Source of the DNA: Klebsormidium nitens
Taxonomy: Eukaryota; Plantae; Klebsormidiophyceae
NCBI GenBank assembly: GCA_000708835.1
Contig: DF236951.1
Span: forward strand, 372,101 to 436,100
DNA length: 64,000 nt
Reading direction: 5' to 3'
This document shows, piece by piece, positions 1 through 64,000 of this stretch (position 1 is its first letter; every line of letters starts with the position of its first letter). Under the pieces are notes generated by a model. The model saw nothing but the letters and a program-made list of their open reading frames with translations. It ran no database searches and was not told where the DNA came from. Position numbers and translations under genes: made by a program.

Positions 1-3000
1 GGGTGACGTCAATGTACAAACTCAGCCGCTCATCATAATGCTCACTCAGCTGCGCGGCAATGCCTTGAAGTGGCGGATTACGAACGTTCCCACCACTACT
101 GCTGCTCCCTGCGATCAAGGGGGAGAAGTCCACTCCCGGAAAACTGGGTGCCAGCGTCTCGAGGGTTTTCCGGCACGCAGACCGGACCGTCGCTGCGGGA
201 TCCTCGATGTGGAACACGACACGTGGCAGGCCCTGGTGTATATAGTCGGCAAACTCTGGCGTCGATGCGCCCTCCTTGAACCTGACGATGAAGCCGAAGG
301 TCGCAAATGCGGCCGCGCGGACGGGCGTGTGCTGGCGGGTTTGGAGATGTAGGAGCTTCTCCGCGAGCGTGAGCAGGTGCGGGTGCACCGCGTCGGGGCT
401 GGCTTCCGTCAGCAGCGGCTCCAGGCCGCAGAGGACAGTAAAGATGACGTCCTCTGACGTGTCGTCCAGGAGCGGGATGACGCTGGAAAGGACGCCCGGG
501 GCGTACTGGGCCATCGCTATGGACGGAACCTGGGAAGAAAACATTTCTGCATTCGTTACAAACCTCAATAAGCAGCAGAGCAGGTGGTGAAAGCGGTTGT
601 CAACATGAGCGCAACAGCTCAGAGTGTACAAGTCCCCGGGCGAAGATATGCGTGAGGTGGAACGTAAGTGGGCTGCTGTATAAGAGTGAGACATTAAAAG
701 CTCCCATCCTTCGCCCGGGGAAACGGGATGCAGACCATTTGTATAGAGGGGATCGCAAGACAGATGTTCTGAAGTGCCTCGTCCCCACTTGCTTCTCAGG
801 ATACACACAAAAGGGGGGTTCTACAGCACCGGACACGCACCTGTGTCAGTCCCCGCACGCAGAACTTCCGGACCGTCCGCTCCTCGTCGTTGACGTGCCC
901 AATCAGCCTCTCCACCAGCTGACTCAGCAGCTCCTCGTTCTCCGCCACGTGTACCACAAACCCGGAGAGCGCCGCCGCTGCGATTGCTCTCTCTTCCACC
1001 CGCTCACACCCCAACGCCGGCCACAGTTCCTTACACACGTGGGCGATCCTGGACCGTCGACTGCCCGCGATGCAGACCACGATCTCGTCGATCAGGTCCG
1101 TCCATCGGTCGCTACGCGCGATGAACTCTGGGCCGTTGGATGAGACTGCGGCGGCCATCTTCTGGTCTGACGTGGCAGCGCAGAAGGCTTGAAAGGTGGT
1201 GACGTAATCGTGGGCCAGAACGGGGTTCAGCGGGGTGCGGCGGACGGGCGCAATGCGGAGGAGAAGCGTGGCAACTGTCTGCGGGTAACGCTCGTTGGTG
1301 CATACTGCGGCAATTGGAGTTCCGGGCCTGTACAAGAAGCAAAGTTCACATACTTTACCTGTATGTGACCGATCGAGAAGATGCTAGGAAAGAGAGACCG
1401 GAAGAAGATTTGAAGAAGATCAACAAGCCTAGCGAAGTTGTAGGCGCAACCTAAAACTCCTGGGAATTTGCAAAGGCAGGTGTAGATGGCCAGCCCGCCA
1501 ACGAAACCGATTTAGTAGTCAGACTTTGTGTCTAAACCACCAATGTCAAAGCTACATTTCGTGCAATGATCTAAGCGTTCAACAACCTCAAAGGTTATCA
1601 TCAGTCGCCACCAGCGGTCTGGACTTGCACAAGATTTTTGTGATGCATGCCGTTCAAAAAATCAGGCGGTTCGGCCTGCAAAGTGGACTGCGCTAAGAGA
1701 AGTGCATGCCCCAGAACGAGAAACGCACCTCAGAACCACGCCAAGCGCCCACGTGGCAGCGTCAGAGATGTTGAAGTCTGAGGAGTGCCCAGCCGCCTCT
1801 TTCTTTTCGCCATCGGGTCCTTTAGCTGCGCCCCCGGGCATTGGAGGCCTTATCAGCGCCAGGAGAGCGTCACAGAGCTCGAGGGCTAATCCAGGTTGGT
1901 CCGCCAAAGCCTGCAACATGAAATTAAAAAGACTTCGTCCAAAGGTTGCCTCCCTATCCAGTGTATCGCGGAGTTGGGGAGGCTTGTTTGTAAAAAGAAG
2001 ACGAAGGTGAGCTGGGGTACCAGCGCATCGTCAAGGGACAAATGTAAAGAGGTTTAGCTTTGCATACACCGACACAAGCTGCAACAAGATGCTCGGCAAA
2101 ACATTCTGAGGTCGGATAGCTTAGTGCAGCAAAACAGTGACCTCCAAAGAAACCATTCGTCCATATTATCAGGCAAATTCTAGCGGGCAGAAAATCTCCC
2201 ACACATTGCAAGCCCGAGCCAGTGCGGCCTACCTGGAACACCTCCTCCAGGAGGTCCAGCGAGTGTCGCTCCTCCTGGCTGACCCTCCTCAGCATCCGGT
2301 CATACATGCTCGGCTTCGGCTCTTCCTCCTGATCGTTCGCCGCTTCCAAAGCCACCCGGTAAACAACAGCCGCATGGCCCCCCTTGGCCATTTCAGATAA
2401 CGCCCCCAGAACCTCTTCCTTCGCCGGTCCAGATGCTGCGCCTGCCGCTGCAAGCAGGTTCTTTACGATCAGGGGGGCGCTCTGCGGGCTGATCTGACCC
2501 CCCCTGCAGCGCACCATCTCTTCGAGCCCGCATGCGGCACCCAGGGCGACCTCGGGGGTTTCCCCCATGCGCATGCTGACCAGGAAACAGACCACCTCCG
2601 TGTGCGACAAGTCCGCGCACAGCGCCCGGACGATGTCCCCGACCACCTTGTACTGGTCCTTCTGGGATGCGAGGCCACCCTTGAGGTCCCGGATCTTCAT
2701 CCATGACTGCTCTCTGGTGCTTACGCCGACTCCCGGTTGGAACCCGCCTGCTCCCGTGGAAGAGGAGCTAGTTCCGACCGGTCTCTCCTCCACGGCTACG
2801 TTTCTGCGACTCTCACCCCCGGCTTCTTCTCTGCTGCCTGCTCCTTCAACCTCCCCTTCTGCTCGTTTTCCTCCAATGCTCCCCCACGAATTCTCTTGGG
2901 GTCCACTCTTTCGACCGTCCGACGAACCCTCCTCAAACGTCTTGACTAGATGACCAACCGAGCTTCTCGTCCGCTCCAATCCGTCTGTGCTTCCGTTCCC

Positions 3001-6000
3001 CTCTCCCGACCCTGACGTCGCTGCCTCAGGCCCTGACGTCACGGCCTCTGGTGCATCCAATGCCGCATCCCGCGAGCCCGACTCCACACCACGTGAAGCG
3101 GAAGCGGAGGTGCTTTGCACACTGCTGCTGCTTGCATGCGTGGAGTCAGTGCCGGGACGGCCGGGTGGTTCCGGAAGGAGTGATGCGATGCTCGCGAGCT
3201 CTTCGACAATGGTGCCTGCAAGCTCCCTGACGTGGACTAGCGGGTCGGTGCAGCGGGGCAGGTACACCGCCAGGCGCTCGCCCAGGAGGAGAATGCTGCG
3301 GCAGCCGCCTGCGGAAGAACGATTGGACAGACAATTGCAATTTCGCGCCTCTGTGAACGTTTAAACATTCTGTACCTTTCCAAAGTCTCACGTGCGGACC
3401 TTGAGCGGCTATTCAGTGGAAGCAACCATTTGTGAATCATTGTGCAGGGTAAGCGTAGCAGAGGTTAGGCTTGACTTACGAAAGCTTCCGCTCCTAAACA
3501 GCTCTGAACGGCTGTTGAACGCCAGCGCAGATCACAATCCCAACACTTGGGCGAATGCATTTTTGACTTCGATTGCGGAAAGCAGTGTGGACGGCCAATT
3601 GCAAAAATGAAGGGCAGCCGATAGGACATTTTTTAGATTGACACAATTCCTTCTTGTTCCTTATAGACAGCTGTTGCCTGCGGACAAACAATCTCAGCGA
3701 CGTTCCGAAAAGCAACCTCATGGTGCCCCAGTTCCCTGCTCCTGAGACGACTCACCAGTGCCAGACCCCTCAGCGCCCTCACTTCTGGACGAGCCTGCCG
3801 ACAATAGGGCCCGGTACTCCTGAAGCAGCGAAAGCACCGCCCCACACGCCCGCTCCCTAATGACGTCATCGGCCGACGTCACGAAGCGGTCCAGCTGCGA
3901 GAGCTGCAGCTCAAGAAGCTCTGCCTGCGCCGAGGGATCCCTTGCGGCTGCCCGCAGCATGGTGATCAGGAGGGTGACGAGGCTTGAGAGGAGTGGGGTG
4001 ATGACACGTGTCGGCTCTGGGGGAGCTGCGAAGAGGTGGATGACGGACTCGAGGAGGCGGTTGCGGGCAATGGGGGACACGGGGGGGTCGACCGAGATGA
4101 GGGTGGTGAAGGCTTCTAGGGCGCGACTCTGCAAAAGGAAGTACAGGTAGAGTAAAAGGATGCTGGCAGGAAGTAACATGATAGTACCTTCCGACCAATC
4201 GTAACAAAAAATTACCTCTGCGCAAAGACTCAATTCAAGACTTCTTGTCGAGCTACCTGAGAATCCAGGCGTCCTCATGCCAAAGGTTTACAGCAAGCCC
4301 TTTCTTCAGGTGTAAGATCTCGTCAGTCCATGTCAGCGCGCAAAATAGAAAGCCCTAGACGGACAGCGTCTTTTAAAGGTGGATTGGCTCATTGTACCCG
4401 ATATCAAGCCTGAGCTGATGTCTTACTTTTCTGAGTGTGCATCCCCCTTGGTGATTGAAAGGAAGCTTCCACGAAAGCAAGCCAAAACGCCCAGTCGCGT
4501 GACGAAGTCTTTCAAAGAACTAACTATTGCCCTCCCCATGCCCCGAAAAGCTTCATTTTTCTTGGACATGCAAATTCTCAAGGGGTTTCTAGGAATCAGA
4601 AATACTGGGGGTAAGACTCAGCGACACGGCAACCAAATCTCCAAGATCACTGGCGGCCGACCACTCTTGCACTGACCTGTATTTCAAGGAGCTCGCTCGC
4701 CCACCCCGACCCGGCCATGAGCATCATCACGTGCGTCAGCAGATCCTCCTTCTTCTTCAAGGGGAACGGGACGCCCCTGTCCGCAGCCCCCTGCACCGAC
4801 CGCGCCAGCAGGTCGATTGCCGCAATGACCGCATACTTGGCCGCCCACGTGTCCACTTTCAGGAGCTCCGCAAAATACCCGGTCCCCACGAGCGCGTCGA
4901 TCCGGCCTTGGAGCTCTGTCGGAGGCGCGTAAAACGCGGTGTACCCGTACATGAGCGCGAGCGATGCAAAGTGGCGCTCGACCTCTGGCTTGCTTGCGGA
5001 GCTAAACCCAAGGAACCCTAGAAACGGGCGCAGCTTGCGCTTCTGCTGGGCGAACACTTTGCGCAGCAGCTCGAGGACCGTTTCCAGGTGCGAGTTTGCT
5101 GCAAGGCCAACAGCCATGGCGACGCTTTTGCGGTGCAGGGGTTGAGAGAGATCGGCACGGGCGTAGAGCTGCTCGAGCTTGTGGTAGCAGTAACTAGAGT
5201 CGGAGAGTTTTTGAAGGACGACCCCGATGCAGCGGTAGCAGAAAGGGTGGCGGGTACCCGAGGGGGCGTACAGCCGGAACTGGTCTTCAAAGGCGGAGCC
5301 GAGGAGGAGCGTCCAACCCTGGTCTGCTATCACCTGCGCCGTGGGGAAACAAAAAGCGGTCACAAAATCGTGAGGGGGCTTGAGCAAGTTCGAATCATGC
5401 AGAAGCGAAAGACTCACAAATGACTGTAGACACAAGAGTGCTAGTAATGGACAGTCGGTCACGGAACCACCATGCAAATTGGGAGTTGTCATAAACGTGA
5501 GGGCACAGAAAAGAGGGCACAAAAATGAGGAAATCTTTACGCCATACCGGAAGTAGGGATGAACTGAGTGACGTTACTTGCCTCGAGGGACTCGCCCAGC
5601 AGGTCGAGCACCATCTCCTCCCACTGCTCCTGCCACCAGTCCTCCTCCCCGCCTTGCTCCAAAAACGCCGTGAGTTTGGGAACCTCGTCGCGCCACAGCA
5701 GCACCACGTTCTTGTGGAAGAAGGGCGCCAGGCCGTACAGCACTTTCAGCACCCTCTCCCCGAGCCGGCCTCGCTCCAGGGGGCTCTCCAGCAGCACCAC
5801 GAGCCTGGCCAGCAGGGCTTGGGGCGTCGGGAAGGACCCCCCCAGGACGGCGAGATCTCGAGCGATGACGTCAGTGCGACGCCGAGCAATTTCGGCGATG
5901 CAGCGGCAGACGGTGGCTGCGGCGGGGGTGTACTGGGGCGGGGTGAGGGTTTTGAGGAGGTAGGGCCACAGGTAGGGTTCGGCGTTGACGGCGGTGCTCG

Positions 6001-9000
6001 CGAGGAGGAAGAGACCCTTCTCGCATATGGTGCGGAGCTCCAGGGAGGGCGTGGCAGGGGGCGCCATCTGCGACTGAAAAGAATGACTCTTGATCTAAGC
6101 AAGCGTATGACATGCTGCAAGAAGGCGACTCCTTGGTAGTCGACAAAGACTCTCTCCACAGTATGCTAAGCGACCGGGAAATGCGAAGGGAAGGAGTGGG
6201 GGTAATGTGACGGCGTTGTAAGGACTGTCCAGCTTTACAAAATAGGATCTGTTCCGACTAGTTCCGAATCTAAGATAGTGAGCAATCCAGGAATGGGCAG
6301 CGCTTGTCCACGTTCAAAAGTTTGTCTCATACATTCCCAGTTGGCAATAAAGGCTCATATACAACTCATGGTAGCTCAATGGAAACCCACCTTTCCTGAC
6401 GTAGAGCTCTCCGAGACGGCCTCTGACGAGCACTGGCGCACAAGGAACTCCATGAACGGCTCTGCGTTGTCCACATCGAGATAGTTTGACGCAGCGACGA
6501 CTAGTACGACCTGCAGCAGTGAAGAACACGGTGAGCAGCTTTCCTGCCAGAGAAAGTTCACCTTTGAAATAAGATTGCGAGTCCGACGCATATGACAAGG
6601 AAGGGAACACTGTCGAGGAACTGCAATCTGCTTACCTTCTTTAAGCATGATACTGCAGGCTATCCGAGACCTGTAGTCAGGATAAATCACAGCAGCAAGA
6701 AGAGCACCTTTGACAGGCACTTGTTCATTTCGCGGACTGCAACAACCTGTACGGTTTTGCATTGACTGCGAAAGTTTCAGAGACACACCTGGGCCAACGC
6801 TTTGCGAACCTCCAAGCTCAACTCTTTCAAGAGGCCACCCAGCTTTTCTCTCAAACCTGTCTTCTTGTTCTGCCACTTGTCAGTCAACCTGCAAGGAAGA
6901 GGGTCTCAGCAAGTGCATCCAATGTGTCATCCTTCGACTAAGAACGCCCTTATCGACGTCTTTCGCAGATTCTCGGCCTGTACCGGCAGAGGTGACAGAC
7001 TTCGAGCCAGTACTTCTCCTGGCTGTACGTAAACATGTGAGCGAACAACCACAGCCTCCTAACGATCTCCAGGCTCACCTTGGCAGGAGATGCCGGACAA
7101 GTTCGAGGGCACCGAGTTTGATCATCTCGTCCCGGTTGTCAAGGCGCTGCAACACAGCAACAAACACCCTCATCATCCAGAATGCAACAAAAAATCATCG
7201 AAAAGAAAGAGCACATAGCGCAGTTTCCCATAACAGGGAACCATGCTCCATGGGGTCTCAATTTCAACCAGAAAGTACGATAAATCCGTGGCAGCGACAA
7301 TGCTTACCTGGAGCAAGAAGCCGCACACTTCCTCCGGGAACGCTTGCGCGACGACATCGAAGCTGCGCAGGACCTCGTGGGTGTTTTTCAAGGTGGCGCT
7401 CACGTGTGGGCTACTGCCCCCTCTGGCCGCTGCCATGGGGAGGAGGGTCGTAAGGGTGTACACGACAGCCTGTGCGAAGATGCAAGTAAACGGTCGGTTC
7501 ACCTTCCGCAAGCATTACTTCGACGAACTCTCAGGTGTGTAGCCATCATTACGATGTCACTTTACATCTTCGGAAGAACGGATGATTTCTAGCTTAGGGA
7601 AGCGGACGTGCAGGTACCAGCTCTGATCGAGCGAGCAACAGACGCGATCGCGGAAAAAGCGTTGGAGCCTTTGCTTACATGCAGAGCGTCCTACCTGGTA
7701 ATCAAGCAAGCGCGGGGAGTCAGCCTCGCTCAACGCTGCAGCTAGGACGCTGTGGATGGCCCTCGAGACCGGCAGAGGATCGTCCTCGTGATTCGAGTAC
7801 CTATACACGAAGTGCTGCCGGCAATGAGGGCTTTGGATCGTCGGGGCTCGGAAGAAGCGAGAGAAACGTCCTCTACTGGGTCTACATGAAGCAACAAGGT
7901 TGGGGGCAGCGAAGGAACCAAACTCTTCGCACACCCCATTTACATTGTGCTTTACGGCAGTTTCTCAACCGCAAGGTAAATATCTGGTCGTTCAGCAAAG
8001 CTGCTTTCAAGGGATTGACTCGTTCAAAGCGTCGGACTTTTGCACTGTTCTGCCTGCCCATTTGTAAGCCCAAGTCCGCTCTATAAGGACACAGAGGACT
8101 TACAATGAAAGCAGTGCGTTGAGCAACTTGTGGATTGACTTCTTCAGTTCCTTGCGACCAATGAGTGCACACATTTCGCCGAGAGCTTCCACGGTCGCCC
8201 CTCTGACCTGCAAAGGAGAGGCAAAGTCGATTGATTCTAGCAATTGCTATCCAACCCTGCACGTATTGCACAGGGCTTCCATGAAAAAAGTTGCCTGGAT
8301 CTTTACCACCTGGACATTCGAGTGAACGTCATATCTTTAGAAGACCTCCGAGCATGTCGAGCTTTAAAGCGAATCAAAATTAGAAATCCAAACCTCCTGG
8401 ATTATTGCTTCCTCGATTGCAGAACATCTGGATCGTGTCCAGCTTCGTTGTTCGGCTCACCTGAGGCTCGTTTGCTCGCAGCCAGTAGTACTGCAGGAGC
8501 TCAAAGGCTGAAAAGATGAAGGCACTGCATCAAGATCAAACAGACAGGTGAGGGTAACGTTGTAACTCTACCGCAAAACTATGATATGAAGTCAAGTCTT
8601 TTACAATTGCAACTGGAATCGACAGACTATGGCTAGAGAAGATTGAAGCGTCCAAGTCAGAAGTGCCTCTCCAGCAAACACCACTCCACGACTGTCAAGA
8701 GGTAATAGAACCTCTTTTGCAGTTAAACAAAGGGACGTTAACCTCACCGAGTTTCAGCGTCCATCTTCCATTCTGGGTGTATGTCGTGTTGGTAGTGCGT
8801 GATCGCTCCACACCAGGCAGTAAGTGCTGCAAACAGAATCGTTCCACGATGATAGTCAGTGCGGAGATGCAGAGATGTATTTTGAAGTAACCACGGAAAG
8901 GAGTGCGCTTAGGGTTCGCTCATGACATGTCGAAGAAAATAAGCGATTCGGAACCAACCAAACTCTGATAGGTCCCTTAAGCTCCTCTCTGCGTTTGCAC

Positions 9001-12000
9001 GGGCGTACTTTAATGTAATCAGCGTAATCTCAATGGCACACACGTACAAACTCCAAATATGTAATAGTCAGCCGTTCAGCACGGTTGCATACCTTGGGCA
9101 TAAGCAATCCGCTGCTGATCTCGGATGCCTCCAAGCGCGGGGATAATCCTTGCAAAGACCGCTTTCACCCGGGGGACGAAACGAGCGGCTGCGGAATGAA
9201 AACCAGCAAGAATTTCTGTTAATGTGTGCCCACGTTGTGAAAAGCTTCAATCAGTAGTCTCCAGCAGATGGCTTGTTTGGCCCGATTGAAACATCGACAT
9301 TCACTTAGATCTACAATCTGAGGCAGGTTGAATGAATCTCTGTAAGCCTCAAGAAAAATTAATGACCTTTGCTCCTACGACTTCGGTTCGAATCCGCCCT
9401 GTCGAACAGATTACAACAGGTCCGTGCACACTGCAGAAAAATGACTCTTCGAAGCACAACAGTCTGAATGAATGATTCCTGCAGCCGGCAATGAAGAGTC
9501 TCTTATAAAGCTCTGATACGACATCTTGTCAGTGCTCCAGATACTTGCCAAGAATCGCGTACAAACGAGGCTAAGTACTTGGCTCTTACCGTCTGCTTCA
9601 GCGAACTCTGCAAACATGGTCGCAACAAACAGCATGGGGACTGCACCCTTTCTCAGTTGCACCATCACATCGTCAAACATCTGCAAAACGAGCAGATGGG
9701 GCTCTGATAATGCCTGAACGATTTCTGGTGACAAAAGCCGAAGAAAGGCTTCCGGTCACTGTTGAGGTCCTTTTTAAAGATTTTCTATCAATCAAAGTCA
9801 TTTGAATAAAGACAGAGGTGGCAACGGAATTCCACAACCAACAGGAATAAGATTGTGAAGACTTTTGCATGTTGTGTGAAGGCGTGAGCTTCTCCACCAG
9901 TCATAGAGCTGGATCTAAATGCAGAATTGCTGCAACAATTGGATTCAACACGTAATCAGAGGGTCTCTTTCAAGCTATGAGCGATTGTCAGCACCTACCA
10001 CGTCTGGCATGCGTGTACCAACAGCAACAAGGACGTCTGAAGCTGCACTTTGCTCCGGCGAACCAAGTGCCTGAGGAAGTAGAAGTGACGAAAAGCCTCA
10101 GTCTATCGGTTTTCAAGGATCGAGGAAAGTCTGATAGAACTAACAAGTGAAGTGTTTATCGCAGAAACGAGAGCATGAAACGTCCTTTGAGGAAAGGTCA
10201 AACAATTTCAGCATTTTGACATATGCTGACACAGCGATTCAGATTCGACATGGAGACCGCGATCATTTATGGAAAAAAGGCCAGACGAGATCAATGACTA
10301 ACGGCCAGAATGGTTTCGGGAGCCCCTGCCAAGTCATCAATCTCAGCACTGAAGCATGAATACAGACAGCCCTTCAGTGTTGCCCAGGCTGGCTTTTCGG
10401 CCGCCGTAGGACTCGGTCATCACAGACAAACAGCCTGACAGGAATCAAAATTCCTTGCAAGACCTGGAAACCAACAAAGAATCACTCACCCTGGCCGCAG
10501 CCAATCCTGTCAACGCCACATGGACGATGTCTCTCATCAAAGCCGCCTCCAGTACATTCTCATTGGCGACTTTAACCGCGTGCGCCATGACTTGCATTGC
10601 CAGTACAGGAAGCGGGCCAGAATCTCCACGCTGCTGCGACAAAAAGAGCCCAGGGATGGGATAGTCTCCTTGTTTCTCTTTACTTCTGTCCGAGTGACTC
10701 CATTAGTGACACAGCGGATGAACATCATGCAATTGATGGGGCTTCGTCTGTCTTGGAACATGACTGCAGATCTTTGAAACTTTCTTTCACCAGGGCTGCT
10801 CAGCCTAGTGTCTTTCCAAGAGCATGAGCGCCACTTGGTTAGCTGGGCCTCCAATACGTCCAAAAAGTCCTGCTTCCACAATGTTTGTGATAGACTGGAC
10901 GTCCAGCAGTGTGGGCTAAAGGATAGGTGGATCATGATGAGCTGTGTGGCACACAACACGTACTGAAGAATCTGATTTGCTCACCTTTGTTGCAGGCTTC
11001 ACGGCCATGATACAGCAATCAATGATGAGCTCCGCATGTCTGCAGAAAGGCTCAAGCATGCACTTCAACACAGAACACTTTCAATCAAATGCTCGGCATC
11101 ATCGACAAGTTCTGGCATCAACTTAGATGAACCCTGTGACTGTCCGCTCGAAGATTTAACATATCATCAACGCTTGCAAAATGTTTCCAATCAAAACTGT
11201 CACAATCAGGCTTGAGACAGTTGTGATCAGTGGTTGATGCAATGTTTGCCACTCCAGCCAGGAACTGCTACTGGGAACTTGCCTGGGGGCATTGTTCTTC
11301 AAAGCTCTTGCGCTTGCTTCTCCAACTTCCACTGAAGGGTCGTTGAGGCGGTCGACCAGTACCTTCAGAATGGCTGCAAAGGGAACGAGCATGCAATTGA
11401 CTCGTCTTCTGACAAAGAACATCCCCATAAGTCCCAATACAGAACCTTAAGTTCAAGGAAGAGCACTAAGCGATTGAACCCATGCATTGAAGCACAATAT
11501 ATTCCAGCAACCAGTGAATCAGGAGAAACTTCAATTCCATAACCATGCCTCCAATAATGCACTGACCTAAGATAGGATTTTCCTGCACCAGGTTGACATT
11601 CCGAGCAGGCTCAGGACCTGGCACAGAGGCCTTCTTCAAAGACAAAAGGTTACTGAACATGGTTGCCAACTCTTTGTGCACGCCTTCCCCAGGCAATATA
11701 TCTCCTTTCAACCGCCCTTCCCTGCTTCCATCAATGCGTGCGTCCAAAATTCTCTGTTATCTAGCTGCATGCCTTCATTTAAACCGTTCTTTCACAAACT
11801 CAAGACAAATTGTGCTGCTTCCTCCAAAGAGAGCACCAGTACACTCCGATTTTGTGAAGACAAGAGTTCCCTTGAGACAAAGGCCAAGTCCTCTAAAACG
11901 CCTCTCATTGGATACTAGGTACGCGGCGTGCAGAAGGTTCTTGCAAAGCCTGTGAGTCGCACCAACAGATTCACATAGCAGTCACGTCGCTTCGTGTTAC

Positions 12001-12075
12001 CTACATACCACTTTGCCTGCGCAAAACGACTTTCAACTCCCTCCGACTCCGAGTCTCATTGGCAAAGAATGCCAT
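1..12075 (-). CDS. SGR6: Maestro HEAT-like repeat protein (SHOOT GRAVITROPISM 6 / MROH1 homologue), multi-exon, 3' end beyond the window start
   Basis: Successive minus-strand exons translate in order to SGR6/MROH1-like segments as I recall them: ILKVLVDRLNDPSVEVGEASARAL (11373-), QVMAHAVKV..LMRDIVHVALTGLAAA, LQMFDDVMVQLRKGAVPMLFVATMFAEFAEAD, EPFMEFLVRQC, LRTICEKGLFLLASTAVNAEPYLWPYLLKTLTPPQYTPAAATVCRCI, GLPRVVFHIEDPAATVRSACRKTL. The frame is open to base 1. First exon 12075-12009 (ATG, phase-1 GT donor matching the phase-1 acceptor at 11373) is tentative. Confidence 0.85.
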
Positions 12076-12419
12076 GTTTCCGTCGCTCAGGTTTAGTGCT
12101 GCTTGCTGACGTCATGAAGACCCCCGTTTCGAGCTTTTCTTACATGTGTGTCCCATGTGGAGAAAAGCAGCGCATGCATTGGTTCTATGTTGGCCAGAAT
12201 CCTGGTCCACGTGTTTGCTGTTGACGTCAACAAACTCGAGCGGCAGCACTTCTTGACTCCATCATGGTTAAACTCTCGAGTCTTGATCATTTCAGTTGTT
12301 GACATCAATGTCCATTTACCATCGTCGTTGGCTGGGAATAGCGTGTATAATACTATAAGAAACTTGGATAAGAACAACCTTGTGTCGTTGTGTGCGTGTG
12401 AAACCTTGAAGCCTAAGCA

Positions 12420-13514
12420 ATGGCAGAAGGCACGCCAGCGAGTGGCAACGTCGGGCCCTGCGCTGAGGCAGCTACGAAGCATTCAGCTGAGAGCGGCCCC
12501 CCCTGCGTTCTTTTAGGCAATGCGCGAATGGTTGTTGCAAGTAGAAGCTTTAAAAGCAAGTTAAAAAGATTCTGGCAGGAGCATTCTGAGGGCTTCACGC
12601 AAATGTGGACAGGCCTAAGTTTCAGCGCAAAAAGAGACTATCTGGAAGCAATTGTAGAGTACCTGCCTGGAAGCAGGACTGACAAGCCAAATGGGCAGGC
12701 GAAGGACTTTGGCATCCTACTGTTGCCGGAAGTAAACGTCGAGGACCTGGTGTCAAATGGGGAGGGGTCATTGATCGCTCTTTACGAAAAGTGGATACAC
12801 AGCGAGCTAGAAGATGACGTGCAGCATGCCAGACTGATGGCTGAGAACTTGCTGACGACCAACAACTCCTTCAAACCGAACCCAGACGAGTTTGTCGTGC
12901 TGGCGGATTTCGAGGGTGTTTGGGAGACTGGACAATGTGTCACTTGGAAGGACGGATGGCTTCGGGAAATTATAGAGGCGTTTGCGGCGAAAGGATTTGC
13001 TCTGCGAGCAGATGTTTACGAGCTTGCCAACACACGCGTCTACATGTTACTACTGGACTTAGCGTACTGGGCTGACACTCACACGAAGAAAGTGCTCAAG
13101 TCGCCAAGCTTCCTTGTGGCGTCCGTGCTGAAAAATTGTGCCAATTGCGGCCAGACAGAGAGCGAGGAAAAAACAGAGCGGCGACATTGCCGTGAGTGCG
13201 TGCATACGAGCGTCACATTGTTCTGCAACAAAGAATGCCAACGCGCAGGTTATGCAACTCATGTGCCACAGTGCGCCGGGTTTCAAGGGCCAGGGAGGAA
13301 ACAACTTCAGATGCTTGTCAAGTCTGCGGTGATCTCGAGTGGGAAGGGGGAGGTCCCTTGCGGAAATGCGCCAGGTGCAACAGTGTACGGTTCAAGTACT
13401 GTAGCAGGGACTGCCAGGCAACGGCCTGGAAAGCGGGGCATAAGCGGGAGTGTCGAGTGGGGGCATCGGGGTCCAAAAGCAGTTCATGAAAAGGAACTGG
13501 CAAAAGCACACTAG
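12420..13514 (+). CDS. Zinc-finger MYND protein with two MYND motifs in different reading frames (frameshifted or spliced)
   Basis: ORF 12420-13514 contains CANC..CREC..FCNKECQRAGYATHVPQC. Overlapping ORF 13196-13489 (-1 frame) contains CQVC..CARC..YCSRDCQATAWKAGHKREC, a textbook MYND ending. Confidence 0.7.
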   Translation: MAEGTPASGNVGPCAEAATKHSAESGPPCVLLGNARMVVASRSFKSKLKRFWQEHSEGFTQMWTGLSFSAKRDYLEAIVEYLPGSRTDKPNGQAKDFGILLLPEVNVEDLVSNGEGSLIALYEKWIHSELEDDVQHARLMAENLLTTNNSFKPNPDEFVVLADFEGVWETGQCVTWKDGWLREIIEAFAAKGFALRADVYELANTRVYMLLLDLAYWADTHTKKVLKSPSFLVASVLKNCANCGQTESEEKTERRHCRECVHTSVTLFCNKECQRAGYATHVPQCAGFQGPGRKQLQMLVKSAVISSGKGEVPCGNAPGATVYGSSTVAGTARQRPGKRGISGSVEWGHRGPKAVHEKELAKAH

Positions 13515-14836
13515 CTCCAAAAAATAGGTTTGACCGGCTAACGTTTGTGTAGCTTAGCCTTAAACACAATCGATTCAGGCCAACCAGCTATTGCCTGTAA
13601 GGCCCCAGTGTGCCCTACGCATGCTAGCAAACAGTGCCGGTGGGCAAACAGTATGCCGCAGCAGACACAATATCCATTTGCTGCCGCGCGTGGGAGCTGG
13701 CTAACGGTGTTAAACGGCCCTGTAGATTGGCCGAGAGATTAGTAACAATCGGGGCAGCAGTTGGCGCGGGGAATGCTCAGATTCGCCACTTGAAACTGGT
13801 TGAGGTGACGCATTTCAAGCACCCAAACGCACTCATCATCGACTTGGATGATTGGCAATCTGGCAAGCAGTTGGCACGTCCTTTCCAAATCAACAGCATA
13901 ACAACATACCGACCGTACCAGCCTGAACTTACGAGAAGACGGCCAGGATACCGTAATTAAGAGACTATGCAGTGCACGCCAGGTCGTTTCGCGCGCGGAC
14001 CGATTTATGGCGTGCAATTTGTTTCTTGTACCAGTCGATATGAACTACATCCAATCATGGCACCGTCTCAGGGCGGGCCAGCTAGGCAGGCAGCTTTCAA
14101 TGGGTAATTGTTGTGATCCGCCCGGACATGCATAGGTATGTCCGCGCATGCATCGAGCCTAGGTCATCGCCGGGCCCTCGTTTGCTAAGTTACTCAATGT
14201 TTCGGCTCTTAGCTGAACTGCCCATGAAAATTCTGCCAATCTGAGAGCTAGTCTATGACATAGATTAACACGTACAGCTTGTACAAGTAGTATGCATGAC
14301 TCTCGATCGAGATGCATATATACAAAAAATTAACCAGACATATATTTTAGTTCGGCAAAACATGCAGGAGCTAATATATGGTGGTTTTATGTCATGCTAG
14401 ATTACTACTATCATTGATTGTCATCTGAGTTGATTGCGCGGCTTGCGATGATATATTTCTTACGGCTAGGGTCAATCTGCAGAACGTGGGGCAGGCCGGG
14501 TGCAGTCACTGCTGCAAAGCTCAATGCGGCTTGACCATGCAATCGTCTGATGCTCTTAGAACAAAATTTGTTCAGTCCGGCCATGGTGTAGACGCGTTCT
14601 GCACAAGTAATTCAGCTTATTCGACCTTGCATAGGACCATGTCATCCGTGTTTGACTTCGCAGAAACAAGTGCAGTGGCTTGGGAAGCGTTGCATAGGCA
14701 TCCTGATCGAGCTAGCGAATGGTAAGCAACATCTTCCGTGCTCGACAAGGAAAACGAGGAAAAATACTTGCCTACTTACGCTTGAGAGCATTATGAATTG
14801 CATGATCGGATTGGCGTGCGTATCAACGTCTTACCC

Positions 14837-17800
14837 TTAGAGACGAAGTTGGGAGCTGACCATTGCACGTTGTCTTACCACTTTCGTGATCGCCTCCACA
14901 GCTTCTGCAACCGACCATATCCGACTGCCAAATAGTGCAGCCTCCTCTCCTTTGTGATCTTCGACCCAATCCTTGATCAGACCACCTATTAGCGCCCCGT
15001 TCTCCGTGCCCCGATCGACACTTCCGGGTGCTGATTCTCGTACACTAGCCTCGAGGGCACCGGCCGGAGACGCTGCCCCGGCCAGTGCTCTTTTCGGTAT
15101 TGACAAATCTCCTCCGCTCGCTTTCTGAACTGCCGCTTGTCCTGCCTCTTTCGACGACGAAACTTTGCCCGAGCCACTTGCAGACGAGTCGCTACTCTGT
15201 CTACTTTCCTTGGACCGGGCGTCGTCTAGTGATCCAGATCGGACGTCCGGAGACGCACTCGCTATGCTGTCCTGATCTCTTCTCGTCATTCTCGGACCAC
15301 TCGTGGAAGTTGCTGGAAATCCACTCAAAGCATCTACCGAATCCGGAGGCGCCTCTGACGAGCGGCTCGGCGAAGCGTCCCGCCGCGTTGCCCGCTTCCC
15401 CCGGATCATGAGCTCAGCCCACGTCACCATCACGGCCTTGGAAACGTCGTTCACGACCTTGCTGTCGACCCGGCCAGACCCGCAAACGGCATCCTGAAAG
15501 AGGTACGCAGATCCGAGTGAGAAAAGCCTAGCGAGCAACCTTGATAAAATCCTACATAGTTCCCCTCAGGTTCGAACCGTAACCTCAACTCAGTGATCCT
15601 CATTACCCCCTGGAGACCCTGAGCCTCAAAGAAGCTGATCGATGAGGTGCTACACACGCAGCGACAGGATGCGAACCCGACTTCGACAGTCAGTCCGTTT
15701 GTTGAATCTCAGGTTTACTCGACGCTTGAAACACCGGATCGCTGGGGATGTGACCAACACCGACTGGCACGAAACCTTTGCTTTGTGAACAAGCCGCGGG
15801 AATCGTTGATGGAAAGGTTCGGCACCCTTTGCAGATGAAGGACGTAAACGAGACCAAGCGCCAGGTGTGGGACCCGTACCGAAGCCAGCAGCCGCGAGAA
15901 AAACGGAACCAACGAATCTTCTGAAGAGAGCAGCAACCATGCGGGAGTCGGTGCGGGATCAATGTGAGAGTCAGAAACGGAGCGCGCTGCCGAATCGACG
16001 AAGCACTGGGGTCCACCATCAAGCCGCCCCGTTCGATAGAACGACCGTGAGGAGCTAAGCAGGGACTAAACAGACAAGCAATCTGAACGGAAGCTGCTCA
16101 AAACAAAGTTCGAGATTGTGTACCTGAAGGGTTGATGCGTTGTCGACGAACTGGAAGTGCCCGGCCTCTCGAATGACCACCTCCCAAGAGGGCGACGAGC
16201 TGGCGTTGTAGAATTGCCTGCAGGACGTGCACAGGGTTTAGAGACGAAGGGGGATGTCATTGCTGTCTGGAAGGAGTCACAAACGCTTACATGCGCTCTT
16301 TCTTCTGAATTGGGTTGCGGCGAGGCGTCAGGCGAGACCGATACAACCAGACAATCTATAGAACAAGGAACGAAAAAACGCGTGAAGGGCTTCCACGAAA
16401 ATCGCATAGAATCTGCGGTGCGTCGCTTGGAGCTTGATTGTGTTTCGTGCCCCTCTAGCGCACCAATCGCAGGGCTGCGGTTGACGTTGGCTGTCAACAA
16501 GCTTGGCTACGACTTCGAGCTGCTGAAGTCGTCCTCTTGTTGCCAGTTATCCACACGGCATCCGCATCCGCAACTCTCAAACTTTGGCAGCCTACGAAGT
16601 CAGCCCTGGTGTCTCTGAAAGCATCCTGAAACCGGTCTTGAAACACGCCTCACCGGTAGTTCGCGTCAGGGGGTGCGCAGTCGCCCCCAAACGCCCCCCC
16701 TACGATGGCAATCGGCAGCGAGGCGGCGAGGTACCGCCCCTTGACGAGCACCGTCTTGGGCCCCGCTGGGCCTCGGATGGATTCCGTTCCGTCCCGGCCG
16801 ACTCGCAGGGCAGCCACAGCGGACGGATAGCCGGGGGCGAGGGGAGCGTATACTGCACGGGGAGCATATAACGAAGTGAAGGACTCATTCAGAAAGATGG
16901 CAGAAGCTTTTGTCCCTCTCTTTTCAGGATCGACGTCGATCGTCCATGAAGTGCCGCCAAACCACGAAGCGTAAAAGTCCTTTTGCAAGCACGATGCTGG
17001 CATTTCATCGACCGAAAGGCACGGGAGGCCAGGGTGATCTTCCAGTGAGCGCAGTCGAAGAGTTAGTGCGGAATGAATGGAACTGGACAGCGAAAAGTCG
17101 AGAGGACGTCCGCTGGCAGTGGAAATAATCGCGGGTTTCCGTTTTACAAAGCCATGTCATTGTGCGCCTTGTGGCGTCCACTGTACGAAACCCTATTAAA
17201 GGTAGCTCATTGGTACGCGCGTTGTGTATGTTCCGATAGCCTGGCCGGCGCTTATTGCAACATACTAGCTGTTCGAAATAAGACTTTTGTGTGCTGATGT
17301 CATCCACAGAATCTGGCTGACGTCATTCTCTAAATCTGGCTGACTTCTTCCACCAAGGGATACGTACCCGTGTTGTCGACCGGGTCCAGCAGGCACAGCG
17401 CAGCCACCCGTTGATCCTGTGCGGCCGCGAGCACGCTGATCTTACCTGTGACACAACGATGCTGACGTCACAATGAATAGCAATCTCTCGTCTGGCGATT
17501 CAGCGGGAGACCTTTTCTAAAATTGAAGCTGACATAGGATGCAAGTCCCAGACGAGGTAATAAGGAGACGGAGGGGATGCAACAAGGGGATACCAATCAC
17601 GAGGGGCCGCGACCCTCCAATTTGAATCTATTTAGAAAACCAAAAGTACTAAGAACCAGCAAGGCGGGCAAATGCGCCAACAAAATCACCAAATCTTCCT
17701 CAACAATGGTTCATGCGGGACTGCGGACGTTACAGTCCGCAAAGATGCCGGACGTACCAACGAGCCATTGCTTCCTCGAGGTCACAAGGCCTTGAACTCC

Positions 17801-20800
17801 ATAAATCCCCCTTGCTCGAGCAAGCTCTCCGTCATGCAAAGTGGGCAGCTTACGACGGCGCCGCACAGCTTGACTAATTCTGCAGACAGTGTCCACATCT
17901 TTTGGAATGATTCAGTCGGCCAGAGAACCTCGGGAATGAACGTGAGTGCCGAGTGACGTGGCTCACCGCCTCTGGAGTGTCCGCAGAGATAGACCCGCCT
18001 GGTGTCAATCTTGGACTTGAGGATGCGACTGCAGGCGGAGAAAAGCCGACAAAGTGTCAATGTCTTAAGGTTCCCCGTCGACCGATACGGGTGAGCGCTC
18101 ATCTGCGGTCCTCAGCAGGCGGAACGCACAATTTCCAAATGGCTGAGGGACAAGCGGCGAGGCTGTCGCTATCGTCCATCTTGTCAACGTCAACAGATTG
18201 ACGGCTCCGACCTGCTCTTTCCAGCCCAAGAGCGGGGGTCAAGCTTACGAGTCTGGTCCTGGTCGCTAACACCTAACGCCCAAATGCACTTTCAGACTGG
18301 CTTCATTAGGTGAAGATCGGACGGCTGTGACAGCGTTTCGGCCATCTCAGAATTGTTCCCTTCGCCTGTCAGGGCCAATGAGAACGCTTGCTTCGATCAC
18401 GTGGTATTAAATGTACAGACCTAGTACAGGTCTCAGCTGGAGCGGTAGTGTACAAAGGTGTACGCGGACTGGGGATGCGAAGCTGGCGAGCCTAGCAGTT
18501 TTCGGTCGACGCAGAACCTAAGGAGCGCCTTGGCAACTCGGACTGTGCTTGTGGGCATAAGCTGACCGGTGCAATTGTTGCCGCAACAAGAGAAAGTTGC
18601 CGGTTGATTTACAAGGTCGTTTACTGCATCTTGGATCCTACCCTTGACCCAATATTGCAAAGGTTGGAGACCTAAACGCCTCGAGAAGGACCTGACGTCT
18701 ACTTTGATATTTCTGCTTTTCTTTCCAAAGGCAACATTCACAGCAACTAAGACACACCAGTTTCTTCTTTTCCTGCTTACCATCTCGAACCAGGACGTTC
18801 AAATTTTCCTATCGAATAGAAGGTCGTAGATGAAACCTCAGTAGAATAGTAGAACCAGTTTCGTGTTTTCCTTCGTAATAAGAACTTCCTATGAGACGGA
18901 GAAGAGGTACAAAAGCGGAATGGTGTCGACAGCTGACCTCTGCTCGGCCCAGGTTATGAGCTCACTGATGAAGCGAGCGGAGAGAACGTCATCCAAGGGG
19001 CCAGTCAGCCCTTCGGCCTGCATACATTCAAAAGCATGGCTGATGAAATACTCCGATTAGAAACGAAGACGGAAACTTCACGGCACACTCGGATCACTCA
19101 CTGCTGGGGCTGATCATCACAGCAGTCTCTATTGTTTTCAAGTCACGCTTCACAGGCGGAAAAGTCTTTACATTCGTGCCAGCAGAGACCGTGATGCAAG
19201 CGATGAAGAGACGTTGCAAGATGCGCTCCGTGGACGAGAAAACCAGGAGAAGCGTTGAGGCCGTGGCTGACGACATCACCGCACGCCAATACCAAATGGA
19301 GGGGCAACTTCGGAAGACTCGGAAAAAACCGGACGAAATTTGATTTCTTTCTTTGAACCGCGAGGTTCCATGTACAGAAGGGCATCTTCAATTCACATTG
19401 CGATGTGAGAGGATATGCAGGAGAGAAAGGGAAGACACTCAGAGTAACAAAGTAACACCGAACGAGCAGGGTACCTTGTTGTAGGTCAGTACGACATAGC
19501 CCCAGCTGGCCAGTCTGTCTGCGTAGCTCTGGTACTGGTCGGAACTGACAAGGAAACCGCCTGAGAAAATGGCAAGGGGGTATGGCTGCATGCAAAGGGA
19601 GAAGTTTTAATTTCGTGCTGTGCAGTCTACGAAAGGGGGGGATGATGCCAATGTCAGATGAGCGTTTACCAAGACTGTGCTTCAAAATTCCAAAACTTTA
19701 GTAAGACAGTCATTTCACCGTGACTGATCAGAACTGACTTTGTAGGGTGACCCTTATGAAGCAGGGGCATGGGCTTGGCGCTTGATGCAAACCAGGTCCT
19801 AAAAAACTGCGAGGAACCTCCTTTCATAAGTGAGACGCATATTGATGTTCCTCGGTGTTTCCTTGCGTTTCCTCAGCTTCCTATATGGAGCTGGAAAGAT
19901 GAGCATTAGAAGCCTCATTAAGTGTCAGGATGAGGTTGACAGCCACCAGAAAGTATATTGAAGCATATCTTCCCAAGGAAAAGTCATTTACCACTAGCCC
20001 CTCCACTGACATGCTCTCCATCATATAATACTTCTCAAGCTGACTGCGTTGTACAAACGTTGTTGTACAAGTACAAAGCTTGAACTGTCCGGCGCGCTCA
20101 CTTCATGTCCTGAGCGCCCATTGCCTGGGTAAGTGACCTTGATCCGCAGCAAGCACCCCCCTGCACATTGCTTAATCACCGAGTTACTGTTCTGCCTCTC
20201 TTGCATAAGGTGAAGCTCAAGTGGAAGCAATTGCAAGCTTGTGCTTGTGACTAGCATCAGTGGTGGTGGTAAGCCCGCTTTCTGATACTCCCTTTTCTCA
20301 AGCTTTCACAAACACCAAAAGTTCAGGGGCTGAGATATTCCTACGTGATACCTGTCCCACCTGCCTGCAAACCAGAACCAAAATGACCTGATGAAAGCAA
20401 CTGAAGCCTTTGATATGGGCAGTACTTTTCTTTACACCAGTGCACGTACACAGGAAAGAAGCAGCCACTTGGCTCACCATCAACACATTGAGGGTAGCAA
20501 TTGGCGCAGGTGTGCTCAAGAACTGTCGGCAGCGTTCTGATGTCATATGGCCCTGCTTTTGTGTAGTCGACCAGCAGGTCTTGGCTGCCAACCTCTTTAC
20601 GGACTTTCTCAGCATTGCGCTCCCGAATCACTTCTGCCGGCTGCTTCTCTTCCTCTGGTTCAGCTTCAGAAGATCCTGCCGCCACCAGCGATAGGATGCT
20701 AGCCCCAAGGGTCAGCATTAGCTGCCTTTTGCTCAAAGTTTGCAGGTTCCGAAGCCCCAGCATGGAATCATGTTGTTTCTGAGACTGCTCTTTGTTGTGC

Positions 20801-21222
20801 TCCAAGCAGAATAGAGCATTCTGGTGGCTACACTTGCATCTTTCTCGACACCGCCCATCCCCAGGACTCAGCTTCAGTCTATCAATTGAAGCTTTCCTGA
20901 TGACCTTGTCCTCTTTCCTACACCAGGGAAGCTGCATGGAAAGTCTGGGGCTTTGCAGGCAACACCGCTGACCGCCAACGGGGTCAACTGGTCGAGCACC
21001 AATCTGTTTTCGTTGAGTACAAGGACAGCATTCCCTGGCATTGGCATGACTGCCCGCTTCTAACCTCGTCCAATGCTGCCAATTGGCCGGCGTTCTTCGC
21101 AGGAGGGACGACATGGGCGCAACAAAGGCTTGTATCAGACACCTCTCTTCCAAAATTCTTCCAATTTCTAGTGAATGACAGATCGACTTGAAGGCCCAGG
21201 AAAGGCCTTCACACTTCGCCAC
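14837..21222 (-). CDS. Chlorophyllase-like alpha/beta hydrolase with bipartite plastid/thylakoid-lumen targeting; 9 exons
   Basis: Exons join in phase: 21222-20475, 20160-20102, ~19585-19475 (PYPLAIFSGGFLVSSDQYQSYADRLASWGY), ~19012-18934, ~18028-17966 (VYLCGHSRG), ~17446-17369 (GKISVLAAAQDQRVAALCLLDPVDNT), ~16860-16654 (VYAPLAPGYPSA..GGDCAPPDANY), 16217-16124 (WEVVIREAGHFQFVD), 15493-14837. The Ser-Asp-His triad motifs GHSRGG / DPVD / GHFQF are present. The start could also be the Met near 21114. Confidence 0.8.
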
Positions 21223-23302
21223 AGTTGACGGAAATTTATCCGGACTGCTCGAGGTGTGCGCTTTTAACCATGTGCAACAGGCAATTTATGCAATGGTAGT
21301 ATATTTGCAAAGCGACTACAGAGTGTATAGGGCGATTTTTAACGCGGAGATAGTGCTCGTAGAAAATAGCGTTATATTCAAAATATGTGCAGATATGTCA
21401 TCGAATTTCTTTCATACAGCTAGCTTCTGATCACATATGCATTCAATGGACGAGTTGGTATGATGGTACCTGATGGTAGGAACCGTTTTGATGCAGCATG
21501 TCCCGAACCTGGATGTAGTGGTTAGCTTTGGATCGTTAGCGTTGTTTGTAGGTATGTCTCCTTGCGAACTTGGCATATGTTTTGCCAATGTATTGTCGCA
21601 CGCCCCATGCCTTTGATGCGCACGGGCTATAAGAGAAGTGTCCATGGTACCCGAGATTGCTGAACTTGATTACCCAGGCCATGCTTCAACCCTTCCGAAT
21701 CTCAAATTCTGGCTCTTCTGATGAGATGTTTCTTAGCTCGACGCAAGGCTTCCCATGCGTGTAATCACTTGCTGAAGACTTGCTGCTACATGACCAGTAC
21801 ATTGGTGGGGCAATCGTACGCGAAGAGTGGGCATCTGGGCATGCCTAAGTTGGCCGCTTGCAAGGCTTCCGCCTCACTGTGCAGGCCCGTTCTATGGAAC
21901 CACTAATCCCAGTCATCAACCGAAGTGCTTTGAACTCTTTCATTTCTGCACCATGTAAAGTTCGTGTGAATCGATTCGCTCAGTGCTAGTGGCAGTGCGG
22001 AGAATTGAACTATATTGAGATCCACCTGATGGGGGGGTGCATCATAGAGACGAGACTGCAACAAGAGAGGCGCAAGACCAAATCAAAAGGTTCAAATGTC
22101 GAAATGTACCTGGTCCTTGGTGGTGGGAAACCCAGTTGAGCTCACCAGCAAGGAGCCAAACTATCTCGATGATGGGGCCAGCCTTATTCTCTGGCTAGAA
22201 TCCTCGAAATGTTTTGAGCGGCTCAGCGTTGCGCTGGTCGAGTTCTCCAAGCTTTCTAAGAACTGCGCATATGCGAAGCACATCAGCCAGCTCATAGGGT
22301 GTAGGCATCGGCTCATCTGTCGTGGAAACGAATCTGTTCGATCAGGTCTACCATGTTATGCCCTCCGACATCCCTCAGGGTCTGTACGAACTTTTCAAGC
22401 GGTAATCATCGGCTGCAAGCCTACGATTGAGTGCCTGGTAACGTTGCTTAGCCTGGTCGTTGAGTTTTTTGTTCTGACGAGGAAGATGAGCTCGCTTTGG
22501 ATTTCCAGTGCGCGCAGGTTATCTTACTTTTCTTGATGGGGCCGTGTTCGTACGAAGCTGAGGTTGCTTGTTCATCAACGAAAACCCCAAACATTCAGAC
22601 TTTTGCTTCGCGTTCGAGAGCCAGCATTCATTATTCCTAGTCGGCTCGTACTATGCTAGCCATGCACGATTCAGCAACTTGACGTGTCCGCACAATGCAA
22701 CGGACCAAAAACCAACCGCTATCCACGCATACAGCAGATCATTCATATGGCAGTAATCTGCAGTGACATTGGCACATGTGTGGCGCGGCGGCGCGAACAA
22801 TATCTGGCCCGTCATCGTTGAAACAATCGACTCGCTGGCGGGCCCGACTTACGAAATTCTTCCTTTGACCACGAAGAGTGATCATACAGGGATCATACGT
22901 TCCAACGGCAGTCGCTAGCTAGTCCACGAGGACACGTCCCTGAGATCAAGTCAGAATACAAGCACGTAACTTCTTTGTGTCAGAGTCGACAAGGTTCTGA
23001 ACCCTGAAGGCTGAAGCAAGAAAAAGATCATGGCCATTTCTTGTAATCAGCAGACCCGCTGATCAGTACCTACATGGTGCTAGGGCTTGAACCAGACCAT
23101 ATTTCATGCACTTACCCTTGTGACCTCAGTTAGCGTTACACCGCTTTCCTACCAAGCAGGTGATAAATTCATCGTGACTTAGTGTACCTAATTGGACACT
23201 ACGATCCCGGACTTTCTTGCGCATCTTCAGCAGTCAGTAATTATTGAGCATGCACAGAAGGGCCCCGGTTTGCCATCGGGGTGAATCCGTGACTCATTGG
23301 CG

Positions 23303-26300
23303 CTACTCTCCGAACGGGAACGTCTCCGGCGGTTCGTCCTTGGGCATGGTCCATTTTTCGCCCCACTCAAGGGGCTCCAGGGCGCGGGTCCAGTCCAGAT
23401 GAATGACACGATTGAATTGCTGGGCGACCTGCCAAGGAGCAGATAATACGAGCTTTTTTTACACAAACGCAATTACTTTTGCTGGGCCACATAGAATGGT
23501 TGATCAGGAAAACTGAGTAAGATATCCCGTGCGCATGGGGAAGGGACCTTCGCTAGCCACTTCGGAAGAAACTCGTACGAAAAGATCGGCGTCAGAGACG
23601 GAGCATGATCCACAGCCGAGGGGAAGCCGGATAAGAAGCCCGGCAAATCCAGACGGATAGCTGCTGCCAAAGTCGGGAAACTTTTCCCGATCGATTTGGT
23701 AAACCTTGAAAGACGAGGACGTCTTCTGGTTGAACGTCATGTAAGAGGACACAAAGCTGCAAGCAGAAAGTAAAAGAGGGGCGCTCTTCCTGTGGATCCT
23801 GCTTCCGTCTGACCAGCTCTGCTGGCGGCTGGTGATTGTTTGAACATTGAAAATCTCTTCGACAGGTGCTGAGAAAATTACTCCGAAGTTCTCGTAAGGT
23901 CGGGCGCAGAGAACAGGTCGTCTAACGCTGTCAGACGCTGCCGCATCCAAACAGGGATCCGTGAATAAAGTTCGTTTAAATTTCTGCGTGTTCAGTCCTT
24001 TCAGTTCTCTTCTTACCCTGTCAATGCGCAAAGACCAGTCTGCGCCCTCGCACGGCAAACGCTTCATAAGTCGAACGGACGAAACCTCCCCTGACAGCAA
24101 AGTCGAATGCCACAGCTCAAGAACTAGTAAGAGGTGGGCGGTTGAGCATCCCCGGTCACTCACCCGTGCCTGGAAGTAGTGGCTGAAGCGCTCGGTGTCA
24201 GCCCGGTAAATGACCCCGATCGCACGCTCCAGGAGCTCCAGGTGCTTCGGCACGTGATTGCTCACATCAAGCAGGAAGCGAGACGGCGACACCTGGCAGA
24301 ATGTCGAAAGATTGGTATGGTCAGGGAGCCGCTTCGGAAACGTCCCGGGGGTTGGAAAAGGGGTCTCGAAGGTGAGTAACTGAGTCCAGTTACAGAAAGT
24401 ATTTCAGCGCTTCAGGGATCACTGTGTGGTGCAACGTTTTCAAAACGGTTGAAACGACGACTTATTCCCCCAACTTAAAAACTTGATTGAGGGTTTTGGA
24501 GAAGGACCCACCTTGTGAAAGAGCCGCTCGAAGCTCCCGGCCATGCCCTGGTTGACCTTCATGCAGTGTGCGGGCTCGCCCCAATCATAGGCCGCCGTCA
24601 CCGTCCCCGTATACGTGCTGCATACGCAGGGTACCGGGAACGGGCGTCACGTCGGGCGCTACAGTTAATGATCTGGGGTCCGCTTGACTCAACTAAAAGT
24701 TGCTGGACAGGTTCGATCAGACTCGGTGATTTACCTTTTCGCCAAAAGTCTGCAGAATGACATTAGGTAAGCCTATTTTGCCCTTGCATAGTAGCCTCCT
24801 TCCTGCAACCTTGAAAATCCCATAACGTTCCTTCTCCTGGAAAGAAATTCATCCATAGAAGCGCGACCTTTAGTTGCTTTCCAAACCGAATCTGGGGGTC
24901 ATGATGCAGACTCAATTTACTTTCAAACAGTAGCCGTGCGCGCACCTGAAGCCGATGTTGAACGCCTTTTCCTTGTAGTGCTCGCGCACGAGCTGGCCCA
25001 CGTTGAGCTCCTTGCGGCGCCAGCTCATGTCCGTCGCGCGCGCGTCGCCCAGGTGCGAGTTGTGCGCCCACACCACCGTGCGTGCAGGGCTGCCGCTCAG
25101 CCGCTCGCAGTGCGCGATCAGCGCTGCAAGAGAAGGACGAAGTTGAGGGAAGAAACGAGAGGAAGAAAGAATATTGCTGTTGCAAAAGAAGGATTCATTG
25201 CGCTCGAGTAACATTTCGAGGAATCAACACAATCCGGAGAGTTTGGGGCATAGAGGATCGGCAAAATCCGCAGCAAGTCAGTCACGCAATCAGTACTCCC
25301 CCTGAGAAGATCAAAGTCAGATCCCAACCAGCAATGCTGATGTTTCTCTGCTACGAATTATGGAAGGGGGGCAAGTCAGTAGAGGCAAACTGAACCATCT
25401 TTGAAAAAGTTCTTTGGTCGGAAGAAAGCAGAACGCAAATCGCTGAGATCAGGGCGCTAGTCAGGGGACCATCTTCAGGTTAATGGAAGGAAGTAAGAGG
25501 TTGTCAACCTGAAAGTGGACCGATCGAGAATTCGTAACCGGACTCATTGAGCCCTGTAGATTCCAGGAGCCCGTTTATGCTGTTGCTGTTGCTCGTGAAG
25601 AAGGTGCGTTGACGGGGCGTTAAGAACCCAAGTCATCGACAACGTGTTCGAGATTTCAGAATCTCGCTCAATGCCTTCAGCAGCAGACTGTGGATCGTAC
25701 TGAATTTCCAGATCTCTGATCGTTCAACCGTTCAGGGTCGCCCGCGTCATACCAAGCAAGTAGTCACAAGATGGGAATTGATGACGAAGTGCAAATTCTT
25801 ACCTTTGAGCGTGTTGAACATGTGCTTGTCCCGGAGGTTCCAGCTCATGTCACGTGCCCGGTACATCGACCGGTAGTACTGCTCCGCGTCTTTCACCACG
25901 AGGGCATTCTGCAGCGGAGAAGCGGCAGCACTTCTTGATCTGAAACCAATTAAAGTTAGTACATTCTTGAGACGGATGAATTTCACGAAACCAGATGCCG
26001 AAAGGAAGTGAAGAAATCAGAAGGCACGCACGTCAAAACCGGAAGGGCCTGCCAGAATATATACGTAAGCCTTTGATCTGTGGATCAATCTGGCCTCTGA
26101 TTTATCTGTATTTCACACTCAACTCAAACCCAAATTCACTTTCCCCACACTTTTTGCCAGCCGCTTTAACACTGCGAAGCGAGAATAGACTTCCTGAACT
26201 AAAAATGGAGTGTATTCCACCTAACAGCTCCCTCCCTGGCCCTGGACCCAAAGTCGTAGTCATCAGTCCCTTCGGACCCCCATAACGGCTCCCCCGCTTA

Positions 26301-29300
26301 CCTGCACCGCGAAGAACTGCTCGTCCTCGTGACACGTGGCGTCCCGGTCGTGATTCGCGGAGCGCAGCTTCTCGGGCGCCAGGCGCATGAGGTCTTTAAG
26401 CACTTGGACGACTTGGTCCTCGCACGGGTCGGCTCCGCCGGCCGTTGTCGCCAGCCCGTACAGCTGTGGGTCGCGCCCGAAGTGGTCGAAGCACGAGTAG
26501 CGCTTCCTGTATGCGGTGGACGTGGAGAGCATAAGAGATGAGCGGAGGGGCGGGAGATGAAAGTTTGCATGAAGCATGCGACAAGTTACTGACAAGAGAT
26601 GTTGAAAGAGGTGCCCGAAGTGGTCGAAGCACGAATAGCGCTTCCTGAAGGAGGATATTCGTGGAGAGCATGAGAGATCCCGCACGAGCATGAAGGGAAA
26701 CATACCGAGGCAGAAGGAAAGATGTGAACGTAGCGCTTCGTGACGACTGAACCGCGGGCGTAAGGAATGAGGCTGAGCATGGACAGTAGGTACCAAATCA
26801 GAAAAGAAAAGGGTGTGGGATCGAGAAGCTGTGGGCACCGCTCAAAGTGGTTGAAGTGATCCGCGCTGCGCTTGCGAAACCATTCTGTCCGCTTTTCACA
26901 ATATTCTCGCAGTAAGAAGGTTGAATTCCAGATCTGAACCTTTCTATGCAAAGCGCACCTCTTCTAGATATCGGGCGTGCTCATGCACGAACGGCCCGTG
27001 AAGCGATACAGCTGTACGTTTTTTGGCTTAACGATTTGACGCCACATCCTCGCGCACCAACTGCTGTCTTATTATTCGAAATCAGTTGCATTTGGTGTGG
27101 CTAACTCCCCTGGTCAGCCTTGAGGTGACAGCTGACCTGCTGAAGTTGATAGGAAAACCCAAAATTCAAGAAGGTATCATCCTAATTCTCGAAGTCCAAC
27201 GGAAAAGTGCTGTAAGACTTACTTGGTGCGCTCCGCCGTATCTGGGTCGACTTTCTCGAGGTACTCAATGACTGCCTCCATCGACTTGTGCAGGCTGTAC
27301 AGGTCGAAGCCGTACAGACCCACCGTAGAACTGCGAAATTTCGAAGACTCGAGAGATTTATGTGGGTCTATAGTGTGTGTCAAAGAGGCTATTATACAGA
27401 AGGCAAAGTCTGACTGCTAACCGCCACAGTTGAAGTATCTTGAAACCACTGCAGAGAGTCGTGAGCAAAGAGCTTCGTGAGGGCTCCACCTTTAAGACGT
27501 CTTTCATGTAGAACGATCTTTTCTTCTGGCGGTTCGGAATCGGACAGTAAAGGGAAAAAGGAGTCGAAAAGCTTCAAACGTCCTTTTGTAAGCAGAAGAT
27601 GCCGCTCATTGGTTTGCTGAACCCAAAACGTCCTTTTGATTAAAAGAGACGTGCGCACGATACTGGCGTGATAATGCAGAATCTCTTTGAGGTCACCTAT
27701 ACCTGCTTCAACCAGAGAGCAAAATAACTGGATGTTCCGATTGCCCTGTCCGGAACCGGAAAGCCTGGCCGGAACCAAGAGCCCAAAGGCGGTAGCTGTC
27801 AAGGACAATCAGCTTACGTGTTTTCAAGTTTCTCGCCGGCCCGCTCCTTCGCAAAGATCTCCCTGCACAGTGGACAAGAAACAGCCATTGTCAAAAACCC
27901 TTTGCCACAAGTTAAAATCGTCGGACTACGTATCGTTAGGAAGAACCTCAGGCCCTGGCGTAAAAGGCGAACCGCGCAACCTCTTCAATCTGCAAAACCT
28001 TCCAGTTGCGATCGCAGGCACTCTTTGGATCCGATCAGACAAATGCTTCCAGTTTCAGACCATGGCTAGGGGGAACGGTCTTTATCCAGTATTTTCAGCC
28101 AATTGAGCGCATATAGCTCTGATCACACCTTCTGTATCCGTTTTCATGCAGACGAGCTGAACCTGCACCTTCCCGGCCAAGCCGTGGTCCAAAGTTATGT
28201 GCTGCACAAAATCTTCGCAGAATGCTGAAGCTAAAAACTTTCATTGGCCAATCAAAGAGCCAGAGTCTACCAAGTCGAAGTCGGTTGGAAGTCCTGCGCT
28301 CAAGATTCCTACGAAATCAGGTTCTGTTGCGCATTGACATTTTGCTTTGAGCGGCTGGGGTTGACCAGTCATCGTCAGATTTCAACACGCAAGACACCCA
28401 CTCCTTCTGCCAAAGCCACAAAAAGCAATCTCGTTCACCGTTGAAACCCACTGGTTCTGCCAAACCTGCAGTTAGTGAGTTCATCTCCGCGTAAAACTCA
28501 CTGGTTGAGTTCAGTAACATTAAGAGCACGTGTTTCACTCACTGGTTGTGTTTCTTAGCCCACTCCACGAAGTCCACCATGACGGTGTTGCGCCACATCC
28601 AGGTGGGGAACCTCTTAAACCCCTCGAGCGCCTCCGCGGCGCTGCCGTCGCCCTTGAGGCCGCGCACGTAGCGGTGCGCGCGCGCCATGTCGGGCCAGTC
28701 CGCCTCGCACACCACCATGGAGAAGCCCTGCACGACGCGTGGCGCGTTCTGGTTGGTGGGATCCATAAAATGATATGAAGCACTTTGGAGAGATTCGAGC
28801 GGGGTGATACATAGTAGGTGAGCGTGCACATGTCAGTGAATTCGCTTCAAAGAGATTGAAGCCAAGCTCGACCAAGCTTGACTCGTAAGTCGAACAACTT
28901 TCGTGGATCGAGGAGGCAACTGAGAAACAGACGGCTCTCTGTACCTTCGCAAATTCCAACTCGCCCCCAGAAGAAAAAGAAACCCACTTCCCCGAACAAA
29001 CCACCAACCCAGAAAGACGTCAATGGAATCCACGACTTGAGCCCCCGCACCTTTTCCCGACACGCCATCTGGTGACCTTGGCCAGATACTCGCGAAAGTC
29101 AGCTCAGAGGGGATCAGTTCACCCCCTAAAGTTTTCAAAGAAGCCACCACAAACCGACAAGCCTCGCACCTTTTCCTCGACAAGCCGCTTGGTGATCTTG
29201 GCCCGTTGCTCGTAGGGAGCCAGTTCAGAAGGGATCCGTTCACCCCCTTCCAGGATCACAAAAAGCTACGAAAAATCTCGGCAGAACTCGTACCTTTTCC

Positions 29301-30816
29301 TCGACGAGCCGTTTGGTGATCTTGGCCCGTTCCTCGTAGAAGTCGTGCGTCCCGTGGCTGGCCTCCCCGATCAGAACCACCTGCGCATCGCCGATGTCGC
29401 GCAGCAGTCCGTCGTAGGCCTTCTTCGGGTCTCCGGACAGCAGGACGATGTGCGGCTGGATCTTCTCCTCCATCTGGACGTCCGCAGGGCTGACCGCTTT
29501 GCTACGAGAATTCGGACGAAGACAACGTCGGAAAAAGTAATGGAAGCCCAACAGGCTTTGGTAGTTGAGACGGATCTTTTTGGGGTCTCCGGACCGCAGG
29601 ACGATGTGCGGCTAGATCTTTTCTTCCATCTGGGCGTCCGCAGGGCTGATCGCTTTGCTGCAAGAACTCGGACGGAGGATTTTGTAGATCCTTTTGAAAA
29701 CGGCAAAGGTTGGAGGGCTTCGGAAGTTGACACAGTGATTATGAGACAGCAGGACAGTTTGTGGCTGGGTTTCGCCTTCGTATGGACGTCCGCAGGGCTG
29801 ATTGCTTTGCTGCAGAGAAAGCGGACGGTGGAATTGTCAATCAAATGACTCGAAAAGATTGAAACTTGTGGTTGGGACGGATCTTGTCGGGGTGACCAGG
29901 ATGTGCGGCAGAATAAGCTTCGCCATTCGGACGTCCGTAGGGCGTCCTGCTTTGGCTGGACACTTCAGCTTTTACGTTTCCCCTAACATGCACATGCAGC
30001 AATGAGCATGCAGGTCGACAACTAACAAACAGAGCATGTAACGAGAGCAAAAAGTAGGAGGCACAAATTCTTTTTCAGAGCTACAGGGAAAGGGAACGGT
30101 TTGTTGAGAGCAAACGCCGTGCGGTTGCTTTCCTAAGATGTTTGATTCGGCAAGCCTTGCATGCCTAGGACTCCATGCGTTGATCCTGAAATCAAATTGC
30201 TTAAGGGAGAGGGTTCTCTCGAAACAGCGCCAGACGTCCTTTCTTAACAGGGAAACGGCTAGCAATGCATGCTTTCTTTTCAGCGGACAGCGAAGCAGTA
30301 TCCTTCTGTTTCTCATACATACACGCATGTCACCAGTTGGCTTTGGAAAGATTTAATCCAATTCTATTCCATACATCTTCCTATTAAAAGCACTCAGCGG
30401 TATGCCAGGAACGTACCCTGTAGTCCCATGCACACTGCATTTCCAGAAAGAAAGTATAAATAAAATGCTTCTTACCTGAAGAAATGAACGAGAGCCGAAA
30501 AGATTGCTGCTCTCAGGCTGACAGCCGTTTGGCGCGGTGCAGAAAAGCTAGGCTCCCCAATCTGCAGCTGACTTCGAGGTCGGATGCTTCTCCTCCTTAT
30601 ATCCTTCCAGCCAGCTTGTAGCACCCTTCGAAGGCTCCTTCCGAGTCCTGCTTCTTCAGTAGCTCTGCTTTCAAGCCCTTGATTCGTCAGCAGAGATTTG
30701 GCTGTGAACTTCCTCTCAGGTACCAAAGTTGAGTCGGACAGCAGGCGGCTTCCTTGTCCAAGAGAAAACGACGCGGTTAGCTGGTTCATAAGCAAGCGCT
30801 TGGCAGAGCACAGCAT
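23303..30816 (-). CDS. Erythromycin esterase-family protein (bacterial type) with N-terminal organellar presequence; 10-11 exons
   Basis: Exons 30816-30476, 29501-29294 ([28 protein letters not shown]), 28727-28543 ([30 protein letters not shown]), possibly ~27989-27931, 27330-27223 ([11 protein letters not shown]), 26506-26302, 25908-25803 (SWNLRDKHM), 25123-24946 ([15 protein letters not shown]), 24617-24512 ([12 protein letters not shown]), 24292-24164 ([20 protein letters not shown]), 23428-23303 ([20 protein letters not shown]). All joins are GT-AG and phase-consistent. Confidence 0.9.
26470..26880 (-). repeat. Serial intronic copies of the acceptor plus 5' end of the ERE-like exon starting at 26506
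   Basis: Real exon start cag|GAAGCGCTACTCGTGCTTCGACCACTTCGGGC at 26506; near-identical copy with its own cag at 26644; more degenerate copy near 26830-26875 (translates [18 protein letters not shown] versus [17 protein letters not shown]). Confidence 0.85.
29041..29340 (-). repeat. Serial intronic copies of the 3' end plus donor of ERE-like exon 2
   Basis: GGCCAAGATCACCAAACGGCTCGTCGAGGAAAAG|gt at 29294 is repeated with a GT donor at 29170 (close copy) and at 29051 (more diverged copy). Confidence 0.85.
29430..29960 (-). repeat. Serial intronic copies of the acceptor plus 5' end of ERE-like exon 2 (~150-bp period)
   Basis: ag|CAAAGCGGTCAGCCCTGCGGACGTCCAGATGGAGGAGAAGATC at 29501, with copies starting at 29657, 29809 and ~29954. 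Confidence 0.85.
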
Positions 30817-31942
30817 GGCGAAAGCTGCTCTAGGCGCGCATTAGGTTCCTGCGGTCTCTGGTTCCAGCGCTCTGCCCTTTGACTGAAGATGCATGAGCAT
30901 TGCTACAAGTCCGAGGTCGAAGTATACTTACGTGCTTCGCAGACATTATATCCCTGGATGGCAAAATCTGAAGCAAAGAGGATCAATTCAACAAGATGCT
31001 CTCGTCCTCTTGTTTTGCTCGCAGACGCCAGTGCAAACCATTATGTCGAGTTCAAGACTTGGACAACCAAAGCTCAGGTCTTTGCCTCGGCTTCTCGTGT
31101 ACGTCTCGAGGTTCGAAGCATGGATTAAGATTAGATCGTGCATGGATATGGTTGTCTGACGACTTAGAGTTGATCCGTTTCGCTTACTGTAGACGTCGAA
31201 GCAGTGCTTGCAAGCTCGTGTGTTAAGAAGACTGCTCATGCTGCTGCATGAAAAGGCTTCGAAGAGAAGATCAATGCTCTTTCTGGCCGATGAATGCAAG
31301 CACGAGATCGAAGCTCTAGCTGGCAGTTGCTGCGCAGGAATTCATGCATCGAAGCACATGAGAGCGCATGGCGTCCGCCGCTATGCTGATTTACCTTGGA
31401 TGCTGCTGACAACTGGGACACCTGATCGAGTGTGTGCGCAAGCACCGGTTAGGCGCACCACTCTTTACGGGTCACCATAACCCTGATTCCTGGAATCCTC
31501 AGCGTCTATCTCAGTCGTTCAATTCATCATCGAACGGGTGATGTTTAAAGTTTTATAACACGTGGTTTCGATGCGGCGACCCGAGCTAGCCATAACCAGG
31601 TAGGTTAAACTTGACTAGCTGCACGGGATAAAACTGACGAGTGGCAAGCCCAGAAGGCAAGACCTGGAAATGGCCAGGCGTTCACAACGTTCAATCTTAG
31701 ATCGATCGCATTACTAATTCACAAGCAAGCTAGCAAGCAAGCAGGTCTTCTCAGATGCTGCAATATCTTCCTACAGCCTGTTGTTAGAGGGCGGTAATCT
31801 GTGTGCTCTCTACGCATTTCACACACGCTCCTGCTTGGCATTGATAGGACGAAGTGACAGAAGATCACGTCGGCCTTAATCAGCATTGTTGATTGTTGGA
31901 TTGGTAGCCGCTTTGTGTGGGTGCAGATAGCAGCTGCTTACC
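30817..31942. promoter_or_regulatory. Probable shared divergent promoter region between the ERE-like gene and PPT
   Basis: Head-to-head arrangement of start codons at 30816 (-) and 31943 (+). No specific element was identified. Confidence 0.35.
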
Positions 31943-34900
31943 ATGGCCATGGTTGCATCAATTGCCCGGTCCAATGCCGCAACCGGGATCACAACGTGCT
32001 CCGCATCGCACCAGAAGGAAAGGAACTGTGGCAGGGCATCACCTGCATTCTTCAGATCCCCACCACTTGCAGCCAAGCAGACTGTTTCACCACACAAGGT
32101 CTTGTGTTCCTCATTCGCTGGGGTTGAAATCAAGATTCCCTCTAGGCCCCTCAGCAGACAGACGAAGGCAGTCGACAGAGTTCGGTGCCAGGCAGCAGCT
32201 GGAGGGGAAGAAGCGGCCCCTCTTGAAATTCCAAAGGTTGAAACCCCAAAGGAAACCGAGCTCACGAAGACTCTGCAGCTAGGGGCCCTCTTCGGCGGGT
32301 GGTACTTGTTTAATATTTACTTCAACATCTATAACAAGCAGGTAAGGCAATCACAGCACATAACGAATGCCCAATCAACCGCTCAACAGAGATCTTGTCA
32401 AAAAGCAGGGCCTGAAGTTGGGGAGTAGTGAGGAACTGTGAGTTGAACAGTTCCATTGATTGCTTCCGCAGGCGCTCGGCTTCTGCTTATTTTCTTGGAG
32501 AGAGATGCACTCTCAAATGTCAATCAGTTCATCCTCTTGCAGCAAGATCTGCACTTGCCCAGAATCTTTGGCGGGTTCGCTTTTTGTCAGATCTCAGACG
32601 ACTAGATATCATAGGACTGCTAGCATTCAACTTGAGGTAAAGCAACAACATAAGCGCTCAGCTTAATGGAATGATACACCAAGTCTGCTTTCTGCTGCGC
32701 TGTTCCAGACTTGATGCCCTGCCCCTCACATGTGGCCACATTGCTACCTCAGCAAACTGCCTGAACACACAAGTCGACTCTCGGTCCGCCTATGAACACA
32801 AGGCCACACAAATTCGATTGCCTTGAGGAGGCTACAGCCCTTGATGCCGCGTATATCTTTCTCATAATGGACTGGCCTCCGTTAAAACCGTCAGCGCGAA
32901 TCCCAAAGAGCTGTCAGGAACACTGTCAGAGTAGAATAAGTAACTGAAGAGAAAAACACACCAACCATACTGTGAATTGATACCTCTGCAGGTCCTCAAG
33001 GTGTTCAAGTTTCCCATAACCTGTACGCAAGTGCAACTAGGCGTGGGGCTTGTCTGGTCCCTCTTTATGTGGGGCACAGGCCTGTACCCAAAGCCCAACA
33101 TCTCCAGAGACCAGGTAGGATAATCTGACTGCTCTCTTTCTCCGATTGTAGCCCCAGCATCAGATCTTGGCGAGGGGCATAGACAAAGTCCTCTCAGAGG
33201 GAGGCGGGCGATGGATGTACGTCAAGGGGATTGGTCGCAGTGGTCAAGCTGGGACCCTCACTACGATCTCGGACAGTATAATTTGTTGAAACTTGAAGCT
33301 TGAAATAGGTTAAATCGAAGCCAATGAGTTAGTGGTGGAATGCGTCTGCGCTTGCGTTCTGATCTTGAATGCCTTTTAATACCCCTCTTCATTGACCTTG
33401 CAACCGCACATTTCCCTTTTCTGTGGCAGCCAATGAAGATCGTGCACCCGTCTCTCTTACCATGATAGTCTCTCTCCCTTGTCTTTTGCAGCTGATCGCG
33501 ATCACGCCGCTAGCTCTCGTCCATGCGCTGGGGAACTTGTTTACCAACCTGAGTCTGGGCAAGGTCGCCGTCTCATTCACGCACACCATTAAAGCGATGG
33601 AGCCGTTCTTCTCGGTGCTACTCTCCAGCATCTTCCTGGGAGACGTGAGCGGCCAATCGCAACACTGAGGCTTGGAAGGACTTACTTGGAGGACTGCTTG
33701 GAAGAATCACCTGAACAAGTCACCCGAATCGTGCTTCAGTCGGGTTTCTGAAAGTCTTGCATTTTTTGGCTGGCACCTAAACGACAGGCAGTTCTTGTAC
33801 TACCGAAGGAAGTCGCAAATGCTCAGCATGGAAAGAAAGTTGAACTCTTTGTGCTTGCAGAAACCGCAACTACCAATCGTTTTGTCTTTGCTGCCAATCG
33901 TGGCCGGCGTCGGGCTTGCATCCGCAACGGAAGCCTCCTTCAATTGGTGAGCCATCCGCTTCCCTTCGACGGGGATGCAGCGCAACATGTAGTCAAGTGC
34001 TGCCCAACACAGATCTCTGTCGGGAGGGGTTCTTCGCCTAAGAAGCACGCCTTTGAGCTTTTCAAGTCGACAAGTTGAGGGCTTTCGAAGTTTGCAGTCT
34101 TGGAGGTTTGCAGAGTCATTTAGTCAGTCGACCTCATAGGTGTTGCTTGTTTCTGCTCAGCCCAGCACTAATAGAACGAGGACTGTTTCAGTCTGCTCAG
34201 GTTTGCTCTGAGCCTGGCGTGTCTGCTTGACTAGACTTTGATAGTTCTGTATGCTATACACTCTGTCAGTCACACTTCCTCTCGTCCAATTTCGAAGAGA
34301 CGTGGACTGAGATCCACAATCCACTCACACGATGTAAAGGACCAATACGAATGCTTCCAACAACCAAATGCTCGACATCGAGCCCCTTTTTGCTCTAATA
34401 GGCTGTGGATCTGGAAAGTAGCCACGTCATCGTGATCCTTTCCCTGCGTTTTGAACGTCTTTGCAATTATCGCCAGGCTAGAATCGATCGGGCTCCAGAC
34501 TTGAACCCAGAAGCAGGTGACGGACGCAATCAACGTCAGCGTGCTTTTCCAGTGCTTACTCGTATCTTGCGTCGTCGCAGGGCGGGCTTTTTGAGCGCCA
34601 TGGCCTCCAACCTCACCTTCCAGTCGCGCAACGTCCTGTCAAAGAAAGTCATGGTCAAGAAAGAGGTGAGACTTCTCGCGAGCATGTTCAAATGCATACC
34701 TAGGAGACCATGTGATAAACTGGCATCTGTTAGAGATGTGTCAAAGTACCTCGTAGTAACATCGGTGAAAATGGAAAAGAGAGACAAAACAAAAACAAAA
34801 AGACCATTGCCGGCCGCCAATTACTTTCACGTTGAGTAGAAGGATGGAAGCCGCATCGGTTCGTCTCTGCTTGCAACACGACAAGCTTGAAGTTCGGGAG

Positions 34901-37151
34901 CTTTCCAATTACCTGGGGAACAGTAATCGCCGAAATGGTTCAAAGGCTCTTGGAGAGCATATTGATCGTGTCAGCATTTGGGCTTCCACCATTTTCGAGC
35001 GATAATGACATACCTTCGAAAACTTTTGTAGTACAGAGCTGTTCCCGTCGCTACAAGTGCCTGTATAAACTGAAAGAACTTTAACTCGTCCCAACAACGG
35101 AGGTTAAAGTAATACCTGGTCGTTGCGTGAATTGGCAACCAGTCGCATCTGTCACCGCGGCCACCGCAAGGGAGGAATCCATAGGAACTAAAGGCTGGAA
35201 CACTTGCATCGACAGGACCCACGAGGTTCTGTGCTGATAGGATCGCAAGTGTACGCTCTGCAGCACCCTCTGGCCAGCCCGTCCTTTCTGCAATTGTTGC
35301 CTTCATTCGTCGAGCAAGAATATGTTCGTTGTTTGCAGAAGTCCTGAACACCAGCCACGTGTCCGATTCGATTACGGTCATAGCCGTCCACTGTCGACAT
35401 TCCTTTGAGTTGGGTGCGTCGTCTGCTCTGCAGGACCTTCCGGTCAACACCAACATATCCCCTTCCATCGTGAATGTAAGACTCATCTGTCGAAATTTCC
35501 TGATACAGCGGTATGATTCTGCTCTGCAGGGGTCTTTGGACAACATCAACCTGTTCTCTGTCATCACCATTATCGCCTTCTTCCTCCTCCTTCCGCTGAC
35601 TCTTGCCACGGAGGGCGTCAAGCTGACGCCAGCATACCTGGAAGCAGCGGTAAGCAATACATCCCAAACCTGAAGCAAAGCAGTAAGCAGCGGGCGTTCA
35701 GGTGTCTGGTCCTGATAAGCTTCTGACATGCTCATGCAGGGTCCGTCTTGTCTTGGCTTCTTTTTGAATATTCTTACGGCATAAAGGGGAGGGTTTTGAG
35801 TAGATTGAAATGGGACAATCATTCCGCCGTCTGCGGATCTCTCCGCTTATGCGTCCGGCGGTTGCGGGCTCACGAGGATGACGTCATTGTCGCCCTGTAT
35901 CGCTGCAGGGATTGGACGTGAAGCAGGTGTTGACACGTGCCCTCCTCGCCGGCTTCTGCTTCCACGCCTATCAACAGGTAAGCTACAATAAGGCAATACC
36001 CAGAGGTATTTAGTAATCGCGGGATCGGCCGCGATCTGGCTCCACGCTCCCATCAACATCTGGGTTTTGAATATTGGATATGACGGTTACGAGGAAAGTC
36101 GTCCAGAAAGCAAAACTTCGCAAGTGCAATTTCAAACTTCGTCCGTTCTCCGCGAAACATGACGTCAAAACAGCGATCCAAGCCGCATTCTAGTATCGAC
36201 TCGATAAGCCGACATTTGTTACTGCCCGGTTCGCTCCCCCCGGTTGCTTTCGCCCCCTTGATTCCACCCGGTTGACCTCCCCGGGGCCTCTCCAGGTGTC
36301 GTACATGATCCTGTCCAAGGTGACGCCCGTGACGCACTCGGTCGGGAACTGCGTGAAGCGGGTCGTCGTCATCGTGACGTCAGTGATCTTCTTCAAGACG
36401 CCGGTGTCCGCCATCAACGCAGTCGGTACGTGTCCCCCCCTCGACTTCCCTTGTGCAGAAACTATCCAGGCTTTCAATGAGAGTTTTTAGCTTTCTCGCA
36501 ACTTCTGCGTGCGCTGGAGCTTTGCGGTTCTTTAGTCTCTCTCCAAGCGGTCGGTGCGTCTCTTGGCCTCACTTTCTGTGGGTCTTATCTTCTCGGCCTC
36601 ACTCGCTCGGTCTTGGCTTTTTAGATTACTAGAAGTTCGAGGCCTTCGGTGATATTATCTGATTTCCTTCTTTCCTTGTTATTGCCCAGCTCCTAGTTAA
36701 CCTAGCTTGATGAAAAAGCTCCTTGAAGTGACTGTCAATTAAGGAACTTAGACTGCCCTCTCTGGCTTCCTTTGATTCTCATTTGAGCGCATGTCAATGC
36801 TGTACGCGTCAATCACTAGAATCAGTAGCGCTTGCTAAGGCGACATCTCGGCGTCTTTCATCTCTGTTTAATGAGAGGCCGATATTCCGGCGTAAGCAAT
36901 CAGAGAGATGAAGGTTCTGATATTCTTGTATCAAACACTGCTGGCCCGGTATATGAATCCAAGCAATCGTGCCGATACATCAAGCTGAACCCAAATGCAT
37001 CCTGCCGAGAGGAAGATCAACTATCCTTGGAAAAGATGAGCTTCTAGCCAGATGTACCTCGTTTTTTGCAGGTACGGCCGTGGCTCTCTCCGGCGTCTTC
37101 CTGTATTCACGAGTCAAGGCTTCGATGACGAAAAAGGAAAAGTTGGCTTGA
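31943..37151 (+). CDS. PPT: Plastid phosphoenolpyruvate/phosphate translocator, 9 exons, with transit peptide
   Basis: [14 protein letters not shown]|[43 protein letters not shown]|[28 protein letters not shown]|[26 protein letters not shown]. These are PPT-type rather than TPT/GPT-type wordings. All junctions are GT-AG and in phase. Confidence 0.92.
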
Positions 37152-38477
37152 TGTCGCAAAAGGTCGGTTCGGCTTTGAGGTAGACTTGCCTAGCTTTGGA
37201 GACCATAACTCGGACCCAAGGTGTGGCCAAGGTAAATGCAAACTCGAACGAAGACGTAGCACTTTGTCCGAAGGGCCTATGCACTTGCGTTTTGAAGATA
37301 TACATAAGGTGTCTTAGTTGAAGCCCCATTTGACATTGATCTAGACATTATTGAACACTTAGAGCATGTGTATGGGAACCCTGTACAAATCATGAAGCTT
37401 GAGCACGGCATGCGTGCTAATGAAAAGCTTGGTAATATTTCTGCTTGTACGTGATCAGGGCCGTTTACCGCAACTTAGGCCGTCATCGAAGCTTATTGTA
37501 CTAGTTTCCACAAGCGCCGAACTTTGCGTCGCAAGTCCTTTGGTTCTGCGACTTCAGTGTGCCACGGTCATGCAAGTCACGTCCTCAACTTGGCAAAGAG
37601 TTGAACATAAGGTATACACTCAGATAAGCGCTATTCAAGGTATGCTGACGACTAATCTGTGTGGCTGTCAATCAGTGGGAGTAGCTCGAGCCTGCCGGGT
37701 GCGTAGACATGTCTGCTAATCATGCGCGCACACATATATCATGTTGGTAACGTACAGCTAGATCTGGCATGCATGGTGCCAGGTATATATACGGCTTTCG
37801 CCTTATATTCTTTACAACGCATATAGCTTGAAACACGCTTGAAAGAAAGTCGAAAATGGTCGGAGCCTGTACTATATATGTATCAACGCGCGAGCCGCAG
37901 TGACTGCACGGCACCGGCCACATGCATATCGCACATCCATGCTGACTTGCACCGAGTGATATACTAATCATGTAAGTGACCTCGATCATGGGCACGACGG
38001 TAGCGTAGTACTCAAATTCCCGTGACTTTACGCGCCATGACGGAAGTGCATTCTTCTAGGGACTCAGCTAGGATTCGGTCCTGATCGACTTCTCAAGAGT
38101 ACTTTCTGTAGCTCCAGGTTCGATCATATACAAGGCTTTGCAGCTTCTTGTTATGTACAGCCTTAGTAGACGGTTCAATGCATACACATGTGCATACGAC
38201 TCCGAGACATGTTGAACAGAAAACATTCAAAGTCACATGAGCATACGACTCCGAGACATGATGAAAGGAAAGCAAACAAAGTCGTCCGTTGTTTGGCCGT
38301 TACTCGGGCCTTCAGTAAGTGATTGACGTAAGCTAGCTTGAGCTCTGACGGTAAATACTCCATGGTTTTTCAGCATCCTTTCCTGGCGGCCAATTTGGCT
38401 TTGCACACAAGATACGGTAGTCCTCTATCAGATCGATGCGTCCCATAGTTGCTGCCAACTTAAGCTCACAGCCCTTG

Positions 38478-41400
38478 TCATCGTACCAATCTCACCCTCC
38501 TGTCTGCCTTTCCTGACCCCCTCCACGACCCTGCTCCCCGGCCTCGCCCTCCACCACCTCGGCCCCTCATGCCTGCCACGTGGATCAATGCCGGGCTGCG
38601 CCGTTCCTTCTTGTTCCGCCGGCTCCCAATCACGTACCCGTCCACCAAGCTCGTCCCCATCTTCCGGATCGGCGACGGCCCGGTCACTTTCAGGGCGCTC
38701 CCTCGAGGAGTCGCCGCCGGGGGCGTGCGCATCGTCTTCTCCGGGAGGGGACTCCCGACCTTGAACTCCAAGTTGTTCTTCAGCGAGAAGCGCACTTTTT
38801 TCTTCCTGTGCGACCCGCCCGAGCCCCGAGCGGCACCCCCCGACGAACCCGGAGCACTCCCCCGGGCAGATGCTCCATTGGAAAGAGGTCCCGGAGTCAC
38901 AGCGGCTGGCGTCGAGCCCGCTTCCGGGGTTCGCGGAAATAATATTGGCTGCTCGTCGCTTGCTGAACTACCTCTGGTTTTCTTGAAGTTGGATCGAGGG
39001 CCTGGAGTGTCGTCAGCTTCGGCGAACCGGCTAGCTAGCACGGCCCCCGGAGACTCGCCGGGAGAAGCAGGGGCGAACCTGCTCTTTCCAATGTGTCCAC
39101 CCCGCCTACCGTCGGACGCGGCCGCCAACTGCAGATCGAGGCGAATGTGCGTAAGCACGTGCGTTGAGGGGAGTGGCGAACGGGGGTAGCAAGCTTCGCA
39201 GTGGCACAAGAGGGATTACTTTCCTTAAGGTCTGTAGCAAATTGATATGACACCCCAAATACCCTACTGCTTTCAAACACGAGACCAAAAACAATTACTC
39301 TCGAACTGGGGGCTTATCAACAGAAACCGGATCGTCAAAACGGCCAGTCTGTAGAAGTTCTTAAAACCAAACCACAACCAAAAGGCCGGCCAGCCCGTAT
39401 GCTGCCGCCTGGTTACTGCAATGACCAGTTAATTCATAATGATGCACGGATAGTCAAACAACCGCCTCACCTACCTTTGATGCGACTGGAGGCGTGGCCC
39501 CTGCCCCGCTCTTTCTTCGCTTTGCCGCCGACTCGTTCTCAACCGCTGAACTCTGAAAGTCCACCTCGCCCACTGGAGTCCCTGGAGTCTCCGCCTCTTC
39601 CCCACCTTGTGCAAGCTTCTTCTTTCGCCGCTTTTTCCGGCCGGTTTCAGTGTCGACAGCTGGCGCATCTTGCGCAGGTGTGACAGCTGGCGCGTCCTCG
39701 GCTGCCCCACCTGACGCGTCCCCGGCCGCACGCCGAAGCTCCTCGAGAGCGCTCTCGATCGCTGCGATGGCATCCACTTTAGCAGACCCAGCTGCCCCCT
39801 TTGCCTTTCCCCGTTTCTCCTTCCGCACCCCGTCTGTAGACGCCTCTCTCCCCACTGCGACGCCGCTGACGTCAGCTGCGACGTCAGCCCCTGCCACCGC
39901 GCCCTTTGCGACCTTCCGCCGCTTCTTGTTCTCGGCCGGATCGGCCACAGCGCTGACGTCAGCCGCCATTTCAGCATCTGCTGTGAGCTGCGCAGCCTTC
40001 CGCCTCTTCCTCTTCTCGCTCGGGACATCGGCGCTCCCATTCCCGGCATGAATCGGATCGACAGTCAGCGCATCGCTCACGGAACCGCCCCCCTTGGCGG
40101 CGGCTCTTTCCAGCGCAGCCCTCGACTTCTTTCCATTTTGCGGCGCCACAACCGGGGGTTCTACTTCCACCTCCCCAACCCCCCCCACCTGAGACGCTTG
40201 CCTAGTATTTCGGGCCTTCTTTTTCCCAGGCAGCTCGCCATCCAACACGGACGCTTCCGTGACGTCCGGCTTTTCCACAGCGCGGTCCGTTTTCCGCTTC
40301 CCCTTCCTAGTTGTCTTTCCAGCTATCAGTCCCCCTGGACCAGATTCAGTGGTTCTTTTCTTTGGCTGCACCCCCCCCTCTTGCGCCTGTCCCCCTTCCA
40401 GATTCCCCTTTTCTGACGTCCCCATGTCTTCACCCTCGCTTCTGTCCAAACCATGTCCGTTTTCTTCTCCCGAAACCGGCTCTTTCTGACCTTTCTTACG
40501 CCCTTTCTTCGCTTTCTTCTCGTTCACCTCCGCCACCAGTGCCGACTCCTCAACGAGACCGGACTCGACCAGGGCCTTCGCCCCTCTAGTTCCTCTCTTC
40601 TCCTTTTCCGCTAGCACCACGCCCCTCCCCTCTGCATCCCCTGCCTCCAGGCTCCCCGCTTCGATCTCGTCAAACTTCACAATCTCCGCTTTCCGTTTCT
40701 TCTTGCCCTTCTCTTTCTCCAGCACTGGGGCCGGCCGCTTCCCGTTCTCTTTCGTGGGGGGTTCCTCTGCATGTTCCGTCTGACCCCCGTTTTGGAAAAG
40801 CGCGTCGCCGCCCTGTTTCTTCAGGCGTGCGTGCACAGCATAAAGAGCCGCCCGGTTCTTGGGGGCCGTCTCAGGGGCGGACGCGAGCGCAAACAGGCGG
40901 CTGGCCAATTGGCTGAAGTCGAGGGCCGTCGAAAGAGGGGAGCCTTCAGCTGCGAAGTGAGGAGGGTGAGAGCTTTTCTCCAAGATCCAGGTTACTGGCT
41001 CACAAAAGGTCCACTATTCTATAAGTTGCCCTTTCGGAAGCTGCAAACATCCGCCCAGTGCGGGCAGTAGTTGAGCGTTAAAACGGTTCCTAACCCTATT
41101 GGTAAAAAGCTTGGGGTTAAGAGGTGGCCAAACACGAACTGCCGACCAAAGTGTCATTTGAGAGCCATCTACCCGCACCCTGAGGTGAATAATACGCGGA
41201 TGAAAGCATGTACAAAATGGCCAATACGGAGAGAGTTGAAAGCCGATTGGAAAATCACACATAGTCAACCGGCAATACAAGCGGGAACAATCGGGTGAAG
41301 TTCCCTGGACGTTCTATATATTCCAAGCACGCCAAGAAAACGACCTCGCTTTCTCTCAAATCAAAACCAGTCAAACAATAGTGAGGGGACTTTCAACCCA

Positions 41401-43601
41401 ATCAAAAGCTCCATCCGATGCCCTCAGGCGTTCTTCACGCGTTGCTGTCAGCAGCGGCCCGCAAAGGGGTTGGCTCAGGTCTCAAAGATTGAGCATCATT
41501 GGGCAGATGGGACTTCTGAGCAGCACTCCACGCTTCCAAAACAGATTCTAATTTTGCTCAAAAGCATGCTGAATGCAAACATGCATAAACCCCTCCGTGA
41601 ATACCAACTCCATCATGAAGACTTGCAGGGCCCAAGAGCACAGTCAGGCAGCCAAGACATAACGGTCTGGGACTCACAAAGCTAGACTTCGAAGATTCTT
41701 GGCATTGATGCGAAGCCAAGCGCCCAGCCAAGCTTCCAATCTGAACAATCAAGGGAACCACAAGAGAATTCCAAACAGTCCTGGAAACGAACAGCGTTGA
41801 TCAAAAAGACCCACACAAGTCCGGGGCTATTAAGCTAAGATATAAGCACGTTGCACTCAGCCGCCACAACAGTCACCGTAAGCATCCCAAATTGATTTTA
41901 GCGCAAATATTCAGAGGCTAATCCTGGTCCATAGCACTCACCGTCACCTCCGCTTCGCTGGCGCTCGTCTATGAGGGCCCCAAATACCTCCGTTTCGACC
42001 CTCGGGAGCAGCAGCTTGTCGGCGGAGTGCGAGAGGATCCGCAGGAACGGCTCGAGGAGAAGTGGTGCGGCAACCGGAGGCACCGCGAAGCGGCTTGCTT
42101 CCTCGAGGAAAATGTCCGTCAGGTGGAGGCTGATGCCCTGCTTAGGAAATGTGCACTTTTCTCAATACTCGTCTATGCGAGCGGAACCGCCAATAAATGC
42201 CACCCACAACCTCCGTCATGGGTTTGGGAGCTGGCGAAGCTGACAAATCCGTTCCAAACCATTGAGGCTTCTGAGGTTCTGGATGTATGCGCCATTGCCG
42301 ACCTTTTGCTACAGAATGTACGCTAATAGAGGAGCTTGGAATTAAGGATTTGGTGCAGAAGGACATGCGCTGGTTCTTGCAAAGACGAGTGTTCCCAGCA
42401 CAAACTGCCCGTTGACTCTGCATGCCGAGGGGCATCTGCCAGGCAAAGCTGACAAGCGATACGAACCTCAAAAGCAAACCAATCTCGTAGATGTCCATTG
42501 ACACATACCACCCTCAAATTACAACCGCAACAGAAGCGATTGAAACACTAAACTACCACGAGAGCTGCCGAATCCTGACTACCTGTATCGAAGGACATCA
42601 GGATATCCTCCATCGAATCCCATTTCTTAGTGTCGATCCCATTTCTGAGCGCAAGCCCTCACCAAAGCCGAGTGCTTATCCTTTGCCTCCAGCGTGCCCT
42701 GGGCATACACGTCCACGAGAGCGGTAACTAGGCGTGCCTCCCAGTGCGCGCGGTGCATATACTCCAGGGCAGTGCGCAGGAAGGTGCGCAGCAGAAGGTA
42801 GAACTTGTCCAGGCGCAACCGGTCGATGCCGGACCACTCGCGCCGCATTGTCCACAGGAAGACCTGCACCAACCCCGCAATAGCTTATTGGATCGGTGGT
42901 AGCTTATGGAGGAGAATAAGGTTTGGCTAAAATGGTGGTGCGAAAAAATCGCCTTGTTGTCTGTTGGCAGAAATGCAGCAGTTCCAGCTGTTGTTCTAGG
43001 GAGATTGAAAAGGCTTCCGCCGCCAGATCGCAGTATGTGGTTGGCGTGATTGTCATTACAGCGGGCTCCATGCGCTTGATCTGTGAAAGAGCCGTCTTGA
43101 ACAGGGTAACCGACTCACACTCGCTTCAGTCCTAAGAAAAGTATTACCTGGAATAAATCCATGAAGCATGGCAAGTCTGCCAGCCAACAAACATTGCATT
43201 GAGTCCACCAATCACGACTGATTCCTGCGAAGTCGTTGTCGTCTTCTTACCTGAAGGAAACGCCTAGCCGCCTCTGCCTCCAGGCTCAGCATTAAGCCCG
43301 CCACCCTCTCGATCAGCTCCTCTTGCACTGGCGCCTTGTCAGCATGCCACACCGCGTAAAATAACCCTTTCCAGACCTTTTTCAAATCCTCCTCAGAAGC
43401 GTCCCGCGTCGCGAGCCACGTCGCGAGCGCCTGCATCCCCCTCTGCCGGGTGCCCTTCTTGCTTGAGGCTAAGATCTTCGGCAGCTTGTCGAGCTTAGCA
43501 TCGTCACCACCTTGGGGTTGATGACGATCCTCCTCAACCATGACATCAGCGTGGACGTCCGTGATGCCAGAACGAGAACCAAGCGCTTTCCGGGACACCA
43601 T
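38478..43601 (-). CDS. RRP1: Ribosomal RNA processing protein 1 (Nop52 domain; RRP1/RRP1B-like)
   Basis: KVWKGLFYAVWHADKAPVQEEL, FLWTMRREWSGIDRLRLDKFYLLLR, GISLHLTDIFLEE, then a long Lys/Glu/Ala-rich region, KKKVRFSLKNNL..TPPAATPRGSALK and an RGG-rich C-terminus. Confidence 0.88.
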
Positions 43602-45189
43602 TGGTGCCAGTGGTGGTATGTGTCCTTGCGGAACGCCAATTACGTACTTTGAAGAGACTTGATCGGAGCCGATTGCGTCGTAGTCAATACTCTGGGACAC
43701 GACGAAGTGAAATTGCATAAGGGACGATAATGCACCTAGCACAGTAGATACGGAAAGCCAAGAAGCTGCATTACCCCTGGCAGACGTTCTTTGAGACCAG
43801 AACTCACGCGTACGCCAAACTACTCAATGAAGAAGAGAATTTGCCTTCAAGAGTCGCACTCCAACCAAAAGCCCCGCTCTGTTCATTTGTTACTGCCGGT
43901 TGACATGGTAATGGTGTCAGTACAACAACAACAGCTGCAATGTAACAGGCCAACACATGCTTTAGATAAGCATCATCACTGAGTATATGGCTTCCAAGTG
44001 CTTCGCTAATTTTCTGGTGATACAGACCAGACCCACAGACCACCACAGAACTTATTCTACAAAGAAGAGGCGATCAACATTACACAGCATTGCAGAAATC
44101 GTGCTTAGCCAAGTATATTCAGAATTTCTTGACAAACCCGTTTGAAGTGTCACCAGCCAAAAGGCTTTGCCAAACTTTGTAAAAGCGTTCAACTGCATCA
44201 GCAGCATCCTGGCACTGCAAGAGCTGAGAGCATGGTGGGACAGGACGTGGAACGGGGCTGTCAACTTGTCCTTCTTGCAGAATTTCACAAAACTGACTTA
44301 GCTGAATAAACTTTTGACAAGGTGTTTCCAGAGAGCTACCGATGCTAGATAAACCAAGAATATGAATAATGAAAAGAGGCAGCAAAGAGTGGGGGATTGG
44401 CCCCTCACCAGAATATCATCCACAGCGTAAATGAGATATGTCGTCCTCTTTGCTTACCTGTCAGACATGAACTTACCTACATGGTGCCTCCGTGTCCTAC
44501 TAAAGAGCGACTTAGAAAACAACTACGGTAAGAAACCAGCCAAGCAGAAACTGTTGCCGCCGCGTCCGACCACTCTACACAAGCATGGCGTTTCACACCC
44601 CAAACAGCGCCTCCTGCATTACACAGCAAACGCCCAGCAAACCTACCTACTAGGGCAAGGGGCACAAAGAAGCCAAACATTTTTCGGAACCGCACGAGAG
44701 TCGGCGTTTGTCCTGAATAGGTGGGTACCTTAATTGATTATAGAGTTAGACGGTATAATCAAAGGCTCACGATAAACGGAGCCAAATAAATGCGCGAGCG
44801 AATTGCTCGCGACATCAATTCCTATCTACAGGTCCCCAGGTACTGCACCCCGTGCGTATCGCGCCAGCTGTTGCCAACACGACGCCACGCCCAGTGCACT
44901 TCCCCCAGCTGCCCCGCCAGCGCGACCGCGAGCATCCAATGCATGCACGCGCGGGATCGGCCGACGTCGCATCAGCCAGGCGAAGATTGAAGACCTAGCG
45001 AGCATAACGTAGTGCAGATCGCAATGTAGTGAATGACTAAGGGCATGCAAGGGCCCCATTTGTAGCTCATTCACAAATTCTCTTGCAAGCGAAATTGCTT
45101 GCGCAGTGACTTTTTCCCCGTCCGCCGCGCCCAAACATTGACTTAGCGAATTGTTAATGATGTGCACTTGTGTGCGGCATTGGACTGAG

Positions 45190-47420
45190 CTTAGAAATTA
45201 ACCTAGTGTAGTTAGTCGAATTGACTCAAATATCATCTAGGTTAATTACGTGGCTCAGCCCACGATTTCCACCAAGCCCCGTTCCACTCATCTCATCCAG
45301 TCAGTATGATGTTGTTGTGTCATATGATTCATGCGTAGTGCAATCCATGAGGCGCAAGCTTGATTTCAAGTACCGGTGCGAGCTAAGGTACCCACCGATG
45401 CACACTCTCTGTACCGGGCCAGATTGCTACCGGGGAGCCTCCGACCAACACTAAAATCCTAAAGACAGTGACCTAACCCTAACCAACACCCTAAGTCGTT
45501 CCGCCACAGCCCACCCCAGCCCACCCTAACCCGCCCACCAACCCCACCAAAGTCACTCGATTGTGCGATCATTGTGAGCAGTGCCCGGTATGAAAGTCGA
45601 TGCGCGTCGACGAGCAATCTATTCCCAAATATGTTTGGCTTCTTTGTCCGTTTTGCCCTACTAGGTACCGAAGACACCGAGGACCGGTACTGTACGGTCC
45701 GGGTAACCGGGTACTAGAACATATCGCCTCCGGTAGTCGCAGACTGATGTCAACAGGCTCAGTCCAGAGTCACCAGCCTTCCGCTGATAATCGCATTGCT
45801 GCAACTTGCAACGTAGACCGTTATCTCAACGGGGTTGCTCATCGGACGGCGAGCAACAAGGTTCGTCCCCCTGAAAACCGCTCGTGGCGACCGTCGATTT
45901 AGATCCGAAAGCATGCCAGGTGGTGGTACGGTAGATTAAATCATGGTACGAATTGGTACGAATCAGAACCATATCAAATCGCTGATCAGATTGCACATGT
46001 TCGTTGCTCACGTCATATTAAGTTTTTTTTGACGACAGTGTAGCGTCATCAACGCCTGCTACGACGCGCAGCACGGCTAAATTTTGCATACGCGCAGTGA
46101 GCTTGATAGGGCGGTCACATAGCAGCATTTTCGGGGTGCACCGTCCCTCAGGGACCGAATTTACGTCCCTCAGGGACCGAAAACCGGTGATTTCGTCCCC
46201 CAGAATTTCAAGTCGATATTCTGGGGGACGGTACGCCCCTCAGGGACGCGGGTAAAAATACTAGGGGACGGTCGGCGGTCACTCCTCGGACAGTCTGCCT
46301 CACCGCAGATATCGGGAAGCTTTAACGTTACGCGCGATGTGTCCCTGAAGGAAATATGACCACAGCAGATTCTCGGGGAGCATGCGCTCCCTCAGGGAAC
46401 ACTCGTCACTTCCCCGAGAACTCATATGTGACCGCCCTATGAGCCTTGGAAGTTGGTGCCCCGTGCCCGGGCGGGCCTCAAGAGGATCAGCAGGCCTGCC
46501 GGCCGTAGCAAGGAATCGACCGGCCGAAAGCTACCGGGTATTACTTGCAGGGACAGCTTGGCCTTGGACGTCGAAGAGCTCCGGACATCGCCCGGCCATT
46601 CCAGTCCGGTCGGTCAGAGCCCCAAGGAAGTTTAGTTAATAATACAGTACCCCGGTACCTGGGCCCTGCCCTGGCCTGGGTCACGGTGTGATTACATCGC
46701 GACGCGCGTCAGGTTCTTGAGTCCCCCGCGCTTTTCAGCCTCCAGGATCTACTTGGGCGCATGACGCACTAAACTGGTACGGCACGCACGTACTGCCGTA
46801 GGTATTGTACGGTTTTTGTCTGCGCGTCGAAAGGCTATCGGACGGAGCTCGAACTATTCTTGTCTTGCCAGCTGACCTCTATCGACGGTGAACGCTGTCC
46901 GAGAATTGTGTCACGAGTTGCCACAAGTTGCAACTTGCCGTACAAATGCATCCACCGGTTACCGTAGCTAGGTACCTACTACCTAGTGCCATTTAACTAA
47001 ATTAGTGGTTAAAATTGCAATGTTGGTTTGAAACTATAATACCTAGTATAAATTCAATATACTAAAAGTTGAATTTCGCAAACCAACATTGACTTTGAAA
47101 TTTGAGCTTGAAAGTCGGGAGTTGGGGAGTCCGAGTCTGCCGACTCTGCCCTCGGGGACATCGGGCCTCGGCCGGGCAGGGTCAACGGTGTTGTCACTCT
47201 ACGATGGTGCATAGCGGTAGATTGTGGCATGGGCAGTTCCAACCGCCCGGTCCGTCCAACGTAGCAACCGACCACCGTCAAGCCGGGAGAATCGCCCAGA
47301 GGTGTCCTACCAACCCGCCCCGGTACGTGCGTACAAAATTTTGAACGAGCGGGGGGAAGTACGTCGGTGAACTTCCACATTGCAATTACGGTGGGTACGG
47401 TACAGGGCGGCTTCAAGTTT
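45190..47420. repeat. Non-coding GTAC- and hairpin-rich tract, probably decayed transposon DNA, hosting the MITE
   Basis: About 23 GTAC sites counted by eye in ~2.05 kb (about 8 expected at uniform composition). 11-bp inverted repeat 45196-45206/45237-45247; 13-bp inverted repeat 47018-47030/47079-47091; CCCTAA-like runs at 45470-45545. No credible ORF. Confidence 0.4.
46109..46437. mobile_element. MITE (non-autonomous DNA transposon), 329 bp, PIF/Harbinger-ISL2EU-like ends
   Basis: Perfect 13-bp TIRs GGGCGGTCACATA (46109-46121) and TATGTGACCGCCC (46425-46437), flanked by TA on both sides. Internal 18-bp direct repeat CGTCCCTCAGGGACCGAA (46142, 46164) and two perfect hairpins. No ORF. Confidence 0.85.
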
Positions 47421-48821
47421 GACTTCCAAGTTCGAAGTCCAGCATGTCAACTGCATCGGAGACGGGAGTCGCATGATGATGAGGGGCGAACATGATGACT
47501 CATGAGTCACCTTCGAAATTTGACAACCACGCGGCATTGTATCTGTGGTAGCTACTAGCGCGATCATCGGCTGGCGATCAGCGGCCATGGCGAAGCGCCT
47601 AAACCTCCAGGGCTGAAGGCGGCGCATTATGGTATTGCGTTCTTGTTCCTGCGTAGGCAACCACCCCTGAAGGCATCCTCCAACTCTTGCAGACCGTGGT
47701 GCTTCGCATTTGTCTCGCATTGGATTCAAATCGGTGGTGAGTGGTTAAGATCTGTGTGTTCTGCGGGAATCGCATGTCTCCATGATTCTTTTCCTTTGCA
47801 GCTGACATCAATTGTTGAGTCAGTCTGTTCCAAGTGTCAGCAGGCTCAATTTTCATGCCACATTGCCAACATTTTGAGGTTTATCATGAAATGCTGTCTT
47901 ATGTTGGCTGATCAGCATGGAGATTCAGCATGGAAACAGCACTCGCTTGCAGGGTAAGACGCATTCTCTATGTTTGGCGGTTGCTTTGCAGAATGGAAGG
48001 TTAGTGGTTGCAGGTTTGCAATCTGACACCCATGTCGACATGCGCCTGCTTCTGACGGCGATCACAGGAAGCCTTGTGTGGTCACCTCAAAGCCACAGCC
48101 TGTAGGCTTAGGATGCATCAATTCATGTATCAGTGCCGACCCGTGTTTCTTTTCGCCCCGCAGGTTGCAGCTTTTGCATTGTAGCATAAATTGAAACACA
48201 GCATTCCTGTGGTGGCAAGGTATTTTGCAAGTGGGTAAGCGCTGTAACTGCTTTCTCAACAGGGACAAGTCCTTTGCAATATTGTGCAGAAGAATAGGAT
48301 CACCGCAATTGTGGAGCAGGTCCAACGAAGATCTCACAGGGACAGAAGATATTGAACGATTTGAGGGTCAAAGTCGTCTTTGAACGCATGCAATTTCTTT
48401 GCCGTGTTGCATCATGCAAAATACTCTGCAGATTCGCAGGGACACTGGAGAGATGCTCTCAAACACGCATAAAATCTATTATTTGAACCATCAGATTGAA
48501 AAGAGGGAGTGGCTCCAGCCCCAGATTGTGTTTGTTCAAAAGCCATGCCTGTTTATCAAACAGGTGCTCTGGCATTGTGTGCAGCTGGGGGAAATTGGCT
48601 TTTTCAGGTATACGCATGAGCTCGAAGAATGGAGCAGATGGATCTAGTCAGCTATGGCCTTCTGAGCCGAATCCATCTGGCCAGGGCAGCTTTAGTTTGA
48701 AAAGCATCGCCGTTGGCTGTATCGTCCCTCTGCACCAACGTGTGGTCAATCATCAAGAGAACCGTGACCGATTCTGAAAGGGTTTCTACTCCTTTCAGGT
48801 CGATGTGATCTCGGAGTACTG

Positions 48822-51800
48822 ATGTCCAATAGCGAGGCCGCGGATGGCGCCACCAATGCCGAGCACTCGGCCAAAGCGCACAGCACCAGCAATTGCACCG
48901 AACCCGGCTGCTCACACCTGCACGCCCGCATCGGCAGCCTCGAGAATGAGATCCGCACCCTCCACCAAACGCTTCAGAGCTTTGTGAACATCCTCCCACA
49001 GCTGTCGCACGCAGACCAGAGCGCTCCTCGGGAAGCTCATCTGAGCCCGGTGAACCTCCAGAGTCGATTTGAATTAGAAGAGGGGCCGGAGGCGTTGGGT
49101 CGGGGGCAGGGGGTAGATGCACGGCGGCATGATGGAACTGGTGTGTATCAGGGCGGAGAGAGGCAAACTGAGGTTTTGGAGGAAGGGCGAGCTGAGAACG
49201 AGGTAGAGGCAGCAGAAAGGGACAGGCTTGAAGGCGACGAAGATGAAGGGGGAGCTTCTGAGAGCGAGGGTGCAGCTGGCAGCGACCCGGCAGATGAATC
49301 GAGGGCAAGCTCGGGCAACAGCCTTGGTTCAGGGCCAGAGAATGAAGAGCAGCGAGGGGAGAGGACAGGCAGAAGAGCACCTGGGGTCGAGCAGAGCAAT
49401 GCAGATTCTGCAGCAAGTCGATTGGAAGGGGAGGGGGATGGTGCAGCATTGAGTCAGGGGACTGGTACTAAGGTGAAAGGGAGAGAAACGGAACAAGGGG
49501 TTGAGGCAAGCAGCCTTGCCCTGGAAGGAGGGGAGAGGAGAAAAGAGGTTACTGGGGTTTCTGCAGCAAATCCGGAAGCCGGGTTAAGTGGGGGGAACGA
49601 GAGTGGGGGTAAAATTGGAGAGGAGCAAAGAGCGGGGGATGAGAGTGAAACAGCCGAGTGGCAAGTAGATGAGCTTGAGCAGGGCGTGTTGAGCATTGAG
49701 TTGAGCGGGGGTGTCCCTGCAGCACGGGAACTGCTGAGTGAGGGGTTGGGAGCTGGTCAGGAGTACGGGCCTGGGAATGCAAGAGAAACGGAGCAAGGGG
49801 AGGAGGGGGAGAGCAGCGTCGCCACGTTGGGGCGGGAGGGTGTGTCAGGAATTGATATAGGCGGGCCAGGTGATGCGGTGGCAATCAACGGTCTCGCCGC
49901 TGATGTCATTGCTGCAGATGAGGGGGTGGGGCCGAGTGCGCACACGTTTATCCGGAAGGAGCTGAGCATCACGGTGGACGAGGAGAACGGGACAGCGCCA
50001 AACGGTCGGGCGAGCCTGTCGTCTGGGGGCGACTCGTCGGGATCGCAGATCGAGGGGCATGGCACGCAGGATGGCGCGTCAAATTCGACGTCCAATTCCC
50101 CTCTGCTGACGAGCCCCGATGCACGCTGGGGGGGGATCCCCCGGAGCAACAGCATCTCGAATTTCCGGCCCCCTCGGGGGGGGTGGCGGAAACACCGCCG
50201 GCGGTCGTCGTCTTTTGGGGAAGGGGTGTTGGGAAGATACCCCCAGGAGTCAGATCCACGGGGCGTTGTGGGATCCCCCGGGTCCTCCTTCGAGCTGCAA
50301 CCCTCGTCCCGCGAGAACTCGTGGCCAGAAATGGGCCCAGAGTTCTACCACTCCCCCCAGGGGGGGCCGCAGTTTGTGGACCCGTATCAGACCTATGGGA
50401 GCGCCCCGGAAGTCATGTATCTGCCGCACCAGGGGTTTCCGATGCAGGGTTACCTGACCTCGCCTGGTTACGTAGCCTCACCCGGGTATGGTAACTCCCC
50501 TGGTTATGCAAACTCCCCGGGTCACTCCTGGTCCCCTGGCTTCGCAGGCTCCCCCGTCTTCCCCTCCTCACCCGCTTACCCCCCTTCCCCGGGGTGGGGA
50601 ATGGAGCTACCGCAGGTCGCAAACAGCGTCATGGGGACCCCCGTGCCAGGCCCACCGCCCTTGGATCGAACGATCTCTGAAGGGGCTTTGCTTGCTGGAT
50701 CCGGGAATGGGGGGCGAGGGCCGGCGCCGGAGGAGAAGATCTCGCGCCGGGCGAGCTTTGGGGGCCGCAATACGCCGACAAGAAGTCCAGGGAGGGGGGG
50801 CCGGGCCGGGAAAAAGAGCCCAGAGCACCAGAAGCGAGGTGAGCAGTTGCGCTTTGGTGTTGCGGCAATACCGTGGAGCTAGCGGTGATGAAAGAGAAGC
50901 AGGGGCGGGCGCTGCTTCATCTTGCTGGACTGGTGCCCCCTTGGGGATGACGTTGTGTGCTGGTAGTGAAGTGTTGGGGCCTGCGCAATTGGTCCTTGGA
51001 CAAGCGTGCGCAGCGGTTGGTGATTACGGATTTGCTGAGAAGCTCAGTAACAAGTTATATGGTTGAGCATCAGATCCAAGTGATCGGAAGCTTGACGGCC
51101 CAGAGGTCTTTCGTCCCCCTTTATTGAACGCCTCGCTCCGGTAATACTACAGTTCCTGCACGAAACGTGTTCCTGACGGTCTTCAGAACCCGCTTGTGGG
51201 AAAGGCGGCTGTCCTTCCCTGCAACTTGTGTGCCTCGCAGATCTGAAACACCCGTTTCCCTGAGCTGCAAGTGCACAACAATTGCTGTTCTGTCTGCAAC
51301 ATTTGAATGACCTCCTGTTCTAACTTGCAACTCTCAGCTGTATCTTTTCTCTGCAAGTAAACAAGGGCTGCAATAAAAGTCTACGTTGAAAGATGTCGCC
51401 CCTTTCTTTGTCCCCCTTTGGTTTAAACCCGAGACCCAACCGAAAGCAGGAAACAATCGCAATCTACCCTGACTGATGTACCTTCTGCCCTCCCGCTCTA
51501 GGTGCCGCAGTGGCTGCCAATCCCACGCCTTCGGAGGCCATTCCGCCACATGCGCGGGGGCTTCTGGGCAGTTCTCCTCAGGGGGTTCCGGATGGGCCGG
51601 GGTCGCGGCCCCCTTCAACGCTGAGCAGCGGTCGGAGCTCGGGTAGCCGTGGCTTGCAGTACATGCACGCCTGTACATCCCGTTCGATGCAAGATTTGGA
51701 GGCCGTGTGGATCGAGAACCAGCAGGCATATCCAAGGTACCAGACTGGTACAAGTCCTGGGCGGCCTGACGAAAATGGACCCGTCACAGGCATTGTACAA

Positions 51801-51926
51801 GAGAAGCCTTTGCCGGAAAACGAATCAAGCTTAGGAGGCACGGGGTATTTTATGCCGACCTATCCGAAGCCACAGCGAAGCAGGGGCAAAAGCCCGGAGA
51901 CACCTGACAAATCCACTGGCGGCTAG
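48822..51926 (+). CDS. Uncharacterised, largely disordered Gly/Glu/Ser-rich protein with a short N-terminal coiled coil and SPG-x hexad repeats; 2 or more exons
   Basis: 686-codon ORF 48822-50882 with a phase-1 donor (CGAG|gtgagc, ~50837) that joins in frame to acceptor ctag|GTGCC (~51501) and continues to the stop at 51926. A further 5' exon near 48617-48740 is possible. No recognisable catalytic domain. Confidence 0.6.
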
Positions 51927-52381
51927 GGAAGCGTCGGACAATGGATAGGTACAGGTAGCGGTTGGTGCAAGCTGGGCGAAGAGGCGTGGGTAGGCGATTG
52001 CGGCGCAGTTTAGGAATAAGCGAATTGCAAATCCAGCTTGCTCAAAGTTGTCCTGCCTCGAGAGATGTTAGAAGTTAAACTTATGCTTTTACCTGTAGAT
52101 GACTATCGGCAAAACACCTTGCAAGGGGCGTAAAGAAGCAGAAAGATAGTCAACTAACTTAACATTTTTTCTTAGACACGGATTGGTGGATTGCATCCAG
52201 TTTGCGATCAAGCTGTCGGTGGACGCAAGATATGACCACGTGCGATATGATCTTTGTTGACGACATTGATAACGCTGTCCGGGCACACCACCTCCATAAG
52301 TTCATCCTGTGCATATGCCTACCCTGGATCTAATCTGCGCCACAGTACTACCGTACGGTATACATGTCCAGCTCGATCACC

Positions 52382-52908
52382 GGCCGGCCGACACAAGGAT
52401 TAATTTGCAAGAAGCTTGGCATGAGACCGCATATCACGAAGCTCGGTGTGACCGCGGGTCTTATCAACTGAATGCGTTCAGATAGAATCGTTCTTGGTAT
52501 CTTGTACGTGGACCGCAAGTGGTGAGGACGCTTCCGGCTCTAGAGCCATTCGTATTACCTATGGCTACTAAAATTAGCTGTTCAATGCGGCGGCATCATT
52601 GCATGGCACATGTTGAGTCCACGTGCATCATGCGGCCTTCCGCAACTCATGTATGGCCTCGTACAAAGCTCTAGCTAATCCGCCCCATGCCTTTCATCGT
52701 GGGTACGGGCTTATACGAGAAGATCCGCATGCACATGCACGATTTAATTCGTGACATTGGACGACGCCAGCAATTATCCCAATCTCTCATGGCGTTGCTA
52801 TATTGTAGGGGCCGGCACCAGGTGTTCCATGCAAGACTCGGCGGCGGAATTTGTACGTTAATCTGTTTTAGTCAAGCGCCGATCTATCGATTCCCTCAAG
52901 TGACTTGA
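52382..52908 (+). pseudogene. Decayed NB-ARC (NLR/STAND) winged-helix fragment
   Basis: KIRMHMHDLIRDIGRR matches the MHD motif (MHDLIRDMGR of TIR-NLRs). It is preceded across a frameshift by GLVQSS(LIR) and, further up with in-frame stops, by the weakly GLPL-like ICKKLGMRPHITKLGVTAGLI. Confidence 0.55.
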
Positions 52909-52912
52909 GCAC

Positions 52913-55900
52913 TCACGCATCCAATTCATTGGCTTCGTGATCAGGTGCCCACAATTTTATGGTCCGGTCATAAGCTGCTGTCGTGATATACTGCCCTTCA
53001 GCGCTTATATCCACATCCAAGATCTTTCCCTCGTGGCCTGCAAGCGTCTTTACCGGTTTGAAGTCTTTCCCAGACCAGATCCTCGCTGTGTTGTCATGGG
53101 AGCTCGTCACGAGGAAGTACCCCTGCGAGGGCTCATATTTGACCTGCGCAGGTAGCGACAAGTGGTTTTAAACTGCGCGTAACGCCGAGTACCAGCTGTC
53201 ACATCAGGCACATCCAAACAAAGGACAAGGCCACAAGGGGCAGCCTTGAGGCCATAGCGTTTGGCATCAGTTGCGACCTACTATGGACGCCGTGACTCCG
53301 GATTTTGAACCAGACTCGCTTGACCACGCGGCGTGCGATCATGCAAGCCTGCAATTGCCGGCGAACAACATATGATGCGTGAAGCACACGTCAGATGCCC
53401 GTCGGTTACATCACGTCAACTGACATTTCCAAGGACGAGAAGGCTTTCCACCCCCGTAACCATCGCTTATTTCATCGGCCAGTCGTTACCACCGTCAACC
53501 GTCAGCAATAGTGGGCGATAGTGTTGCTCCAGTTCAGCTGTCTCGTGACTCTTTGAGCGGAAATTGACTGGGTAAGAAGAGTTGCAGTTTCCGGGACATG
53601 GTCATCCGGCTAGTCCCCCGCCAATCAGAGACTAGGCAGGGCATATGAAAGACAACAAGAGCAAGCAAATTTTGATGGCGCACTTCTGTAGGTGCTCAGC
53701 CGCTTGCGAATAAGGAGTACACGACTCGACGGAACGGTCTTCGAACAGCAAAGTACAGCCCTCGAGAGCGAAAAGACGTCTCAGGGGTCGATAAAAGTGT
53801 AAGTGAGGGTCCTTCGTGCTTCTTCGACCTCTCCACGCCAACCAAAGCAAGGTCACCGAAGGATCACCAGACACTTGCCCGCTCCTTTCCATGTTCGCAT
53901 CAACACCGCAAACCGATCAAAAGATAGTGCTGGCAAGCGAAAACTTACAGACAAGGCGTCACCAGGCCGGAACCCCAGACAAACCGATCCTGTCACCTCA
54001 CCGATTGAACACACGTAAATAACTGATCGATCAATTACAAACACGCCGCACGCCGGTCGTCGACCACTTTTTTACCCACAAACCGGGGGCCAAATTCTCC
54101 TGCCACAGGCGCATCCACCAACTGAAAGGTGCTTAGGATGAAAAGCCCACAAGGCGCGTTACCAAACACTGCACTGAAACCAGGCGCCCCTTCTGGTGGA
54201 GCCTTACCTGAGTGATGAGGTGTGAATGCGCCGGGATGACGTACAGCGACCTCCGCATCCGAAGGTCCCAGATGCGACACGTGTGGTCCTCGCCGGCCGT
54301 GGCTAAATGGTACCCGTTGGGCGAAAAGTCGATCCCCAAGATCTGCACGCAGATGAAAGTAGATTGGCTTGGGTGCTAGCACACATTGGATTCGAGAAGT
54401 GAAGGAGAATGACACTTGCCTTCAAAGAAGGAAAAGCTGTCCGAGCATCGTAACCAACTTGCCAGTATTCTCGGCCCACAAACGAAAGCAGGGGCTCAAA
54501 AGACAGACACCTAACCACCGCAGAGTACAGTGTTTGAGCCGTTCGGAGATGCCACTTCAGGGTCTTAAGCGGCGTGACTTCCACGAAAGTCACCGGAAAA
54601 GTTGGGTCCAGCGGCCATATCGACATAGAACATGTGAAGGAGTTCAAGGTCATACAGTACTCTAGCGGAAGGGCTCATCATCTTAGAGGCCACCGCAAGA
54701 TTCCTCAATCAACGCAAGAACAGAGTCAGATCCGGAAATGACGCTTTGAACCAACAACGTGAATTCGAAAGACACGAACGCCTTGAAAACCTTTACTAGT
54801 GTTAAGTTCCGCGTTGACCAAAAAACTCTCGCCAGCTTCGCACCTCCGGTCAAGGTACAGCTTTGCACCGCTCCGCTCCGGCTGACTCTGTACCAAGTCT
54901 GTACTTTTCATACCACGTGACGGTTGAAGGATTCTCATTGGTACTGACGGCCCGAAAAGAGCGCTCAGCCATTTCAGTCGACGCGGGACCTAAAGCGAGG
55001 GAGCGTTGCGGGCCTTACCGGTTTGACGTGTCCCTGTAACGGCATGATGCTTTTCCCCGTCCTCAGATCCCAGACGCGCGCCAGTGCATCGAGCCCGCAC
55101 GACGCGACTAGGGAGCCGTCCACGTGGAACGCGATACCGTACACGGCGCGGCTGTGGCCCTCCTGCCACGTGGAAGAACGAGAACCGTTGATATGGTTGA
55201 ATGGTCCAGAGGAGGCGTTAGTGAGAAGGAGCGCAGAAAAACAGAGAGTCAATGTCGAGCGGAAGTTAGGTGCAAGCCACAAGCAAGCGGAGGTCAATCT
55301 TTGAAGGGCAAGGTGGGTAGACAGGGACAAAATTAGCAGCATTAGGAAGGGAGATTAAAAGCCAGCATGATTACGAAAGTCGAACAAGCGCAAGTCGACT
55401 TGCCGCTGCACTGTAGACCTCGTCGCAAGGTCCCAATGGGCGACATTGACACCAAATTATGTTTGCCCAGCAAGGAGCAAATTTCAATCGGAAAAGGGGG
55501 GGTTACCTGCAGCAGCATTTCAACCCCCGTTTCGAGGTGCCACAGCCGCCAAGTCTTGTCGAAGCTGGCGGTACCCAGGTACCTACCGGACGGGTGGAAC
55601 GCGATCCGGGCGAGCCGGTCCAAGTGTCCGGAAAAGGTCCGCACCTCCTTGCCTACAGAGGAAACGCTTGCTTGTGAATCCAATTTTCTCGACGTTGTTG
55701 GAGCGACAACCTGCTCTTATCTTCGACCGGCCCAGCTTTTGTAGGAGCTCTCTTATATTGCATTGTCAGCTTCATCGGAGTTTAGAGAAAACAGTACCGC
55801 ATCCACAAACGGTTGCAACTTCTGAGATTTGTGGTTTGCCTCTGAAGTTGTCAGCTTGCGACGGTTATGAGGAACGTCCTGCAGAATCGCCGGCCCGTGT

Positions 55901-58900
55901 GCTTGCAAATGCTTTCGGCTGGCCAATAAGCCTTCGAAAAGTTTACCTTTTACAATCCTCGAGAATACCAAGATGTAAGCAGTCCCGAGGAAACCGCTTG
56001 GAAACGCGCAGGACAACTTCCTCTGGAATTGTCCACCGAGGAGAAGCCATACAATTGCAAATTAAATTGTGCAAGTTAAGACAGGGCACAAAGTGCACAA
56101 CCCGTACTTAGCTGACGACCAGACAGAAGGTCCAGCGTGATCCGTTCAGCAGAAGAGATGATTGCGTGGGTTCCAGGCAGCCTGCCAACCACAACTTCCT
56201 GCTGACGCAAGCTCAAAGCCCCCCGCGAAACGTGTCATACCACAAGCAGTCACAGCTCATATAAAAGGTGGATCTTTCATTCCAAGCACCGCTCAAGAAG
56301 CCTTTTGGGACACGGATATGAACCTGAACCTCGACGGCACATGGATTCAACGCCAGTGGAGGCTGCCAATTGTCCGACACGAGAGGAACTTGATAACTCG
56401 TGAATTGAAAATACCAGGGTATTGAAGGGGTCAGGTCGGAAGTCGCGAGAGGGGTTAGGGTCGGGGTCAAGGCTAACCTTTGAGGTTCCACAGCTTGGCC
56501 GTCCGGTCCGCGCTCGCTGTCGCCAGATCCGGACCGTCCGAATCCATCCCAATCGCCGGGCTCGGGTGGAACGCCACGTCCGTGATTCGCTCCGCGTGCG
56601 CTCGGAAGACCGTCTGCTGGGCCATCTGGGGGATCCCCCACACTTTAACGAGCCCCGACCACCCCCCGGTAATTAGCAGGCTGGCGCCCGGGTCGGGGGA
56701 GAGCGCGCACGCGGATACCGGGCGCTCGTCGCCGTGCTCGCTGCAGGTTAACGCGAAAAATCTTTGACCCAAAGGCGGGTAAGGCTGGGTTGGAGATAGC
56801 GACTAGATAAAGGTCCCAAGGGTTAGAGGCCGATAGCGTCAGTCCTCTTCTACAGAGTTGGGCGAATTTTGGGAAAGGCCTTGAGATGATCTGTTGGGAA
56901 AACAATCGTGCATGATATTGAAAGAGCAAAGTATGTCTACAATCTTCCCGGGTTTGGGGAGAGAAGCGCACGCGTGCTCTGTGCAGTGGAAAAAGGGAGG
57001 TGATCGCATTTCTGAAAAGAAGAGTAAAAAGCTGTCGACCAAGAGAAGTGAGCTTGATCGATCCACGGAGATCCGGGGCACTTGCTTTCGACTCCACTGG
57101 TTTGGCAAGAGAGTTGAGAGGGTGAAAGGGCGGTTAATTTGACCCAGACCTTGAATTACAACTACGAAGTACAAAATCCGCACAAAAGCTGCATCACCGC
57201 CCTGGTTATCACCTTGACCACCTCGTGAAGAGTCGCATCTTCACCAGCCTGGGAGCGGCTCCCATAAATCCCTCAGACCAACTTTAAACCCAAAGCTTAA
57301 AGCACGAAACCTCTATCCCTCGGAAGTAAGCCCTCAAGTAAAAATCGACATACTTCAGATTGCCCACCTGAGTGCATCACTGGCCGCGTCATCGTCTTTA
57401 CCACCTCGCCAAGAGTCGCATCTTCGCCAGCCCCGGAGCAGCTTCCAAATCTTTTACTTCAAGCCCAAAACCAGAGAGTACGAACCTCTTCACTAGTACT
57501 CAAATCGTAAACCTTCAAAACACATAACCCGTAGCCCCACCTGAGCTGCATTGCCGTTCTCGTCATCGTCTTTACCATCTCGTCCAGCTCCGCATCGTTC
57601 AACGATTCCTCGTACGGGAACCTTCCAAAACCCACCCTAACCCCCGGTTAACCCCCTAATAATCCTAGTCCACAAACCCGAAAGCCCCACCTGAGCTGCG
57701 TCGCCGCATCGCGTCACTGTCTTAACCAGCTCGTCCAGCTCCACATCTTTCCACATGTCTTGCATCGTAACCTGCCAAAACACACCCTAAACCCCTGATA
57801 ACCTCAAACGCCAAACCCAAAACCCCCACCTGAGCTGCATCGCCGTTCTCGTCATCGTCTTAACCACCTCGTCCAGCTCCGCATCCTCGTCCTCGTCGGG
57901 GTCCTCCTGCCGCCGCTTCGCCGCCGCGATGCGCGCCGCTGCCCGTGGAAGCGACAGCCGCGCAATGAGCTTCCGCTCCTCGTGCAGCTCGGGGGATCCC
58001 TCCGTGTAGAACAGCTCCACCTTGGGCTGGCCGTCTTCGGACGGCTCCTCGTCCTCCTCGAGCGGGCCCTCCACATCAGGAAGCTCTCCCTGCAAGTGCA
58101 GACAAAAAACCATAAACAGAATTCTGACTCACAAAGAGTTTTGCGTACTCACTATTGGGAGGCTGCCGCTTTGATTTGAACAGTAAGATCTGCAGGATTC
58201 GAGATTTCAAGCGCTTCTTGTTCTTTTCGAGCGGGCGCTCTCGGTCCGACGGCTCGCCCTTCCAAGTGCACGAAGCCATCAAGTTGCACACAGAGTCTCA
58301 ACGCCACGACGATCTTGAAAAGAGACTGGTGCAGCCGAATAGACGCTTCTTTCTCTAAGTGGCGATGCTCTCGACCGAGTTGGACGCAGAAACAAAGAGT
58401 TCGGAGTACGACATGGCCTATTTCTTTTATCATGCATAACCTGTCAAAAAGATCGGCAGAAGTTGACAACAGCTTGTGCACGTCCCAATTGAAGACGCGA
58501 ATTACCGATCGGTTTCGAGGGCATCTACATTCAGACGCAACAGTTGAGGAAGTTGCAGCCATGGCATTACTGTGACATGAAAGTCACCGCAGGGGCAACC
58601 CCGCTCACGGAGATTGGAAGAGAAGCGGTATCGAAATAACGCTCAACCTAAAGAAACTTGATAAGAATTCCTGAAATCCTACTCAAGTCCTCGAAGCGTT
58701 CACAATGCAAGAGAACCAAACTAATTTCCAGCTTCTCACAAAGAAGTCCGTGTATTGACTTTCCTAAAAGCAAGAAGATGATTCACCTCGGTTTCCAGCC
58801 GCGCCATGAGCTGCCTCAACCGGTCCCGCCGCTCCATCTCTTTCTCCCCAAACAGCGTGATCGGTTGCTCCAATTGTCGTAGTCTTTGCCGCACCGCCTG

Positions 58901-60226
58901 GTCGTTTGTGGGGACCGCCAACCGCGCCGCACGCCGAGCGAGCTCTAGATCTTTCAACAGCTTCTCCTGCAGACAGCACTCATTTGTGCACGCATCAGCA
59001 ATGATTGCGGAAGAATATAAACCGGGGACACGCAGCTTTGAGCAAGACGTGTAGGACCTGTAAGCGAAGGTGAGCAACTGAGATGTTCTTGGAACCGAAC
59101 CACTAGCTGCGAGCAAGATGACCTCATTCTTGTTCTGTGACAAGGAACTCTAGGCCACTCTTTTCTGGGAATACCGTCATCTTCTCCGATTGCACAATTG
59201 ACCACTCCGGAGAAACAACTAGCTCCACCTCTGGCCGTGACACCAAGTTTACGGCAATAGCAGAAAATTTTGCACTAGCGACTACAATCGCCGTACGGAT
59301 TGAACACCCTGCTTAGATTCGATCCAGAACATAAATATATATATGAGATCATCGGCACGATTGCAAACAACTTTTTGCACTGAATGTTCCCATCGGAGAA
59401 ACGAGGGTGGCGCTAAGGAAATTGACATAAGGCCGGAAGTGGTCGAGCACTCATTAGGCCCTGACACTGAAAAGTGCAGGCGTCATGTGGCTACGAGATT
59501 GCAGCTTGAAGATATGATCGATATTATTCGCAAAGCTTCGACCACCAGAAGTGGCGCCTTCCCCCACACTTGTACACCAGGAATTGTCAGCAGAACAATT
59601 GTTCTTTTTTCTTGTGAGGAAGGCCATCATGAAGCCTTTCATGTGATGACTGCACATTACACATTTCAAATGTAACGCTCAGCCTCAGAAGGAATTTTTG
59701 ATAGAAGAGATGGACTCCCAATGCCAACATTGATAACCTCCTTGTTACCTACCCTTTTGCAAACATGGGACGCCACTCATTCAAAAGCGCGCACAATTCG
59801 GAACAAAGACCAGATCCAAGAATGATAGTCTTTTGGGCTGAGGAGGATGGCGCAAAACAACCCAGGCAGAGGACGAAAAGCAGCGCGCACCTGCCGCTCC
59901 TTTGCAGCCCGACTCTCCTCTGGCAATTCCATCATGTCATTTGCATCTGGCACCGAAATGTGCCCGGCAGCAATCCCTGCCGCCACCCCCGTCGCTTCCT
60001 CGTCCTCTTCTTCGTCCTCTTCTTCCATTGCACCACCCTCAAAAACAACACTTGCAGGTTCCTCGCCCGCTCCATGCTCCTTGGCCGGTTGCCTTTGTAA
60101 AGCTGCAAGCCTTTCCTTTTCCCGGTGCTCCAGAGAACCAAAGAAGATGTGCGCGCCAGTGGCTTTAGGAGCCAGGGCCCTCTGCTCCTCCTCCGTCAAT
60201 GTTGTTTCATCCTCCTCGTCTGCCAT
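52913..60226 (-). CDS. PRPF4: U4/U6 snRNP protein PRP4 (PRPF4/LACHESIS-like), 8 exons, PRP4 motif plus WD40 repeats
   Basis: Exons 60226-59891, 58966-58787 ([35 protein letters not shown]), 58089-57830 (FYTEGSPEL), 56740-56478, 55652-55507 ([26 protein letters not shown]), 55162-55019 ([18 protein letters not shown]), 54342-54208, 53143-52913. All joins are in phase. Confidence 0.95.
57181..57900 (-). repeat. Serial intronic copies of the 3' end plus donor of PRP4 exon 3
   Basis: GAGCTGGACGAGGTGGTTAAGACGATGACGAGAACGGCGATGCAGCTCAG|gtgggg (real donor 57829) recurs with donors at 57690, 57540 and 57367, and in degenerate form near 57190. Confidence 0.9.
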
Positions 60227-60971
60227 GGTGTGCTGTATGGGGAATCGTCAGGGCCCTTCCAATATGCTGAGCACCTCTAATACAAGAGGGCCACTTCTTT
60301 TTATCACAGAAGCCTGTAATCAAATCAATTGGTGGATGGCTGACCGCTGTGGAGTGTGCTCCAAACCAGTGTCTTGTCGCGACTCTTCAAGATGCATGCA
60401 AGGGAAGCTCCTTCCCCTTTCTATCCGCCTTTCCTTCAATTTCGAGCACATTCAACAAGGTTAAATTATTGACAATCTTGCCTACCGTAGAAAGGGCGTA
60501 TGATCAAACGTGTTCTTGAATTTATCTTTTTAAGTATCGAGGCTCAACTTGTCAAGTAGGTATGCCCCAAAAAAGTCGAGGCCGCAATCCGTCGATCGTT
60601 GGATATATGGACGTGATATATCAGCATACATCTAGCTCAATCTAGCTCAATCTAGCTTATGACGATGACAGTATTGTCTTTTCTGAATAGTCCTCATAAA
60701 TTTATAAGTGAGATCTTCCAGTTTCTGCTCTTCCTCCTTGAGATTGAGCGCAAATCTCCTCGAATCATGCTGCGAAGATCAGGGTCTTCCGCCAAGTCGT
60801 CCATGTGATTCTTTTCTGCCTGATTGGTGTATTAGCTCAAAGGTGGTCCAACAAGCTGGCTCTTTGGGAGCATCGTTTCTGGATTTGTGATTGGGGTGGT
60901 GGTGTTCATATTACTGGCGTTGGCGCCACTTATAACAATCAAGGGTAAATCAGTTGCCGTCTTGCTTTTCA
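60227..60971. promoter_or_regulatory. Probable divergent promoter between PRP4 and acylphosphatase; contains a TCTAGCTCAA near-triple repeat at 60631-60660
   Basis: Head-to-head start codons; the short tandem repeat is directly visible. Confidence 0.35.
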
Positions 60972-62147
60972 ATGCTGGCATTGCAGACCCTCTGCGGTCC
61001 TCGGGCCATCACAATCTTTGGTCATCTTGGTGCAGGGACAGCAAAGATTCTTCCTGCCCCACGATTCCACCTGCCTATCTTGACATACTCTGGAAACATC
61101 AGTTGGACACGGTCTAGAGGGGCACAGGCCCCAACACAAAGCAGCGACCTTTCGTATCAATCACGAGCTTTGGCACTAGCATCAGCTGCCTTTCACGGGG
61201 CAGCACTCTTGGATTTCCAGCGGGAAGTAGATTCAGAAGAGCAATCGAGATATTTCAGGACCACAGATTGCAAAACAACCATGGCGGCCGCAGCGCCCAG
61301 CAACAGCGCCAGTGGTCGTGATGGTAGCGGAAGTGAGCGGCAGACGGTGAGCAGTACGACGGTCTTCCACATTTTGTGTTGGCTTTTTGACATCAACTTC
61401 TGGACAACCTGACCTGCAATTGTGAGTGCATAAGTTGATCAGCTGCGATCATTGATGCAATGCATATGAGTCGATCTTGATCTGATTGCCTTCCAAAGCG
61501 CCTAGAACTTCAGACCCGATTTCATAGAATGATTGGAGTCAGTGTGAAGTCTTACAGGCCACTCTCAATTAGCGGTCTGCTTGCAGATCTTCATCAAATC
61601 TGGTCTGGCAAGAATAAAGACAATGAGTTGTAAAGTCACAGTCCCATGCGCTTCTTGATCTGATTGCAAATCAAGGATATTTTGTTACTTAAAAACTTCG
61701 ATCAAGTTGCAATGCAGTGCCCTTTTGGGACCAAATGACATATCAATTCAGCTTCACTGCTGTGGTGGTCGATGTCTGCCGCATGGGACGCTTCAGGTTC
61801 TTCTCGTACTGGACCGAATTAGGCCTTACAGCTCTCGTCTCAAACATGCTGGTACTCAAATATTCATAGTTTCCCAGGTGCGCGCCAGCATCCGGGGAGT
61901 GGTGCAAGGTGTTTTTTACCGTGCATGGACAAAAGAGACTGCGGACAGTCTTGGTCTTGACGGGTGGGTTAGAAATCTGCCAGACGGAAGTGTCGAAGCT
62001 GTATTTTCAGGGCCAAGTTCATCTGTCGACCAGATGCTCACGTTGTCAAAGAGGGGGCCGAAGTCGGCCAGAGTCGAACAGGTAGATGTTGAACCATACA
62101 AGGATGATGTGGGGAAGGGCTTTGAAGTCAAACGAGGCAAATATTAG
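60972..62147 (+). CDS. ACYP: Acylphosphatase with probable N-terminal transit peptide; 2 exons
   Basis: Exon 1 ends CAGACG|gtgagc (~61345). Exon 2 ttcccag|VRASIRGVVQGVFYRAWTKETADSLGLDGWVRNLPDGSVEAVFSG carries the GxVQGVxYR and GWVRN acylphosphatase signatures. An alternative start Met lies at 61280. Confidence 0.9.
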
Positions 62148-63158
62148 TCAGCTTGGGCATGTTTGATATGAGAAGGAAGCCACCTAATAGTTAACAGCAC
62201 GCTTGCAAATATAGACTAGGACCGTTTGAAGAAAGAGATCAGGATTATCAATGTACGGTACTAATATGTAACTCTTTTTGTGATTTGAACTGGAATTTTA
62301 GCTATACTGTTGTCCAAGTAACCCACCCTGGGACCAGCGGCAAGTTGCATGTGCTTAGATCGACGCGTTTCTGCAGAGTCTGGCACCCAACTTACGTACT
62401 ATATGACTAACATGTTGATTGACTATATGTATAGGTTTGTCGCGATAATAGTCCGCCTCGTCAGGACCACCGTACGTCTGCATCAGGCCGCAATGCTGCA
62501 GATTCGAGTAGCATGTACCGGGTCATGCATGATCAAGTTATCAGAAACCGGGTTCACATGAAAAACCATTCTCTTACAAAATATAAGCATGCCAGTGCGC
62601 AGATTGCTGCCGGGCCTTGATCAAGAGTGTGATCGAATGAAAATTGCGGCCGCCATGCATCCTGTACTTGGTCGTCCGTATAATACAATCTCACATGTAT
62701 CCAAAAGTGTTAATAACCTTCAATCTGCGGGCTGCTGTCTGGATTATGGTCATCGTGTATATACACTCACCCGCTTCGCTGCTCAAAAAGAGTTCCTCGT
62801 GACGATGCATGCATGATCAGCACTGATTTCACAATCCGCTGGTTGTATCTTTTCCATTTACAACGAACATCGGATAATAGGATAGATAAATTAATCAGCT
62901 TAAGTTTCCGCCAGTTCAAACATTCTGAACCTTGAAAGGCGGTCTTCTGGGTACTAAAGCTTGATCTAGTACAAAGAGCCAATACCTAGACCTTCCAAGC
63001 GTGCAAAACTTTACTTTCAGCTTATGACCATCCAATCTCTGCTTTCAAGTGCTTGCTCTACAAAGAATATGTTGGAAGAACTAGGGATACATAATCCCGT
63101 CTGTCTCACTAATCTGACGAGCTTGACTGACCTCGGGCCTAGATCCGTTTCCTTCCCC

Positions 63159-63726
63159 TCAGCTTGAGACGCCGCCGCTCTCTGTCTCCCTGAACTTCTT
63201 TTGAAGCACCACTTTGTACTCTAGGAAAGACCAGAAGCCGAGGCTTAGAATAGTGATGTTTGCACGAGGAAACAAGTGCAACGTACATTACAATACCAAA
63301 TGTCCGGTTGTACGTGCTCACCCGTATCCGATTGTCAAAGGTTTTCGGATGTCTGCCACTAACAAAACAGAATGAATGGTGTGCGTCAAGGTCTGATGCA
63401 GATTCCGTTTCAACACATTTTTCCACCACCCGTGAAGGACTTTCGAGTTTGCATGAATGTTTTCAGGCTCTCAGCCCGTAGTGGTCTGTTAGACTCTGAC
63501 AAAGAAAGATAAAAGAAACTTGCAACGTCTTGCACTCAAGTCACAGAAACCAGCAACTAGAAAGTAGGCACGGAGCACGGTTTGAGACGCGACCATGCTC
63601 ACCTTCCTGGTTCGGCCAAAGGGCCGCTGCATAGCCGTTAAGCGGGCTGTCGTTGTTCGGCTCCCCAAGCAAACTTTGGATGGACAGCAAGATTGTCCGA
63701 ACGTTGTAGACTGCGGACCATTTGTC
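63159..63726 (-). CDS. Ubiquitin-conjugating enzyme E2, UBE2C/UBC19-20 type; last two exons only, 5' part beyond the window
   Basis: Exon 63726-63603 [41 protein letters not shown] joins in phase 1 to 63220-63159 ([20 protein letters not shown]). Confidence 0.85.
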
Positions 63727-64000
63727 CTGCAAAGGTCAAACAGGTCTGTCAGGCCAGTGTCTTGGAACACAACCTGCTCTAACACGAGTCTAGTCTGTTC
63801 AGTGACTGCTTTGAAGACCCTTCACTCAACACGAATGGATCACTGTTCTGATCTTGCTTCACCAAGCCAAACCCACACTCAAACGACTGGGTGTTCAACT
63901 GTTCGGAACAGCGATCATTCTCCTTTTACTACCATCCTTTTTTACGCCGAGCCGTGAGACCAGCAGATCAGCCACTATATTGCGGAATGCTGGCATCATA

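Follow-up and report, generated by a model that had tools for sequence, protein, structure and literature searches.

Does a bacterial-type erythromycin esterase gene of the alga Klebsormidium nitens encode an enzyme that is sent to an organelle, where it might protect translation from macrolides? The question arises from a stretch of 64,000 nucleotides (the window), in which a reading of the sequence alone (the original prediction) had picked out such a gene, with introns and an organellar presequence, between positions 23303 and 30816. We consider a different account of the locus, taken as a whole, to be probable. KFL_000020660 would be a nuclear gene for an Ere-fold hydrolase that is translated from ATG 29473 with no presequence, was taken up from soil bacteria before Klebsormidiophyceae and Zygnematophyceae split, and has no tie to macrolides.

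KFL_000020660 is already in the annotation, where its UniRef name is erythromycin esterase, and it is a full-length gene of the Ere family in the broad sense (PF05139). The annotated protein (P0291, 455 residues) maps without a mismatch onto 10 coding exons on the minus strand, from 29473 to 23303, and every one of the 9 introns is of the GT-AG type. The whole protein matches the Pfam PF05139 profile (Erythro_esteras) over positions 1-358 of 358 with 408.3 bits, where the gathering cut-off is 26.4. At the DNA level, 7 separate ORF pieces match the same profile collinearly over positions 4-348, and tblastn with bacterial homologues returns nine collinear blocks. GC3 in the ten coding exons ranges from 0.73 to 0.95. 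Pfam pieces, bacterial alignment and exact mapping thus bear out the claim of a full-length Ere-family gene.

The individual exons, all on the minus strand, are as follows. Coding exon 1 (29294..29473, GC3 0.88) opens at ATG 29473 with MEEKIQPH and includes GEASHG (E37, H40); it is placed by the exact mapping of the annotated protein and by tblastn with bacterial homologues. Coding exon 2 (28543..28727, GC3 0.95) carries EADW (E68) and RFPTWMWRN. Coding exon 3 (27818..27862, GC3 0.73) is a mini exon of 45 nt, encoding 15 residues between canonical cag/G and AC/gtaag sites, which homology-only models missed and which is present in the annotated protein. It is followed by coding exons 4 (27223..27330), 5 (26302..26506), 6 (25803..25908, with R267 in WNLRD), 7 (24946..25123, with H297 and H300 in WAHNSH), 8 (24512..24617) and 9 (24164..24292, with RAIGVIYR). 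Exons 2 and 4 to 9 are each identified by Pfam pieces, tblastn and the mapped protein, and exons 6 and 7 also by homologue alignment. Coding exon 10 (23303..23428), located by tblastn and mapping, ends in a TAG stop at 23305-23303. WAHNSH and the other 19 motif residues listed in the original prediction are indeed intact, in exons 29473-29294, 28727-28543 and 25123-24946.

The earlier estimate of about ten introns was also fair, as one additional 5′ intron probably lies just upstream of the start codon, beyond the nine in the coding region. The 28 nt between the acceptor tcgtag/C (29501) and the start codon (29474..29501, minus strand) are the probable 5′ UTR at the head of exon 1. This reading is based on the sequence, on a related alga (L003), whose homologous acceptor precedes the ATG by 23 nt, and on the upstream repeats described below, which copy this acceptor together with the exon start. 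The transcript would accordingly have a short 5′ UTR intron that ends 28 nt before ATG 29473.

Several introns of the gene contain repeated splice-site units, all on the minus strand. In the 5′ intron, three decayed copies of the exon-start and acceptor unit are found at 29603-29657, 29755-29809 and 29900-29954, with 91%, 67% and 75% identity to the real unit at 29447-29501; in the nearest copy, the frame opened by an ATG meets a stop after five codons. The intron after coding exon 1 holds two copies of the exon-end and donor unit (29163-29215 and 29043-29095; real unit 29287-29339), and the intron upstream of exon 5 holds copies of the acceptor and 5′ end of that exon at 26613-26654 (90%) and 26827-26856 (80%).

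As modelled by AlphaFold2 (pLDDT 92.2, pTM 0.92), the protein has the two-lobed Ere fold, with a major alpha/beta lobe and a helical minor lobe. Foldseek aligns about 445 columns, with TM scores of 0.70-0.81 to BcR135/136 and 0.61-0.71 to EreC. Catalytic roles have been assigned in EreC to E47, H50, E78, R261 and H289 (PMC7979712). The equivalent set in KFL_000020660, matched by motif and spacing and not by residue-level superposition, comprises E37, H40, E68, R267 and H297/H300, and the 31 residues that separate E37 from E68 equal the E47-E78 spacing in EreC. Across 43 homologues, H40, E68 and R267 never vary, and each of E37, H297 and H300 is kept in at least 90%. Since the EreC-type residues are kept, the enzyme would be expected to cleave an ester or a lactone, with His and Glu activating the water in the same way, and by analogy we predict that the product is a catalytically active, metal-independent hydrolase of the erythromycin-esterase family. 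E37, H40, E68 and H297/H300 would position and deprotonate the attacking water, as in EreC, and R267 would stabilise the transition state.

Whether this protein has an organellar presequence depends on an ORF farther upstream, which was described as a separate 113-codon exon. An open ATG frame does occupy 30476..30816 on the minus strand. It ends in a strong donor, CAG/GTAAGA, and its phase fits that of the acceptor at 29501, where ag and c make up a Ser codon. These parts of the claim stand, but the ORF gives no sign of coding and is absent from the annotation. A frame open over 113 codons has a chance probability of 0.011 in dinucleotide shuffles. GC1, GC2 and GC3 are 0.54, 0.53 and 0.52, the last of these against 0.73-0.95 in the ten coding exons. 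No codon periodicity was detected by a codon-position chi-square (p 0.18), a measure that gives p 2e-7 or lower for chunks of CDS, 0.02-0.04 for the transit-peptide exon of the neighbouring TPT gene and a median of 0.40 for intron windows. The amino-acid make-up does not differ from what random codons with equal base composition would give (p 0.11), with 7 acidic residues (D+E) observed and 7.9 expected. The richness in Arg, Ser and Leu that had suggested a presequence is what random translation produces. In GC-balanced genomes, an in-phase upstream ORF rich in Leu, Ser and Arg resembles a transit peptide by default. Across the window there are 77 ATG ORFs that reach at least 90 codons, with GC3 values that are mostly non-coding-like.

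Comparisons with relatives also point to the downstream start. The annotated protein begins with MEEKIQPH at 29473 and does not include the ORF. No homologue of the ORF was found in the related alga, where the Met is conserved (RMEEDLRPY) and is preceded, four codons upstream, by a stop. A metagenome scan yielded a single match, an off-frame bacterial chance match, and the gene model of Mesotaenium endlicherianum has no N-terminal extension. In tblastn, bacterial proteins align to KFL_000020660 from their first 10-20 residues, starting where MEEK starts. The organellar presequence of the original prediction is not upheld by the annotated start, the non-coding composition and the stop in the related alga. 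Translation most likely begins at ATG 29473, where bacterial homologues begin too, and 30816-30476 is most likely non-coding, whether it belongs to a 5′ UTR exon or is not exonic at all. The protein would have no targeting peptide and is presumably cytosolic. Between 30788 and the donor at 30476, all three frames are free of ATG, as expected of a 5′ leader.

The same region could nonetheless be joined to 29501 by splicing, and its translation would yield a precursor of 578 residues (455 plus 123) with an N-terminal mitochondrial or plastid targeting peptide, either as a young, lineage-specific extension or as one isoform made from an upstream transcription start. The open frame, its donor and its phase would suit such a precursor, as would the lack of acidic residues among the first 27, the net charge of +11 and a position 1.1 kb from the divergently transcribed TPT gene. 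If transcription began upstream of 30789, the ribosome would first meet in-frame AUGs (30816 and 30789), and translation would include the extension. Random-like sequences are able to act as presequences, so the missing coding signal is compatible with a young extension. Upstream of 30816, however, lie ATGs at 30841 (25 nt away, opening a 3-codon uORF), 30894 and 30900, so that a clean leader for ATG 30816 must be shorter than 25 nt. With the base composition, the relatives and the annotated protein also against it, we regard a translated presequence as unlikely. A bolder form, in which the anciently acquired bacterial Ere-type hydrolase recently gained its N-terminal extension from formerly non-coding 5′ DNA (30816-30476) through an upstream transcription start that sends part of the enzyme to mitochondria or plastids, seems to us a long shot. 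If true, it would catch in the act a transferred bacterial enzyme that is acquiring organelle targeting.

A gene that starts at ATG 29473 leaves the matter of its origin. KFL_000020660 is integrated in the host genome and is no contamination. It has nine introns, it is flanked on a 530-kb scaffold by genes for a TPT translocator and a chlorophyllase-like protein, and its homologue on the contig of the related alga likewise adjoins TPT. Every one of the best 120 database matches of the protein is a prokaryotic or metagenomic sequence, with identities of 54-58%. Maximum-likelihood analysis under a site-heterogeneous model joins K. nitens and Mesotaenium in a clade (98/93) that nests within a soil-bacterial clade and has as its sister two bacterial sequences with operon-like context (89/89). 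This pattern, in a tree whose eukaryotic sampling consists of these two sequences, speaks against vertical inheritance. Together with the ordinary algal flanks, it supports the old horizontal acquisition that had been proposed, with a direction and age that we infer. A soil-bacterial Ere-family gene would have been taken up by a streptophyte-algal ancestor before Klebsormidiophyceae and Zygnematophyceae parted, and would have evolved fast since.

Two other histories deserve consideration. With lengths of 0.91 and 1.09, both algal branches are long, and K. nitens has a deviating composition, so the sistership could be long-branch attraction between genes that Klebsormidium and Mesotaenium acquired separately from related soil bacteria. 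Quick trees give the pair SH-aLRT values of only 80-93, and identity to bacterial proteins reaches 58%, while the two algal proteins share 53%. The site-heterogeneous tree nevertheless holds the pair together, and the Mesotaenium model has an intron-like insertion within one codon of the K. nitens exon 5/6 intron, which is only suggestive; we consider separate acquisitions quite unlikely. Descent from an ancient eukaryotic gene that was lost from most lineages would fit the richness in introns and the PF05139 genes reported in haptophytes, dinoflagellates and fungi. It fits poorly with the nesting of the algal pair in one bacterial subclade, with the absence of any other eukaryote from the best 120 matches of either algal protein, and with the absence of land plants from both lists, and its probability appears to be very low.

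A single transfer from soil bacteria, the history that we prefer, does not by itself specify a substrate. The family name points to macrolides, as does the original prediction, which also allowed for another ester, and detoxification of the erythromycin-type antibiotics of soil actinomycetes by a true macrolide esterase would be in keeping with the Ere fold and with the full set of residues that EreC/EreB catalysis requires. Soil crusts are a habitat of Klebsormidium. A similar proposal has been made for a haptophyte homologue (PMC4580454). We tried to assign the protein to the macrolide-resistance esterases EreA-EreD and rejected the assignment: the NCBIfam EreB model (NF000209) reaches 23.2 bits where its cut-off is 750, and none of the other resistance-family models (EreA, EreC, EreD) matched. 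With phmmer, the EreC chain comes up only at E 1.4, and its identity to the algal protein in the structural alignment is 15-16%. BcR135/136, which are nearer among the solved relatives, are described as esterases that act on p-nitrophenyl butyrate and are presumed to serve succinoglycan synthesis, and not as macrolide esterases (PMC7979712). In close bacterial relatives, fusion to a phosphoribosyltransferase domain is frequent, which suggests some other substrate. For these reasons a true macrolide esterase is very unlikely. The idea of organellar macrolide protection is unsupported, because the targeting premise is lost and because the protein is so far from EreA-D; on sequence grounds, the same holds for any macrolide role of KFL_000020660.

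The feature that made this locus stand out, an organellar presequence on a macrolide-degrading enzyme, thus fails to hold up. Gene uptake from bacteria in the algae that gave rise to land plants is under active study, and an Ere-family hydrolase common to Klebsormidium and a zygnematophyte would be another candidate soil-adaptation gene.

The nearest known relatives are uncharacterised soil-bacterial "erythromycin esterase family proteins" of about 440 residues from Verrucomicrobiota, Chthoniobacterales, Acidobacteriota and Candidatus Baltobacteraceae, from metagenomic sequences. The 54-58% identity extends over 95-100% of the length, and they share size, motifs and Pfam domain with KFL_000020660, which nests among them. 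The algal gene differs in its nine introns, its eukaryotic chromosome and its long branch, and it lacks the N-terminal phosphoribosyltransferase domain found in some bacterial members. The Mesotaenium protein (ME000268S04601; EukProt, P0016), its sister in the tree, has the same motifs. Its model is 633 residues long, with three low-complexity insertions that resemble read-through introns, and is without a segment equivalent to K. nitens exons 3-4.

Solved structures are more distant. Bacillus cereus BcR135 and BcR136 (PDB 3B55, 2RAD, 2QGM; "succinoglycan biosynthesis protein") rank first among solved relatives in sequence searches (E 4e-16 and 5e-13) as well as in fold; both lobes correspond, and GExxHG, E-x-x-W and HNxH align. 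Their identity to KFL_000020660 is only 18-20%, and they belong to another bacterial subfamily. The EreC/EreA/EreB group (PDB 6XCQ, 6XCS) has the fold and the catalytic set in common with the algal protein and differs in sequence to the extent given above. Ere-family genes were known before from other algae and from fungi. Chrysochromulina tobin expresses an Ere gene, Ctob_004084 (523 residues), that was read as antibiotic defence (PMC4580454), and an Ere-family gene of Fugacium kawagutii is a candidate for horizontal transfer (PMC11453091). These two come from other algal lineages and are likened to KFL_000020660 by description only; like it, both are Ere genes of bacterial type that lie in the nuclear genome of an alga and keep the catalytic residues.

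The window contains a complete erythromycin-esterase-family gene on the minus strand (29473–23303). Seven separate open reading frame (ORF) pieces match Pfam PF05139 collinearly over profile positions 4–348 of 358, and two bacterial members of the family, obtained from plasmid records, align with it in nine collinear blocks. A word search that used a single exon as its seed retrieved P0291, the 455-residue 'hypothetical protein KFL_000020660 [Klebsormidium nitens]', which is placed on record DF236951.1 of assembly GCA_000708835.1 and carries the UniRef name 'Erythromycin esterase'. P0291 mapped to the window with zero mismatches, as 10 exons and 9 GT-AG introns. On the minus strand, coding exons 1 to 10 occupy 29473–29294, 28727–28543, 27862–27818, 27330–27223, 26506–26302, 25908–25803, 25123–24946, 24617–24512, 24292–24164 and 23428–23303. 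A model based on homology only joined 28543 straight to 27330, thereby omitting the 45-nt mini exon 3, and was replaced by the exact mapping. All motifs quoted in the original prediction are present in this gene, which had already been annotated. KFL_000020660 is a genuine algal gene, annotated and rich in introns, whose ancestry is bacterial.

The gene lies on a 530-kb scaffold between two plant-type neighbours. On one side is a plastid triose-phosphate/phosphate translocator (TPT) family gene in which a transit peptide can be recognised (31943–36000, plus strand), and downstream of the esterase is a chlorophyllase-like gene (20341–21222, minus strand). The esterase coding exons have an overall GC content at third codon positions (GC3) of 0.86, as against about 0.55 in the TPT exon at 31943–32428, and the esterase's own introns are 48–52% GC. 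This gene-specific codon bias could reflect either strong selection on translation or a legacy of past base composition.

Exon–intron junction units are tandemly repeated within the flanking introns at 29043–29954 and 26475–26856. The acceptor and start of the first coding exon occur four times with a period of about 150 nt, the end of that exon and its donor occur three times (period about 120 nt), and the acceptor and start of exon 5 are present in two to three copies at a spacing of 138 nt. In the acceptor/exon-start copy closest to the first coding exon, an ATG is followed by a stop after 5 codons, so that use of this copy would generate a poison exon. The arrangement looks like intron growth via tandem duplication across splice junctions.

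Upstream of the annotated gene, and 1.1 kb from the divergently transcribed TPT gene, is a 113-codon ORF (30816–30476, minus strand) which the original prediction regarded as an exon resembling an organellar presequence; in that model it would be spliced to 29501 and translated as a targeting extension. The ORF is present, its 3′ end coincides with a CAG/GTAAGA donor, and it is in phase with a tcgtag/C acceptor at 29501, 28 nt upstream of the annotated ATG. The frame remained open in 1.1% of dinucleotide-preserving shuffles (p about 0.011), a non-trivial result that constitutes the single real argument for translation across this junction; ORFs of at least 90 codons are common in the window, which holds 77. 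The annotated protein, however, begins MEEKIQPH, and bacterial homologues begin at the same place. GC content by codon position in the candidate exon is flat (0.54/0.53/0.52), whereas GC3 is 0.73–0.95 in 10/10 coding exons, an argument weakened by a control, since the neighbouring TPT exon has a GC3 of just 0.47–0.67. Because this control undercut GC3 as a sole argument, base composition was also compared across the three codon positions in a test that needs no training, which told the sequence classes apart. The candidate exon gave p 0.18 and is not CDS-like in its periodicity: four same-sized CDS chunks gave p values of 2e-7 or lower, the transit-peptide exon of the adjoining TPT gene gave 0.017–0.043, and 25 intron windows matched in size had a median p of 0.40, with 0/25 below 0.05. 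The richness of the predicted peptide in Arg, Ser and Leu is what random translation would yield, because all three are six-codon amino acids (p 0.11 for departure from expectation), and the peptide shows no depletion of acidic residues. Finally, no ATG occurs in any frame from 30788 to the donor (p 0.05), while ATG density upstream is normal and the nearest upstream ATG is 25 nt before 30816, a pattern more in keeping with a 5′ leader that begins downstream of 30789 than with a coding exon.

Comparison with a related alga bears on the same question. L003, a metagenome contig, carries a homologous esterase gene with all exons from the one bearing the start codon through the final one, at 40–82% amino-acid identity (the 45-nt mini exon fell outside the search), next to TPT exons that are 79–88% identical to those of K. 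nitens at the DNA level. The start Met is conserved (RMEEDLRPY), with an acceptor located 23 nt before it. A stop codon lies 4 codons upstream of this Met, and no homologue of the candidate exon was found on the contig. Scanning metagenomes with the peptide of this exon likewise uncovered no true homologue; the single match, on a bacterial GGDEF-gene contig, was off-frame and judged to be due to chance. As for RNA, none of 24 sequencing runs with the same species label contained the locus (share 0.00), and no contig of the X1, X4, X6 and X8 runs matched 24901–30900, a stretch with no control gene. This blank would fit non-expression and a different strain alike, and it counts neither for nor against the exon. 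We consider it unlikely that the candidate exon is translated at all, and that it acts as a working targeting signal is less likely still. Lacking codon periodicity, annotation and a counterpart in L003, and random-like in composition, it is not supported as a presequence exon. We favor instead a 5′ UTR intron that would end at 29501, matching the arrangement in the related alga, with the upstream ORF being open by chance and lying within or close to a first exon that does not code for protein.

L003 also differs from K. nitens in gene order. In positions 1–12800, compared with window positions 24900–36000, TPT and the esterase are arranged head to tail on one strand, as opposed to head to head in K. 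nitens, so one of the two genes has flipped with respect to the other after these algae diverged, and a breakpoint falls in the 5′ region of the esterase. Directly upstream of the intact L003 gene are stop-ridden, decayed inverted copies of esterase coding exons 1–2 (7459–8212, minus strand), perhaps a relic of the rearrangement. At 9700–9740, the K. nitens motif GEASHG reads GGATHG in L003, and the Glu which in EreC supports the catalytic His is lost. Together with exons that are only 40–82% identical to those of K. nitens, this suggests that constraint on the L003 copy has relaxed or shifted.

With respect to origin, once the self-match of P0291 is set aside, its best 120 matches come from prokaryotes or metagenomes, are nearly full length and 54–58% identical, and include 0 K. 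nitens paralogues or other eukaryotes. Among cluster representatives, an exon search found the best full-length match in a Mesotaenium endlicherianum protein from EukProt (P0016), whose own best matches are bacterial too. An IQ-TREE phylogeny (50 sequences, 449 columns, LG+C20+F+G4 by PMSF) included these two eukaryotes and left out K. nitens paralogues, other eukaryotic homologues and the L003 homologue. The K. nitens and Mesotaenium proteins are sisters (98/93), the algal pair is sister to a bacterial pair (89/89) whose contig carries tightly packed bacterial genes, and all of these lie nested among sequences from soil bacteria, with the caveats that both algal branches are long, that the K. 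nitens composition deviates and that eukaryotes are represented by two sequences only. Quick trees were concordant, at lower support. The best reading of these relationships is an old bacterial origin of the gene, which was probably acquired before the Klebsormidiophyceae split from the lineage leading to the Zygnematophyceae. The Mesotaenium model contains low-complexity insertions at residues about 60–170, 190–290 and 345–415 that resemble read-through introns, the third of which is ≤1 codon from the intron that separates exons 5 and 6 in K. nitens; this intron position may be common to both algae.

P0291 scores 408 bits against PF05139, covering the full profile. An AlphaFold2 model generated from 43 homologues had a mean pLDDT of 92.2 and a pTM of 0.92, and the top Foldseek matches were the Bacillus cereus relatives BcR135/136 (TM 0.70–0.81), followed by EreC (TM 0.61–0.71), each over ~445 aligned columns. 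In EreC, E47 and H50 provide the base and its supporting residue, water is coordinated by E78 and H289, and R261 serves the transition state (PMC7979712). The P0291 counterparts are E37, H40, E68, H297/H300 and R267, each of which is invariant or ≥90% conserved in homologues. Given the Ere fold and these conserved counterparts, the mechanism is most likely metal-independent ester or lactone hydrolysis via His/Glu-activated water, as in the family.

A role in protecting organelles from macrolides, as had been proposed, is unsupported: the NCBIfam EreB model scores 23 bits on P0291 against a cut-off of 750, phmmer with P0291 gives EreC an E value of 1.4, and the structural alignment with EreC shows 15–16% identity. 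Literature searches found nothing on Klebsormidium erythromycin-esterase genes and nothing relevant with streptophyte terms; a 'PF05139' match in Plasmodium was a gene name and thus false. Elsewhere among eukaryotes, a nuclear Ere-family gene of Chrysochromulina tobin was read by its authors as macrolide defence (PMC4580454), an Ere-family gene is among the transfer candidates of Fugacium kawagutii (PMC11453091), and a fungal secretome includes a PF05139 protein (PMC7299934). By sequence, P0291 is distant from the proven macrolide esterases EreA–EreD, and its close relatives are soil-bacterial proteins of ~440 residues without studied function. Several of these are fused to a phosphoribosyltransferase domain (PF00156), a combination seen in many close bacterial relatives (L001 610–2658; P0384, P0414, P0421, P0139) that could be a clue to what the subfamily acts on in nature.
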